Part shown: one piece after another, positions 1 through 64,000 of the stretch
Layout: each line of letters starts with the position of its first letter
How positions within the stretch are numbered: the first letter of the stretch is position 1
DNA from: Squalus acanthias
Taxonomy: Eukaryota
Direction: 5' to 3'
DNA: 64,000 nt
Assembly (NCBI GenBank): GCA_030390025.1
Contig: CM059449.1
Span: 15,748,001 to 15,812,000 of the forward strand
Translations under genes and position numbers: made by a program
Notes under the pieces: generated by a model
Databases searched by the model: none
Told to the model about the DNA's origin: nothing
Seen by the model: only the letters and a program-made list of their open reading frames with translations

Positions 1-210
1 ATTTCCTTCCCTGAATTAGTGAACCAGGTGTTTTTTTAACGACAATCCGATAGTTTCATGCTCACCATTACTGATACCAGCTTTTTATTCCAGATTTATT
101 TAATTAACTGAATTTAAATTCCCCAGTTGCCGCTATGGGATTTGAACTCAAGTCTCTGGATCATTAGTCCAGGCCTACTGGATTACTAGTCTAGTGACAT
201 TACCACTACG
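1..210 (-). mobile_element. tRNA-derived SINE (family A), 5' part
   Basis: A/B-box-like head (reverse complement gtggtaatgtcact...gagttcaaatccc). Same family as 2722-3165. Confidence 0.75.
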
Positions 211-1399
211 CTTATCGGCTCAAGAACATGGACCGGGAGATCTGACTGCAACCTAATTTTATTCTTCTCACATTTTACATGCATTCACTTAGTTCCAAGT
301 CGTTTTCCTACCTATCCTTATATAAATGATGACAAATCTTCCAGCCCATACATATTTTAATCGATTTGTTCCATCCAGTGTTAATCCCGCTCTATATTGT
401 TAAAGAAAAATATGGTGTGCTAAATTTGGGCATACTTCTGCTACGGGCCCTGGCGATGCTTAGGTGTGCCGAGCTTTGAGACGTCCTGCCAAGTAATCAT
501 TTCTCGGGGAGCTGGTTCTGCCGATCGTCTACCGTGACTTCGCTGGAAGTTCGGCAGAACACCGCTTTATCTATTCCGCGCTTCTTCTGAGTTCCGCCTA
601 TCTTCCGCTCACGTTACCAGAGGAGAGCGGGAGAACCCCGCAGAAGTCGTTTCGCCCGCCCCCTTTGAGTTTAACATAAAACATTAATTTTAATAAAAGT
701 TACAACGGAAAATCAACAGAACAACCGGACATGATTCAACTGAGAAGAACTTTTATTCCGAAAATGTCAAATACTTTACAGGATTATGATGAAATGTAAG
801 GAGTTATGTGATGAAACTAGGCTGAGTGAACAGCAACGAGTATGAACGCTCAACATGTTGGTTTTCATTTTAACAGCGGCATGAACCTGTTTATTTTCTA
901 GGATAACACGCTCCTAAACATAGGGGACTGATACATGTCATACAAATGTGATAAATGTTCACAACTAACACTAAAGATTCTAATGTTAAAGCATTGGAGA
1001 TTCCAAGACCTTGTTACTGAATTATGTGAGGATAAACCTCACTCACTAAGTTAGAGGACAAAACATTCGCCTGGAAATTCCCATGGAGGGTTCTCTGATC
1101 ATCCGCCGTTGAAGATCCAACAGAACCCCCGAGCATCCGCCCAAGTTACGGCGGGAGATCGGGACAACTCTGCGGAAATTCCACCACTTGTCCATCGGGG
1201 GAGCGGGGGGGGGGGCGCGTCTCATCATTGGGGTGGAATATATCGGCTCCGCTTACTTCACCGAAGCGTACAACACCGCTTCTCGCTTCACACAGCGCTC
1301 AGTTTGATTGCTGTCCTGAATATTCAGCGTGACGTATTGGAACTTCTCATCTCCCTCTCTCTATTGAGATGAAAGGGTTTCAGTATTGAATAAAATATT

Positions 1400-2138
1400 G
1401 GCCCAGAAATTGATCTCGCTCTGTTCCCGCGGGGGTAAGGCTTTCCCGCGATCTCTCACCTCGCTTGTGCTTTTTCAGATCCAGCTCGCACGAACTTCAT
1501 GTTCTAGAGATCAGCTGGGCAGTGCTTGCGTATCCCAGCGGCGTAGTGAATTCGTGCGAGCTGTGGGATCACGTGACTCAGTTAGAGCCAATGGCAGCAC
1601 ACCATCTCCATTCATAAGTTTCACAGCAGGGCAGTGAAATCTATGAATCTTACACCCCCCCAAAATAACAGCTAAACCTCAATTAAATTTTAAAAAAAAC
1701 CATCACATTAATAAAATAAGTATAGTTAATTAAATTAACCATTTTAAATAAAAAATTAAATTTTTGAAAAAATTTAAAATCTTTTAAAAAGTTATAAAAA
1801 TAAACTTACCTGTCTTTAAAGTCTCTAAAAAAGATATACCTGTTAAAAAAAATTCAAAAAAATACTTAATTCACTACTTACCTTCTTAAAAGTGGGTCTT
1901 ACTCCTTTTTACATTTCCAAAATCTTCCGTACTTACCTGCGCGTCCAAAGCATGAAGTGCACAGCGTGCGCGCAGCCTGTAGCGCGCACGCGATGCACCG
2001 AGGACCCGCCCCCTTTTCAGAAGAGCAATTGCCGGTTTTCAGCGCATGCGCAGGGCATGCAGAAAACCGGCAATTGGAGTGGGAATACGCGAGAGTACGC
2101 AGTGCGTACTCTCGCGTCCCGGGATCAATTTTCGGCCC
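1400..2138. mobile_element. Non-autonomous TIR element (Harbinger/PIF-like MITE) with 3-bp TSD ATT
   Basis: TIRs ggcccagaaattgatc / gatcaattttcggccc. The empty site in the duplicate (~27640) reads taaaat-ATT-gtaaact. Confidence 0.8.
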
Positions 2139-2721
2139 ATTGTAAACTGATTATAGCGTAGGGCCTCAAACCCAGCGCACCAGATGTTGTGCAGTTTCAA
2201 TGGAATATTATTCAACCAAGTAAACATTCTACATATAATTAGAATATGACTCCACCTATCAAATATTGTTTCGTTAAATAGGATATATCGCGCCATCCTA
2301 TATATTCCTGTCCTTTTGTATATATTTCAGCGAGTCAACGATTGCACGATTTAAGTAACAAGCAAGGGAAATAGTCGATCTAATTCACACATCATTATAA
2401 AAATAAAACCATGCATTTAGAACAATTCACACATAATGAATTCAGGAACAATGAGTCAGTCAGCATCTGGGTAAGTCAGATTAACATTTGGGAATAGCTG
2501 TTCAGGAGCACTTTCCGTTCGAAGGCAAAGTGCCAACCCACGGTTACCCTGTGTTTTCACTTCCAGGTGCTGACTGACCTACTTTGCATATCCAGCATTT
2601 TCTGTTACAGCTTCAGATTTCCTCCGTTTCTCGACTTGTCAAAGTAGGTGTATTTTTGCATGTGTATGCCTGGGTGTTCCTATTTTGGGGTCTCTTTTAA
2701 TGTTCCTGTCTGTATCTCGTG

Positions 2722-3165
2722 CTTTTTTTATTCGTTCATGGGATGTGGGCGTCGCTGGCAAGGCCGGCATTTATTGCCCATCCCTAGTTGCCCTTGAGAA
2801 GGTGGTGGTGAGCGGCCTTCTTGACCCGCTACAGTCAACGTACTCCCACATTGTTTTTCGTAGCGGCTTTATACAACTGAGTGGCCATTTTAGAGGACAG
2901 TTAAGAGTCAACCACATTGATGTGGGTCTGGAGTCAAATGTAGGTCAGACCAGGTAAGGACTGCAGATTTCCTTCCCTAAGGGATAGAAGTGAACAAGAT
3001 GGTTTTTTACGCAATCTGATAGTTTCATGTCACCATTACTGATACTAGCTAATTATTCCAGATTTATTGAATTAAATTTAAATTCCCCAGTTGCTGTAAT
3101 GGGGTTGGAACTCACGTCGCCGGAGCATTAGTCCAGGTCTGATGGATTACTACTCCAGTAACATA
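2722..3165 (-). mobile_element. tRNA-derived SINE (family A), full length; duplicate at 26500-26950 (+)
   Basis: tRNA-like head and 3' tail ...gggatgggcaataaatgccggccttgccagcgacgcccacatcccatgaa(A)n. The same tail occurs at ~7690-7800, 11797-11885 and 41590-41695. Confidence 0.75.
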
Positions 3166-3168
3166 AAT

Positions 3169-3928
3169 GGGCTTGAAATGCGGGTCGGAGGCTTCCCGCG
3201 GGTGCAAGCCCCCAACCTGCACTTACCTAGCACGCCTGCCATTGTGCTGTGGGCCCGCGTGGGATTCCGATCCTGGGCCTCCTCCAGCTGCCGTGCGCAG
3301 TGCTTGCGTATCCCAGGGGCGCAGTTAGTTCGAAGCGTCCCCTGGGATCACGTGGGCCATGGAGAGCCAATCTTAACAGGGAATCTCCATTCATAGATTT
3401 GACAGGACGGCCTGTCAAATCTATGAATAGAGATCGGCCCCAAAACCTAACTAAAACTTCAAATAATTATTTTTTTAATCACATTTTTAAAATAACTATA
3501 AATTACATAAATTAACTACTTTAAACAAAAAATTAAATTTCTGCAAACATTAATTTCAGTTTTAACGGGGCTAAAAATAAACTTACCTTTCTTTAAAGTA
3601 TTTAAAAAAGATAAACCTGTGGAAAAAATGTTTAAATTTTATTTAATTCACCACTTACCTTGTTAAAAGCAGGCCTTGCGCCTGCTTTTTCCCCGCGCAG
3701 CTGCTGGGGACTTACCCTCACAGAGAAACCTGAAAAAAAAACGGAAGTCCGATGCGTGCGCGCTGCCTCTCCGGCGCACGCATTTGACTTCCGAACCCCT
3801 TCCTTCAAGGGAACGGAAGTTCCGGTTTCCAGCCCATGCGCAGTGCATGCGCGAAACCGGCACTTTCGTTGGGTCGACCGGTGAGTACACAGCGCGTGCT
3901 CACCCGTGGAGACCCGAATTTCTGGCCC
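3169..3928. mobile_element. Related Harbinger-like MITE
   Basis: TIRs gggcttgaaatgcgggtc / gacccgaatttctggccc, shared internal motif ctgggatcacgt...agagccaat, AT-rich core. Absent from the duplicate copy. Confidence 0.75.
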
Positions 3929-4454
3929 GTTTGCTACCCTTCCCTATATATGTTTGTGCATGCACCTGCTTATTTGTGTGTGGCTATATATATTTGCGAG
4001 TGTCTGTGAGAGTGTGTCTTTCTGTGTGTGCAGGTGTATGAATTCTGGAACTGTTAGGTTTCATTTCATGCCTTTCCTGGTTGGCTTTCTGTTGAATTAT
4101 AACTAATATTTTAGTCCCCAGCTCTATTCAAATTCGATTTTCAACTTGCCGCGTCTGTGCGTAAAACTGGCGTTTGGGATGGGCCGCACCTATGCTTTAC
4201 GCCTGTGTGGCAAGTTGAGAATCTACCCCACATCTTCAAGAAGAATAGTTGAGGCCGTCCAACCTCGTTTCTTCTTTAGATTTTTACATCCAACTGAGAG
4301 AACTTTTTACATGATAATCTACCTGGAAAATTAAACAAGAGGTCAGTAGGTTTAAAAATAACAAAAATAGCCCAAGTCATTGCGATACATATCCGATTTG
4401 TTCTTCTGCACTCAGAGCTGTCATAATTCCTCTCTATGAAGCATAGAAAAAGGA

Positions 4455-4875
4455 AAAAGAAAGACTTGCATTTATATAGCGCATTTCACCACCTCAGGAC
4501 GTCCCAAAGCGCTTCACAGGCAATCAAGTACTTTTTGAAATGTAGTCGCTGTTGTAATGTAGGAAACGCGGCAGCTAAGTTGCGCACAGCAAGCTCCCAC
4601 AATCAGCAATCTGACAATGGCCAGATAATCTGTTTCAGTGATGTTGAATGAGAGATAAGCATTGGCCGGAACAGCGGGGAGAACTCCCCTGCTCTTCTTC
4701 AAAATAGAGCAAAGTGATCTTTTACGTCCAGCTGAGAGAGCAGGCGGGGCCTCGGTCTATTGTCTCATCTAAAAGATGGCATCGCTGACAGTGCAACGCT
4801 CCTTCAGTACTGCACTGGGAGTGTCAGCCTAGATTTTTGTGCTCAAGTCTCTGGAGTGGGACTTGAAACCAAAAA
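4455..4875 (-). mobile_element. Deu-domain SINE (SacSINE1/AmnSINE1-like)
   Basis: Deu core (gtaaaagatc...gaagaagagcaggggagttctcccc) and L2-like tail gcgctatataaatgcaag. Confidence 0.8.
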
Positions 4876-5476
4876 CCTTCAATGACCCTGCATAATTTAA
4901 TTTATTGAACAGTGTATACAATACAGTACAACATATTGTGCCATAGATATAGTGCTGTAATGCTCTGTGGTATAATACTACAGGATACAACATAACATGG
5001 TAAAAAACAGGAGAACGTAATGAAATAAAGTATACAGTAGGATGCACCGTATTGCACAACAATATAAAGATGCAATTAGTATGGTCCAACATATAATACG
5101 CTACCACGCATATATAAAACAGCCTAAGGATTTCTGTGCGATATAAGCGGTGTTCATATCAGATTCCTAGGCCCACTATTTTAACTGTTTACTTTAAACT
5201 AATGGGAAAAGCAATTTGATATGAGCGCAACAAGCACTCGTTCGAGAATAGGCTAATACCCAGGCTAATCTACTATAATATATGATATATAATACAGCAT
5301 AACATTGAAACGTACTTTTAAATATCATGTAATAATTCATCACGAAAAAAATCAGCGTGTGGTAAGAAAATCTTTTAAATTATATTAGCCATAAACCTTA
5401 ACACTTCAAATTGACTTTGTGGCTAAGAGGTCTAACATGTTTCACTCAATAGCCGTTCTGGAAGAAAGAGTTATTG

Positions 5477-5775
5477 AATCATAGAGTCATACAGCACAGA
5501 AGGAGGTCATTCGACCCAATCTGCATGTGCCGGCTCTCTGAAAGGGCTACTAATTAGTCCCACTCCCCCCTGCTCTTTCCCCATATCCCTGAAATATTTC
5601 CCTTTTTAAGTATTTATCCAATTCCCTTTTGAAAGTTATTACTGAATGTGCTTCCACGGCCCTTTCAGGCAGTGTATTCCAGATCACAACAACTCACTGA
5701 GTAAATAAAAATTCTCCTCATCTCCCCTTGGCGTTTCTTTGCCAGTATCTTAAATCTGTGTCCACTGGTTACCGA
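5477..5775 (-). mobile_element. CR1 LINE 3' fragment
   Basis: CR1 3' UTR and tail with C-terminal ORF2 remnant. Confidence 0.8.
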
Positions 5776-5931
5776 CAGAATAATCAGACAGACCAATACT
5801 GAACTCTTGGTCAACGGATTATTCCTGGTAGATAAGAAAATTAACCAGATTATCAATTAAAATCAAATTAAATCGAAGGAGTAAGCGTTCGGAGTTTATT
5901 AAAAGTGACAGGTTGCTCACGTTTCTTTCTG

Positions 5932-6104
5932 TCACCCGCCTGTTTCATGGATCTCTGAGTAGAGCGGATCTGGACTGAAGCAAAAGAGGACATCAGAAAA
6001 TTTAGTCATCCAAAAGAATAAAATACATTAAAGAAAAGGAAACTGGCTTTTTTTTAAAAAGTAGATCAATGTAAACAGTTACCTGGTGGGTTGCTGAAGA
6101 GCGA
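5932..6104 (-). CDS. Two cytoplasmic-tail exons (6104-6083 and 5974-5932)
   Basis: 22-nt exon between ctcctcacag| and AG|GTAACT, then acceptor ttttgcttcag|. In frame they read VALQQPTSPDPLYSEIHETGG*. Confidence 0.72.
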
Positions 6105-9100
6105 CTGTGAGGAGCGAAAGACAAAGACAGAAAAATTAAAGAGCTGAAGTTATTGATTATATCTGCAAGAAGCAACTAAATTATTGCTATCGAATGAATT
6201 GAATCACATTTTGGGGGCAATTTTAACCAAACCCGCGGAGAAACGGACGGGATCGGGGGCAACGTTTTGAAGTCAAATGAGAGCAATATTGGACGGCTCT
6301 AAACCCGGCGTTCCACCCGATCCCCTGCGTTTCCCGCCCGGTGAATTAGGATAAAATTACCAGAGAATTTGCCAACCACATGGAATTCAGTAGAGGTACA
6401 ATTAATGCTGTTACCTCTCTTACGACGCTGGGTGATAACAACTATGACTATGATGATGATGATGATCAGGAGAGGCACCGCTACCGCTGCATAGACCAGT
6501 GGTGGGATCATTGGTGCGGAATCGCCGTGGCTGCACTCTCCACCACCTGTGTGTAAAGGTAAAGTTTCTTTTGTGAGACAGAGCAGTCAAGAGCAGGGCA
6601 ATGGTCACATTGAGATTGAGGATCAGCAAATGTGACACAGATTCCCAATCCCCTTTGACATGCGGGGCTATTTCACACTGGCATACATCAAACTAGGCCG
6701 CGGATCAAAACGCAAAATGTCACCAGTGGACAACTGGAGATATTCCCACCCTGGAAGTAACACTGGGGGAATTTTAATGTGGGGACGCTTAATGGGTTGG
6801 TGCCAGTTTCCTTTCTTTTAACTAGCGGGGGGTGGGGGTGGGGGTCGTGTGAGTCTGTTGACATAGATACATAGGAACAAGAGGAAGCCATTCAGCCCCT
6901 GCAGCCTGTTCCACCATTCAATGAGATCATGGCTGATCTGCGACCTAACTCCATATAACCGCCCTAATACCTTTGGTTAACAAAAATCTATCAATCTCCG
7001 GTTTAAAAGTCACAATTAATCTAGCATCAGTTGTCGTTTGAGGAAGAGTGTTCCAAACTTCTACCACCCTTTGTGTGTGTAGAAGTGTTTCCTAATTTCA
7101 CTCCTGAAAGGTCTGGCTCTAATTTCTACACCATGCCCCCTTAGTCCTAAACTCCCCAACCAGCGGAAATAATTTCTCTCTATCTATCATCTCTGTTCCC
7201 CTTAATATCTCGATAGTGTCGCTCCTCCCGCCCAGTGTACTTGAATTCACTAGACCCTGGAGATCCAATAGATCTTCAGCACGAACGGGAAAATCTTCCC
7301 CTCATATTTACTGGATGCTTAAGACAAAACCAACATCTGGAAATTAGACGTGCCGACACTGAGTGATCAACGTGGTTGTTCCGCGGACCCATCTGTGCAT
7401 TTTGTTGGCGATCAATGCTGTAATTTCCATTTACACACACTACTATATCCGTTACTGCCTCCACTTACAGAATGACAGTGAAATCTAACTTATCTTACAT
7501 GTGTTGTCCAGTTTATTCCCAATATTGGCACGCGGTGATTTCAAGGCTCACGTTTTGCTCGCATTACGGGGCTCCAGTCTTCGCCTCGCACGCTGTAACT
7601 GGGTTGACTACTTATCTATAGTCCTACCTAAAATTGTATACAGCAACTGAATGTCATTAATATCTCCTCCATTTATTTATTTTACAAGGTCATTCTCGGG
7701 ATCCGGGCGACGCTGGCCAGGCGAGCATGTTATTGTCCATCTCTGGTTGACCCCTTGAGAAGGTGGTGGTGGGCCGCCTTCTTCTTGAACCGCTGCAGTC
7801 CAGTGTGGTGAAGGTTCTCCCGCAGTGCTGTTAGGGAGGGAGTTCCAGGATTTTGGTCGGAACAGCGATACAAGTCCAAGTCAGGCTGGTGTGCGACTAG
7901 ACGGGGAAGTTGGAGGTGGCGGTGTTCCCATGCGCCTGCTGCCCTTGACCTATCTATTGGAGAATTTCCCTAAACGGCCAATATTACCCCTTAGAAAAAT
8001 CCCATATGATTGCGTGCAATTTCATTGATAAGAATATCTCTACCTATCCAAACTGACTGTGTTGACGCCGTTCCACGGTCACTCTAGTCCCGGGTCCCTC
8101 TGCTACAACGAATCCCACGAGCTGCACTTTGCAGAAATAGAACCCGGTATCTTCCGGTTTCAGCTGGGTTATTCTATTGGACGCGTTTCCCCACTGGCTG
8201 AAATCCTCTTCTCTTGCCCCGAACACCCTGCCTCTGTATTCCGCTGTATTGTTGGAAACTTCATTTCCCTGCTTGGTGCCTCGGTGCCACGTGTAGCTGC
8301 CGATTCCTGTGGGAACCTCATATCTACAGAGCAGGTTCGCTGTCTGTCCCGCGGTTTTGGTGAGAGATTGCGGGCTCTGAATTACGGTGATGTTTCCAAC
8401 AGCAACTGCTGCAAGTGTGTAAAACAGACCATTTATAAATTTACAGGGCACTTCTTTGCTTTAAAGCACGCCGTGGAAGGGCTGGTTTGAAGCAAATATT
8501 ATTTCGGAGGATTTTTGATAAGGTATTCCTGATCTTTAACTTGAGGGAATAAAAACAGAAAATACTGGAAACGCTCAGCAGGCCAGGCAGCATCTGTGGA
8601 GAAAGGAACAGAGTCAACGTTTCAGGTCGACGACTTTTCGTCAGAATTGGAAAAAGTTGGAGATGTAACAGGTCTTCAGCAAGTGTCGGGGCAGGGAAAA
8701 GGGGGAAGGGGAGGAAAGAACAAAAGGGAAGGTCTGTGATAGAGTGGAAGGCAGGAGTGATTAAATGACAAAAGTGATGATGGTACAAGTAAAAAGGAGA
8801 TGGTAATGGGATAAGTAAAGAAACAAAAGATGGGTCTACAAGAGGTTTAAATGATTAACTTGAGGGATATTGGTGCTGGGGCAGGAGCGCCTTTGGTTTT
8901 TGGGCGCACTCCTAGGTCAAGTATAGAATGGATCTCGTACAAAGTACCTCTGTCCCGTTCCAAATAATAAGCATTCACTTTAATTTCAGTTTTCCCGATA
9001 TGCTTTCTGTGCTGCCCGCCCGTCTCATTAACACTTTGAGCGAGGGTGTGAAATGGGCAATCTCGAATTAAACGCCTTGCCCGATGTTCGCTTCCATTTG

Positions 9101-12100
9101 GGGGTCATTTTAACTTTGGTTGCTAAATGGGCGAGATCGGGTCGGCTGCCTGAAATTAAAATCGGGACAGGTGTACAACGGGCGGCTGAGCCGATGTCGC
9201 CCTTTTCAGTCGGTCGCACAAATTCAAAATCACCTCCAGGAAGTGAGGAGAAGTTTAATCTTATTAATCTTATCAGATAGGAGCTAAACCCCAGCGACCT
9301 TCTCTCTATTAATCAGCGGTGACTGGACAATATGCAAAATTCAAAGATATTATTAATGATCAAAATAATGAAACGGGATAAATGTTACATGTCGCGACAT
9401 TACAAATTGGATGAATGCTTTCCCACTTTGGGTGTACCTCGTAAAACCGCCAATACCTCTTTACAAATAGTTTATGATTTTGCTACAACAACGGATCAGA
9501 GAAAGGAGTCAATGCATTTGTGACCACGTTCCGCGCGGCAATCAGCGCAACTCTTGCCCTGTGCTGATAACTAGAGAAAGGTTGTATCCAGTTAAACTAC
9601 TAGAAATAATATGAATTGAACAAAAAAAAAGTCATGCCCCCTGGAAACGGGTGTTTATATGAACACAGCCAGCACTGCAAATATTCACTCCAGGACTGCT
9701 GTGGATAGAGAATATTAGCATTTTTGGTAGATGTAATATCATAGAATCATAGAATAGTACAGCAGAGAAGGAGGCCATTCAGCCCATCGAGTCTGCGCCA
9801 GCTGTTTCGAAGAGCAATCCAGTTAGTCCCACTCCCCCTTCTCTTTCCCCATATCCCCGAAATATTAATATTTTTCTCCTTAAAGTATTTGTCCAAATCC
9901 CTTTTGAAGGCAACTATTCAATCTGTATTCACCACCCTATCAGGCAGAGTACTAGGGCAATCTGTACTTCAGGGAGCAACATACATTGTGCTCTCCTGGA
10001 CCAGATACAGTGGACCAGATACAGTAAACCTCGTTACCCGAGAGCTGATCCGTCTCTCACGTTTAGCTCTCTCTATCTCTCTCTGTCTTCCTCAGTCTCT
10101 CTTTCTCTCTCACACACACACGCACGATTGGAACCCATTTCTCTATCTCTCTCTCTCTTTTCCTATTCCTATCCATCACTTCTTGATTTAACTCGTCTAC
10201 CCTCCCACTATTTCCAACCTTGATGCTGTCCTATGCCATGGGCCATGGGCTCTTCACTTAAATGCCCCAATTCAAAATAAGCAACCTGGAAAGCGTTAGC
10301 TTCTCTGTGGCGAGCCCTGGTTAACTGCGAGATTGATTATATTACCAGGGCATTAATCATTACCACGGCGCTGAGATATTAAGATGGTTAATCTCGCGTC
10401 TATGAGAACGTCCGCACAGACCAGATGTTTTGATGATTTGCAGGCGAGCTGGTCATGAATATAAAATTGGTTAAATCCACAATCTGGTGCTGTGATCAGC
10501 AAATATGGGATATCGGAATAAGATTTAACCAGATACACATATAAGTAAGAAAAAACATAGATGGGAGGACATCGCTATGGGTATTTAATATCTAATTAAG
10601 TCATAGAATATTTCATTAAAGTCAGTATGAAATAATGGTCATCAATGACAACCGTGGGAACAGTTTCTCTCTATCTACTCTGTCCAGACCCCTCATGATT
10701 TTGAACACCTCTATCAAATCTCCTCTCAACCTTCTCTGCTCTAAGGAGAACAACCCCAGCTTCTCCAGTCTATCCACGTAACTGAAGTTCCTTATCCCCG
10801 AACCATTCTCGTAAATATTTTCTGCACCCACTCTAAGGCCTTCACATCCTTCCTAAAGTGCAGTGCCCAGAATTGGGCAAAGTACTCCGGTTGAGGCCGA
10901 CGCAGAGTTTTATAAAGTTTCATCATAACATGCCTTGCTTTTGTAATGTATGCCTCTATTTATAAACCCCAGGATCCCATATGCTTTATATACCGCTTTC
11001 CCAATCTTGAATGATTTGTGCACATATACCCCCAGGTCTCATTGTTAATGCACCCACTTTAGGATTGCACCCTTCAGTTTATTTTGCCTCTCCTTGTTCT
11101 TCCTACCAAAATGTATCAATTCGCACTTTCCTGCGTGAAATTTAATATGCCACGAGGGGTGAAGCTCAAATTAAAGTATCTTTCTCTATCATGAAATGAT
11201 GTTACTGGGTGTCCATTTTTGTTAGAATAAATTCGGATCAATGTATCCGTACATGAAATACCGCAACCTGTCAATTAACGTTGTACAATTATTATGAATT
11301 GAGCCCAGATTGATCGCTCACTGTGGGGAAGGATCTCATTTCCAAGGGTCACACTTTAGACGTTAACTAGTTAACAGTAAGAAGGGAAGTCAGGCGGAAA
11401 CTGTTCGCCTATAGAGTAAGAGATTTGTGGAACAAGTTACTGGAGACGGCCGTGGGAGTGGGCAGTACAAATAGATTCAAGATACAACATGTGTGTTTCT
11501 GGAAAAAAAGAAGCCTCGATCTGTCAAACAGGGGCAGGTTTTTTTGGACATAATGATCTCTTGTGTCCCACAATTTTCAAGCTGCTATGAAGAATTTAAA
11601 ATGCTGATTGATCCATCAATCATTGAGCTACAAACCGGTATTCAGCTGTCATTACATTGGGTCCTTTTCCCGTTTCTCAACGGAACTTTGGGAAATTGCA
11701 GTCCATAATCAGATTGAACAGCTGTATACATTCGAAACCTTTATGGTGCCAAAATTAGAGGCAATTGTCACTTTATAAAGGCGGATCTGTTGTAGAAGGC
11801 GGCTCACCAACACCTTCTCAATGGTAACTAGGGATGGGCAATAAATGCTGGGAGACGCCCACATCCCAGGAACGAATAAAAAATATAGAAGGCATGTTTC
11901 CTTTTATATGGTGCGGGGATCCAACCGTACAGTACTCTGGTAAGATGGCATCTTGAGTATTGTGTTTATTTCTGGTCAGTCAGGCTCAAGGGAGACATGC
12001 AAGTCCCGGCGTTGGCGTGAACGCTAGCCTGTTCCCTCGTGTTCTAGTGCTAGGTTCTGAGAGAAACAAAAGACTAGAAAAGCTCGGATTCATTAGCTTT

Positions 12101-15066
12101 GTAAAAAGGACGAACATAGTTGCGCTAACAGAGATATGTAAGGTGCCAAGCAAGAAAATCAAGCGATAATGCGAAGTACTAAAACAACAAATTAAACGCT
12201 GGAAAAACTCAGCAGGCCAGGTACTATTATACAATGCGAAGTACTATTTTGAGATAAACCTCACCTTCAGGTGGTGGGTTGGGATTTGGGGGAGTAGCCT
12301 GAAGCTCGTGTATTTACATTCATAAAGCACCGCGCCTTGAGTAGTTGGGTTCAAGTCAGACATATGACACTTTCAGGATGTTAATTGTCGACCAATTGTT
12401 CCCGATGTACTTTGAAAGTGATATTGACACACAGACACAATTCACAAAACCGAACTGAAATCACTTTGCATAGCATATGTACAGCCATACTAATGTCAAA
12501 ATATTGATAAATTCTAAAAACGAACTCTGATCTTTTCTACTCACTGTCAGTTATTATAAGTTGTGTTCCTGTCCCGCTTCCTTTCCCAACCGCCGCAATT
12601 TCCACCTCGCAGTAGTAAAAATCCGAGTCCATTGTCATTAAATTGATGATTTCAAGGAAAGCCATTCTTTCGGCAAATAAATTCGGCCCTGACTTCGTTA
12701 TCCGGCTCTGATAGAAAGGATTCCGAACCGACACTTCCATGTTTTGTGAGGCCCGTCTCCAAACAACCTGTCCAACAGTAATATTCGCTTCAAAAGTGCA
12801 GTTCAGCTGCACCGATCCTCCTTCTGTTACATTAATGGCATCTGGGGACTGGAACACTCTGATTCCACTCATCAACCCATTGTCTAGAGTATAAATGGAA
12901 CAATGCAATCTGTCAATAGCTACCTACAGAATTACAGACCAGTATTTAAACATAGAATGGTTACAGCACAGAAGGAGGCCATTCGGCCCGTCGAGCCCGT
13001 GCTGGCTCTCTGCAAGAGCACTTCAGCCAGTCCCACTCCCCCGCCCTTTCCCCGTAGCCCTGCATTTGTTTTCCTTCAGGTACTTATCCAACTCACCTTT
13101 GAAAGCCACGATCGAGTCTGCCTCCACCACCGTTTCAGACAGTGTATTCCAGTTACTAACCACTAGCTGCGTAAAAAGCTTTTTCTCATTTCGCCTTTGA
13201 TTCTTTTGCCAATCTGTGTCCTCTAGTTCACAACCCTTCCGCCAATGGGAACAGTTTCTCTCTATCTACTCTGGCTAGACCCCTCATGATTTTGAACACC
13301 TCTATCAGATCTCTTCTCAACCTTATCTGCTCTAAGGAGAACAATTCCGACTTCTCCAGTCTATCCACGTAACTGAAGCTCCTCTACCCCGAACCAGTCT
13401 CGTAAATCTTTTCGTCACCCTCTCTGAGGCCTTCACATCGTTCCTAAAGTGCGGTGCCCAGAATTGGCACAATACTGCAGTTGAGGCCGAACCAGTGTTT
13501 TGTAAAGGTACATCATAACTGCCTTGCCTTCGTACTATATGCCACTATTTATGAAGCCCAGTATCCTGTATGCTTTGTTAACCGCTTTCTCAACCTGCCC
13601 TGCCACCTTCAATGATTTGTGCACATATACCCCCAGGTCTCTCTGTTCATGCACCCACTTTAGGATCATACCCTCTAGTTTATTTTGCCTCTCCTCGTTC
13701 TTCCCACCAAAATGTATCAGTTTGCACTTTCCTGCGTTAAATGTCATCTGCCACGAGGGGCGAAGCTCAAATTAAAGTATCTTTCACTATCACTAATTGA
13801 CATTACTGGGTGTCCTTTCTTTGTTCGAATAAATTGGGATCAATGTATCCGTACATGAAATACCGCAACCTGTCAATTAACGTTGTACAATTATTATGAA
13901 TTGAGCCCAGATTGATCGCTCACTGCGGGGAAGGATCTGATTTCCAAGGGTCTCACTTTAGACGTTAACTAGTTAGCTGTAAGAAGGGAAGTCAGGCGGA
14001 AACTATTCGCCTATAGAGGAAGAGATTTGTGGAAGTGGCCGTGGGAGTGGGCAGTACAAATAGATTCAAGAGACAACATGTGTGTTTCTGGAGAAAGAAG
14101 CATTGATCTGTCAAACAGGGACAGGTTTTTTCTGACATAATGATCTCTTGTGTCCCACAATTTACAAGCTGCTATGAAGAATTTAAAATGCTGATTGATC
14201 CATCAATCATTGAGCGACAAACCGGTATTCAGCTGTCATTACATTGGGTACTTTTCCCGTTTCTCAACGGAACTTTGGGAAATTAAAGTCCATAATCAGA
14301 TTGAACAGCTGTGTACATTCAGAACTTTATGGTGCAAAAATTAGAGGCAATTGTCACTTTATAAAGGCGGATCTGCTGTATTTCCACGCACTTGGTTTTC
14401 TTTGCAAAACTATTGACATAATATAATCACCACTTCCCAACGCAGTTCTATTTCACCGTCCTACTGGGGGCAGATTTCACTTCTGTCATCTTTAATAATT
14501 TAAGAAGGAAACCTGTCCTTTATATTACCTCAAGTGTAAGCATGAAAACTTTGGAAATGTGTTGAATATGAATCGTTTGCTAATGGAATAAATTGTGTCG
14601 AACGCAAAGACGTTGAATTGTCGAGTAGAAGGTATAATGTCAGATAATTCCATGTGTAACACAGTCGGTTAGGAGTCCGTGAGTGAATTTATTTCCATAA
14701 GTACATTTTAGTAGGCCCTGTTAATTATGTTAATTTTATAATGCAAATTCACCGCATCTGCATAGAGGAGAACGTTAATGTGTATAATATATATATATAA
14801 AGTTTCCCGAAAGATAAAATCCTTATACCGTTGAAATGGTGGATTCAATGCAAAGTAACACAGCAAAATAAAATAAAACAATTTATTTTACACACTGTAA
14901 CTTCGTTATATATAAGGTCTGCATAAGAAAACAACCTGCCCAACCAAATAACCGTTAGTCTTAATAAATATAGAATTAAAATGTGAACATCAGAAGATAG
15001 CGACTCACCGACATGCAAGAGTATGGTCAGTAAATTGAAGAACATCCACATGTGAATAGTTTGCAT
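5932..15066 (-). CDS. NCR3 (NKp30)-family Ig-superfamily receptor with two tandem V(J)-type domains; exons 15066-15009, 12883-12545, 8408-8058, 6546-6415, 6104-6083, 5974-5932 (945 nt, 314 aa + stop)
   Basis: All six exons have GT/AG sites and compatible phases (1,1,1,1,2). Product is leader MQTIHMWMFFNLLTILLHV, V1, V2, stalk/TM, then a tail ending ...PTSPDPLYSEIHETGG*. V2 (IGSYTW...GNEVSNNTAEYRGRV...YFCKVQLVG...GPGTRVTV) closely parallels human NKp30 (IGSVTW...GKEVRNGTPEFRGRL...YVCRVEVLG...GNGTRLVV). Confidence 0.82.
6212..6361. mobile_element. Short palindromic MITE
   Basis: Imperfect inverted repeats ggggcaattttaacc...ggataaaattacc. A similar element lies at ~9100-9236. Confidence 0.5.
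6415..6546 (-). CDS. Stalk/transmembrane exon of the NCR3-like gene
   Basis: Acceptor ttacacacag|, donor G|GTAACA, 132 nt. Encodes (S)GGECSHGDSAPMIPPLVYAAVAVPLLIIIIIIVIVVITQRRKR, a hydrophobic helix plus basic stop-transfer. Confidence 0.85.
6862..7212 (-). mobile_element. CR1 LINE 3' fragment
   Basis: catagatacataggaaca...gccattcagccc tail and a WNTLP-type remnant. Confidence 0.8.
8058..8408 (-). CDS. IgV domain 2 exon (VJ-type, NKp30-like)
   Basis: Acceptor cacttgcag|cag (NAGNAG), donor A|GTCAGT, 351 nt, phase 1-1. Motifs VIQSP, LLC, TW, EDTGFYFC and GPGTRVTV. Confidence 0.88.
8550..8860. mobile_element. Penelope-like repeat fragment (related pieces at ~2570, 12190, 51905, 54325)
   Basis: Recurrent motif aaaacagaaaatactggaaacgctcagcaggccaggcagcatctgtggaga. 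Family assignment from recall only. Confidence 0.5.
9737..10638. repeat. Inverted segmental duplication, block B copy 1 (matches ~25428-24551)
   Basis: ORF 9889+ versus 25281-, with shared unique sequence and a shared CR1 tail. Confidence 0.9.
10655..11790. repeat. Direct duplication copy X' (CR1 fragment plus unique intron sequence)
   Basis: Same CR1/unique junction (tgccacgagggg.gaagctcaaattaaagtatc) and same downstream sequence as 13248-14378. Confidence 0.9.
12545..12883 (-). CDS. IgV domain 1 exon (VJ-type, NKp30-like)
   Basis: Acceptor tatactctag|, donor A|GTGAGT, 339 nt, phase 1-1. Motifs VFQSP, LNC, W, DSDFYYC and J-like GTGTQLII. Confidence 0.9.
12950..13795 (-). mobile_element. 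CR1 LINE 3' fragment
   Basis: FNAGKCKLIHFG...QRDLGVYV...LGFIN and the CR1 tail. Confidence 0.85.
13248..14378. repeat. Direct duplication copy X (its CR1 extends to ~12950)
   Basis: Aligns with 10655-11790. Confidence 0.9.
15009..15066 (-). CDS. Leader (signal peptide) exon of the NCR3-like gene
   Basis: AAAATG start, hydrophobic 19 aa, then a phase-1 donor G|GTGAGT at 15008. Confidence 0.75.
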
Positions 15067-15896
15067 TTTGATTCTTGCTCCGCAGGACACTACGAGCTAA
15101 CATCTGACCCGCAGCGTCCCGAAGTGCTGTTAAGTGTAACAAACGTCCCACACCAGACGCTGAATTATATGACGAAACCTTCTGGTGGTTTAACACCACA
15201 CAGATGAACTCTGCTCACTACGCACGTTTTCCAATTGTAGTCGGATACGTCATATTTTAAGAATATTAAACATAGAAGCACTACTTTAACATTACACAAG
15301 CGGTACATTGAAACAAAGGAATAACGCCTCGCAGTTCAGTTTCATCCTTCACTAATTTCAGTGGGTGTTTACGAACCCGAGGGATTGAAACTCATCTTGC
15401 ACCTGTTTAAACAATGACAAACTCATTAGAATGAAGTTAGAGGGCGCAGAGTTGGTAAATGAGAACTGGAGATAGTACTCGGATTTGCTTTAAATGGGTA
15501 GTGCCTGGCAATTGTCTGAAACATGAACATGTGTTGGCCACATGTCACGGAATGATGCTGAGCCCAGTTGTGTAAATCCAGCAGCATGCCTTTCACGTTC
15601 AGAGCGCTTTCGACGGGAACTACATGATCAGTGCTTTTTGCTCCTTATTCTAGCCCAACCTTTTTTAAAAGAACGTGTACTTTTAAGAGTTATCTGGCGC
15701 AAGAAACTGTAATGCTGCAGTAGGACTACCAGGGCCTAAACTGGGATAAATCAACACTGTAGTTACAGAAAGGGGAGATCACCTGGAAAAAGAACAGCAG
15801 GGTCTAAGCTCAACTTCCTTTGGGAGCGGAAAACGGGCAGTGGCGGATTGGCAGCCTGTGATAAACCCCACCCGATTTACCTTTTCATATCAATGG

Positions 15897-16335
15897 AAGT
15901 TATGATGAACCTTTATAAAACTCTAGTTCAGCCACAACTGGAGTATTGAGTCCAATCCTGGGCACTGTACCGAAGGAAGGATGTAAAGGCTTTAGAGAGG
16001 GTGCAGAAAAGATTTACGAGAATGGTTCGTTGATAGACTGGAGAAGCTGGGGTTGTTCTCTTTGGAGCAGAGAAGATTGAGAGGAGATTTGATAGAGGTG
16101 TTCAAAATCATGAGGGGTCTTGACAGAGTAGATAGAGAGAAACTGATCCCATTGGCGGAAGGGTGGAAAACCAGAGGACACAGATTTAAGGTGATTGGCA
16201 GAAAAAAAAATGGCCGGGCTACGGGGAAAGGGCGGGGAGAGTGGGACTCGCTGAAGTTCTCTTGCAGAGAAAGCCGGCACTGGCTCGACGGGCCAAATGG
16301 CCTCCTTCTGTTCTGTAACCATTCCATGATTCTAT
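15897..16335 (+). mobile_element. CR1 LINE 3' fragment
   Basis: FSLEQRRLRGDLIEVFKIMRG and ccatgattctatg tail. Confidence 0.85.
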
Positions 16336-17011
16336 GAGAAGTTTCTTCTGCATTCCCTATTTGATATATCATTGGCCTCTAGTTTTGCTTTAAGGCAAAA
16401 GGGGCCTCACACTAAAGCAGTGGAAATATTTGCGAGATGATTCTTTGCAGTTACCCACCCACAGTTCACACCTCACGATCTGTAGCGTTCAGCGATAAAC
16501 ACATTTCCGTCAGATGTCGATCTCGCTAGAATATTTATAGAACATCATCTGCGAGTTTCAAAACACTCGCTGAGGTTAACAGGTTGGGCTGGGCAGCGAA
16601 GCGCTCGACGCCCACACAGCTTCAGTCTAGGCACGTAGCTGACCGCAGAGCCGAGTCTACGTGTTGACTGACACCAGGGCCACGAACCTCAATAGCTATC
16701 AGGTCGCTGCAGACCCTGACAAGCTGTCAGATACTCTGTGCAGAAAGCCCTTACTATCCTTCTGATTCGCACGTACACAATCTGTACAGATCTTTCTCTC
16801 ACACACGAGCGCTCATACACGCCCAGTCAGCCCAGCACTGCTGTTGCAGTTAGAGTTATGTTAATATCTATATGTGTGTACACGCAATGTGACAAGTTCT
16901 TCAGAGAGATCAACGATCGGGAAAGGAAAACTCACTTAGTTAAGCTGAAAAGGGAGCTCTTGACTATGTGCGTGTGAAGTAAAATTAAGGAACAGGACCC
17001 GTTTAGGATTC

Positions 17012-17465
17012 ATCTGTGGCTCAGTGGGTAGCACCCGAGTCTCTGAAGGTCGTGGGTTCAAGTCTCACTCCAGAGACTTGAGCACAAAAATCTAGGCTGA
17101 CACTCCAGTGGCAGTGCTGATGGAGCGCTGCACTGTCGGGTGTGCCTTCTTTCGGATGAGATGTTAAACCGAGGGCCTGTCTGCTCTCTCAGGTGGATGT
17201 AAAAGATCCCATGGCGCTATTGCGAAGAAGAGCAGGGGGAGTTCTCCCCGTGTCCTGGTCAATATTTATCCCTCAATCAACATCACTAAAAAACAGATGA
17301 TCACATTGCTGTTTGTGGGAGCTTGCTCTGCACAAATTTAGCTGCCGCGTTTCCTACATTACAACAGTGACTACACTCCAAAAAGTACTTCATTGGCCGT
17401 AAAGCGCTTTGCGACGGCCTGAGGAGATGAAATGCGCTATATAAATGCATTTCCTTCTTTTCTTC
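17012..17465 (+). mobile_element. Deu-domain SINE (SacSINE1/AmnSINE1-like)
   Basis: A box gtggctcagtggg, B box gggttcaagtct, Deu core, tail gcgctatataaatgca. Confidence 0.82.
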
Positions 17466-17739
17466 CTAAACGAGAAAACGCAGGTAGGCTACAGTGTGAT
17501 GGAGTTTTCAATTGATTATTCACAAGAATTTTCATGTAAACTATACAGTTAATACTCCAAAGTAGTAATGCTGCGGGGTAATTATTGGGAACAATGTAAT
17601 GGTGGTTTTAATACTGGGACACTGACCAACTCCTGGGTGGCTAATTGTCCTGTCTCAGACTGTGACACGCACAGCATCGCCCCTCCCAATCCGCGATCTA
17701 ATGCTCACAACAGTGGTTTCAATCATTCACTGACTGAGC

Positions 17740-18200
17740 TATTTGCCGGCTCACTAATACACTAATTGACTTATTAATAGATTGATTGAGTGGCCGGTAT
17801 AGGACTGATTAGTAGACTGAAGGTCGGTGCATCTGAGGGAGGATTGATTGAAAATTGTTTGATTGATTTAGGATTAATTAACGAATCATCTTTTGAATAA
17901 GTGGATGATTGATTCATTGACTGAAACCAATTGATTAATTCACTGTTAATCGATCAGGTGATTGACCAAATGACCGATTGGCGATTGTCCGATTGTTTGA
18001 GGAGCCAATGCTTGATTTACTGATCACTGGACTGATCGATAGATTATTCGACTGGTTGATTAACAGCAAATCTCTCGATTGAATGGCCGATTGATTTATT
18101 CACTTATTGATTAACTAATTCATAGGTAGATAGACAGATGAATCGATAGACCGAAGTAAATTTACTTCTTGAGGATTATTTCATTGATCGCCGATTCAAA
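17740..18200. repeat. Degenerate GATT/GACT tetranucleotide low-complexity tract
   Basis: Repeated gattgatt, gactga and tgatcga units. Confidence 0.7.
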
Positions 18201-18249
18201 GTTTTCATTTCGGAAGCATAATTCACAACTTTGTCCCTTTGCCGGAGTC

Positions 18250-19751
18250 TGACCTTCATTATTTGTTGATTTATAATCTGTCCAACAGCATTGCTACTGT
18301 TCTGGGGCCTGTAGACTTTTTCCCCTTATTATTTTTTATCTCCACCCAAACCGATTCTATATCTTGATCTTCTGAGCCAATATCACTTCTCACCACTGCA
18401 CTGATCCCATCCTTTACCAACAAAGCCACCCCACCTCCCTTTCCTTTGTTTCTAACCTTCCGAATTATAATATAACCTGGAATATTCAGTTCCCAGCCCT
18501 GGTCGCCTTGCAACCACGTCTCTGTAATGGCGATCAGATCATACCCATTTGTATCTATTTGTGCCGGCAACTCATCTATCTTGTTACGAATGCTACGTGC
18601 ATTCAGATATAGAGCTTTTAACTTTGTCTTTTTACCATTTGCCTTGATTTTGCCTTTTTGTCTGTTACACTCTTATTTTTTAAACATTCTGTCCCTTCCT
18701 GTCACACTCTGATTATTATTTCCCTATCTCTAGCCTGCTCTATTGCTTTCTCATTTCTCATTAACTTTTTATTTTCCCGCTCACCTGGATCCTCCCCCAC
18801 ACTATTTAGTTTAAAGCCCTCTCTACAGCCCGAGTTATTCGATTTGCCAGGACTCCAGCCCAGCATGGTTCAAGTGAAGCCCGAACAAACGGAACAGCTC
18901 CCCCTTATCCCAGTACTGGTGCCAGTGCCCCACTAATAGAAACCCATTTCTCCGATACCAGTCTTTGAGCCACTCGTTCATTTCCCTGATCTTATTTATC
19001 CTATGCAAATTCGCTCGTGGCTCAGGTAGTAATCGAGAGATTATTACCTTTGTGGATCTGCTTTTTAATTTAGCCCCTAGCTGCTCATACTCTCTCAGCA
19101 GAACCTCATTCTTTGTCCTACCTACGTCATTGGTACCTACGTTAACCGTGACAACTGGATCTTCCCCCTCCCACTCCAAGTTTCTCTCCAGCCCAGAAGA
19201 GATGTCCTTAACCCTGGCACCGGGCAGGCAACACAGCTTTCGGGACTCACGCTTTCATCTGCAGAGAACAGTATCTATCCCCCTCTCTATACTGTCCCCT
19301 ATCACTACTACATTTCTTTTTACTCCCCCCACTTGAATGGCTCCCTGTACCACGGTGCTGTGGTCAGATTGCTCATCCTCCCTGCAGTCCCTGGCCTCGT
19401 CCACACATTGAGCAAGAATCTCGTACCTGTTGGACAAGACCAAGGGCTGAGACTCCTCCACCACTACCTCCTTGATCCCAATACCTGCCTCGCTTGTAGT
19501 CACACCCTCCTGTCCCTGACCATGTGCCAAATTGGAAGTAATTATTCTAGTGGGTGTGACTGCCTCCCGGAACTTAGTGTCCAGGTAACGCTCCCCTCCC
19601 TAATGTGTCGCAGAGTCTGAAGCTCGGACTCCAGCTCATCAACTCTGAGCCGAAGATCCTCCAGCAGCCAACTTTTGCTGCAGATGTGGTCGCCTTGGAC
19701 CTCAATGGTGTCCACCAGCTCCCACATGCAACAACAACAACACATTGCCTG
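18250..19751 (-). mobile_element. CR1 LINE 5' half (ORF1 zinc/leucine-zipper and SGNH esterase, N-terminal APE), inverted
   Basis: HICSK..LLEDLRLRVDELE, VIGDSI, VGTNDV, GLHLN, YDLIAITETWL, KGGGVALLV. Confidence 0.9.
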
Positions 19752-19763
19752 GTCTCCCTTCTC

Positions 19764-22655
19764 ATGGTAGCCTGGAGGAGGAGTTCACAGAGTGCATCAT
19801 AGAAACATAGAAACATAGAATCTAGGAGCAGGAGTAGGCCATTCGGCCCGTCGAGCCTGCTCCACCATTCAATACGATCATGGCTGATCATTCAAATCCA
19901 GTACCCTGTCCCTGCTTTAATCCCCACAGTACACATATCCCACCCGACCCCCGTAACCCCACGTATTTAATTCCCCCTAACATATCCCATCCTATCCCCA
20001 TAACCCCACATATTTAATCCCCCCCTAACACTAAGGGTCAATTTATCATAGCCAAATCAACCTAACCCGCACATTTTTGGACAGTGGGAGGAAACCGGAG
20101 CACCCGGAGGAAACCCACGCAGACACGAGGAGAATGTGCAAACTCCACACAGACAGTCACCCGAGGTCAGATTCGAACCCGGGTCTCTGGCGCTGTGAGG
20201 CACCAGTGCTAACCACTATGCCACCGTGTTGCCCTTCATAGCCAAATCAACCTAATGTTTTCCTGGAACAGTATGTAATGGAACCAACATGGGAGCAGGC
20301 TATCTTCGATCTGGTACTATGTAATGAGACAGAATTAATAAATGATCTCACAGTAAAGGATCCTCTAGGAAAGAGTGATCATAGCCTGGTTGAATTTCAA
20401 ATTCAGTTGGAGGGTGAGTAAGTTGTATCCCAAACCAGTGTCCTGATCTGAAGCAAAGGCAATTATAATGGCATGAGGGCAGAACTGGCTAAAGTGGACT
20501 GGAAAAACAAATTAAAGGCTAAGAAAGTTGAAATGCAGTGGCGGACATTTAAGGAGATATTTCATAACTCTCAACAAAAATATATTCCAGTGAGAAAGAT
20601 AGATTTTAAGAGAATGGAGCACCATCCGTGGCTAACAAAGGAAGTAAAAGATGGTATCAAATTGAAAACGAAGGCATACAATGTTGCCAAGATTGGTGCG
20701 AGACCAGAGGATCGGACATTTTTAAAAACCAGCAAAGGATGACTAAAAAAATAATAAAGAGAGAGAAGATGAATTATGAGAGTAAGCTGGCAAGAAACAT
20801 TAAAACAGATAGTATGAGCTTCTACAGGTATATAAAAAGGAAGAGGATAGCTAAAGTAAACGTTGGTCCCTTAGAGGTTGAGACTGGGAAATTAATAATG
20901 GGTAACGGTGAAATGGCAGAGACTCTGAACAAATATTTTGGATCTGTCTTCACTGTAGAAGACATTAACAACATCCCAATAATGGATAATCAAGGGGCCA
21001 CAGGGAGTGGGGAACTAAAGACAATCGCTATCACTGAGGAAATAGTACTCGGTAAAATAATGGGACTAAAAGGCGACAAGTCCCCTGGACCAGATGGCTT
21101 GCATTCCAGAGTCTTAAAAGAAGTGGCTGCAGAGATAGTGGATGCATTGGTTGCAATATACCAAAATTCCCTGGACTCTGGATAGGTCCCAATGGATTGG
21201 AAAACCGCTAATGTAACACCCCTATTTAAGAAAGGAGGGAGACAGAAAGCAGGAAACTATAGACCGTTAGCCTAACATCTGTCGTTGGGAAAATGCTGGA
21301 GTCCTTATTAAGGAAGTAGTAGCAGGGCATTTAGAAAAACATACTGCAGTCAAACAGAGCCAGCATGGTTTTAGGAAAGGGAAATCATGTTTAACAAATT
21401 TGCTGGAGTTCTTTGAGGATGTAACAATCAGGGGGGACAAGGGTGAGCCAGTGGATGTGGTGTATTCGAATTTCCAGAAGGCTTTCGATAAGGTGCCACA
21501 TAAAAGGTTACTGCATAAGATAAGAGCTCACAGAGTTGGGGGTAATATATTAGCATGGATACAAAATTGGCTAACTAACAGAAAGCAGAGAGTCGGGATA
21601 AATGGGTCATTTTCCGGTTGGCAAACGGTAACTAGTGGGGTGCCACAAGGATCGGTGCTGGGGCCCCAACTATTTACAATCTACATTAATGACTTGGATG
21701 AAGGGATCAAGTGTAATGTAGCCAAGTTTGTGAATGATTCAAAGATTGGTGGGAAAGCAAGTTGTGCAGAGGACTCAAAGAATCTGCAAAGGGATATAGA
21801 CAGGCTAGGTGAGTGGGCAAACATTTGGCAGATGGAGTATAATGTGGGAAAGTGCGAGATTATCCACTTTGGCAGGAAAAATAAAAAACAAACTATTATT
21901 TAAATGGAGAGAGATTACAAAACGCTGCAGTTCAGAGGGACCTGCGGGTCCTTGTGCATGAATCATAAAAAGTTAGCATGCAGGTACAGCAAGTAATCAA
22001 AAAGGCAAAAGAAATGTTTGCCTTTATTTCAAGGGGGTTGGAGTATAAAAGCAGGGAAGTCCTGCTACAACTGTTCAAGGTATTGGTGAGAACACACCTT
22101 GAGTACTGCGTACAGTTTTGGTCTCTTTATTTGAGGAAGGATATATTTGCATTGGAGGCAGTTCAGAGACGATGCACTAGGTTAATTCCAGAGATGAGGG
22201 GGTTGACTTATGAGGAAAGGTTGAGCAGGCTGGGCCTATACTCATTGGAATTTAGAAGAATGAGAGGTGATCTTATCGAAACATAAGATACTGAGGGGGC
22301 TCGACAGGGTAGATGCAGAGAGGATGTTTCCCCTCGTAGGGAAATCTAGAACTCGGGGGCACAGTCTCAGAATAAAGGGTCACCCTTTTAGAACTGAGAT
22401 GAGGAGGAACCTCTTCTCTCAGAGGGTCGTAAATTTGTGGAATTCTCTGCCCCAGAGAGCCGTGGAGGCTGGGTCATTAAATACATTTAAAGTGGAGATA
22501 GAGACATGTTTGCAAGATAAGGGAGTGATGGGTTATCGGGAGCGTGCAGGGAAGTGGCTTTGAGCCCAAGATCAGCCATGATCTTACTGAATGGTGGAGC
22601 AGGCTCGAGGGGCCATGTGGTCTATTCCTGCTCCTATTTCTTCTGTTCTTATGTT
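19764..22655 (+). mobile_element. CR1 LINE 3' half (C-terminal APE, RT, 3' tail), interrupted by a SINE
   Basis: GSLEEEFTECI / FLEQYVMEPT, KSPGPDG, FQKAFDKV, SGVPQGSVLGP, WNSLP and the ttatgtt tail. Confidence 0.92.
19797..20235 (-). mobile_element. V-SINE (HE1-like) with CR1-derived (TCTATGTT)n tail
   Basis: tRNA head gtggcatagtggttagcact...gggttcgaatc and V-domain gtgtggagtttgcac...gggtttcctccgggtgctccggtttcctccca. Confidence 0.85.
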
Positions 22656-23489
22656 CGCTCTCACACTATTTACTCTGCCTGGCGTCTTTTGGCTAACTAT
22701 AGTTTCACCATTAAAAGCTCTCACACGAACTTGTTTCAGACTCATTCCTCTGTGGAACGGTGAGAAATTGGGAAAGCCGAGTTCTGCTGAATCTGCAGAG
22801 CTGGGTTCTCCCGAGCAACAAGCTGCCTCTGCACATGTTAGAGATTGGTTGATTTTTTTGATTTGTTCATGGGATGTGGCGGTCTGTTTGGTCTCTGAAT
22901 CATTGAAATTGCAGCATAGGAGGTCATTTGTCCATCGCCCATGCACCCACTATAGCTCTTGCACAGGAGTTATCTACTCTTAGCCTATTCTCCTGACCAT
23001 CCAGCCTCGTGCCTTTAAAACCTTCCTTTCCATTAACTTCGCCAGTCCCCTTAGAAATTATAGGCATTGCAGGCCATAATATTGCTTTGAAATTTGGCGG
23101 ATCCTCTCCACGATGAGACTTGGTCCTTCACCAAGGTGTCTCGGTACTATAAACACATATATGCTCTCTTTGCCAACAGGCTCAAGGAGACGTACGTTTA
23201 AAGACAGCATTTCTACAAACTCTTGTTTTCCTGGTCTCCAACAATCTCATCAACGATATATTGACTCCAGGAGCTCCTCGCACTGTGGGCCTACATTTGT
23301 CCATCAGATGTGCAGTCTTGACACCAATGATGAGGACAATGGTGTAGCACAGATAGGATAATGAGAGCTAATGGTACGAACAGCAAATTATTATCTGGCA
23401 ACTGCTGTAGATTCTTAGTACAAGGCGAGCAGGCTAATGGTGCGATGTTTGGGCAGAGAATGACATGTAATGTTCTATCGCCCCAACTG

Positions 23490-24035
23490 TTCTGTGCCGC
23501 CTCTCCAGAGCTTTGACATCCTTTCTAAAGTGTGGTGCCCAGAATTGTACACAATACAAAAGCTGAGGCCTAACCAGTGATTAGTAAAGGCTTAGCTTCA
23601 CTTCCTTGTTGTTGTATTCAATGCCCCTTGACAAAGCCAGGTATCCCACACGCTTTCTTACCCGCCTTGTCAACTTGCCCTGCCACCTTCAAATATTTGT
23701 GAATATGCACACCCAGGTCTCTCTGCCCTTGCACCCCCTCAAAATAGCACCATTTAGGTTACAGTGCCTCTCGATGTTGCTCCTCTCAAAGTGCATCACT
23801 TCACACTTAGCCGCATTAAATTGCATCTCCCATGTGCCTGCCCATTTCATCAGGCTCTGTCCTCCTGAAGTCTGCTACTATCCCTCTTACTATTTACTAT
23901 GTTACCAAGTATTGCATCATTCACAAATTTCGAATTGTGCTCCCTATACCCACGTCCAGATCATTTCTATGTAACAAGAAAAGCAATGGTCCTAATACCG
24001 TTCACTGGGGAACCCCATTGTATACTTCTCACCAG
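23490..24035 (-). mobile_element. CR1 LINE RT fragment
   Basis: Reverse-strand GVPQ.../FNA.KC remnants. Confidence 0.75.
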
Positions 24036-25429
24036 TGACAGAAACATCCACGACTCTCTGCATCCTATCCCGTGGTCAGTTACGTACCCAGGTTACAGGT
24101 GAAGCCATGAATCTACCCCGCGTGTGAGTATCTGCGCGAACTGTCCTTGAGAGAGAATGCGAGTGTGTGTGTGTGTGTGTGTGTGTGTGAGCGAGAGAGA
24201 GACAGAACCATGTGCGAGAGAGATAACTGCGGTTATATATACAGCTTGCAATTCATTTTTTTTCCATTCCCTCACATCCGGACTCTGACTCAGGTTCACT
24301 CTCCCACTGCATTACTCAAATATTCCTGTCTGTACAATACCTGAATATCTTTTCTGAAATGATATCGCCGCCGAAAGGGGGAATGAATTGGGCTGCAGTT
24401 ACCTGGGCATTCGCTATGTTCTCCTGTAAGCTTATGTCTGACACATCAGGTCCATTCAGGAATATGGGGTGGATTTTCAAATTTGTGCCTGGGCGTAAAA
24501 CTGGCGTTGCGGAGCGGCCGACTGTTATTGAAACGGACTGATTTTAATTTCCATTATTTCATACTGAATTTAATGAAATATTGTATGTCTTAATTAGATA
24601 TTAAATACCCATAGCGATGTCCTCCCATCTATTTTTTTTCTTATTTATATGTGTATCTGGTTAAATCTTATTCCGATATCCCATAGTTGCTGATCACAGC
24701 ACAAGATTGTGGATTTCACCCATTTTATATTCATGACCAGCTCGCCCGCAATTCAAAAAACATCAGGTTTGTGCGGACATTCTCATAGACGCGAGATTAA
24801 CCATCTTAATATCTCAGCGCCGTGATAGTGAATTATGTCCTGGTAATATAATCAATCTCGCAGTTAAGCAGGGCTCGCCACAGTGAAGCTAACACTTTCG
24901 AGGTTGCTTATTTTGAATTGAGGCATTTAGGTGAAGAACCAATCGCCCATGGCGTAGGACAGCATCAAGGTTGGAAATAGTGGGAGGGAAGACGAGTTCA
25001 ATCAAGAAGTGATGGATAGGAATAGGAAAAGAGAGAGAGAGAGAAATGGGTTCCAATCGTGCGTGTGTGTGAGAGAGAGAAAGAGAGACTGAGGAAGACA
25101 GAGAGAGATAGAGAGAGCTAAACGTGAGAGACTGATCAGCTCTCGGGTAACGAGGTCTACTGTATCTGGTCCAGGAGAGCACAATATCTGTTGCTCCCTG
25201 AAGTATATATTGCTCTAGTACTCTGCCTGATAGGGTGGTAGATACATAATCAATAGTAGCCTTCAAAAGGGAATTGGACAAATAATTGATGAAGAAAAAG
25301 ATTGCAGGGATATGGGGAAAGAGAGAGGGGAGTGGGACTAACTGGATTGCTCTTCGAACGAGCCGGCGCAGACTCGATGGGCTGAATCGCCTCCATCTCT
25401 GCTGTACTATTCTATGATTGTATGATAAT

Positions 25430-26012
25430 GGCCCGTATTTTCCGCTCGCAGGCCTCCCACGGGCGGAGGCCTGCGATCTGGAAAATTTGTGCCCTTACCT
25501 GAGGGCTCCCAGGAGGCGCACAGTTGCGATGCTGGGCGTCTCTAAACTGCCGATGTGCAGGGCCCACGTATCCCAGAGGCGCAGGTAGGACGCAGAGTCC
25601 CTGGGATCACGTCCGCCATGGAGAGCCAATCAAAGAAGGGAATCTCCCTTCATACATTTGACAGGAAGACCTGTCAAATATATGAATGGAGATCACCCCC
25701 GTAAACTTTAAATACATTTTTAAAAAATTCACATTTTTAAAATGACTTGAAAGTACAATAAATTAATTATTTTAAACAAAACTTAAAAAAATTTCAAAAA
25801 AATAATTAAAGTTTTTTACAGGGCTAAAAATAAACTTACCTTTTTTAAAGTATTTTTAAATGATAAATCAGTGGATATTTAAAAAAAAAACTTTTTTCAA
25901 CTCTTATCCTGGTAAAAGCATGCCTTACCAGGCGCAAGAATTATAAGGGTTTTCTGCGGGCGGAGGGACTCCAAAAACGGAACTCCCCATTCGCAGAGGC
26001 CCTTCTCCGGGG
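25430..26012. mobile_element. Third, right-truncated copy of the same MITE family
   Basis: Starts ggcccgtattttcc, has the same internal motifs, and ends at the deletion junction. Confidence 0.7.
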
Positions 26013-28569
26013 CAGCTGGAGTGCAGACGAACAAATCGGGTATGTAGCACAATGACTTGGGCTATTTTTGTTATTTTTAAACCTACTGACCTCTGGTTTA
26101 CTTTTCCAGGTAGATTATCATGTAAAAAGTTCTCTCAGTTGGATGTAAAAATCTAAAGATGAAACGAGGTTGGACGGCCTCAACTTTTCTTCTTGAAGAT
26201 GTGGGGTAGATTCTCAACTTGCCACACAGGTGTAAAGCACAGGTGCAGCCCATCCCAAACGCCAGTTTTACGCACAGACGCGGCAAGTTGAAAATCGAAA
26301 TTCAATAGAGCCGGGACTAAAATATCAGTTATAATTCAACAGAAAGCAAACCAAGAAAGGCATGAAATGAAACCTGACAGTCCCAGAATTCAAACACCTG
26401 CACACACAGAAAGACACACTCACACGGACTCTCGCAAATACATATAGCCACACACAAATAAGCAGGTGCATGCACAAACATATATTGGGAATGGAAGCAG
26501 AGTGGTTATGTTACTGGACTAGTAATCCATCTAGACCTGGACTTATGATCCGTGCGACGTGAATTCAAACCCCACCACAGCAACTAGAGCAATGTAAATT
26601 TAATTATATAAATCTGGAATAAAAACCTAGCATCAGTAATGGTAACATGAAACTATCGGATTGTCGTAAATACCCATCTAGTTCACTAATATCCCTTAGG
26701 GAGGAAATCTGCCGTCCTTTCCTGGTCTGGCCTATATGTGACTCCAGAACGATAGCAATGTGGTTGACTCTTACCTGTCCTCTAAAATGGCCACTCAGTT
26801 GTAAAAAGCCGCTACGAAAAACAATGTGGGAGTGCCTTGACTGCAGCGGTTCAAAAAGGCGGCTCTCCACCACCTTCTCAAGGGCAACTAGGGATGGGCA
26901 ATAAATGCCGGCCTTGCCAGCGACGCCCACATCCCATGAAAGAATAAAAAAGCAGGGAGATACACAGGAACATTAAAATAGACCCCAAGATAGGGGCACC
27001 CAGGCAAACAAACGCACACATGCAAAAATACACCTACTTTGATAAGTCGAGATAAGGAGGAAATCTGAAGCCGTAACAGAAAATGCTGGATATGCAAAGT
27101 AGGTCAGTCAGCACCTGGAGGAGAAAACACAGGGTAACCGGTGGGCTGAGACTTTGCCTTCGAACGGAAAGTGCTCCTGAACAGTTGTTCCCAAATGTTA
27201 ATGTGACTTTCCCAGATGCTGACTGACCCACTGCTCCTGAATTCATTAAGTGTGAATTGTTCTAAATGCATGAATTTTAACATTATAATGTTGTGTTTAT
27301 TAGGTCGACTGACCCGTTGCTCCTGAATTCACTAAGTGTGGCTTGTGAATCGCTTCTAATGCATGGATTTTAACAATACTCGTAACGATGTGTTAATTAG
27401 GTTGACTATTTCCCTTGCTTGTTACTTAAATCGTGCAATCTTTGACACGCTGAAATATATTCAAAAGGACAGGAATATTTAGGATGGCGCGATCTATCCT
27501 ATTTAATGAAACAATATTTGATAGGTGGAGTCATATTCTAATTATATGTAGAATGTTCACTGATTTGAATAATATTCCATTGAAACTGCACAACATCTGG
27601 TGCGCTGGGTTTGAGGCCCTACGCTATATTCAGTTTACAATATTTTATTCAACACTGAAACACTTTCATCTCAATAGAGAGAGGGAGATGAGAAGTTGCA
27701 AACGTCACGCTGAATCTTCAAGAGAGCAATCAAACTGAGCGCCCTGTGAAGCGAGCAGCGGTGCTGTACGCTTCGGTGAAGTAAGCGGAGCCGATACATT
27801 CCACCCCAATGATGAGACGTGCCCCCCCCCCTCCCCCCACCCCCCACCCCACCACCGATGGACAAGTAGTGGAATTTCCGCAGAGTTGTCCCGATCTCCC
27901 GCCGTAACTTGGGCGGAAGCTCGGGGGTTCTGTGGGATCTTCAACGGCGGATGATTGGTGAACTCTCCATGAGAATTTCCAGGCGAATGTTTTGTCCTCT
28001 AACTTAGTGAGTGAGGTTTATCCACACATAATTCAGTAACAAGGGCTTGGAATCTCCAATACTTTAACATTAGTCTCTTTAGTGTTAGTTGTGAACATTT
28101 AACACATTTTTATGAAATGTATTAGTCCCCTATTTTTAGGGGAGTGTTATCCTCGAAAATAAACAGATTTATGCCACTATTAAAATGAAAACCAACATGT
28201 TGAGCATTCATACACGTTACTGTTCACTCAGCCTTGTCTCATCACATAACTCCTTACATTTCATCATAATCCTATAGAGTTTTTGATATTTTCGTCATAA
28301 AAGTTCTTCTCAGTTGACCCATGTCAGGTTGTATGTTGATTTTCCGTTGTACCTTCTTTAAAATTAATGTTTTATGTTGAACTCAAGGGGGGCGGGCGAA
28401 ATGACTTCTGCGGGTTCTCCCGCTCTCCTGTGGTAATGTCGGCGGAAGATCGGCGGAACTCAGAAGAAGCGCGTAATAGCTAAAGCGGTGTTCTGCCGAA
28501 CTTCCAGCGTACTCATTGCACGAGATCGGCAGAACCACCTCCCCCAGAAGTGAATACTTGGAAGGACGT

Positions 28570-28818
28570 AGAATAGAATCATAGAAAGTTACAGCACAGA
28601 AGGAGGCCATTTCGGCCCATCGTGTCCGCGCCGGCCAACAAAGAGCTGTCCAGCCTAATCCCACTTCCCAGCTCTTGGTCTGTAGCCCTGCAGTATAGAG
28701 TATCCCAAGTGCACATCTAAGTACTTTTTAAATGTGGTTAGGGTTCCTGCCTCTACCACCCTTTCAGGCAGTGAGTTCTAGAGCCCGACAACCCTCTGAG
28801 TGAAGAAATTTCCCCTGC
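28570..28818 (-). mobile_element. CR1 3' fragment present only in duplicate copy 2 (TSD ACGT)
   Basis: The empty site near 481-484 in copy 1 reads ggcagg-ACGT-ctcaaag on the reverse strand. Confidence 0.8.
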
Positions 28819-29269
28819 ACGTCTCAAAGCTCGGCACACATAACTACTTTCCGACAGATGCGGGTATATTTTTTGTCTTCACTGTCTAGCCGTCCAGCAT
28901 CGCCGGGGCACGTCATGCAGGAAAATCACATGGGAAGGTTCCAACGCTGGAATTTCCTTCCATTGATTTTGATAAAAGGAGAATCCAGCGCCTTCCGTTA
29001 CTGCAGTCCCAAGTTCCCAGCCAAACGTTCCCTTTTGCTCCTCCGAGGCTTAACTCCCAGACTCCCTCCGTGTTGCACTGGAAATCCGCCTACTTTACGT
29101 GCTCAACTCCTGGAGTGGGGCTTGAGCCGCAAACTTCTACCCCAGAATTAAGGGTTTTACCGATTAGTTGAGATTTCCACTTATGTGACAATCAATGGTG
29201 AACATTTGTGCTGTGGAACGACATTCATTAGGAACTGGGAATAGACTGTTGGACTTTATTACAAGAAGA

Positions 29270-29885
29270 TTTGTGTATACGAGTAAAGATATCTTACTGC
29301 AATTATATAGGGCCCTGGTGAGACCACACCTGGGGTATTGTGTACAGTTTGGTCTCCTTTGCTAATGAAGGATATACTTGCCATAGAGGGAGTGCAACGA
29401 AGGTTCACCAGACTGGTTCCTGGGATGGAGGTGGGGGCTGTCCTGTGAGGAGAGATTGAACAGACGAGGCCTATATTCTCTCGAGTTTAAGAGAATGAGA
29501 GGTGATCTCATTGATACATACAACATTCTTACAGGGCATTGACAGGTTAGATGCAGGGAGGATTTTTCCCCTGGCTGGGAAGTCTAGAACCAGGGGTCAC
29601 AGTCTCAGAATAAGGGGTCGGCCATTTAGGACTGAGATGAAGAGAGATTTCTTCACTCAGTTGATGGAGAATCTTTGGAATTCTCTACCTCAGAGGGCTG
29701 TGGAGGCTCCGTTGTTGAGTATATTCAAGACAGAGATCGATAGATGTTTGAATATTAAGGGAGTCAAGGGAGACAGTGTAGGAAAGTGGAGATGAGGTGG
29801 AAGATCAGCAATGATCTTATTGAATGGTGTAGCAGGCTCGAAGAGCCAGATGGCCTACTCCTGCTACTAATTCATATTATGTTCA
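29270..29885 (+). mobile_element. CR1 LINE 3' fragment
   Basis: SRTRGHSLRIRGRPFRTEM...WNSLP. Confidence 0.85.
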
Positions 29886-30649
29886 GCATTTTTAAGGGGG
29901 CCCTCACAGCCAGTAGAAAGAGCTGTCTTTCATCTGTGACTGGTTTCAGCCCTGGTCCAAGGACATGAGAGCGGATTTCAACTTTTTATTCCAATGGCTG
30001 CACTTGCTCTCATTGCCCCTGTCCTGCACAACGCCTGCCAGGAACTGAGTTGGACACCTGGACATCAACACCTCCATCATTCCATTAATTCCTCCCATTC
30101 AATGATACAGCACAGAAGGAGGGCGTTCGGCCCATCGTGCATGTGCCTATCTGTATATGTGGATAACTTAATGAATGGGATACTATTAGCTGCACAATCT
30201 GAGTGCAGATGTAAGTGCACATCACAGATCAGAAGCAGTGGCATCAGGCACATTAAGTTCACTTTAGGCCTGGAAATTGCTGTTGGTGGTATTCGTGTGT
30301 ATTTATACTCCCACATTCCCCTGTCCACCAATTTCATCCGCCCCGCAAACTTCCGCTCAGCGGCCGACGAGCTAATGGGGGATTGGGGGATTTTACCGAG
30401 CGCTCCCCACCCCCAGCCACCCCCCCCCCCCCCCCCCCGCCAACAAATCCTTCCCCAAACCTCGACTGATGAATTTGCAGCACTCTAACTATCTAAAACC
30501 GGTCTTTCCCGGGGCGCTGCGGCCTTTTCCAGGCTGCTCCCCCTTCTTGTCACGTGCTGCTGAGTTCCACACACAACCTCCCCTGGTACTCGCTGCTCCT
30601 CCAATCACACCCTCACTTTTTCCCGCTCTCTCTCACTCTCTCTCTCTCC

Positions 30650-30882
30650 GGCCACTCTCGCTTTTCCCACCTTTGGCTCATATCCCTTAATACCTTTAGT
30701 TAACAGAAATCTATCAAACGCGGATTTAAAATTAACTATTGATCTAGCATCAATTGCCGTTTGTGGAAGAGAGTTCCAAAGGTGTACCACACTTTGTGTG
30801 TAGAAGTGTTTCCTAATTTCACTCTTGAAATATCTGGCTCTAATTTTTAGACTCTGCCCCCTAGTCCTAGAATCCCCTACAG
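30650..30882 (-). mobile_element. CR1 LINE fragment
   Basis: DSRTRGQSLKIR...WNSLP. Confidence 0.8.
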
Positions 30883-31499
30883 GAAGCACTGGGGTGCACG
30901 AAAGTTGTTGCTGACAAGCTGAGGATGGGACTACTACTGATCCCAGCAAGTAAAGACCAATTTGGATTAAACACGAGAAAGAAAGCGTTCGTTTTAATCG
31001 GGGGGAAAAATTCAAGAGCTCTTTCATACATGGTGTAGATACGTCACATTATATTTGAAAGTCTCGCATAAAAGGACCAATAAAAAAGCACATCGTAAGC
31101 ATCCATGCTTTTTGAATAGATCGTGTGCAGCATTCAGTTAACGGCATTGCAAGCAAGTATGGAGGTTAGTCCCATGGCGAGCACTATTGAATTAAAAATA
31201 GCAAAACCTTTCATTATACTTAGCAAAATAAACAAAAGCAGTCCCAGAAGACATTTATAACAGCATAAAAATATCACGTTGAAGTAATACGTTATCAGAA
31301 TGTCGCTTTTGTAAAGTCAGTTGATTTCTACCACATAAGCAGCCAAGGACCTGTTCTCGAGACTTGGACAATTGTAATTTAACAACAGATAGTTCTCCCT
31401 TAGGCAGTGGAAGTGGATCTTCTTTAGAGTCACAGGATGAGTAATCAAGACTCCTGACCAGCACAAAACTGCTGTTATAATGACATTTAAAGGATTCAA

Positions 31500-31831
31500 C
31501 TACAACAACTTGTATGTATATAGCGCTTTTAACGTGGTAAAACGTCCCATGGTGCTTCACTGGAGTATTATAAGACAAAAACATAATGGACACCGAGCCA
31601 TATAGGGAGAAATTAGGGCAGATGACCAAAAGCTTGGTCAAAGAGGTAGGTTTTAAGGAGCGTCTTAAAGGAGGAAAGAGAGGTAGCGAGGCATGAGTTT
31701 TAGGCAGGGAATTCCAGAGCATAGGTCCTAGGCATCAGAAGGCACGGCCGCCAATGCTTGAGTGATTATAATCAGGGATGCTCAAGAGGGCAGAATTAGA
31801 GGAGCGCAGCTATCTCGGGGGTTGTGGGGCT
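31500..31831 (-). mobile_element. L2-type LINE 3' end, interrupted by the retroviral LTR
   Basis: LWNSLP...LK remnant and tail gcgctatatacatacaagttgttgt, shared with the Deu-SINE tail. Confidence 0.65.
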
Positions 31832-32637
31832 TGTAGGATAGGCTGTATTTGTATGATTTAGTAAAACATTTTTGTATCACTATAACATGTGAAATTGTAT
31901 GTTAAAAGCCTAAAAGCCTGTATAAAATGGCCAATGGCTGAGTGAAAAGCAGGATGGGGAAATTGTGCCAACCTGACTGAAGCTCGCTCTGTTTTCAATT
32001 ACTGAAGTAATGGAATGCAATATTAAGTTTATGGAGACTGTCAGGGAGGTGGCATTCAGTAATGTGATAGAAAAGAGATACAAGTTGGAGAGGAGAGAGT
32101 GATAAGAGAAGCACCCCTCAGTGATACGACTATAAAATGGACAGATTGTTTAGACAACATCTTGGGAAATGGTCTTTGGAAAGAGAATATCTAAAGATAA
32201 AAGAGCCCTTTGATATGCACAAAGCGAGATCTAGTGGGATCAACAAGTTCCTAAAACAATTACCAGGTGTCGGATAGCTGTTTGCAGTCACGTAGGAAGA
32301 GGGAAAAAGGTGTATAAAGATACAGATTTTGAACACTGAAGGCAGCGCGAACCAGAGTTAAAGAAGCTTCGATCGACAGAACACAGCAAGAAACCAGAGA
32401 AGCGAGCTTCAGTCGAGAGAAAGCAGCAAGAGGATAAAGAGAGCACGCCACAGTCGCTCGGAAGGAACGCCGAGGCTCAAATGAACAAGACTGTGACTAT
32501 CTCCTTGTTAAGTATGACTTCTTTGTACTGGATGTTTAATGCTTAATAAACCTGTTTTACTTATACACAATATACCTGTACCCAGAGTGGTCTGTGTGGT
32601 CATGGACAAATTATTATAAGAGCTTTTGGAAGCTGCA
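31832..32637 (+). promoter_or_regulatory. 5' LTR (~806 bp)
   Basis: Begins TGTAGG where the L2 fragment is interrupted and ends ...GCTGCA 3 nt before the PBS. TATAAA at ~32313, AATAAA at 32545. No second LTR is available to confirm the boundaries. Confidence 0.75.
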
Positions 32638-32640
32638 ATT

Positions 32641-32658
32641 TGGCGCCCAACGTGAGGC
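32641..32658 (+). promoter_or_regulatory. Primer-binding site, tRNA-Lys(CUU; Lys1,2)
   Basis: TGGCGCCCAACGTGAGGC matches the Lys1,2 PBS TGGCGCCCAACGTGGGGC at 17/18 positions. Confidence 0.9.
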
Positions 32659-32797
32659 TGTGACTATTAACTGAAACCAGGTCTATTGTGCATAAAACAG
32701 GCGTTTGGATTTTCGCTTGGATTTTCGTCTGATCAACGAGGATCCTCGTGGAAAGTTAGGTTTTCTAAGAGATAGTGTCTCTTTAACGTACAAAAGA

Positions 32798-35085
32798 ATG
32801 TCGAGTGAGAATTTCCTTGTAGATTATAAAGCGAAGTTAATGAAGAAGTGCGATGAGGCACAGTTACAGATGTTAGTAGAATGTCTAACAAAGCATGCGA
32901 AAGTACTTTTCGAGGACGTTGTGGCGTTCATTGAAAGACAAGTTAAGGAAAAGAAATGTAAGCCGGATAGGGCAGCGCAGCTAATGGCCTATGCCGCAGT
33001 GTATTGTGTAGAACAAGATAAAGAAACCTTCCTAGAGATGGAAGGTGAACAGGATAAATTAGAAAAAGACAAACTACGGCTTATAGAAGAGAATCTAACG
33101 TTACAGGGTGAGAAATTAAAATGGGAAAAAGAAGCTGTAGAATTAAACAATAAACAAGAAGTCATTCAAGGACAAATCGGTGCTGCAACAGAAATAATAC
33201 AACAGCAGATTATTAATGCAGTTCATGCCGGCGCTGCAATACTATATCTTGAGGAGGCAAAAAGCCAAATAGACTTCTTAACAAAAGTTAATGACCGTCT
33301 GATCAGCCAATTAAATGATTCAGAGGGGCCCTCAGAGAGGCTCTTCAGCGCCCCCACAGGGAGTTAGAACACAAGCATTGTCAGAATACTATACAACAGT
33401 TAGAAAATCAGTTGGCTAAACAGTGGGCTGTAATAGCGGCAGTCACGGGAGTAGACCCCCCACGAGTTATGATAAACAATGCGAGGGGTTAAGCGAGGAG
33501 CTATATTCTCCCTTGATATTTCCTTCCCGTGAGATCCCCATCTCATATGCCACCATCGACCTGGCTGAAAGACCACCAGCCTGTGCTAATAAAAATATAA
33601 TCGAAACCTCAGCGGACGAACTTGCGGCCGTTAGAGCTCCGGTTAATGTCCTGACTCGTATCCAAGTGATTCCTAACGCACCACCAGCACCAGTAGCTGA
33701 CGGTGACCCGGGACAGGCAGCACAACCAGTGGCACCTCCAGGGATACTGTAGGCAGGTACTTATGAAAGGTCCCAGCCCCTAAACTGTGCAGAACTACAG
33801 GCATGTGTCCAACAATTCGGACCAGCTAACCCACAAACATGCCCTATAGAGCTAAGGCAACGTATAGTGGTATTCCGGAATTACCATCCGGAATTACCAT
33901 CCGGAATTACCAAGTTCCCGATGTTCCCGATGGTCGGGGAGTCCAGAACCAGGGGTCACAGTCTAAGGATAAGGGGTAAGCCATTTAGGACAGAAATGAG
34001 GAGGAATTTCTTCACCCAGAGAGTGGTGAACCTGTGGAATTCTCTGCCACAGAAGGCAGTAGAGGCCAATTCATAAAATAGATTCAAGAAGGAGTTGGAT
34101 ATATTTCTTAAGGCTAAAGGGATCAAGGGATATGGGGAGAAAGCAGGGACAGGGTACTGAATTTGGATGATCAGCCATGATCGCATTGAATGGTGGAGCA
34201 GGCTAGAGGGGCCGAATGGCCTACTCCTGCTCCTATCTTCTATGATTCTATGATTCTATCCTAATTTTGAGGACAGTGATATGAAGAATGTTGTACTGTC
34301 TGCTCTGACTCCGGACATATGGACTAGTCTCCCCTTTTTGGCCTTTAATGTGGGGAACACCCTGAATGACTTAGTCACATATATACAAACAACTTTAGGC
34401 TTGGATACTATTGATTTGGTCCTGAAATTAAACCAAACCCAACTTGGGCCTCATGAGACTCCTGCTGCTTTCGGAGATCGGTTGTACACTATTTATGAAA
34501 TGACGCAAGCACGCCCCGATGCTGATGCATTGAACGGGAAGGATGAAGCAGGATTGAAGAAAATATATTTAAAAGAATATTCAGACCTCACTGCGAGCAG
34601 CTTTAGGGCACATGGTCAGCCACAACTTGCAATGGACAGCCCTTTTAAGAGACGCTACTTCTGCATGGGCCTATGCTAAAATTCAGGTCCAGGCATCAAC
34701 AACAGAAACGCCAGTAAGTGTAGTTGAGGGACCCCAGGCTTCTCTAGTATCAAACCCCCGTAGACAATCGTTCATGTGTTACAATTGCGGTAAGATGGGA
34801 CACTTTGCGAAACATTGCCGAAGTCCTAGACAAACAGGCTCGGGAGGTGGGAGAAATAACATTAATTACCCGAGATATGGTCCGTCCCGTTCACCTCCTC
34901 TAGTGGATAGCAGGTTGGACGCTATGGACTCACGTATTGAAAGAATGTCATGTATGATGCAAACACTTACAGGAACCCAGATGTCGGGGAGTCCTGTGGC
35001 CCCAACTATGAGTTCGAATCCGACTCCCGCTATGAGCTCATTATTCCCGCCCCCACCACTGCAACAACCCAATGGCCCACAATGA
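32798..35085 (+). pseudogene. gag: gag (N-terminal coiled coil, capsid-like region, CCHC zinc knuckle), disrupted
   Basis: ORF pieces 32705-33367, 33423-33752, 34281-34679 and 34612-35085. Knuckle CYNCGKMGHFAKHC. Frameshifts, stops and a CR1 insert at ~33915-34257. Confidence 0.85.
33915..34257 (+). mobile_element. CR1 3' fragment inserted in gag
   Basis: ESRTRGHSLRIRGKPF and (tatgattc)n tail. Gag reads ...VFRNYH|PNFEDSDMK across it. Confidence 0.9.
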
Positions 35086-38000
35086 CGGGATTCGGCCCCA
35101 CTGGCCTGGTCTGAAGTGGGGTTCAGACGAGATGGCCATGGTCGTCCAGTTGTCTCAGCTTTTCTGCCTGGGGGCCGACAGCAGACTATGCTAGTAGACA
35201 CTGGGTCATCTGTTACAATCCTGCATTCCCCAGACCCGGAACGCCAACTGGATATAGGCAAAAGTAGCTTTGTCATAACGGGAGTCTCCGGGGCACAAGC
35301 ACCCGTATATCCAGGGGAAGAACTTAATGTTTCCCTCGAGGAATTCCCCGTAAAAATTACCGATCCATTGTACATGTGTATGACAAACAGAATGGGGATA
35401 CTTGGGAATGATACCCTAAGGGGAATGACAGCTATTATAGATTACAATCAGAATTGTTTATGGGTTGAGTCTAAACCGGGAGATGTAGTTCAATTCTCAG
35501 ATGCCCACTCGGTGTTTGCTATAAAGAAGCCTGAGCAGATAGCACTGCTGGCACATTCTCTGCCTGCTGTTAACTCCTTAGTGACCAAACATGCAGCAGC
35601 CTTTGCTAAATTTATACACAACTGTGGGAGGATGGAAAGGGAGACGCGAATTAATGGGCCACCCCATCGCGCATGTAAACAATATCCGATTCCCCGAGAA
35701 AGTATTCTGTATTCGCGAACAGTCATTGCCTCATTGGAAGAACAGGGAGTACTGCGCAGGTGTTCTTTTACTACCAATTCCCCTGCATGGCCAGTTAGGA
35801 AACCGGATGAATCTTGGAGGCTTACTATTGATTACCATGCCTTAAATAAAGCTTCCCCACGTCAAAGCCCGACTGTTATTCAAGCCCCTTCGCTACTGAC
35901 ATCCATACCCCCCAAGGCCACTGTTTTCTCCAGCTTAGACATAGCGAATGGTTTTTGGAGTATTCCAGTAGCTCAGGAGGACCAGTACAAATTTGCTTTC
36001 ACTTTTGAAGGGCAGGTCTACACATTTACGTGTCTACCGCAAGGGTTTCATAACTCGCCATCGATCTTTCATCAGTACATGACACGAGCAGTTAAAGACT
36101 TTTCTAAACCTTCAGCCCTTCTGCCGGATGTTGATGATCTACTTTTGGCTACTGAAACAATGGAAGAACACCTAGAACTCCTAGATGAGCTGATAGGACT
36201 AGTACAAAAGGCAGGGCTGAAAATAAATCCAAAAAAGGTTCAGCTGGCAAAAGATGAGGTTACCTTTCTGGGAGTAAAAATTTCAGCGACTGGCCTTCGT
36301 CCGGACCACAAGAAGATAGAGACTTTTCAGCGACTCCCATTACCAATTTCAAAGACTGCATTGCGATCCTTTTTAGGTTTGGTCAGATACCAGCGAAATT
36401 TTATTCCGAACTTTGCAGACTTGGCTAAACCTTTGTATGATCTTTTAAAGGGAGATACGGAAGAGATACAACCCGTATGGGAAGACCACCATACTGCTGC
36501 GGTTAGTGCTTTGAAACAAGCCACGATACGGATCACGGTTAGTTCTTTCATCTTGAAGTAGGCTCCATCCCTCCCAGCCTAACTGCCGTTTTGAGTCAGA
36601 AATAGGCAATCAGCGAGACACTACGCCCTATCGCATATGCCTCACGTATACTACGAGGGGTGGAAAGTACATTCTCAGCGTGTGAACGTCATCTGTTGGC
36701 CACATTTTGGGCAGTCAATCATTTCACCTACATTACCGGACTGCAGAAGGTCATTTTGCATTCACCACGCACGCCCCTTAATCTGCTGTTAAAACCAAGT
36801 GAGACCAAGGTATCCTCTCAGCGAATAAGTAAATGGACACTCGAATTGTTACAGCGTGACCTAGACATTATGCCTAAACGAACCACGCTGTTACCCCTTA
36901 TAGAAACATAGAAACATAGAAACATAGAAAATAGGTACAGGAGTAGACCATTCGGTCCTTCGAGCCTGCACCGCCATTCAATGCGTTCATGGCTGAACAT
37001 GCTACCTCAGTACCCCATTCCTGCTTTTTCGCCATACCCCTTGATCCCCTTAGTTGTGAGTGTTATATCTAACTCTGAGTGTTATATCTAACTTATGCTC
37101 GCCTATGAGGGAAGCCCACACCAGTGTCCATTACCAGTGCTAGATATGGAACCAAATCCAGTAAAGGCTCACACCATACCCGGAGCTCGAAATATGTACG
37201 TTGACGGGTCATCATACCATGTAGTTGGCCATCCTAGAACTGGATGTGCCCTTATTGATATCGACGCTCATGGTTGGTCGGAGGGATTTCAAGTTCCCGT
37301 CCACTCCTCACTACAGGCAGAACTGATTGCTGTAATTCTAGCCGTACATTACACGACTATGGATGAAATAAATATCTGGTCCGACAGCAGTTACGTTTGT
37401 AACACAGTTATGGCTCTTCCCCTCTATAATACAAATGAGTTTTGCTCATCAGATGGTAAATCTTTATTACATTCTGGTCTCCTCCGTAAGCTATGGAAAG
37501 TGCTCCAGGAACGAGTCGCCTCTTGTCACGTGGGTAAGGTAGCAGCCCATCAGAAAGATTCATCCCCCCATTCCCGAGGTAACCAAATGGCCGATCGCTT
37601 TGCTAAGGAGGCGGCCGAGAACGGAAAGTTACTACCTTGGTGGGTGATGAATGATACTCAGATACCCGTAGTGGGGACGGTGACTAAGATAAAAACCATA
37701 GATCTTCTGGCCCGACAGGATTCATATGCTCCTTATGCACAGGTAATAGCCTGGCATCAACAGGGATGCCCGCTACCAGCACCTAGCCTATGGGCAGACT
37801 CCACTGTAATGCAACAAGGTGTAGATAAAAACCCTTCCCTACTAAATGATCAGGAATAAAGAGGGAGACCTAGTAGTTTGTATTCCTCCTCAGTTAAAGG
37901 AAGACATTCTGGCTCTCTTTCATTCTCACCCGACGGCGGGACATTACTCAGCGGCCTCTACACTACAAAAGTTATTACCTGTTTGCTGCTGGCCTGGAAT

Positions 38001-38961
38001 GGAAGAGTATGTGGAACAATATGTTAATCGTTGCCTGCCATGCCTACAGAGAAACCCCCCTTCATGTTCAAATCGCGCTTTACTTAGGTCACAGCCCCCT
38101 CCTGAGGGACCATGGACACACTTACAGATTGACTTTATTGGTCCGCTAACAAAATCCAAGGAAAACTATGAGTACGCACTTGTGGTAATCGATCAGTTCA
38201 CTAAATGGATAAAGGCTTTTCCCACGAGAAATAACACAGCATGCACCGCAGCTCGAATTCTCCTGAGTGAGGTGTTCTGTAGGTGGGGATTGCCATTACA
38301 AGTGGATAGCGATCAGGGTCCACACTTTAAGGGGGCGGTTTTCACAACTCTGCAAGAAATGTTACAGATAAAACTTAAATTGCACATTGCGCACCATCCA
38401 CAATCATCAGGGATTGTGGAGAGGGGAAATCGAACTTTAAAGACAATGTTGCAGAACTTGTGTACAGAACACCCCACTCAGTGGACTGACATGTTGCCTT
38501 TATGTCTAATGGCAATACGCTCTACCCCACACGGAACTACGAGGGTAAGTCCATATGAGGCTATGACTGGGAGACAAATGCAGATACCAGGACATGTAAC
38601 ATTAGGAAATAACACACCATTAAAACTACAACCATGTAGCCAAAAATGGTTACAAACCTTGATAGATCATATGGATAAGGTAAACAAGCTGGTGGCCATT
38701 AACATAGGCAAATCGCGTGAACAAATCAAGCGATATTATGATAAAAGGGTAAAACCATTTGAGTATGATGTTGGAGACAGAGTAATGTTACAAAATTTCT
38801 CTTCAAAAAAACACTCATTCGAGATAAAATGGACAGGCCCTCATACCATAGTAGATAAATTAAATCCAGCTGTGTATCTACTGAATGTCCCATATGGTCC
38901 GAAGGGAGAACCCAAACTGAAATGGTTCCATGTCAATCAGATGAAAACTGTTAAGAATTAG
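35086..38961 (+). pseudogene. pol: pol: protease-RT-degenerate RNase H tether-RNase H-integrase, disrupted
   Basis: Protease LVDTGS. RT NSPAWPVRKPD..WRLTIDY, LDIANGFWSIP, LPQGFHNSP, DVDD (YxDD mutated). Tether PIAYASR. RNase H YVDGS/AELIA/WSDSSY/GNQMAD. Integrase H..H..C..C, IDFIG, DSDQG, VERGN, WTGPH, FHVNQMK. Confidence 0.93.
36902..37096 (-). mobile_element. CR1 3' fragment inserted in pol (TSD CTTAT)
   Basis: (atagaaac)n tail. Removing 195 nt restores in-frame TTLLPLMLAYEG. Confidence 0.9.
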
Positions 38962-38994
38962 GATGTTACATTTTGGTTTACCCACAGGTTAAAG

Positions 38995-40648
38995 ATGTGG
39001 GTCTGTATGCTGATACGGATAATTGGATGTGCAGTGAGCTCTCCGGAGGTAACAAAAACTTTTGACATTACCATTAACATCTGTACACTGGACGAAGGAG
39101 GCGAATGCGCCCTACTCCCCATCTATGGAACGGAACCTCGAATTGTTGGCGGACATAAGCAATCAAAGAACTATAACGGATCATCCGAGACGTATGAGGG
39201 GGATGTTCCAGTTTGGATGAGAAATAGTACAAAAGATAATATAACAACACCATACGCAACGGGTTGTGGTATTTTACAAGAAATGGTGTATAATTGGGAA
39301 GTAAAAGAAGGATATGGTGTGTGTATCAGGTGCGGAATAAAGAACAGGAAAGGCCCAAATGTGTGGAAATTCCTGAAGAAAAATAATGGAATCTGGGAAC
39401 AGGTACAAGAATGAAATCAGGGACCAGTAGCTTCGGAAATAAGGGAAATATACAATTATGCTGGCCTCGGTGGTGGAATAAACATACCAGCCAGTATTCT
39501 TGTATTGCGTCGAATATTATCATGGGCTTTAAAAATCAGGATGATGATTGGCCTCCTATTCCCGAATATGATGGAAAGATTACCTCAGCAGGATATGAGA
39601 TTCCCAGAGACGATATAGAGATCACCGCGGCAGAACATAAACCCTTTATGATGACTTTTAAACATTGGGAAGATTATAGGGATTTTGAGAATAAATATAA
39701 CAGAATAATAGAATTCGAAAATGCAACAACTGGATGTGTAAGGGACGATGGGTGTGCCTATAGTTTTAAGCTTACACCCTATGAGAAAGCAAGCCATTCA
39801 GAACCACGAGAGGGTGTACCCGAGGAACAATGTCCCCAACTAACACCGGGACATGTGAACGGTCTTGTAATTATACCCACCTATAAAGCAGTGCATCATC
39901 AAGTAATACCAGAAGTGGCCCCTGTTATCCTAAATTTAACAGAAGTAATACTTCCAAAGTGGTGCCCTGACTAAACAGCACAACTAACTCAGAGAATGCT
40001 GCAGCAGGTTTTTAATCAGTACTGGGAAAAGGCGACCTTATCTATAAGCATAGAGAAAACAGAAGATACCTTCCGTCACGAGTTTAGTAAAACTGAAGAG
40101 AGCAGCCAGGGAAAGAGTAGACAGAAAAGAGGATTGATAAACGATGGACTCACAGGTTTCAACACAGTAACATCGATAATTAACTCAATGGACTCCGCAG
40201 ATTACAAAAACAATTACAAACGGTAAGGGAAAAGTTGAAGGAGATACTTACGGAAAACAGCATAGTAAGCGGGGAGCTAAGGAAGGATCAGGTAATGACC
40301 ATCCACCTGCAGGACATCATACATGAAATAGAGGATCATGCCAAAAGAATTAATGATCTGATTAGAGAAAACAGAAATGCCTCTGATCAAGCAGCCAACA
40401 ATGACGTAAGCATTACGTACGGGAATTGGCTGATTGAACAAACTAGGGAAAACCTTCAGACCATCAATCAGGGACGTCTCCACACATGGGTCACTAATAA
40501 ACACTTATCAGGGCTATCCAGTTATTACGATGATGCAGAACTACGTAAGATCAGGAGTTTGATTAGGATCCACCCTGATAAACATGAATGCCACGAGGTA
40601 GGGAGTCAAAGGTTGATGGGACTAATACTACAGCCCATGTTTTCCTGA
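38995..40648 (+). pseudogene. env: env-like class I fusion glycoprotein, disrupted and 3'-truncated (no TM anchor)
   Basis: Acceptor ttttggtttacccacag at ~38987 just before the ATG. Signal-like MWVCMLIRIIGCAVS, RQKR furin site at 40119-40130, hydrophobic GLINDGLTGFNTVTSII, then heptad-rich helices. Frameshifts at ~39410 and ~40195, stop at 39972. Confidence 0.8.
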
Positions 40649-41794
40649 ACTGTGCTGGCCGGGTGCTGGCTGCGTTCAGGCTGCCCAATTTGCAAAAGCG
40701 CCTCAATGAGGTCTTAGGCCCACTATTTGCATAGCGCAATGCGTCTAACATCTGTTTCAGTTATGAACCCTGGACACCTCTTTTACAGCCTTTACCAATA
40801 TGGCGCTCGGCACACTTCTGGCGTGTAATGAGTGCCCGCTCAACACCCATACTAAAGGCGCGGCTCCACCGTAATTTTTAGCCCACATGTTTCCCAGATG
40901 TATCCACCATTCGTCATAAGTATATACAATTGGTGAAAGTGTGTTCCAGAATACAACGAAGTCGATTTTAGTCTTCATCGCCCAGGTTTTTAGTGTTACT
41001 TGGGCAGAGCACAGAAAGGAAAATGTGGTGCAGAGGATCGTACGCTGATAACAGAACCTGCTTGATTTTCCTTCCATTCATTTCAATAGAGATTAAGTTT
41101 GGGTTATGTTACTGGTGTGTGATCCGCCCTACCAGATTTTCCTTTCTGCTCCCCGAGTCCCTGCCCAGGTGATGCCGAATGCTGGATAGTACAGACGAAA
41201 ATCACCCCAATGTTAGATATGACGACAAAAATGGAAAATGTTGCATAACAGCATTGCTTACACAATCTTTGCAGCAGAACAATTTATTTCATTACAATCA
41301 TTAACACAATTCAGTTTATGGATCTATATCTTACTCAGAGTTTCACCAGAGGGTCTGTAGTCGGCAGTGAGTTTGGTCTGGAGCAAAGTGCACTGGTATC
41401 TCGATCCTCGCCCATCTCCGGCTCCTCCCTCCCTCTCTCTCCCTCCTCCCACTACCAACACTCCATGGACCTTCACCCTCCCGGCCAAAGTTCAATTATT
41501 CCCCTCTGTCCTCTAACCAAGTTTGTCCTTTACACTGCTTGAGGTTTTGTTTCCCCGTGTAAAAGTTGCCGGGACATAGACTAGCGTTTTAAGAAGGCGG
41601 CTCACCACCACATTCTCGAGGGCAATTAGGGATGGGCAATAAATGCTGGAATTGCCAGCGACGCCCAGATCCCATAAAAACGAATACAAAAAAGGATAAT
41701 AATAATTCCCTGAGTATTGCCGTGAACTTCATCGGGAAATCGCTGAACTGAGGCTGTTCGGCAGCGCAGTAACATCCAAACTGAAAGCGGTGGG

Positions 41795-44700
41795 AAAAGA
41801 AGGAGACTGACTCCTGCCCGGGATGTAGAGAGGAGTTTCCGGAAAGAAACCGCAGAGCCAGTTGGGCCTTAGCGAATCTGGCTAGAAAGCAAGAAAATTA
41901 ACCCTGAATCTGAAAGAGAAGGAAAGTAAACTTCACTGTGAGGAACATCAGGAAGAACTGAAGCTGTTTTGTGAAACTAACAAGAAATTGATCTGTTACA
42001 CTTGTAGAGATGCGCGGGAACACAGAGAGCAGCGCTTCATGCCCATTAAAGAAGCTGTTGGAATCTACAAGGTAAAAGGGAACAGATTTGCTCACCTGAT
42101 TATTTTATCACATTATCACGTTTATTCTGTGATTTTCTCTCCCAATCCCAGGGTCAGGTGAAAATCTTCCTTAGATTCTCTCACAGTGAAGAAATCAGCG
42201 GCTCTAGAAACTGAGCGGGGGCAGAAACAGAAGATTTCCGAAGTTAGGGTAAAGTCTCCCTGTGCTGATTTTCTGGGATGTCAGTTAGTTTTGTCCTTTG
42301 TCGCGGTACTCATTATTTTCACATTTCATTTGGTAGGAACAGTCGAGCAGTCTGCAGACCCGCATCACATCTGGGTTTACTAAAATGCACCAGATTCTCA
42401 GTGAGAAAGAGCAGCGTTTAATCCGAGATCTCAGGGAACAAGAGGAGAGGATTCTAGAAACAACGGAGAAAAATCTTCGGGAAATTCAAGAGAATTTAAA
42501 TTCTATTCAGGAAAAGCTCTCAAAGTTGCAAAAACAGATGGAGCAAACAGACGGACTGATATTTCTGAAGGTGAGGATTATATTTCAGTTTAGTTCCATT
42601 TACTTGGGTGTAATTTCTGCTATCCGGATATAGACGCTCAGTCTCTGTCAACTCAGATTGGTGTTTTATTTATTTCAGGAGGAAGCTTGTCAGAAGATGA
42701 GGTAGGACATGCTCTTTACTGTAACTCTGCACCGTTTGGTAAAATAACTCAGAAAAGTGTTTATGGTCAATTTATAACCAATTGTTTGGTATTTGCAGGA
42801 TTAGCGATGACGGTAATGAACTGACATTAGCAGATGCTGCACTGTCTATCGAAAAATTCAAAGGCCCTTTAAAGTACGCAGATGCCATTAACTCCGGTAA
42901 AACTCATATAGGTTCCTTAGTCCTGATTTATATCTAATTTATTTGTAGAACTAATCAGATTATATCAAAGACAGTATGTTTTAATACTAAGTAGCTGCAA
43001 AGCAATGCGGTTAACAACGGCCCTGAATAGAATTCATGTGTTATTCACGCACAAATCCACCTTCTACAAAGCCTCGCCTTCAATTAGTCAGCTGAAAATT
43101 CCAACTCTCCCAACATGACCAATACAGAGACCCTCGGATGAACCACAGCCTCCAGAATACTTTTGCAGAATTCAGCAAGAGGTAATCCACCCCACCCCGC
43201 ACCCCTTCCCAGCGGAACCTACCCTCCTCTACAGTGCGGCAGCCACCTTGTGTACCAAACTCATGTGCAGGGCTAGGGTTAGGGCAGGAAGCCTAAGCAA
43301 GCCTGGGAGGAGGAGAGGCGAGGGGTCTGGTGTCAGCTGGTGCTCACTGTGGACCTGGAGGTCAAGCACTGGATTGCAATCCACTTCCTGAGAGCTGGGA
43401 GGAGTCGGCGGCAGAGAATAAAGAGAGCGGGAGCCGGGGAATGCGCCGAGCTGCCTGGAGTCGGCAGCAGATACAAATCCGGCGAGTTCCAAAAGAACAG
43501 GCGGCAATTTATATTCGGCAAAAAAAATTCAAAGAGTGACGTCACAGGACAGCAGGTAAGTGATTGGTTGATGAGTATTACCTTTGTCTTTTTCTCTCTC
43601 CGTTCGATCAGCGTGTTAGTTCTTAGTCTATTAAATAGAGGCATGGCAGGGCAGCTCAGTCCCGTCGAGTGCACATCCTATGCCATGTGGAAAGTCCTGG
43701 ACGTTTCACGTAGACTGGACGACCACATTTGCAGGAAGTGTCACCAGCAATAGCAACTAGAGATCCGGGTTGCGGAACTTTAGTGGCAGCTGGAGTAACT
43801 GCGGTGCATCTGCGAGGCTGAGAGTTACGTGGATAAAACGTTTCAGGAGGTGGTCACTCCGCAGCTTAAGAGTATGCAGGCAGAGAGGGAATGAGTGTGC
43901 GCCAGATAGAAGGGGAGGACCAGGCAAGTAGTGCAGGAGTCCCCGGAGTGCATCTCGTTCTCCAACCAGTATTCTGTTCTGAGTACTGGTGAGGGCTATG
44001 GTTCCTCTGGGGAGTGCAGCCAGAGACAAATCCATGGCACCACGGGTGGCTCAGCTGCACAGGTGGGGAGGAAAAAGAGTGGAAGAGCAATAGCGGTAGG
44101 GGATTCGATAGTTAGGGGAGCAGACAGGCGTTTCTGTGGACGCAGGCGTGACTCCAGGATGGTATGTTGCCTCCCTGGTGCCAGGGTCAAGGATGTTTCT
44201 GACTGGCTGCAGAACACTCTGAGGGGGGATGGTGAACAGCCAGAGGTCGGTGTCCATATCGGTAGCAACGACATAGGCAGAAAGAGGGATGAGGTCCTGC
44301 AGGCAGAGTTTAGGGAGCTAGGAGAGAGATTAGAAAGCAGGACTTCAAAGGTAGTAATCTCCGGATTACTCCCGGTGCCACGTGCTAGTGAGTACAGGAA
44401 TAGGGGGATAGAACAGATGAATGCGTGGCTGAAGAGATGGTGCAGGAGGCGGGGCTTTAGATTCCTGAGGCATTGGGACTGTTTCGGGGGCAGGTGGGAC
44501 CTGTACAAGCCGGACGGATTACACCTCAACAGAGCTGGGACCAATATTCTCACAGAGAGCTTTGGTAGTGCTGTTGGAGAGGGTTTAAACTAGCTTGGCA
44601 GGGGATGGGCACCAGCATATAGGAGTAGAAAATAGGAATAAGGTGCATAAGAGTGAGTGTGTTGGATAGCACTAAAGAAGAAAGTAGTACTAGAGGCGGA

Positions 44701-47700
44701 AGTAATACCATATTAGATGAGAGCAGACTAAGAAAGACAATGAAAAATTCAAAAATGGGTTTAGAATACATGTACATAAACGCACAAAGTGTGGTGAATA
44801 AAGTTGGTGATCTACAACCACAATTAGTCGTGTGACAATATGATATTCTGGCAATAATGGAAACGTAGCTTAAAAATGGTGAGGACCGGGCACTTAATAT
44901 TCAAGGGTACAAGGTGTTCAGAAAAGATAGGGAAGATAAAAAGGGAGGTGGGGTGGCAGTGTTGATTAAGGAAGACAATGTAGTGTTGGAAAGGGAGGAT
45001 GTTCTTGAGGGGACAAGGACAGAATCCATTTGGTTAGAGTTGAGGAGCAAAAAGGGTATGATCACACTATTGGGGGAATTCTATAGGCCTCCAAATAGTG
45101 AGAGGCAGATAGAGGAGCAAATCTGCAGGGAAATCGCAGAGATATGCAAGAGCTATAGAGTGGTGATATTGGGGGACTTTAATTACCCAAATATCGATTG
45201 GGATAATGCTAGCGTAAAGGGGGAGGAGGGGGAGGAATTTCTGAAATGTGTTCAGGAGAATTTTCTTGACCAGAATGCTCTTGGCCCAACTAGGAAGGAG
45301 GCTTTGCTGGATCTGGTGCTGGGGAATGACCAAGTGTCTGTGGGAGAACACTTGGGTACAAGTGATCATCATATCATAAGATTTAGATTAGCAATGGAGA
45401 GGAGCAAGGAACAATCTAGAGTGGAACTTCTAAACTGGAATAGAGCTAACTTCAATGGGATGCGAAAGGATCTAGCCAGGGTAAAATGGAACCAAAGACT
45501 GACAGGAAAAACTGTAACGGAACAATGGGTGATCTTTAAGGAGGAGATGTTCCAAGTTCAAGCTAAGTACATTCCAACAAGAGGGAAGGGTAAGGGAAGC
45601 AAAGCAAGGGCTCCCTGGATGACGAGGGAGATAGAGAAGATGTTGAAACAAAAAAAAGGGGGTGTCAGCATGTCAGGTGTATTCTTCAAGGGAGAAGCAG
45701 ACCAAATACAATAAGTTGAGAGGGGAAGTGAAGATAAAAATAAGATTGACAAAGAGAGAATATGATAGTAGAATGGTGGTTAACATAAAAGGGAACCCAA
45801 AAATCTTCTGCCGGCATGTAAATAGTAAATGGGTAATAAGAGGCGGGGTGGGGCCTATTAGGGACAAAAAGTTGGTATATGCTTAGAGGCGCAGGGCAAG
45901 GCTGGAATACCCAATGAGTGCTTCGTATCGGTGTTTACTAAGGAATGGCTGCTGACCAAATATCGGTAGAAGTAGAAAATGTAGAAGCAATGGAAGGGGT
46001 GAAAATTGATAGACAGGATGTACTAGAAAGGCTGGGATGCTTAGAGTGGATAAGTCGCCTGGTCCAGGTGGCTTGCATCCCAGGTTGGTAAGGGAATTGG
46101 GGGAGGAGATAGCGGAAGGGCTTGCCGTCATTTTCCAATTTTCCCTAGATGCGGGGGAGGTGCCTCAGGATTGGAAAATGTCAAATGTGACACCATTGTT
46201 CAAGAAAGGGTGTAAGGACAATCCAGTATCTACAGGCCGGTCAGTTTAACATCAGTGGTGGGTAAAGTTTTACAAACAATAATCAAGGAAAAAATTAACG
46301 AGCACTCGGAGAGATTTAATCTAATTAAGGAGAGCCAACACGGATTTGTAAAAGGCAGATCATGTTTGACTAATCTAATTGAATGTTTTGATGAAGTAAC
46401 AGGGAGGATTTATGAAGGAAATGCAATGGATGTTGTCTACATGGATTTTAGGAATGCATTTGACAAAGTCCTACATAGAAGGCTGGTTAACAAAATTGAG
46501 GCTCATGGAATAGGTGGGTCAGTGGCAGCTTGGATAAGGAATTGGCTTAAGGACAGAAAACAGCGATTTGTGGTAAATGGCTCTTTTACAGACTGGAGGA
46601 TGGTAAACAGTGGTGTTCCCCAAGGGTCATTGCTGGGGCCACTGCTTTTTTTGATATATATAAATGAACTGGATATTAGATTACAGAGTAGATTTTCTCA
46701 ATTTGCCGATGACACCAAATTGGGGGTGTGGCAAACAGTGAGGATGATACCAATCGACTGCAACAGGACATCAAAAGTCTAGCAGAATGGGCAGACAAGT
46801 GGCAGATGGAATTTAATGCAGAGAAGTGTGAGGTGATGTATTTTGGCAGAAGGAACAGGGAGAGGCAATATACACTTAATGGCACAGTTTTATAGAGTGT
46901 ACAGGGACAGAGGGACCTGGGAGTTAATCTGTATAGGTCCCTGAAGGTGGCAGGATATATTGAGCGAGTGGTTAGCAAAGCATATGGGATCTTGGGCTTC
47001 ATAAATAGAGGTATTGAGTACAAAGGCAGAGCAGTTATGCTGAACATTTATAAAGCGCTGGTTCGGCCACAACTGGAGTATTGCGTCCAGTTCTGGTCAC
47101 CACACTTTAGGAAGGATGTGAAGACCCTTGAGAGGGTGCAGAGGAGATTTACCAGAATGATTCCGGATGGGGGATCTTAGCTACAAGGACAGGTTGGAGA
47201 AGGTGGATTTGTTTTCAATGGAGCAAAGGAGGTTGAGGGGTGGTTTGATAGAGGTGTACAAGATTATTTGGATAGGCTAGACAGGGGAAAGCTGCTCCCA
47301 CTAGTTGATGGTACAAGGACTAGGGGACATATATTTAAGATTTTGGGCAAGAGATACAGGGGTAAATGTGAGGGAAAACTTTTTTACGCAGCGAGTGGTG
47401 AGGACCTGGAACTCGCTGCCGACGGAAGTGGTGGAAGCGGAGACACTCAATGTTTTCAAGGGCACTTGAGGGAAATAAACTTGCACGGCTATGGGGATAC
47501 AGCGGGGGAATGGGACTGACTGGATTGCTCTACAGAGAGCTGGCACGGACTCGATGGGCCGAATGGCCTCCTTCTGTGTCGTTATGACTCTATAAGTGTC
47601 ACCAAGGCTTATTCTCTCAATTGTCTTGAGGAACCATTGCACTCACCCTAGACAAATGACTTTAGTGCATCCAGAGAGAGTATCAGGGTAGAGGTGTGAC

Positions 47701-48913
47701 AGCGGTGCATCACATTGAATAGCCGCTGATGTTTTGTCTCTGCGGATCTGTTCATGTTCCCGCTCCCTCTGCTGAGTTTTGTTTATTTAGTTTCTCGCCG
47801 CTATCACTTAGCTCTCTCTGCCCTTCTGCAACGGTTCCGCTCCTTCCATTTTTAAATTCTTTTTCTTCCCTTCTTTCTTTCCCTCTGGAGTCTATATATT
47901 TCCCCCTCTCCCTCATCAATCGCGCTGATTGGTGATGTGGGGATATCCAGGGTGATGCCTCCGGGTGGAGATTGTGTCTCCGAGCCCTGTCGGAGCCTCT
48001 TGTGTATTTCTAAAGACCCGTGGGTCAGTCTGCCGGTGCTGAAAGCCCTCGGACGCTGGGGGCCGCAGGGTTCCCTTGTAGCGAGTCAGGATCAAAGCAG
48101 GACGTCAAGGACTGAAGAAAAGGCAAAAATAAAACCCATTGTGCGTCCGGTCCCCGCTCAGATCTTACCGGGCTGGAAAGTCAGAGCGGTCCCAGGAGCG
48201 TAAACCCTCGGGTGGGAATAGATTCCAATAACAGGACCTGGAGTCCTTTAAAATGACCGTAATTCCCGGGAATCCCCAAGTGGACACTTTGAAAAGGAAA
48301 GTGTTTAATAAATCTTGGCAAGAATCTAAATCACTGACTGTCTCATTGCACCTTTCCCCCAGCTCCAGCCTCTCTGACTCTGGATCTGAACACAGCCCAT
48401 CCCCGGCTCATTGCGTCTGAGGACCGGACCAGTGTGAGACCCCGAGAAAGAGGGCAGCGGCTCCCTGACACCCCGGAGAGGTTTGATCTCTGGGCCAGAG
48501 TCCTAGGATCGGAGGGATTCATATCAGGGAGACACTACTGGGAGGTGGAGGTGAGGAACAAGACTTGGTGGGGTCTGGGAGTGGCCCGAGAGTCTGCCGT
48601 GAGGAAAGGAGGAATCAATCGGAGACCTGAGCTCGGATACTGGACTGTGGGGCTTAGACCCAGAAGTGGCCATGTTGCCATCACCTCCCCCTCTGAGACA
48701 CCCCTCACCCCGAGTGGGGATCCCCGGAAGATCGGGGTGTTCCTGGACTATGAGGGCGGACAGGTGTAATTTTACAATGTGGACAACATGTCCCATCTCC
48801 ACACCTTCACCCACACTTTCACTGAGAGAATCTTTCCCTTCTTCCATCCGGGACTCAATATAGACGGGAAAATCTCCGCACCACTGACAATCTGTGGGGT
48901 TAAAGGTCACTAA
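41795..48913 (+). pseudogene. TRIM (partial RING, B-box, coiled coil, PRY-SPRY/B30.2) pseudogene, TRIM39/A33/nuclear-factor-7-like; exons ~41795-42071, 42152-42248, 42337-42570, 42679-42701, 42799-42896, 48363-48913
   Basis: RING remnant SCPGCREEF, B-box HCEEHQEELKLFCETNKKLICYTCRDAREH, typical TRIM exon sizes (96+1, 234, 23 nt), PRY-SPRY LTLDLNTAHPRL...GRHYWEVEV...IGVFLDYEGG. Lesions: RING N-terminus missing, frameshift near 41884, +1 nt in exon 2, premature TAA at 48767. Confidence 0.88.
43390..47593 (+). mobile_element. Near full-length degenerate CR1 LINE (ORF1 esterase ~43643-44593, ORF2 APE-RT ~44750-47520) in the TRIM intron
   Basis: VGDSIVRG, HIGSND, DGLHLN, GDFNYP, SDHH, GVPQGS, FADDTK and the tatgactc tail. 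Confidence 0.93.
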
Positions 48914-49639
48914 CAGCTCCATCCCATAATCTCTCCCTGCCTCCTGCCAGCTGCAAACTGATGGGCATCGGTCTCGGTCACAGGTGGTGCGGGTGGTCCA
49001 AATGTCACCTGAGGTCAGGGCGGGCACAACCGAGTGACAATGTCTTGTTGGTGATATTTGTTTGTTTAATCGGTGCAGTGGAACAAACTCGTTGCAACTG
49101 CTCCAGAGACTCCTGGAAAATTAAATCAAAACCTCAAGAACATCGAGAATCATCGGGGCCCAGAGACAGGGTTGAATTAAAACACGGGCAGTGCTCCTTC
49201 AGTACTGCACTGAAGTGTCATCCTGGATTAGGTGCTCAAGTCTGGAGTGGAGGAGAGGCAAGAGTGCTGCCAATGAGTGAAGGCTGTCAGTGAGCCAAGG
49301 CACACGCCATGAATAGGGCTGAATTAGCTGAGGAAAAAGCTGAAAGAGACCCAGGAGAGTAAACACAATGCTAATTATGGCCAAAAAATGCAGAGTAGCA
49401 ATCAACAAGCTAACAGGATATTGAACTACCCGATGTCTGGAGGGGTAAACCAGAGCGGCTGTAGCAAAGGCTGGTTTTGGAGAGTCTGGGGAGCGCTCCT
49501 GCTCTGCCCGGCTCCACAGTAACAAAGGGCAACTTTCCTTTTGGACTCTTTTTGGCCAGCTGGTAATGCTCAGAGTGTGCACGGTGCACGCTGTGCCCAG
49601 TTCAGCCAACAAATGGTAATTGTGGTCATATGAACATCT

Positions 49640-50065
49640 AGACAAGCTGGGGTTGTTCTCCTTAGAGCAGCGAAGGTTATCACAGAGAAGGTTATCGGGA
49701 GATTTAATAGAGGTGTTCAATACCATGAAAGGTTTTGATAGTTTATCCTTATTTACTCTGTTTCCATTGACAGAAGGGTCAGCAACCAAAGGACACAGAT
49801 TTAAGGTAATTGTCAAAAGATCAAGAGGAAAGATGAGAAGATTTTTTTTTAAACTAAGCGAGTTGTTATGATCTGGAATGCACTGCCTGAAAGGGTGGTG
49901 GAAGCAGATTCAATCGTAACTTTCAAAAGGGAATTGGATAAATACTTGAAGGGGAAAATTGCAGGGCTATGGGAAAATAACAGGGGAGTGGGACTAATTG
50001 GAGAGCTCTTTCAGAAAACTGGCACAGGCATGATGAGTCAAATAGCCTCCTGTGCTCTATGATTC
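49640..50065 (+). mobile_element. CR1 LINE 3' fragment
   Basis: LGLFSLEQRRL...WNALP and ctatgattc tail. Confidence 0.85.
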
Positions 50066-52114
50066 TTTAAGATGCTGATTTGCATCTTAAATGGGCCTAC
50101 TACCTGACACGGAGCTGCACCGGAAACGCAACCATTGGCCTGGGGAAATATTGCCACGGCTACTGCATCGAGATGGCACGTCACTGCCCACCATTTTGGG
50201 GGCATTACCGCCTTGTTTGCGCCAGTGGGAGGCATGAAAATTCACCCCAAAGAATCATCAACATGTGGAGTGAAGTTCCAGATAGAGTAATGGAGACAAA
50301 AACCCTGGAACCAGTTAAGAAACAATTCAACGCTACAATGGGGGATGTCAAGATCTCGCTGGATGGATCAAGATGGGCAGAATGGCCTACCTCATCTGTA
50401 ATTACCTTGGAATCTTGTTTTGGTTCCTATGAATGATTCCAAGTATCAGTAGGACTAACTTCATGTCAATGTCCATAACTGCACAGAAATGTAACTTTCC
50501 AGATGTACTTTGTTTCTGTCATTCTCACAACGAGAATATTGAGGATTTGATACTTTTGAAATAATTGATTGATCTTGCTACCATCAGCTTGACAATCTAT
50601 TAAACATAGAAGGCTGCTTGGAAAATAAAACTTTAAGTCCCAAATTTTAAAAAATATATCTAAATTTCTCCACAAGGGCCACCCGTTTGCCTTATTGAAG
50701 CTGCCTGCACACCACCAGTGAAGTAACGTTAGGTGCACTGCAAATTCTTGTATGCTGTAATGGTTTAATGTCCTGCATATTGTAATATCCAATGCATCGC
50801 AGGGGCCTTGGCACTGAGGGGGAGAGTTCAGGCTGTTCAAATAACCCAGAAATTTCCTTTTTTAAATATCCGACCACTCCTTCTTTGGAAAGAACGTGCC
50901 TCAGATTATTTGATACAATACCGAAACAACCGTCCAGTGCCAGTCAGTTCTGCAATTTAACCAGAGGAAACCCATTAGGTTGGCTTGTGCTTCGAAATGT
51001 TCACTGTGATATTGCAGTGAATGGCAGCGAAGTTATTGATAAACTAGTAACCGGTGCTCGGACTTCCTGTTTAGAGTATTTGTCTGAGAAGAATGTTTTT
51101 ATTTTCATTTGCTTTATTTGAATTGTTTGATTAATGGAATAATAAAGGGGGCGAGACTGCTCTAAAATCACGTGGCCCCTGGTTGGATGCAAATTCATTA
51201 GGAGAAAAAAGAATCAATTAAGTAATTGGACTTCAATGGAAAAGAAAAGCAGGTGTGCGTAACAGGGGCTGCCAATTCACAATCGCCTGTTTTGCACTAC
51301 TGCCCAAAGACCAATTTCACCCTCGTTCAGTCTGGTTTCCCAGGAATTATATCAATTTGAGGTGAAATTTCCGGAGGTCCCTCTCACCAGCGGGGCCTCA
51401 CATGCAGCACACGGCTGGTCACAGCATTGTGGGAGCACTGCCCTCGATATTCCTCCCACTCACCTCACTTGATGACAAACCGTGGGCAACGAAAGTGCAA
51501 TTTTCCAAGCAGCTGCCCGCACCATGTGAGGCTATGCCAGTTACACACGGCCTCATATAGTTCCACTCTGGCTCTTCACATCACTGGTGCCATCTTCAAT
51601 GTCCAGTAAATATGTACCTGGCCAAATATAAAAATGCAGGGGACATCTACACAGAGGAAAAAACAAATATAACAAACAGTAACAAGTAATCTGGGATACA
51701 TTCTGAGGAAAGTTCCAACTGTGAAAAGCAGCCTCTTGGTAAGATAATTTCCTCACTTTATTTGCTTCACTAAAAAGGTTTTCAGGCTCTTTTGGATTAA
51801 GTTGTTATTGTTGGTGAACCAGAGGCCAATAAACATGAAAGTAGTAACCATTCGCACAACTGGAATAATAAATAAAATAAAACCAAATAGCTGGAAATCT
51901 GATAGACAAATGCTGGAAATACACAGGTCGGTCATCACCTGTGGAGAGAGAAGACAGGTTAACATTCCGGGTATACACCCTGCATTGGAACTGGGAACTG
52001 GAAGATTAGCGAGGGCCTCTGTCGGGCTGGGGGAAAAGAACGAGGGGGAGAGAAGGAACAAATGACAAGGGGAAGAAGAATCTAAATGGGGTCGGGGGCC
52101 AAAGGGATCTAGGG

Positions 52115-53165
52115 CTACAGATTCACAAATCAGTAAAGGTAGCGACGCAAGTTAACAAGGCCATAAAACGCAAACCAAGCGCTGGGGTTCATTTCTAGAG
52201 GAACAGAATTGAAAAGTAGAGAAGTTATGTTAAACTTGCATTGAACGTTGGTTAGACCACACTTGGAGTACTGTGAATCATTCAGGTCTCCATATTATAA
52301 AAAGGATACAGAGGCACTGGGGAAGGTGCAGAAAAGATGTGCAAGGATGATACCAGAATTGAGAGGTTCTTCTCCTTCTTCTTCTTCTTAGGCAGTCCCT
52401 CGGAACAGAGGATGACTTGCTTCCACATTAGAAATGAGTTCTCAGGTGACTGATGAGTCTAATGCGGGACCTACAGTCTCTGTCACAGGTGGGGTAGACG
52501 GTGGTTGAAGGGGCGGGTGGGTGGGGTGCTTGGGTTGACGTGCGCTCCTTCCGCTGCTTGCGCTTGGCTTCTGCTTGCTCCCGGCGAAGAGACTCGAGGT
52601 GTTCGGCGCCTTCCCGGATGCTTCTCCCCCAATTTGTGCGGTCTTGGGCCAGGGATTTCCCAGGTGGCAGTGGGGATGTTGGACTTTTTCACGGAGGCTT
52701 TGAGGGTATCCTTGAAGCATTTCCTCTGCCCACCTGGGGCTCTCTTGCAGTGTCGGAGCTCCGAGTAGAGCACTTGTTTTGGGTGTCTCGTATCGGGCAT
52801 GCGGACGATGTGACCCGTCCATCGGAGCTGATCGAGCGTGGTCAAAGCTTCGATGCTGGGGATGTTGGCCTGAGCGAGAACACTGACATTGGTGCGCCTA
52901 TCCTGCCAATGGATTTGCAGGATCTGGTTATACCTATCAGGAAAGACTGAACAAGCTGGGCTCTTTTCTCGAGAAGTTTGAGAGTTGACCTGATAGAGGT
53001 GTTTAAAATTATGAAGGGCTTTGATAGGGTGGATGTAGAGAAGGATGTGATGATAGGCTGAGATTAAGATGAAGGTGGGAGGAAGCTCGTGTGGAGCATA
53101 AACACCGGCATGGACCAGTTGGGCCGAATGGCCTGTGTCTGTGCTGTGAGTTCTGTGTAAATCCA
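52115..53165 (+). mobile_element. CR1 3' fragment split by an RTE insertion
   Basis: CR1 sequence stops at ...gagaggtt (52368) and resumes at ggttatacc (~52926). Confidence 0.8.
52369..52925 (-). mobile_element. RTE-clade LINE 3' fragment
   Basis: WQDRRTNVSVL...LRWTGHIVRMPDTR.PKQVLYSEL...GGQRK.FKDTLK, (AAG)n tail, apparent TSD GGTT. Confidence 0.85.
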
Positions 53166-53199
53166 TGTAATAAAATCGATGGTGAATTGTAGAGCGGGT

Positions 53200-53830
53200 C
53201 TGACTGGGTGGAATGAGCTGTGAGCTGCAGGAACCCGCTGTCCTTGCTGCCTGCAACGTTGCTCCACAGGCGGAAGGTGGCGCTCCATCGCCGTGTTTCC
53301 GGTGGATTCCCGCGGTCCGGGTCTTCACTTCCGTTTCATCCTCGCCTCATCCGGCGCTTTAACAAAACAACTTTTAGTTTCTTCCTCCCGGGTGTCGGGG
53401 ACCGCGGGCTTCACTCACTCTTAGACCGGGGGGTGTCCAACACACAGTTTTATCGCCATCTGATCCCACCGTGATATCAGCCCCCATTCCCCGCCTTTCG
53501 CCTTCACTCCAGCTGCTTCCCCACCGCGGCCATTGGCCTCACTTCCCCAAGGGGCCGCCAGCTTCACTCACCCTAAGACCAGAGGGTGTCCAACACACGG
53601 CCCGATCCGGCCCGCTGACTTCCCCTCAGAGGCGGACTGACTATCGGGAAATTTCCCCGAGTGTTCCCCGGACCCGCGACCGGTGAGTTTGGACTCTGGA
53701 ACTTTCTAAAGCCGCTCTGTCCCGGGGCTCTGAGGCGTTTACCGTATCCTCCCTCCGCGCATGCTCGCCCCTCCTCCAATCACAGCCTCCCATTTCTCCC
53801 GCTCTCTCTGGGCCGCTCGCGCTTTGACCG
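53200..53830. promoter_or_regulatory. CpG island, probable promoter and non-coding first exon(s) of an unidentified gene
   Basis: High CpG/GC content, Ets-type cacttccg and tttccgg, CCAAT at ~53776, plus-strand donor G|GTGAGT at 53683, minus-strand GTGAGT at ~53418. Confidence 0.6.
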
Positions 53831-54599
53831 TTGGGCACCCTCAAATAAGACTATTGGGCACAGCAGTAAAATATACATCTCTTGCTTGGCCTTATTAACC
53901 ATTGTGCATTGCGAATCATTCAAAGTGAAGACGTTTAAACCTACAGACTGCTGACACAAGACAGAAGTTAATAACGGGGTTATTGTCCGATTAGGCTGTG
54001 CTAATATTGGAGATTAGTCAGGATAATGGAACAGCAGGAACAAGCAGACGGGTGGGCAATTTCCCACATCCCATGGAAGGCATCCCATGTGAGGTGTTAA
54101 TATCAGATTGTCCAGAACAATGGAGGAGCAGAAGCTGGCATATAGACAGGCAGCGAGATCACATTAACCTTCTGAGACGGGCTCAATTCATCTCATGTTC
54201 CTTTAAAATGCCAGGCAGGAAACTACAGTTTAAGTTCATCAGTAGTCAAATAAACAGGATGGCCATTATCTACTGAAGAGAGGTGATATCTACAGTTTTG
54301 ACGGTTCAGGAGATGGATATTGTGACGAAAGGTCATCGACCTGAAACGTTAACTCTGTTTCTCTCTTCAAATATGCTGCCTGACCTGCTGGGTATCTCCA
54401 GCATTTTCTGTTTTTATTTGGGATAGATGTGTTGCTAGGGTGATTGGACTCTCCAGGAGGCAGGAAAGCAGTCTGTACAGCTTATTACGCCAGAGAATAG
54501 AATCAAGGAAAGGGAGGAAGGCACAACTTGATGGGGCGACTGGCAAACAAGACGCTGGATCCTACCCCGAACAGGAGTGGGTAATATCAATTCTTGTCC

Positions 54600-54800
54600 C
54601 AGAGGGCTGTGAATGCTGAGTCTTTGAGTATATTCAAGGCTGAGATAGATAATTTTGGATTCTAAGGGAATCAAGCGATATGGAGATCGGGCGGGAAAGT
54701 GGAGTTGAGGTCGATCATCAGCCATGATCTTATTGAATGGCGGAGCAGGCTCGAGGGGACGTATGGCCGACTCCTGCTCCTATTTCTTATGTTCTTATGT
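54600..54800 (+). mobile_element. CR1 3' fragment
   Basis: CR1 3' UTR and (ttatgttc)n tail. Confidence 0.8.
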
Positions 54801-54821
54801 TCTGTTCTGTTAACTCCCTAC

Positions 54822-55330
54822 CAGTGTTCCCTCTAAGGTGCACGCGTGGCCGCGCTCTGATCCCTGAGCTCCCTCACACTTCAATTGAAAGGCCGCGCAG
54901 AGAACTGGACAGCAGCTGGAGCGGAGGAGGGGCCCAATACACATTGGCTCGGAATCCAGACAGAGAGTCGGTTGCGAGTCTTGTGACCTCAGAGCCGATC
55001 CCAATTGGTCGATGGGTTCCTGTGTAACGCTGGGCGGGGTTTAGTTTTTCCTCCCTTAAATTTTGATCTTTCAGTTCATTCTCTGTGTTCAGCTGTTTTC
55101 GGTGCTGTCACTTGGTCAGGACAGCGGGCATATCCCCTGCAATGTGATTATTTGCACAAACACCTTTGCTGCCTTCTGCACATGCGCGCAGTATACTGGA
55201 GACGCGGATGCACAGTACCCAGCTGCAGCCTGCACCGTGGGCTACGCTTTCCTCGGCTCCGTGTGGAGAAGGTCAGGCGATCCGTTGGTGGCTGGTGCGG
55301 GGGGGGGGGGGGCGTCGGTGAAGATTGAGG
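54822..55330. mobile_element. Possible hAT-type non-autonomous element, left end
   Basis: Starts CAGTGTTCCCTCTAAG and is GC-rich. The matching right terminus was not found. Confidence 0.35.
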
Positions 55331-55339
55331 ATCAAAAGG

Positions 55340-58300
55340 GGGAGAGAGAAAATCGGAGGGGGGAGAGAGAGAGAGATTGGTGGAGAAGGAGAGAGAGAGA
55401 CTTGGGAGAGAGAGAGAGAGAGAGAGACTGGGAGAGAGCGAGAGAGAGAGAGACTGGGAGAGAGCGAGAGAGCGACTTTGGGCGAGAGAGAGACAGACTG
55501 GGAAGAGAGAGACTGGGAAGAGAGAGATTGGGGAGAGAGAAAGAGACTGTAGAGAGAGGGAGACTGGGGAGAGAGCGAGAGAGACTGGGGAGAGAGAGAC
55601 TGAGGGGAGAGTGAGAGAGACAGGGAAGAGAGAGATTGGAGAGAGAGAGAGACTGGGGAGAGAGGGAGACTGGGGAGACAGCGAGAGAGACTGGGGGAGG
55701 GAAAGACGGGAAGAGAGAGAGACTGGGGAGAGAAAGAGAGAGACTGGGGGAGAGATAGAGACTGGGAGAGAGCGAGAGAGCGACTGGGGGAGAGAGAGAG
55801 AGACTGGAGAGAGAGAGACTGGGGGTGAGAGTGAGAGAGAGACTGGGAGAGAGCGACTGGGGGAGAGAGAGAGAGACTGGGTAGAGAGAGAGACTGGGGG
55901 AGAGAGTGAGAGAGAGACTGGGAGAGAGCAAGAGAGAGAGAGACTGGGAGAGAGAGAGAGTCTTGGAGGAGAGAGAGAGACTTGGGGCAGAGAGAGAGAG
56001 ACATGGGGGAGAGAGAGAGAGAGACTAGGTGGGAGATGGAGAGAGAGAGTGGGAGAGAGCGAGAGAGCGACTGGGGGAGAGAGAGAAAGAGAGACTGGGG
56101 AGAGAGTGAGAGAGAGACTGGGGAGAGAGAGAGTCTTGGAGGAGAGTGAGATAGAGCGAGAGAGCGACTGGGGGAGAGAGAGAAAGAGAGACTGGGGAGA
56201 GAGTGAGAGAGAGACTGGAGAGAGAGAGACGGGGGTGAGAGTGAGAGAGAGAGACTGGGAGAGAGCGAGAGAGAGAGTCTTGGAGGAGAGAGAGAGACTT
56301 GGGGGAGAGAGAGAGAGACTGGGGAGAGAGTGAGAGAGAGACTGGGAGAGAGCGAGAGAGAGAGTCTTGGAGGAGAGAGAGAGAGACTTGGGGGAGAGAG
56401 AGAGAGACTGGGGAGAGAAAGAGAGAGACTGGGGGAGAGAGAGAGAGAGCGAGAGAGCGACTGGGGGAGAGAGAGAAAGAGAGACAGGGGAGAGAGTGAG
56501 AGAGAGACTGGGGGAGAGAGAGAGTCTTGGAGGAGACAGCGAGACTTGGGGGAGAGAGAGAGAGACTTGGGGGGAGAGAGAGAGAGAGAGACTGGGTGGG
56601 AGATGGAGAGTTCTAGGAGAGAAAGAGAGAGACTCCGGGAGAAGGACAGACTGGGGAGAGAGAGAGACTGGGGAAATAGTGAGAGAGACTGGGGAGAGAA
56701 AGACGGAGAGAGAGAGAGAGAGAGAGAGACGGAGAGAAAGAGAGAGAGAGACTGGGGAGAGAAAGAGAGAGACTGGGGGAGAGAGAGAGAGAGTGGGAGA
56801 GAGCGAGAGAGCGACTTTGGGCGAGAGAGAGACAGACTGGGAAGAGAGAGACTGGGAAGAGAGAGATTGGGGAGAGAGAAAGAGACTGGGGAGAGAGGGA
56901 GACTGGTGAGAGAGCGAGAGAGACTTGGGGGAGAGAGAGAGAGAGAGAGAGAGAGACTGGGAGAGAGAGAGAGACTGGGAGAGAGCGAGAGAGAGAGAGA
57001 CTGGGAGAGAGCGAGAGAGCGACTTTGGGAGAGAGAGAGACAGACTGGGAAGAGAGAGACTGGGAAGAGAGAGATTGGGGAGAGAGAAAGAGACTGGGGA
57101 GAGAGCGAGACTGGTGAGAGAGCGAGAGAGACTTGGGGGAGAGAGAGAGAGAGAGAGAGAGAGACTGGGAGAGAGAGAGAGACTGGGAGAGAGCGAGAGA
57201 GCGACTTTGGGCGAGAGAGAGACAGACTGGGAAGAGAGAGACTGGGAAGAGAGAGATTGGGGAGAGAGAAAGAGACTGGGGAGAGAGGGAGACTGGGGAG
57301 AGAGCGAGAGAGACTGGGGAGAGAGAGACTGAGGGGAGAGTGAGAGAGACTGGGAAGAGAGAGATTGGGGAGAGAGAGAGACTGGGGAGAGAGGGAGACT
57401 GGGGAGACAGCGAGAGAGACTGGGGGAGGGAAAGACGGGGAGAGAGAGAGACTGGGGAGAGAAAGAGGGAGACTGGGGGAGAGATAGAGACTGGGAGAGA
57501 GCGAGAGAGCGACTGGGGGAGAGCGAGAGAGACTGGAGAGAGAGAGACTGGGGGTGAGATTGAGAGAGAGACTGGGAGAGAGCGAGAGAGCGACTGGGGG
57601 AGAGAGAGAGACTGGTGAGAGAGAGACTGGGGGAGAGAGTGAGAGAGAGACTGGGAGAGAGCGAGAGAGAGAGACTGGGAGAGAGAGAGAGAGAGCCTTG
57701 GGGGAGAGAGAGAGAGACTTGGGGGAGAGAGAGAGAATTGGGGGAGGGAGAGAGGGAGACTGATGGAGAGAGTGGGTGATTGGGGAGAGAGAGAGACTGG
57801 GCAGAGAGAGAGACTGGGGAGAAAGCGAAAGAGATGGGAAGAGATAGATTGGGGAGAGACAGAAACTGGGGGAGAGAAAGACAGGGAGAAAGAGAGAGAG
57901 AGACGGGGAGAGAGAGAGAGACTGGGTGGGAGATGGAGAATTCTAGGAGAGAAAGAGAGAGACTCCGGGAGAGGGACAGACTGGGGAGAGAGAGAGACTG
58001 GGGAAAGAGTGAGAGAGACTGGGGAGAGAAAGACGGAGAGAGAGAGAGAGACGGGGATAGAGAGAGAGAGACTGGGGAGAGAAAGAGAGAGACTGGGGGA
58101 GAGAGAGAGAGAGAGTGGGAGAGAGCGAGAGAGCGACTGGGGGAGAGAGATAAATAGAGACTGGGAAGAGAGTGAGAGAGAGACTGGGGGAGAGAGAGAG
58201 TCTTGGAGGAGAGAGAGAGACTTGTGGGAGAGAGAGAGAGAGCTGGGGGAGAGAGAGAGAGAGACTGGGTGGGAGATGGAGAGTTCTAGGAGAGAAAGAG

Positions 58301-58375
58301 AGAGACTCCGGGAGAGGGACAGACTGGGGAGAGAGAGAGACTGGGGAAATAGTGAGAGAGACTGGGGAGAGAAAG

Positions 58376-58406
<31 letters not shown>

Positions 58407-61400
58407 CGGAGAGAGAGAGAGAGACTGGGGAGAGTAAGAGAGAGACTGGGGGAGAGAGAGAGGGAGAGACGGGGAGAGAGCGAGAGAGCGACTGGGGGAG
58501 AGAGAGAAAGAGAGACTGGGGAGAGAGTGAGAGAGAGACTGGGGAGAGAGAGAGCGAGCGGGGGAGAGAGAGAGTCTTGGAGGAGAGAGAGAGACTTGGG
58601 GAAGAGAGAGACACCTGGGGGAAGAGAGAGAGACTGATGGAGAGAGGGAGTGACTGGGGTGAGAGAGAGACTGGGGGAGAGAGAGCGACTGGGGGGAAAT
58701 CGAAAGAGATGGGAAGAGATAGATTGGGGTAGAGAGAGAAATTGGGAGAGAGAAAGACGGGGAGAAAGAGAGAGAGAAGGAGAGAGAGAGAGAGACTGGG
58801 GTGGGAGATGGAGAGATCCTAGGAGAGAAAGAGAGAGACTGCGGGAGAGGGAGAGACTGGGGAGAGAGAGAGACTGGGGAAAGAGTAAAAGAGACTGGGG
58901 AGAGAAAGACGGAGAGAGAGAGAGAGAGAGACGGGGAGAGAGAGAGAGACTAGGGAGAGAAAGAGAGAGACTTGGGGGAGAGAGAGAGAGCGACTGATTG
59001 AGAGAGTGAGTGACTGGGGAGAGAGAGAGACTGGGGAGAGAGAGAGACTGGGGAGAGAGAGAAAGAGATGGGAAGAGATAGATTGGTGGAGAGAGAGAGA
59101 CTGGGGGAGAGAGCGAGAGAGACTGGGGAGAGAAAGACGGGGGAGAGTGAGAGACTGGGGTGGGAGATGGAGAGAAACTAGGAGAGAGAGAGAGACTGCG
59201 GGAGAGAGAGACTGGGGAGAGAGAGAAACTGGGGAGAGAGCGAGAGAGACCGGAGGGAGAGAAAGGCGGGGAGAGAGAGAGAGACTGGGGAGAGGAAGAG
59301 AGAGACTGGGGAAGAGAGTGTGAGAGAGACTGGGAGAGAGCGAGAGAGAGACTGGGGTGAGAGAGAGAGAGAGAGACTGGGGAGAGAGAGACTGGGGTAG
59401 AGAGAGAGACTGGGGAGAGATAGAGAGAGGCTGGGAGAGAGCGAGAGAGAGACTGGGGGAGAGAGAGAGACTTGGAGCAGAGAGAGAGAGACTTGGGGGA
59501 GAGAGAGAGAGTTTTGGGGGAGAGAGAGAGAGACTTGGGGGAGAGAGAGAGCGACTGGGGGGAGAGAGAGACTGGGGAGAGAGAGACTGGGGAGAGAGAG
59601 AAAAAGATGGGAAGCGATAGATTGAGGGAGAAAGGGAGACTGGTGGAGAGTGCGACAGAGACTGGCGGAGAGAAAGATGGGGAGAGAGAGAGACTGGGGA
59701 GAGAGAAAGAGACTGGGGTAGGAGATGGAGAGATACTGGGAGAGAGAGAGACTGGGGGAGAGAGAGAGAGAGACTGGGGGTGAGAGAGAGAGAGAGACTT
59801 GGAGAGAGAGAGACTGGGGGTGAGAGAGAGAGAGACTGGGAGAGAGAGCGAGAGAGAGACTTGGAGAGAGTGAGAGAGAGAGACTTGGAGAGAGTGAGAG
59901 AGAGACTGGGGGAGAGAAAGGCGGGGAGAGAGAGAGAGACTGGGGAGAGGAAGAGGGAGACTGGGGAAGAGAGTGTGAGAGAGACTGGGAGAGAGCGAGA
60001 GAGAGACTGGGGTGAGAGAGAGAGAGAGACTGGGGAGAGAGAGACTGGGGTAGAGAGAGAGACTGGGGAGAGATAGAGAGAGGCTGGGAGAGAGCGAGAG
60101 AGAGACTGGGAGAGAGAGAGAGACTTGGAGCAGAGAGAGAGAGAGACTTGGGGGAGAGAGAGAGAGTTTTGGGGGAGAGAGAGAGAGACTTGGGGGAGAG
60201 AGAGAGCGACTGGGGGGAGAGAGAGACTGGGGAGAGAGAGACTGGGGAGAGAGAGAAAAAGATGGGAAGCGATAGATTGAGGGAGACAGGGAGACTGGTG
60301 GAGAGTGTGACAGAGACTGGCGGAGAGAAAGATGGGGAAAGAGAGAGACTGGGGAGAGAGAAAGAGACTGGGGTAGGAGATGGAGAGATACTGGGAGAGA
60401 GAGAGACTGGGGGAGAGAGAGAGAGAGACTGGGGGTGAGAGAGAGAGAGAGAGACTTGGAGAGAGAGAGACTGGGGGTGAGAGAGAGAGAGACTGGGAGA
60501 GAGAGCGAGAGAGAGACTTGGAGAGAGTGAGAGAGAGACTGGGGGAGAGAAAGGCGGGGAGAGAGAGAGAGACTGGGGAGAGGAAGAGAGAGACTGGGGA
60601 AGAGAGTGTGAGAGAGACTGGGAGAGAGCGAGAGAGAGACTGGGGTGAGAGAGAGAGAGAGACTGGGAGAGAGAGCCTTGGAGAGAGAGAGAGAGAGAGA
60701 CTGGGGGTGAGAGAGAGAGAGACTTGGAGAGAGAGAGACTGGGGGTGAGAGAGAGAGAGACTGGGAGAGAGAGCGAGAGAGAGACTTGGAGAGAGTGAGA
60801 GAGAGACTGGGGGAGAGAGAGACCGGGAGAGAGAGCGAGAGAGAGACTTGGAGAGAGAGAGAGAGAGAGACTGGGGGTGAGAGAGAGAGAGAGACTTGGA
60901 GAGAGAGAGAGACTGGGGGTGTGAGAGAGAGAGACTGGGAGAGAGAGCGAGAGAGAGACTTGGAGAGAGAGAGAGAGAGAGACTGGGGGTGAGAGAGAGA
61001 GAGACTGGGAGAGAGAGCGAGAGAGAGACTTGGAGAGAGAGAGAGAGAGACTGGGGGTGAAAGAGAGAGAGACTGGGAGAGAGAGCGAGAGAGAGACTTG
61101 GAGAGAGAGAGAGAGACTGGGGAGAGAGAGAGAGAGAGAGAGACTGGGGGTGAGAGAGAGAGAGACTGGGAGAGAGAGCGAGAGAGAGACTTGGAGAGAG
61201 AGAGAGAGACTGGGGGTGAGAGAGAGAGAGACTGGGAGAGAGAGCGAGAGAGAGACTTGGAGAGAGAGAGAGAGAGAGAGACTGGGGTGAGAGAGAGAGA
61301 GACTTGGAGAGAGAGAGAGAGAGACTGGGGTTGAGAGAGAGAGAGACTGGGAGAGAGAGAGAGAGAGAGAGAGAGACTGGGGGTGAGAGAGAGAGAGACT

Positions 61401-61455
61401 GGGAGAGAGTGAGAGAGAGACTTGGAGAGAGAGAGAGAGAGAGAGAGAGACTAGG
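55340..61455. repeat. GA-rich compound mini/microsatellite ((GA)nCTGGG units), ~6.1 kb, with higher-order repeats
   Basis: Seen directly. All long ERER/SLSL ORFs here are repeat artefacts. Confidence 0.97.
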
Positions 61456-61812
61456 GACGGAGATTCCTTGCGCTTCTTACAATAGCGGTAAAAGAAAGCT
61501 TTAACATCCACTGACAGGGCCTCATTCAATCCTCTCTTCTAAAACCTGTGCCTGCAGGCAGTTATCGTTTAGGATTAAACTAAGGGCATTCAATTACTTG
61601 CGAACAAGTTAGTGGAGCTGGTGTCTGATATGAGCACATTCATTATAACAAGAGCACAAATAGGAAAGCATTGTCAAGAAGCATTTCCCCTAAGAGGGAA
61701 AGAATTCTGATCATTTTTCAACAAAGACAGAGCCAAAAACAGACTTAGAGAGAGAGAAAGAGAGAGAGAGGGAGAGAGAGAGAGAGACAGGAACAGATAG
61801 AGATAGGGACAG

Positions 61813-62148
61813 NNNNNNNNNNNNNNNNNNNNNNNNNNNNNNNNNNNNNNNNNNNNNNNNNNNNNNNNNNNNNNNNNNNNNNNNNNNNNNNNNNNNNNNN
61901 NNNNNNNNNNNNNNNNNNNNNNNNNNNNNNNNNNNNNNNNNNNNNNNNNNNNNNNNNNNNNNNNNNNNNNNNNNNNNNNNNNNNNNNNNNNNNNNNNNNN
62001 NNNNNNNNNNNNNNNNNNNNNNNNNNNNNNNNNNNNNNNNNNNNNNNNNNNNNNNNNNNNNNNNNNNNNNNNNNNNNNNNNNNNNNNNNNNNNNNNNNNN
62101 NNNNNNNNNNNNNNNNNNNNNNNNNNNNNNNNNNNNNNNNNNNNNNNN
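61813..62148. other. Assembly gap (N run)
   Basis: Run of N. Confidence 1.
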
Positions 62149-62597
62149 ACAGAGGGGTAGAGAGAGACAGCGAAAGAGGGAGAGAGAGAGGGGTGAGGAT
62201 CCAGATGTGAGTAGTCCGTTCCAGGGACTGAGCATCGGTCGCACTTTGGAACAACACAGGTGAAGGCGCAGCACATGTAAAATGGCCGCTGGAAGGAGGT
62301 TAAAGCAAACAACTTTTAGGCCCGCGGTAAAACAAAGATATGAGAAAAAATATATAAAAATTTGAAAATTGTTTAAAGCCAGGAAAAAAAGGGAAAGTGA
62401 TATTGAATGTCCCGCGGTAAGTTCCAATTAAATTTTGCCAGGTGCTGTCCCCTTTTTGAAAGAGTCTATCATGGTTATTTAAATCATGTTATGAGAGAGA
62501 AGAAAAAGTTTGTGCCCCTGTTTGTACCTCATACTCTGTGAGAGACGGAGGGAATGGCAGCAGAAAAAATAGGGACAGAGAGAGAGACAGGGACACA

Positions 62598-63291
62598 NNN
62601 NNNNNNNNNNNNNNNNNNNNNNNNNNNNNNNNNNNNNNNNNNNNNNNNNNNNNNNNNNNNNNNNNNNNNNNNNNNNNNNNNNNNNNNNNNNNNNNNNNNN
62701 NNNNNNNNNNNNNNNNNNNNNNNNNNNNNNNNNNNNNNNNNNNNNNNNNNNNNNNNNNNNNNNNNNNNNNNNNNNNNNNNNNNNNNNNNNNNNNNNNNNN
62801 NNNNNNNNNNNNNNNNNNNNNNNNNNNNNNNNNNNNNNNNNNNNNNNNNNNNNNNNNNNNNNNNNNNNNNNNNNNNNNNNNNNNNNNNNNNNNNNNNNNN
62901 NNNNNNNNNNNNNNNNNNNNNNNNNNNNNNNNNNNNNNNNNNNNNNNNNNNNNNNNNNNNNNNNNNNNNNNNNNNNNNNNNNNNNNNNNNNNNNNNNNNN
63001 NNNNNNNNNNNNNNNNNNNNNNNNNNNNNNNNNNNNNNNNNNNNNNNNNNNNNNNNNNNNNNNNNNNNNNNNNNNNNNNNNNNNNNNNNNNNNNNNNNNN
63101 NNNNNNNNNNNNNNNNNNNNNNNNNNNNNNNNNNNNNNNNNNNNNNNNNNNNNNNNNNNNNNNNNNNNNNNNNNNNNNNNNNNNNNNNNNNNNNNNNNNN
63201 NNNNNNNNNNNNNNNNNNNNNNNNNNNNNNNNNNNNNNNNNNNNNNNNNNNNNNNNNNNNNNNNNNNNNNNNNNNNNNNNNNNNNNNNNNN
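62598..63291. other. Assembly gap (N run)
   Basis: Run of N. Confidence 1.
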
Positions 63292-64000
63292 GGGAGAGAG
63301 AGGAAACAGCTTCTCCAAAAACTGATCCCAATTCATTGCCAAGGCAGGGGTTAGATAACCGCACCGCCTTCTTAGGAAGTTTAACCACTTTATTCACTTT
63401 CTTATTTGAGCTCCGTTTGGAATTAGAGTTTATTTTATTACTTTCTTGTTGTATGTTTAACGACAGCGTTGAAGAGGGAAAGAAAAACTTGGAGCAACTT
63501 CTTCTGTCAAAGCTGCAATGAGACTTGAAAGAATTTGAAGATTTTTAATGAACTTTTCTCAAAAAATGAGTGTTAAAAACAGTTCCCCCCCCCTAAGTTT
63601 TGAATATGATTTTGGAAGAAACAGAAACAAACATCAATTTCCCCCTCATCTAAATAAGTTTGAAGCAGGTCTTGAAGTCCAAATGCTTTTAAAGAGGCTC
63701 TGAAATGCTTAAAACATTTTAAAATTTAACTTTCTCAATATTCGACTTTCAGCGATCAACTGAAGTGAGTAGCTTTATACAAACATGCAACCATGCTGTT
63801 GAGGAAGGGGAAAGCGGGAGGATTTGTATGAGTTACATGTTACTTTTTATTCACTTTTAAATAAATATCATTAAGACGTTTAGGAAGGGAACCAAAAAAG
63901 GGGAAAAACGCAAATTTTGTCTGTCGTTCTATAGTCCTAACAAGCCCCAGGAATAATGTAAATATAGATTTCTTCTTAAACGTTTAGTGGAATGTTAATA

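Follow-up and report, generated by a model that had tools for sequence, protein, structure and literature searches.

The window, a 64,000-nucleotide stretch of Squalus acanthias contig CM059449.1, carries on its minus strand a six-exon gene of the NCR3 (NKp30) type. The exons lie where the original prediction placed them; in the genomic sequence, to which the model is confined, all splice sites are GT-AG and in phase and the 945 nt encode 314 aa with a single stop. The multi-exon tail with PLYSEI is also present, but its description was incomplete, two family exons (4433-4393 and 1360-1253) having been missed. The features of the locus are:

15066-15009, minus: leader exon L1, 19 codons + 1 nt, subtype A (QTT61903-like)
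12883-12545, minus: V1 exon, NKp30-type VJ domain of subtype A
8408-8058, minus: V2 exon, NKp30-type VJ domain of subtype B (QTT61898-like)
6546-6415, minus: stalk and uncharged transmembrane (TM) exon of subtype B
6104-6083, minus: 22-nt cytoplasmic exon, found in 17 copies, all with AG/GT
5974-5932, minus: exon with PLYSEI, ending by read-through of the family donor 5940
5900-5895, minus: AATAAA, candidate poly(A) signal of the short-tail form, 32 nt past the read-through stop
4433-4393, minus: family cytoplasmic exon, 41 nt, outside the gene as originally predicted
1360-1253, minus: terminal family exon with FQYVTL and VLYASV, frame open, outside the gene as originally predicted
10655-11794: rearrangement junction in intron 2, an 89% copy of intron-1 segment 13246-14380
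9737-10638: intron segment normally just below V2's own leader, with an inverted second copy (90%) at 24551-25427
3166-3930: high-copy interspersed repeat, inserted in this copy and its twin only
24383-24425, plus: leader L2, native to the V2 subtype
27678-27784, plus: frameshifted terminal exon of the inverted partner gene

Both V exons match Pfam V-set above cut-off and the best solved relative of each is human NKp30 (E 4e-12 and 4e-10), which bears out the predicted pair of NKp30-type VJ domains. The predicted fold of V2 is closest to human NKp30 (3noi, TM-score 0.85, rmsd 1.7); its AlphaFold model has a pLDDT of 91.7, a confidence insensitive to single residue changes. L1 matches the leaders of Heptranchias XP_067829800 and Scyliorhinus XP_038673028. 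The ~285 nt upstream of L1 are 69-70% like two intact subtype-A genes and, judged from sequence, the proximal promoter region is retained. No exon has a stop or frameshift, the cut-off pair 4433-4393 and 1360-1253 included. The 4.1-kb intron between V1 and V2 is bounded by a donor (GTGAGT) and an acceptor that match the family standard and each other's phase, and a search between V1 and V2 found no leader for V2. Read-through of V1 meets a stop and then AATAAA 574 nt on, a poly(A) signal lies 376 nt behind V2, and read-through past 5940 ends at the stop 5934-5932. Of the inverted partner gene on the plus strand (27678-27784), the V and TM exons and most of the tail are gone. A further exon considered at about 5824-5773 was discarded because paralogues do not conserve its donor, which scores 5/9, and because it has no protein homologue.

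Contigs from three sequencing runs of one study, whose RNA origin is a guess (shares 0.03-0.07), were compared with 5700-8500, which runs from V2 to the PLYSEI exon, and cover mainly repeats. One 158-nt contig equals 8280-8437 without a difference and is unspliced across the V2 acceptor; no exon-exon joint appears among the 15 joints listed of 17 for the contigs over this span.

Subtype origin of the two V domains

Sequence comparison assigns the leader and V1 to one single-V NCR3 subtype (A) and V2, TM and tail to another (B). In a V-domain phylogeny, as proposed with the original prediction, V1 groups with shark NCR3 QTT61903 (94/69) and V2 with QTT61898 (100/99), the two clades having different cross-species orthologue sets; the trees were built without human NKp30, and the V1 clade with QTT61903 does not resolve in a smaller tree. 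V1 and V2 as one clade is rejected (AU test, p 2.9e-5), the tested group having been named after the first tree was seen. Tree and AU test rule out an origin of V1 and V2 by intragenic duplication.

In other sharks the orthologues have one V each, with their own leader, TM and tail. Those of subtype B are nurse shark QTT61898, Heterodontus XP_067865395, Chiloscyllium XP_043533718 and GCC38504, and the first half of Scyliorhinus XP_038671257. V2 shares 65-67% identity with its Heterodontus and nurse-shark counterparts, and the uncharged TM and the tail exons are in common, but these orthologues have one V, their own leader and mostly (4/5) no stalk Cys. Subtype A is represented by nurse shark QTT61903, Heptranchias XP_067829800, Heterodontus XP_067865593, Scyliorhinus XP_038673028 and Stegostoma XP_048376288, which share leader and V1 with this gene and differ in having one V and their own stalk (Cys in 5/6 full-length orthologues), TM and tail; the identity of V1 to four matching single-V proteins from other sharks is 62-71%. 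The purely hydrophobic TM was described correctly and, with no charged residue, provides no ITAM-adaptor coupling through the TM. It is no novelty of this gene, being present in the deposited nurse-shark NCR3 proteins of both parental subtypes. The stalk, TM and tail of subtype A are absent from the window; in the 1.23 Mb examined, its TM occurs at 13.47 and 13.64 Mb and nowhere else.

The cluster contains 14 TM-less V1 copies, ten facing away from a V2 gene (head-to-head) and four standing before one (tandem). The intron-2 junction is common to the four tandem copies and absent from the ten head-to-head copies; the tandem layout is kept in two lineages ~10% apart, and V2's native leader L2 is now on the opposite strand, at 24383. 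In a DNA tree of the leader/V1 region, part of whose alignment may be non-homologous to the two intact subtype-A genes, tandem (82) and head-to-head (100) copies are sister groups, so the tree is silent on which layout came first; in the V2-side tree the two tandem lineages are not joined. We infer that a subtype-A leader + V fragment, without its own TM and tail, was placed head-to-head with the subtype B leader, and that an inversion or inverted duplication would then have brought it in front of a leaderless V2 exon. The frame holds in the hybrid because all V exons are phase 1/1. The two-V gene is likely a lineage-specific hybrid and not a primordial receptor. No protein with the A + B two-V architecture occurs among the database proteins examined, and searches of the open-access literature turned up neither this hybrid nor any account of paired NCR3 genes in sharks.

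Lesions and the state of this copy

An ITIM is defined as (S/I/V/L)xYxx(I/V/L) in a cytoplasmic tail (PMC12151841). The distal tyrosine pair of the family, LQYATL and VLYASV, matches this definition; in this copy it is matched by VLYASV in the genomic last exon, the first motif being FQYVTL, which lies outside it, as does PLYSEI, correctly judged at the outset not to be a canonical ITIM. All of the long-tailed orthologues (4/4) retain the tail exons together with the two distal Tyr, and the 41-nt exon occurs also in Heterodontus, Scyliorhinus and Chiloscyllium proteins. An inhibitory character is supported for the family, residing in this distal tyrosine pair, which the original prediction did not see; YSEI as a conserved signal is not supported, its Tyr being absent in 2/4 other-shark orthologues that have the exon. 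The long forms of subtype B end in two ITIM-type motifs with the path to them intact, unlike this copy.

This copy is most probably (roughly 0.6) a decaying hybrid gene of the shark NCR3 (NKp30) cluster, with leader and V1 of subtype A and V2, TM and tail of subtype B. The lesions are confined to it and a twin copy at 17.13 Mb, 98.6% identical. The V2 donor is GTCAGT, with an in-frame stop directly behind, against GTAAGT in 25/27 copies; donor 5940 has GC, and the donor at 4393 AT, where 18 of 20 copies have GT in each case. A core Ile of V2 is replaced by Asn in a column that is Ile/Leu in 76/78 NCR3-type V domains (Asn in 2/78) and hydrophobic in 13/13 others. The stalk Cys (GGEC) is present as predicted but is a private Ser-to-Cys point change (Cys codon in 2/17 copies, Ser in 15); Cys occurs also in 1/5 other-shark subtype-B proteins and, one codon further on, in a third paralogue. 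Loss is common in the family: only 8/17 V2-TM units are intact throughout and 11/72 V exons are broken. Against the 15.08 Mb hybrid, pN/pS is 0.066/0.065 for V1 and 0.070/0.087 for V2, on few sites, and V1/V2 show no sign of purifying selection; this copy is not singled out, its 12 nonsynonymous and 3 synonymous changes being similar to those in several paralogues. A pN/pS near 1 fits diversifying selection too.

Because donor 5940 is weakened to GC and the one at 4393 is lost, the family sites would no longer give access to the ITIM exon. Likely products would be a short-tailed form, or a soluble form via V1 or V2 read-through, and Asn in the V2 core would hamper folding. An intronic poly(A) site would give a short tail ending behind YSEI; since AATAAA follows the tail stop in 17/20 copies and the read-through point is also where nurse-shark QTT61898 ends, this form may be a normal isoform. 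In two sister hybrids (15.08 and 15.22 Mb) no site has been lost, and these would encode inhibitory receptors with two V domains and two ITIMs. Some observations run counter to decay. Leader + V1 are intact in 4/4 tandem against 3/10 head-to-head copies, a weak count given that the four are two near-identical pairs. All exon frames are open and the proximal promoter region is kept; V2 is predicted to fold confidently; and GC donor 5940 together with a repeat-derived exon would restore the frame to the ITIM exon.

The same lesions could be read as function. A working short-tailed receptor (one YxxI, perhaps dimerised through the Cys) or a secreted decoy with two V domains that would draw ligand away from the paired receptors, with the splice changes fixed by selection, is unlikely, although all three donor changes shorten the product, poly(A) signals stand behind the tail stop and behind V2, QTT61898 ends at the identical point, every frame is open, and the new Cys could restore a V1 dimer given the stalk Cys of 5/6 full-length subtype A orthologues; the core Asn, the YSEI Tyr missing in 2/4 orthologues and 9/17 sister units broken somehow weigh against it, and relaxed selection predicts the same changes. 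That the locus is two genes, an orphan leader + V1 fragment yielding at most a secreted single V and a leaderless dead V2-TM-tail gene, is rather improbable: the V1 donor and V2 acceptor are standard and in phase with no leader between, and the layout persists in four copies of two diverged lineages. It draws on the 10/14 TM-less V1 copies that are orphan (seven of those broken), the stop and AATAAA behind V1, the 5/17 V2-TM units without a leader, and the database models XP_078075208 and XP_038671257, which fuse neighbouring genes. A full two-V, two-ITIM inhibitory receptor would need splicing from GC donor 5940 to a repeat exon replacing the dead 41-nt exon and on to the terminal exon. Within the repeat 3166-3930 there is indeed a strong cryptic exon (3729-3659) whose frame fits the last exon, with 12/13 pyrimidines ahead of its acceptor and a 9/9 donor; at the thresholds used, no other in-frame path turned up. 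The two copies with the repeat are also the two with the dead donor, and the terminal exon is open with VLYASV kept. GC donors usually need a near-perfect consensus match. This one scores 7/9 and faces competition from a poly(A) signal at a distance of 40 nt, the intact acceptor 4433 comes first and reads through without ITIMs, and FQYVTL has drifted outside the ITIM definition (PMC12151841), so we regard such a rescue as very doubtful.

The reading that follows the original prediction, in which a primordial NCR3 receptor with two V domains forms a CD28/CTLA-4-like dimer, has a costimulatory or inhibitory role and informs V-lineage origin, is hardly credible. Two VJ domains, a stalk Cys, an uncharged TM and a Yxx-hydrophobic motif are all present. 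The CD28/CTLA-4 family has a PPP-type CDR3 loop and a conserved stalk Cys for a disulfide-linked dimer; the loop is absent from V1 and V2, and the Cys is private (2/17 copies), its codon being Ser in the other 15. Those PF15910 matches of the genome that have MYPPPY-type loops map to a different contig and branch outside the V1/V2 clades, and a clade with two CD28/CTLA-4-like candidates of the same genome is rejected (p 1e-51, in a test that also forces V1 with V2 and is not independent of the V1 + V2 rejection). CD28, CTLA-4 and PD-1 are missing among the 60 and 36 PDB sequence matches listed and among the listed fold matches, and the database proteins examined include none of this architecture. 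What is shared with CD28/CTLA-4/PD-1 is a V domain with a GxG G strand, described for that family in PMC11599192, and tail tyrosine motifs; two reviews count NKp30 in the CD28 family (PMC6514059, PMC3972465). The orthologue trees largely refute a primordial origin, the two-V form being a hybrid of subtypes that other sharks have as single-V genes.

Putative paired receptors in the shark NCR3 cluster

The cluster has at least 72 V exons, and five copies of V2 within it combine one V with a TM arginine. In paired clusters such as KIR, SIRP alpha/beta and Xenopus XMIV, near-identical V domains sit on inhibitory and activating tails, with birth-and-death duplication, hybrids and many broken copies; the shark cluster would share this pattern, built on NKp30-type VJ domains. 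Human NKp30, the best sequence match of both V domains and the best fold match of V2, is described in PMC6514059 as a single V with a TM Arg binding CD3zeta/FcRgamma and no signalling tail. This layout fits the five Arg-TM copies and not the present gene with its two V domains and uncharged TM.

The motifs suggest that the subtype B family is ITIM-inhibitory and paired with activating copies. As a single-V inhibitory receptor, subtype B would on ligand binding have its two distal ITIM-type tyrosines phosphorylated by kinases and would then recruit SHP-1/2; in the activating twins an almost identical V would sit on an Arg-TM. As to MHC linkage, 16/50 matches to MHC class I-like exons share this scaffold, 15-23 Mb away, the best-scoring ones being on small contigs. 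More tentatively, the cluster could be a KIR-like, NKp30-based paired system, an activating/inhibitory pair of old standing in which each shark lineage homogenises its V exons and rearrangement makes new inhibitory receptors of two specificities (intact at 15.08 and 15.22 Mb), the tail of this copy having been switched by splice-site loss, possibly with a mobile-element exon.

As a single gene the locus carries little weight, being likely a decaying hybrid in a fast-turning cluster; it does not inform how CD28 or the V domains of antigen receptors arose, and two-V models in such clusters need read support. The cluster itself shows a traceable case of a two-V receptor built from two single-V genes. 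NKp30, a lone activating receptor in people, would be a large paired activating/inhibitory family in a shark, and the pairs with the same V on an Arg-TM or on two ITIMs are a concrete, testable starting point for finding out what restrains shark NK-like or T cells.

Gene model and domain identity

Six minus-strand exons, all in phase and with AG/GT ends, join in the predicted splicing to 945 nt (314 residues) with a single stop:

15066–15009, minus strand, leader exon
12883–12545, minus strand, V1 exon, Pfam V-set
8408–8058, minus strand, V2 exon, Pfam V-set
6546–6415, minus strand, stalk/TM exon
6104–6083, minus strand, 22-nt cytoplasmic exon
5974–5932, minus strand, exon with PLYSEI, carries the stop

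Both V exons exceed the Pfam V-set cut-off, and among solved structures human NKp30 is the top sequence match for each (E 4e-12, 4e-10). The predicted fold of V2 (pLDDT 91.7) has human NKp30 as its top match (3noi, TM-score 0.85). With exons in phase, two NKp30-type V domains and the uncharged TM, GGEC stalk and PLYSEI all present, the features of the original prediction are real and, judged by sequence, the gene is a member of the shark NCR3 family. The uncharged TM is no novelty, since deposited nurse-shark proteins of both subtypes described below have it.

Two parental subtypes and the probable origin of the hybrid

V1 homologues are single-V proteins (subtype A; Heptranchias, Heterodontus and Scyliorhinus, 62–71%, and nurse shark QTT61903) that have the same leader type as the window gene but a stalk, TM and tail of their own. 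The longer V2 homologues (subtype B; Heterodontus XP_067865395 and nurse shark QTT61898, 66%, with relatives in Chiloscyllium and Scyliorhinus) have one V and a native leader instead of two V domains. Both nurse-shark entries presumably originate in Kinlein 2021. In a V1/V2 phylogeny (91 rows, human NKp30 not among them; the alignment has few columns and some branches are flagged as long), V1 falls inside subtype A with QTT61903 (94/69) and V2 inside subtype B with QTT61898 (100/99), each within a clade made up of copies from this genome; V1+V2 as a single clade is rejected (p 2.9e-5, group chosen after the first tree). The outgroups are PPP-type loop V domains (L211–L213; C5:145.19 Mb, C3:111.88 and 112.07 Mb), which by Pfam PF15910 and their loop motif we take to be CD28/CTLA-4-like. 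Another group of VJ-type V domains, each encoded by one exon (L214–L217, L219–L221; C6:57.5–76.9 Mb), falls outside the NCR3 clade.

The window spans C26:15748001–15812000. In the 1.23 Mb of this contig that the analysis covered, the subtype A TM is found only at 13.47 and 13.64 Mb. Of the remaining 14 V1 copies, which are without it, ten point away from a V2 gene (head-to-head) and four precede a V2 exon: the window gene, its twin at 17.13 Mb and two sister hybrids at 15.08 and 15.22 Mb. These tandem copies have the subtype B leader inverted onto the other strand (24383 in the window) and a common intron-2 junction, with inverted and direct duplications, that is absent in the ten head-to-head copies. 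Every V exon is phase 1/1. Single-V parents in other sharks, the missing subtype A TM, the flipped leader and the shared junction together argue that the two-V hybrid is derived, not ancestral; an inversion or inverted duplication would have placed an A-type leader and V in front of a B-type V2 exon. Sequence trees of tandem versus head-to-head copies give no order for the two layouts in this genome. Among the matches examined (2, 4 and 21) and the 140 new proteins screened from the best 150 of 1839, none has an A-type V with a B-type V behind it, an absence that carries little weight. The V1 exon is 92–93% like two intact subtype A genes and the promoter, leader and intron only ~70% (12545–15350), so gene conversion of the V exon is likely.

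Tail, lesions and status of the window copy

The PLYSEI exon of the original prediction stands, but its stop at 5932 is only read-through of a family splice donor at 5940, and two further family exons had been missed; they are listed here with two insertions and an inverted remnant:

4433–4393, minus strand, 41-nt cytoplasmic exon
1360–1253, minus strand, 108-nt terminal exon
3166–3930, high-copy repeat insertion in the last intron, carrying strong sense-orientation splice sites, window copy and twin only
1400–2139, another insertion in the last intron
24383–28569, plus strand, inverted subtype B remnant lacking V and TM, reduced to the leader, one half of the 41-nt exon and a last exon with a frameshift

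Joining at family sites would keep the family's tail open; this tail matches proteins of Heterodontus, Scyliorhinus and Chiloscyllium, and its last motifs are LQYATL and VLYASV, both covered by the definition of an ITIM in PMC12151841. Both distal tyrosines are retained in 4/4 long-tailed orthologues, the YSEI tyrosine in 2/4 orthologues having that exon and 18/20 paralogues. Because AATAAA lies behind the read-through stop in 17/20 copies and nurse shark QTT61898 ends at the same point, a short-tail isoform is likely in the family.

The twin (C26:17126005–17151350) has all lesions in common with the window copy and resembles it at 98.6% across 16.8 kb; it could stem from a recent duplication or represent the other haplotype, set in tandem. 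Confined to these two copies are a V2 donor GTCAGT with a stop directly behind (GTAAGT in 25/27 copies), GC at donor 5940 and AT at donor 4393 (each GT in 18/20), and a V2 Asn (Ile/Leu in 76/78 NCR3-type domains) in the column of a Leu of the NKp30 E strand, a buried hallmark position. The stalk Cys is likewise theirs alone (Ser in 15/17); a third paralogue has Cys one codon later and the Scyliorhinus orthologue nearby, so the suggested dimer is possible, yet the cysteine is not a conserved trait.

We regard the window copy as most probably a decaying hybrid (about 60%): family sites offer it no in-frame route to the ITIM exon. Against decay count exons with zero stops and zero frameshifts, a kept proximal promoter region, and leader+V1 intact in 4/4 tandem versus 3/10 head-to-head copies; pN/pS near 1 favours neither decay nor function. 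A short-tailed or soluble variant is unlikely, and two unlinked fragments in place of one phase-consistent gene are more doubtful still. Rescue of an ITIM form is improbable; at the chosen thresholds its sole in-frame path runs from the GC donor to a cryptic exon in the repeat at 3166–3930, which has 38 other full-length copies at 92–95% among those listed. A primordial CD28-like two-V receptor is very improbable, given two single-V parental subtypes and an unconserved stalk Cys.

The NCR3 cluster, likely activating partners and sister hybrids

With 150 of 200 candidates scored, a V2 query gives at least 68 matches, each of them on C26, from 13.47 to 17.14 Mb. Within the 1.23 Mb, 75 tblastn rows (14 left out of the tree) represent 72 distinct V exons, 61 open and 11 broken. 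Of 50 MHC class I-like exon matches, 16 are on C26, 15–23 Mb distant, which puts them on the same scaffold without tight linkage. The window also holds a degenerate 6 kb GA-rich tandem array (55363–61450). The cluster includes three leader-V2-V2 genes and runs of 2–4 in-phase V exons (13.68, 14.77, 14.89, 15.03, 15.19, 15.41 and 15.53 Mb), so the cluster probably contains further NCR3 genes with more than one V. In general, proteins with several NCR3-type V domains are common; the predicted proteins P0030, P0033 and P0037 have 2–3 each. Two other models, P0008 (XP_078075208) and P0013 (XP_038671257), fuse neighbouring NCR3 genes (V-TM, then a second leader or second V) into false two-V proteins. 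PMC12227049 gives MT914154–914161 as NCR3 genes of nurse shark, and published work may already contain shark NCR3 tails and pairing.

C26:14973536, 15430449, 15641860, 15732745 and 17109293, five complete activating-type genes with own leader, V2-type V, Arg-TM and short tail
C26:15079292–15091361 and 15219482–15232288, sister hybrids, leader-V1-V2-TM-full tail, all donors GT, frames open, both distal Tyr motifs

The five V2 copies with Arg at the TM start (82–86% identical to the window V2; different leader, short tail) nest among inhibitory V2 copies in the tree; three of them are set apart by a small insertion where the TM ends. Their layout matches that of human NKp30 as outlined in PMC6514059. 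A leader resembling theirs is present in the Chiloscyllium model GCC38509, for which no TM is annotated. The nearest activating-type gene lies tail-to-tail, ~15 kb left of the window. The ITIM genes probably have their paired partners in the Arg-TM genes, and we infer an old activating/inhibitory pair whose V exons were homogenised within lineages. V2-TM units are intact throughout in 8/17, including the 15.08 and 15.22 Mb hybrids, which are more promising than the window copy as functional two-V receptors; from their sequences, the intact sister copies are predicted to work like an ITIM-type paired inhibitory receptor.

Follow-up and report, generated by a model that had tools for sequence, protein, structure and literature searches.

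A probable SnRV-related endogenous retrovirus in an elasmobranch genome carries a predicted F-type envelope protein

Introduction

Snakehead retrovirus (SnRV) and its relatives form a clade that Xu et al. (2018) named 'clade Huo' and that is described as spanning all major vertebrate groups (PMC6001957). SnRV-related endogenous retroviruses (ERVs) have been reported from the elephant shark as CmiERV lineage I (Han 2015, PMC4422223). SnRV itself is given as 10,688 nt in length (PMC12193657), and a listing of aquatic retroviruses assigns readthrough of a TAG stop codon to SnRV and of TGA to others (PMC13517186).

Membership in the lokiretroviruses is defined by reverse transcriptase (RT) phylogeny, in which the Loki clade is sister to the canonical retroviruses (Wang and Han 2020, PMC7947760). 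In the available text of that paper, lokiretroviruses are recorded in 0 of 6 chondrichthyan genomes (Fig. S1), Chiloscyllium punctatum is scored as negative, and no similarity was found between Loki and canonical Env proteins. Fernandez et al. (2024, PMC11468914) unite foamy virus Env with the F proteins of paramyxoviruses and pneumoviruses as 'class Ib' fusogens and, in the available text, assign orthoretrovirus Env to another subclass. Our literature search found no report of shark lokiretroviruses and no statement of SnRV or WDSV Env as F-type; its scope did not extend to Calcraft et al. 2024 (Cell) or Hart et al. 1996, which may bear on the latter point.

A sequence-only reading of the DNA analysed here, a stretch of 64,000 nucleotides that we call the window, had assigned an element within it to the lokiretroviruses and had proposed that their host range may extend to sharks. 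We find that the element is not a lokiretrovirus and is likely an SnRV-related shark ERV, and that SnRV-related ERVs of cartilaginous fish are already in print. That reading had overlooked the SnRV clade, which has a CCHC knuckle and gag-pol readthrough and was already known from cartilaginous fish (Han 2015, PMC4422223).

Results

Organization of the element

The proposed layout of LTR, CCHC gag, in-frame TGA, protease and RT, tether, RNase H, integrase (IN) and env was confirmed by Pfam and by alignment of genomic copies (Table 1). Pfam E values not given in the table are 1e-4 for zf-CCHC, 4e-4 for RVP, 9e-31 for RVT_1, 1e-16 for Integrase_H2C2 and 7e-13 for rve, and the tether family is RT_RNaseH. 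The IN had been called GPY/F-type; its C-terminal SH3/GPY-F part scores weakly (E=0.028). As had been claimed, a dead first RNase H is followed by a second one: the acidic motif at the catalytic site of Ty3-type RNase H is missing from the tether, and the second domain is intact at its catalytic residues. This dual RNase H is a trait common to all retroviruses, lokiretroviruses included. The RT catalytic motif is changed in the window copy. The primer-binding site likewise agrees with the tRNA-Lys assignment made earlier, and tRNA-Lys would prime reverse transcription.

Table 1. Coordinates of the features of the element within the window
Feature	Positions	Strand	Remarks
5' LTR	31832..32637	+	806 nt, TG..CA; aligns with the 5' and 3' ends of other copies
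Primer-binding site (PBS)	32641..32658	+	17/18 nt match to host tRNA-Lys(CTT) 3' end
gag	32798..35085	+	N-terminal coiled coil, capsid region, CCHC knuckle ~34777-34818; ends in in-frame TGA 35083-35085
Secondary insertion in gag	33890..34257	+	High-copy LINE-type 3' fragment; missing from non-duplicate copies
pol: protease + reverse transcriptase	35086..36545	+	Pfam RVP, RVT_1; frameshift near 36540
Tether (degenerate first RNase H)	36546..36901	+	PF17917 E=2e-13
Secondary insertion in pol	36902..37091	-	Inverted LINE-type 3' fragment; missing even from segmental duplicate
Second RNase H	37092..37859	+	PF00075 (RNase_H) E=6e-17; D-E-D-D kept; frameshift before IN
Integrase	37846..38961	+	HHCC, DDE core, C-terminal SH3/GPY-F-like part
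Candidate splice acceptor + env start	38962..38997	+	AG 38986-87, ATG 38995; splicing inferred
env, predicted F-type class I fusion protein	38995..40632	+	Signal peptide, furin site 40119-40130, fusion peptide, heptad repeat

Fifteen copies were examined at the gag-pol junction, and the in-frame TGA is kept in all 11 in which the junction could be aligned. By analogy with SnRV and epsilon-like viruses, Gag-Pol would be produced by readthrough of this conserved codon. An in-frame stop is also present in SnRV gag, and the Loki loci L050 and L051 have an in-frame gag-TGA-pol arrangement. The Gag of a related host family (d9b) matches SnRV Gag at E=1e-11 versus E=0.11 for Loki Gag; the CCHC knuckle is present in SnRV Gag and absent from L051, the one Loki gag checked.

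At the start of env, 13 of 14 aligned copies retain the acceptor-like AG, and all 14 retain the ATG. The earlier claim was of a spliced env with a furin site; the furin site stands, followed by a long ectodomain, and expression from a spliced RNA would be suggested by the candidate acceptor. No leader-env joint was seen in the contigs of four runs (their RNA nature guessed, the element covered at 85-99%), a result that is uninformative on splicing or expression.

State of the copy and its genomic family

We mapped inserts and truncation against nine other genomic copies. In the window copy gag, pol and env all carry frameshifts or stops, and there are two LINE inserts. The insert in pol, placed earlier at 36902-37096, is real and ends at 37091; the gag insert, which may be a CR1 fragment, is additional to that description. 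The copy ends at ~40632; other copies continue with a further ~760 nt of env, a polypurine tract and a 3' LTR. At a distance of 1.4 Mb there is a 97% duplicate of the entire locus and its flanks, with the same truncation and gag insert but no pol insert. The window element is a dead provirus, cut short at its 3' end, from an ERV present in many copies in an elasmobranch.

Searches of the 3.7 Gb genome returned 113 matches for IN (110 of 17,603 candidates scored), 102 for env (93 of 11,279) and 43 for the LTR (40 of 1,154). These counts are lower bounds that also include more distant families, and the family comprises at least ~100 matches. Among the 40 scored LTR candidates, 38 are near-full-length at 90-100% identity. 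The two LTRs differ by 1.6-2.4% in all three two-LTR copies measured; a mammalian rate would turn this divergence into ~4-6 My and the rate that Han (2015) assumed for sharks into ~36-55 My, and we claim no absolute date. A 4-bp target duplication is present in two of these three copies, and integration would generate a duplication of this length.

When the two main subfamilies are compared, env gives dN/dS values of 0.16-0.29 and IN values of 0.13-0.19; values within a subfamily are 0.34-0.8. This pattern fits infectious spread and then decay. Because env was under purifying selection between subfamilies, the family probably spread at least partly by reinfection.

A TRIM exon adjoins the element; its best 120 of 559 matches are all from sharks and rays, with up to 90% identity to a sawshark protein. 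The apparent shark host of the sequence-only reading is, by this exon, an elasmobranch and probably a shark.

Placement of the reverse transcriptase

The SnRV reference (L070) is whole; its length agrees with the published figure, and by eye its RT equals the SnRV row of Dataset S2 of the Loki paper. The Loki references are three loci only (L050-L052), picked by the Loki RT motif. By eye their RT, gag and env resemble published lokiretroviruses, they match PF00523 at E=0.002, and they fall sister to all canonical retroviruses, in agreement with the publication. Viral contigs served as foamy, gamma, epsilon, delta and lentivirus references, with labels taken in part from comparison of RT text with Dataset S2. 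Because peptide look-ups pairing database Pols with the alignments of the Loki paper gave 0 matches, references received their labels from visual comparison with Dataset S2 and from tree position.

The window RT shares 59% identity with a Xenopus Pol (P0001), 46% with SnRV, 36-37% with Loki, 34-38% with foamy viruses and 33-36% with the epsilonretroviruses WDSV and WEHV-1, which form a separate clade. Loki RTs are 69-93% identical among themselves, and the window RT motif differs from theirs. Trees were inferred from 57 of 84 rows (27 near-duplicate or partial rows dropped) and, under a mixture model, from 36 rows, both without Odin, ERV-L/ERV-S, fish foamy-like ERVs and CmiERV. In both, the canonical retroviruses including the window form a clade (100/96 and 100/99), with Loki (100/100) outside. 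Within this clade, the window RT forms a group with SnRV and with Pols from frog and coelacanth (94/94 for 57 rows, 88/84 for 36 rows). This grouping with SnRV is of moderate strength (88-94) and never starred, and SnRV has a long branch in every tree. Forced monophyly of the host elements and Loki is rejected (AU p=0.006).

The RT tree upholds the earlier view that the element is a retrovirus and neither Gypsy nor foamy. The RT does not fall within Ty3/Gypsy (Metaviridae), and the RNase H layout is also against that assignment. A foamy affinity hinted at by the top PDB RT matches was ruled out by the trees, in which the RT lies outside the Spumaretrovirinae as represented there (fish foamy-like ERVs excluded); the Gag-Pol layout and CCHC knuckle are also unlike foamy viruses.

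A search of the Squalus acanthias genome with Loki RT protein gave a best match of 40% (144 of 16,899 candidates scored, which does not prove absence), and the 12 best matches inspected are all nearest to SnRV-group references. This result agrees with the published survey of chondrichthyan genomes. The Loki RT motif pattern had one match in the genome, outside any RT and attributable to chance. A search of viral contigs for loci related to the window RT found none.

The envelope protein

For a natural open stretch from another copy, the top Atlas matches were PF00523 clusters (0.93, below the recognition threshold and a lead only). A profile of 12 natural host stretches found 54 proteins; ten were looked up, and the eight that could be named come from three sharks, a skate and three frog genera. 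Chiloscyllium punctatum, the species scored as Loki-negative, is among these relatives.

A model of a natural 563-aa stretch (pLDDT 71.7, pTM 0.51) matched hPIV3 F (E=4e-11) and foamy Env 8rm0 (E=7e-7) by Foldseek, as well as henipavirus, NDV and RSV F. Structure comparison gave Z scores of 12.9 (318 aligned, rmsd 14.8) and 9.8 (293 aligned, rmsd 5.4). Among predicted viral proteins, the model matched those of WEHV-1 (E=2e-7) and WDSV (E=1e-6), and feline foamy Env too. The resemblance to paramyxovirus and pneumovirus F that had been claimed from sequence is borne out by comparison of the predicted fold. An SnRV Env model also matches F proteins (E=5e-7), but it was folded on the alignment of the shark family and is not independent.

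A profile of 43 rows (A2) aligned by hhalign with the Envs of Loki (E=3e-13), WDSV (7e-11), SnRV (7e-9) and foamy virus (3e-6), and reached a probability of at most 8% with five gamma and delta Envs. Shuffled controls scored 10-21 versus 74-105 for the real alignments. The Loki-SnRV, Loki-foamy and foamy-SnRV pairs gave no direct match (E 0.3-0.4). With a profile of host copies only, Loki Env scored 34-38 bits, SnRV 1.6 and WDSV 3.8, Loki being the highest-scoring named Env. The Env tree has a star-like shape and drew long-branch warnings, and SnRV, WDSV and foamy virus were not placed from it; on it, window plus Loki is rejected (p=0.002).

A direct BLAST comparison with SnRV Env found nothing, Pfam found no fusion family in the env pieces, a PDB sequence search with the Env profile found nothing significant, and a word-seeded search with the TM part found no homolog among 2,663 candidates. 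Neither of the gamma-type TM motifs, ISD and CX6CC, was found.

On the strength of the model, we predict Env to be an F-type (paramyxovirus/pneumovirus F-like) fusion protein, which would be cut by furin and refold like F to drive membrane fusion. In its resemblance to Mononegavirales F and in its signal peptide, furin site, coiled coil and TM, the family's Env agrees with what is described for Loki Env. Because foamy Env and, by profile and fold, the Envs of SnRV and the walleye epsilonretroviruses are also F-type, such an Env is not a Loki marker. It is most likely the inherited Env of the group and not a sign of Loki ancestry.

Conflicting signal in the tether, RNase H and integrase

What Loki flavour remains appears to lie in the similarity scores of IN and Env. 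The window IN shares 46% identity with Loki and 33% with SnRV; the tether, too, scores higher with Loki than with SnRV. The IN tree is a basal grade in which Loki IN stands beside frog and coelacanth relatives (87/89); topology tests reject window plus SnRV (p=0.0014) and are borderline against window plus Loki (p=0.049; CGIN1 not in the tree). In the tether tree Loki lies outside the canonical retroviruses (91/99), and in the weakly resolved RNase H tree it joins foamy virus and not the window; in neither does the window family group with SnRV. Both Han-lab papers warn that RNase H and IN trees are unreliable.

These data could be accommodated by a mosaic virus, in which an SnRV-like gag-PR-RT backbone is joined to an IN-env 3' half derived from, or donated to, Loki. 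The IN identities, the rejection of window plus SnRV on IN and the top score of Loki among named Envs favour such an origin, and retroviral domain swaps are described as frequent (PMC7947760). However, the Env test rejects window plus Loki, the IN test is borderline against it, RNase H does not group with Loki, and short branches that keep ancestral sequence account for the scores equally well. We regard a mosaic as unlikely, and prefer to read the likeness of IN and Env to Loki as ancestral sequence that would have been retained on short branches.

It is slightly less probable still that the shark, frog and coelacanth elements are a deep canonical lineage of their own, not specially related to SnRV. 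The long SnRV branch, joining support confined to RT, and the basal grade in the tether, RNase H and IN trees point that way, but the similarity of Gag to SnRV, the common CCHC and readthrough layout, the 46% RT identity and the shared Env features around the furin site speak against it. A true lokiretrovirus, which would be the first in cartilaginous fish and new given the published survey (PMC7947760), is highly improbable: the dual RNase H, the F-type Env and the gag-TGA-pol arrangement seen also in L050 and L051 count for it, but the RT motif, identity, trees and AU test are all contrary, as are the CCHC gag and the genome search with Loki RT, and RT placement refutes it provided that L050-L052 are Loki.

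Discussion

We consider it very probable that the locus is a dead provirus whose RT lies inside the canonical retroviruses, likely in a basal group around SnRV, and whose Env is of predicted paramyxovirus-F/foamy type. The Loki membership proposed earlier is contradicted by RT phylogeny, RT and tether both falling on the canonical side, and by the tests on RT and Env; the host extension to sharks falls with it, as the element is not Loki and the genome search found no Loki-type RT among the 144 of 16,899 candidates scored.

The locus by itself is an ordinary dead ERV copy, and its value lies in this correction and in the bridge that its Env provides. The Env family of sharks, skate and frogs ties together four retroviral Env types treated as unrelated in the available text of two papers (PMC7947760, PMC11468914), and an F-like Env is unusable for calling a lokiretrovirus. 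Because the shark and frog Env bridges the Loki, SnRV, walleye epsilonretrovirus and foamy Envs by profile, we propose that the ancestral envelope of retroviruses was of the F type (class Ib), acquired once before Loki and canonical retroviruses split and later replaced by gamma/beta-type Envs, a proposal to which we give even chances. If true, a single origin would overturn the scenario in which Loki Env arose independently, and likewise the view that all orthoretrovirus Envs are class Ia. The origin of retroviral env becomes testable with existing viruses (SnRV, WDSV).

The element resembles SnRV in its RT grouping, in Gag homology with one CCHC knuckle, in a gag-pol of one frame with a stop, in having a tether and RNase H, and in an Env that matches the same profile and has the same features around the furin site. 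Unlike SnRV, the element has TGA in place of TAG, a different primer-site sequence and an IN that is not sister to that of SnRV; an SnRV-type downstream ORF was not seen in the copies viewed, and the front end of the family's Env is shorter. By its published description, CmiERV-I may likewise be close to the window family.

With lokiretroviruses, as described by Wang and Han (2020, PMC7947760), the element shares the dual RNase H, an F-type Env with a furin site, gag-TGA-pol and the IN similarity, but its RT lies outside the Loki clade with another motif, its family's Gag is unrelated by BLAST and has a CCHC knuckle, and its family's Env carries an additional region at the N terminus and does not match PF00523. 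The likeness to foamy Env and F is in the predicted F core, in N-terminal subunit strands that interleave with the C-terminal subunit and in the lack of CX6CC/ISD, whereas identity is 9-14% and the RT, Gag and pol layout are non-foamy. Finally, WDSV and WEHV-1 are alike in Env by profile and fold and in gag-pol readthrough, but their RTs fall in a separate clade and their Envs are much longer.

Genomic setting and age of the pol insert

The truncated env of the window retrovirus is followed about 1.2 kb downstream by a TRIM (B-box) exon, and the element adjoins a TRIM cluster.

Features flanking the endogenous retrovirus
Feature	Window position	Remarks
TRIM (B-box) exon	41750-42071	Shark 'zinc-binding protein A33-like' family
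Large inverted duplication	481-10645 vs 24544-28569	Arms 87-97% complementary
GA-rich satellite	55340-61400	~6 kb

A segmental duplicate of the locus, flanks included, lies at G000:C26:17153500-17170000 (L011, L012) in the same shark genome and is 97% identical. The pol insert of the window copy is missing from this duplicate, and therefore it postdates the segmental duplication.

Primer sites and env in related elements

One window-family copy (L019-L020, G000:C14:30514000-30530900) carries a different Lys-type primer site, which we take to be Lys3-like, suggesting primer switching within the family. The related families at L029-L048, with integrase identities of 54-65%, have primer-site sequences that differ from that of the window family. 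In most of the 10 of these loci that we viewed, env is either absent or reduced to a short C-terminal remnant and the LTR pairs are 95-99% alike, suggesting env-deleted amplification.

Among the database proteins P0002, P0090, and P0076, a frog Pol of the window retrovirus's group runs on into the start of an Env that shares 48% identity with P0090 over this stretch. The front end of P0090 is Ig V-like (Pfam E=0.045). In relatives of the window family, the F core may be preceded by an Ig domain; such a domain is not evident in the window family itself. Annotation also places pieces of this Env family inside host proteins (Niban-like, cadherin, and F-box; P0088, P0096, and P0098), reflecting either mis-annotation or exonisation.

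Comparison with lokiretroviruses

We found no mention of a one-frame gag-TGA-pol arrangement in the parts consulted of the lokiretrovirus paper (Wang and Han 2020, PMC7947760). Three lokiretrovirus reference contigs (L050-L052) were found in a metagenome collection, where they probably represent host DNA, and two of the three loci have gag-TGA-pol in a single frame.
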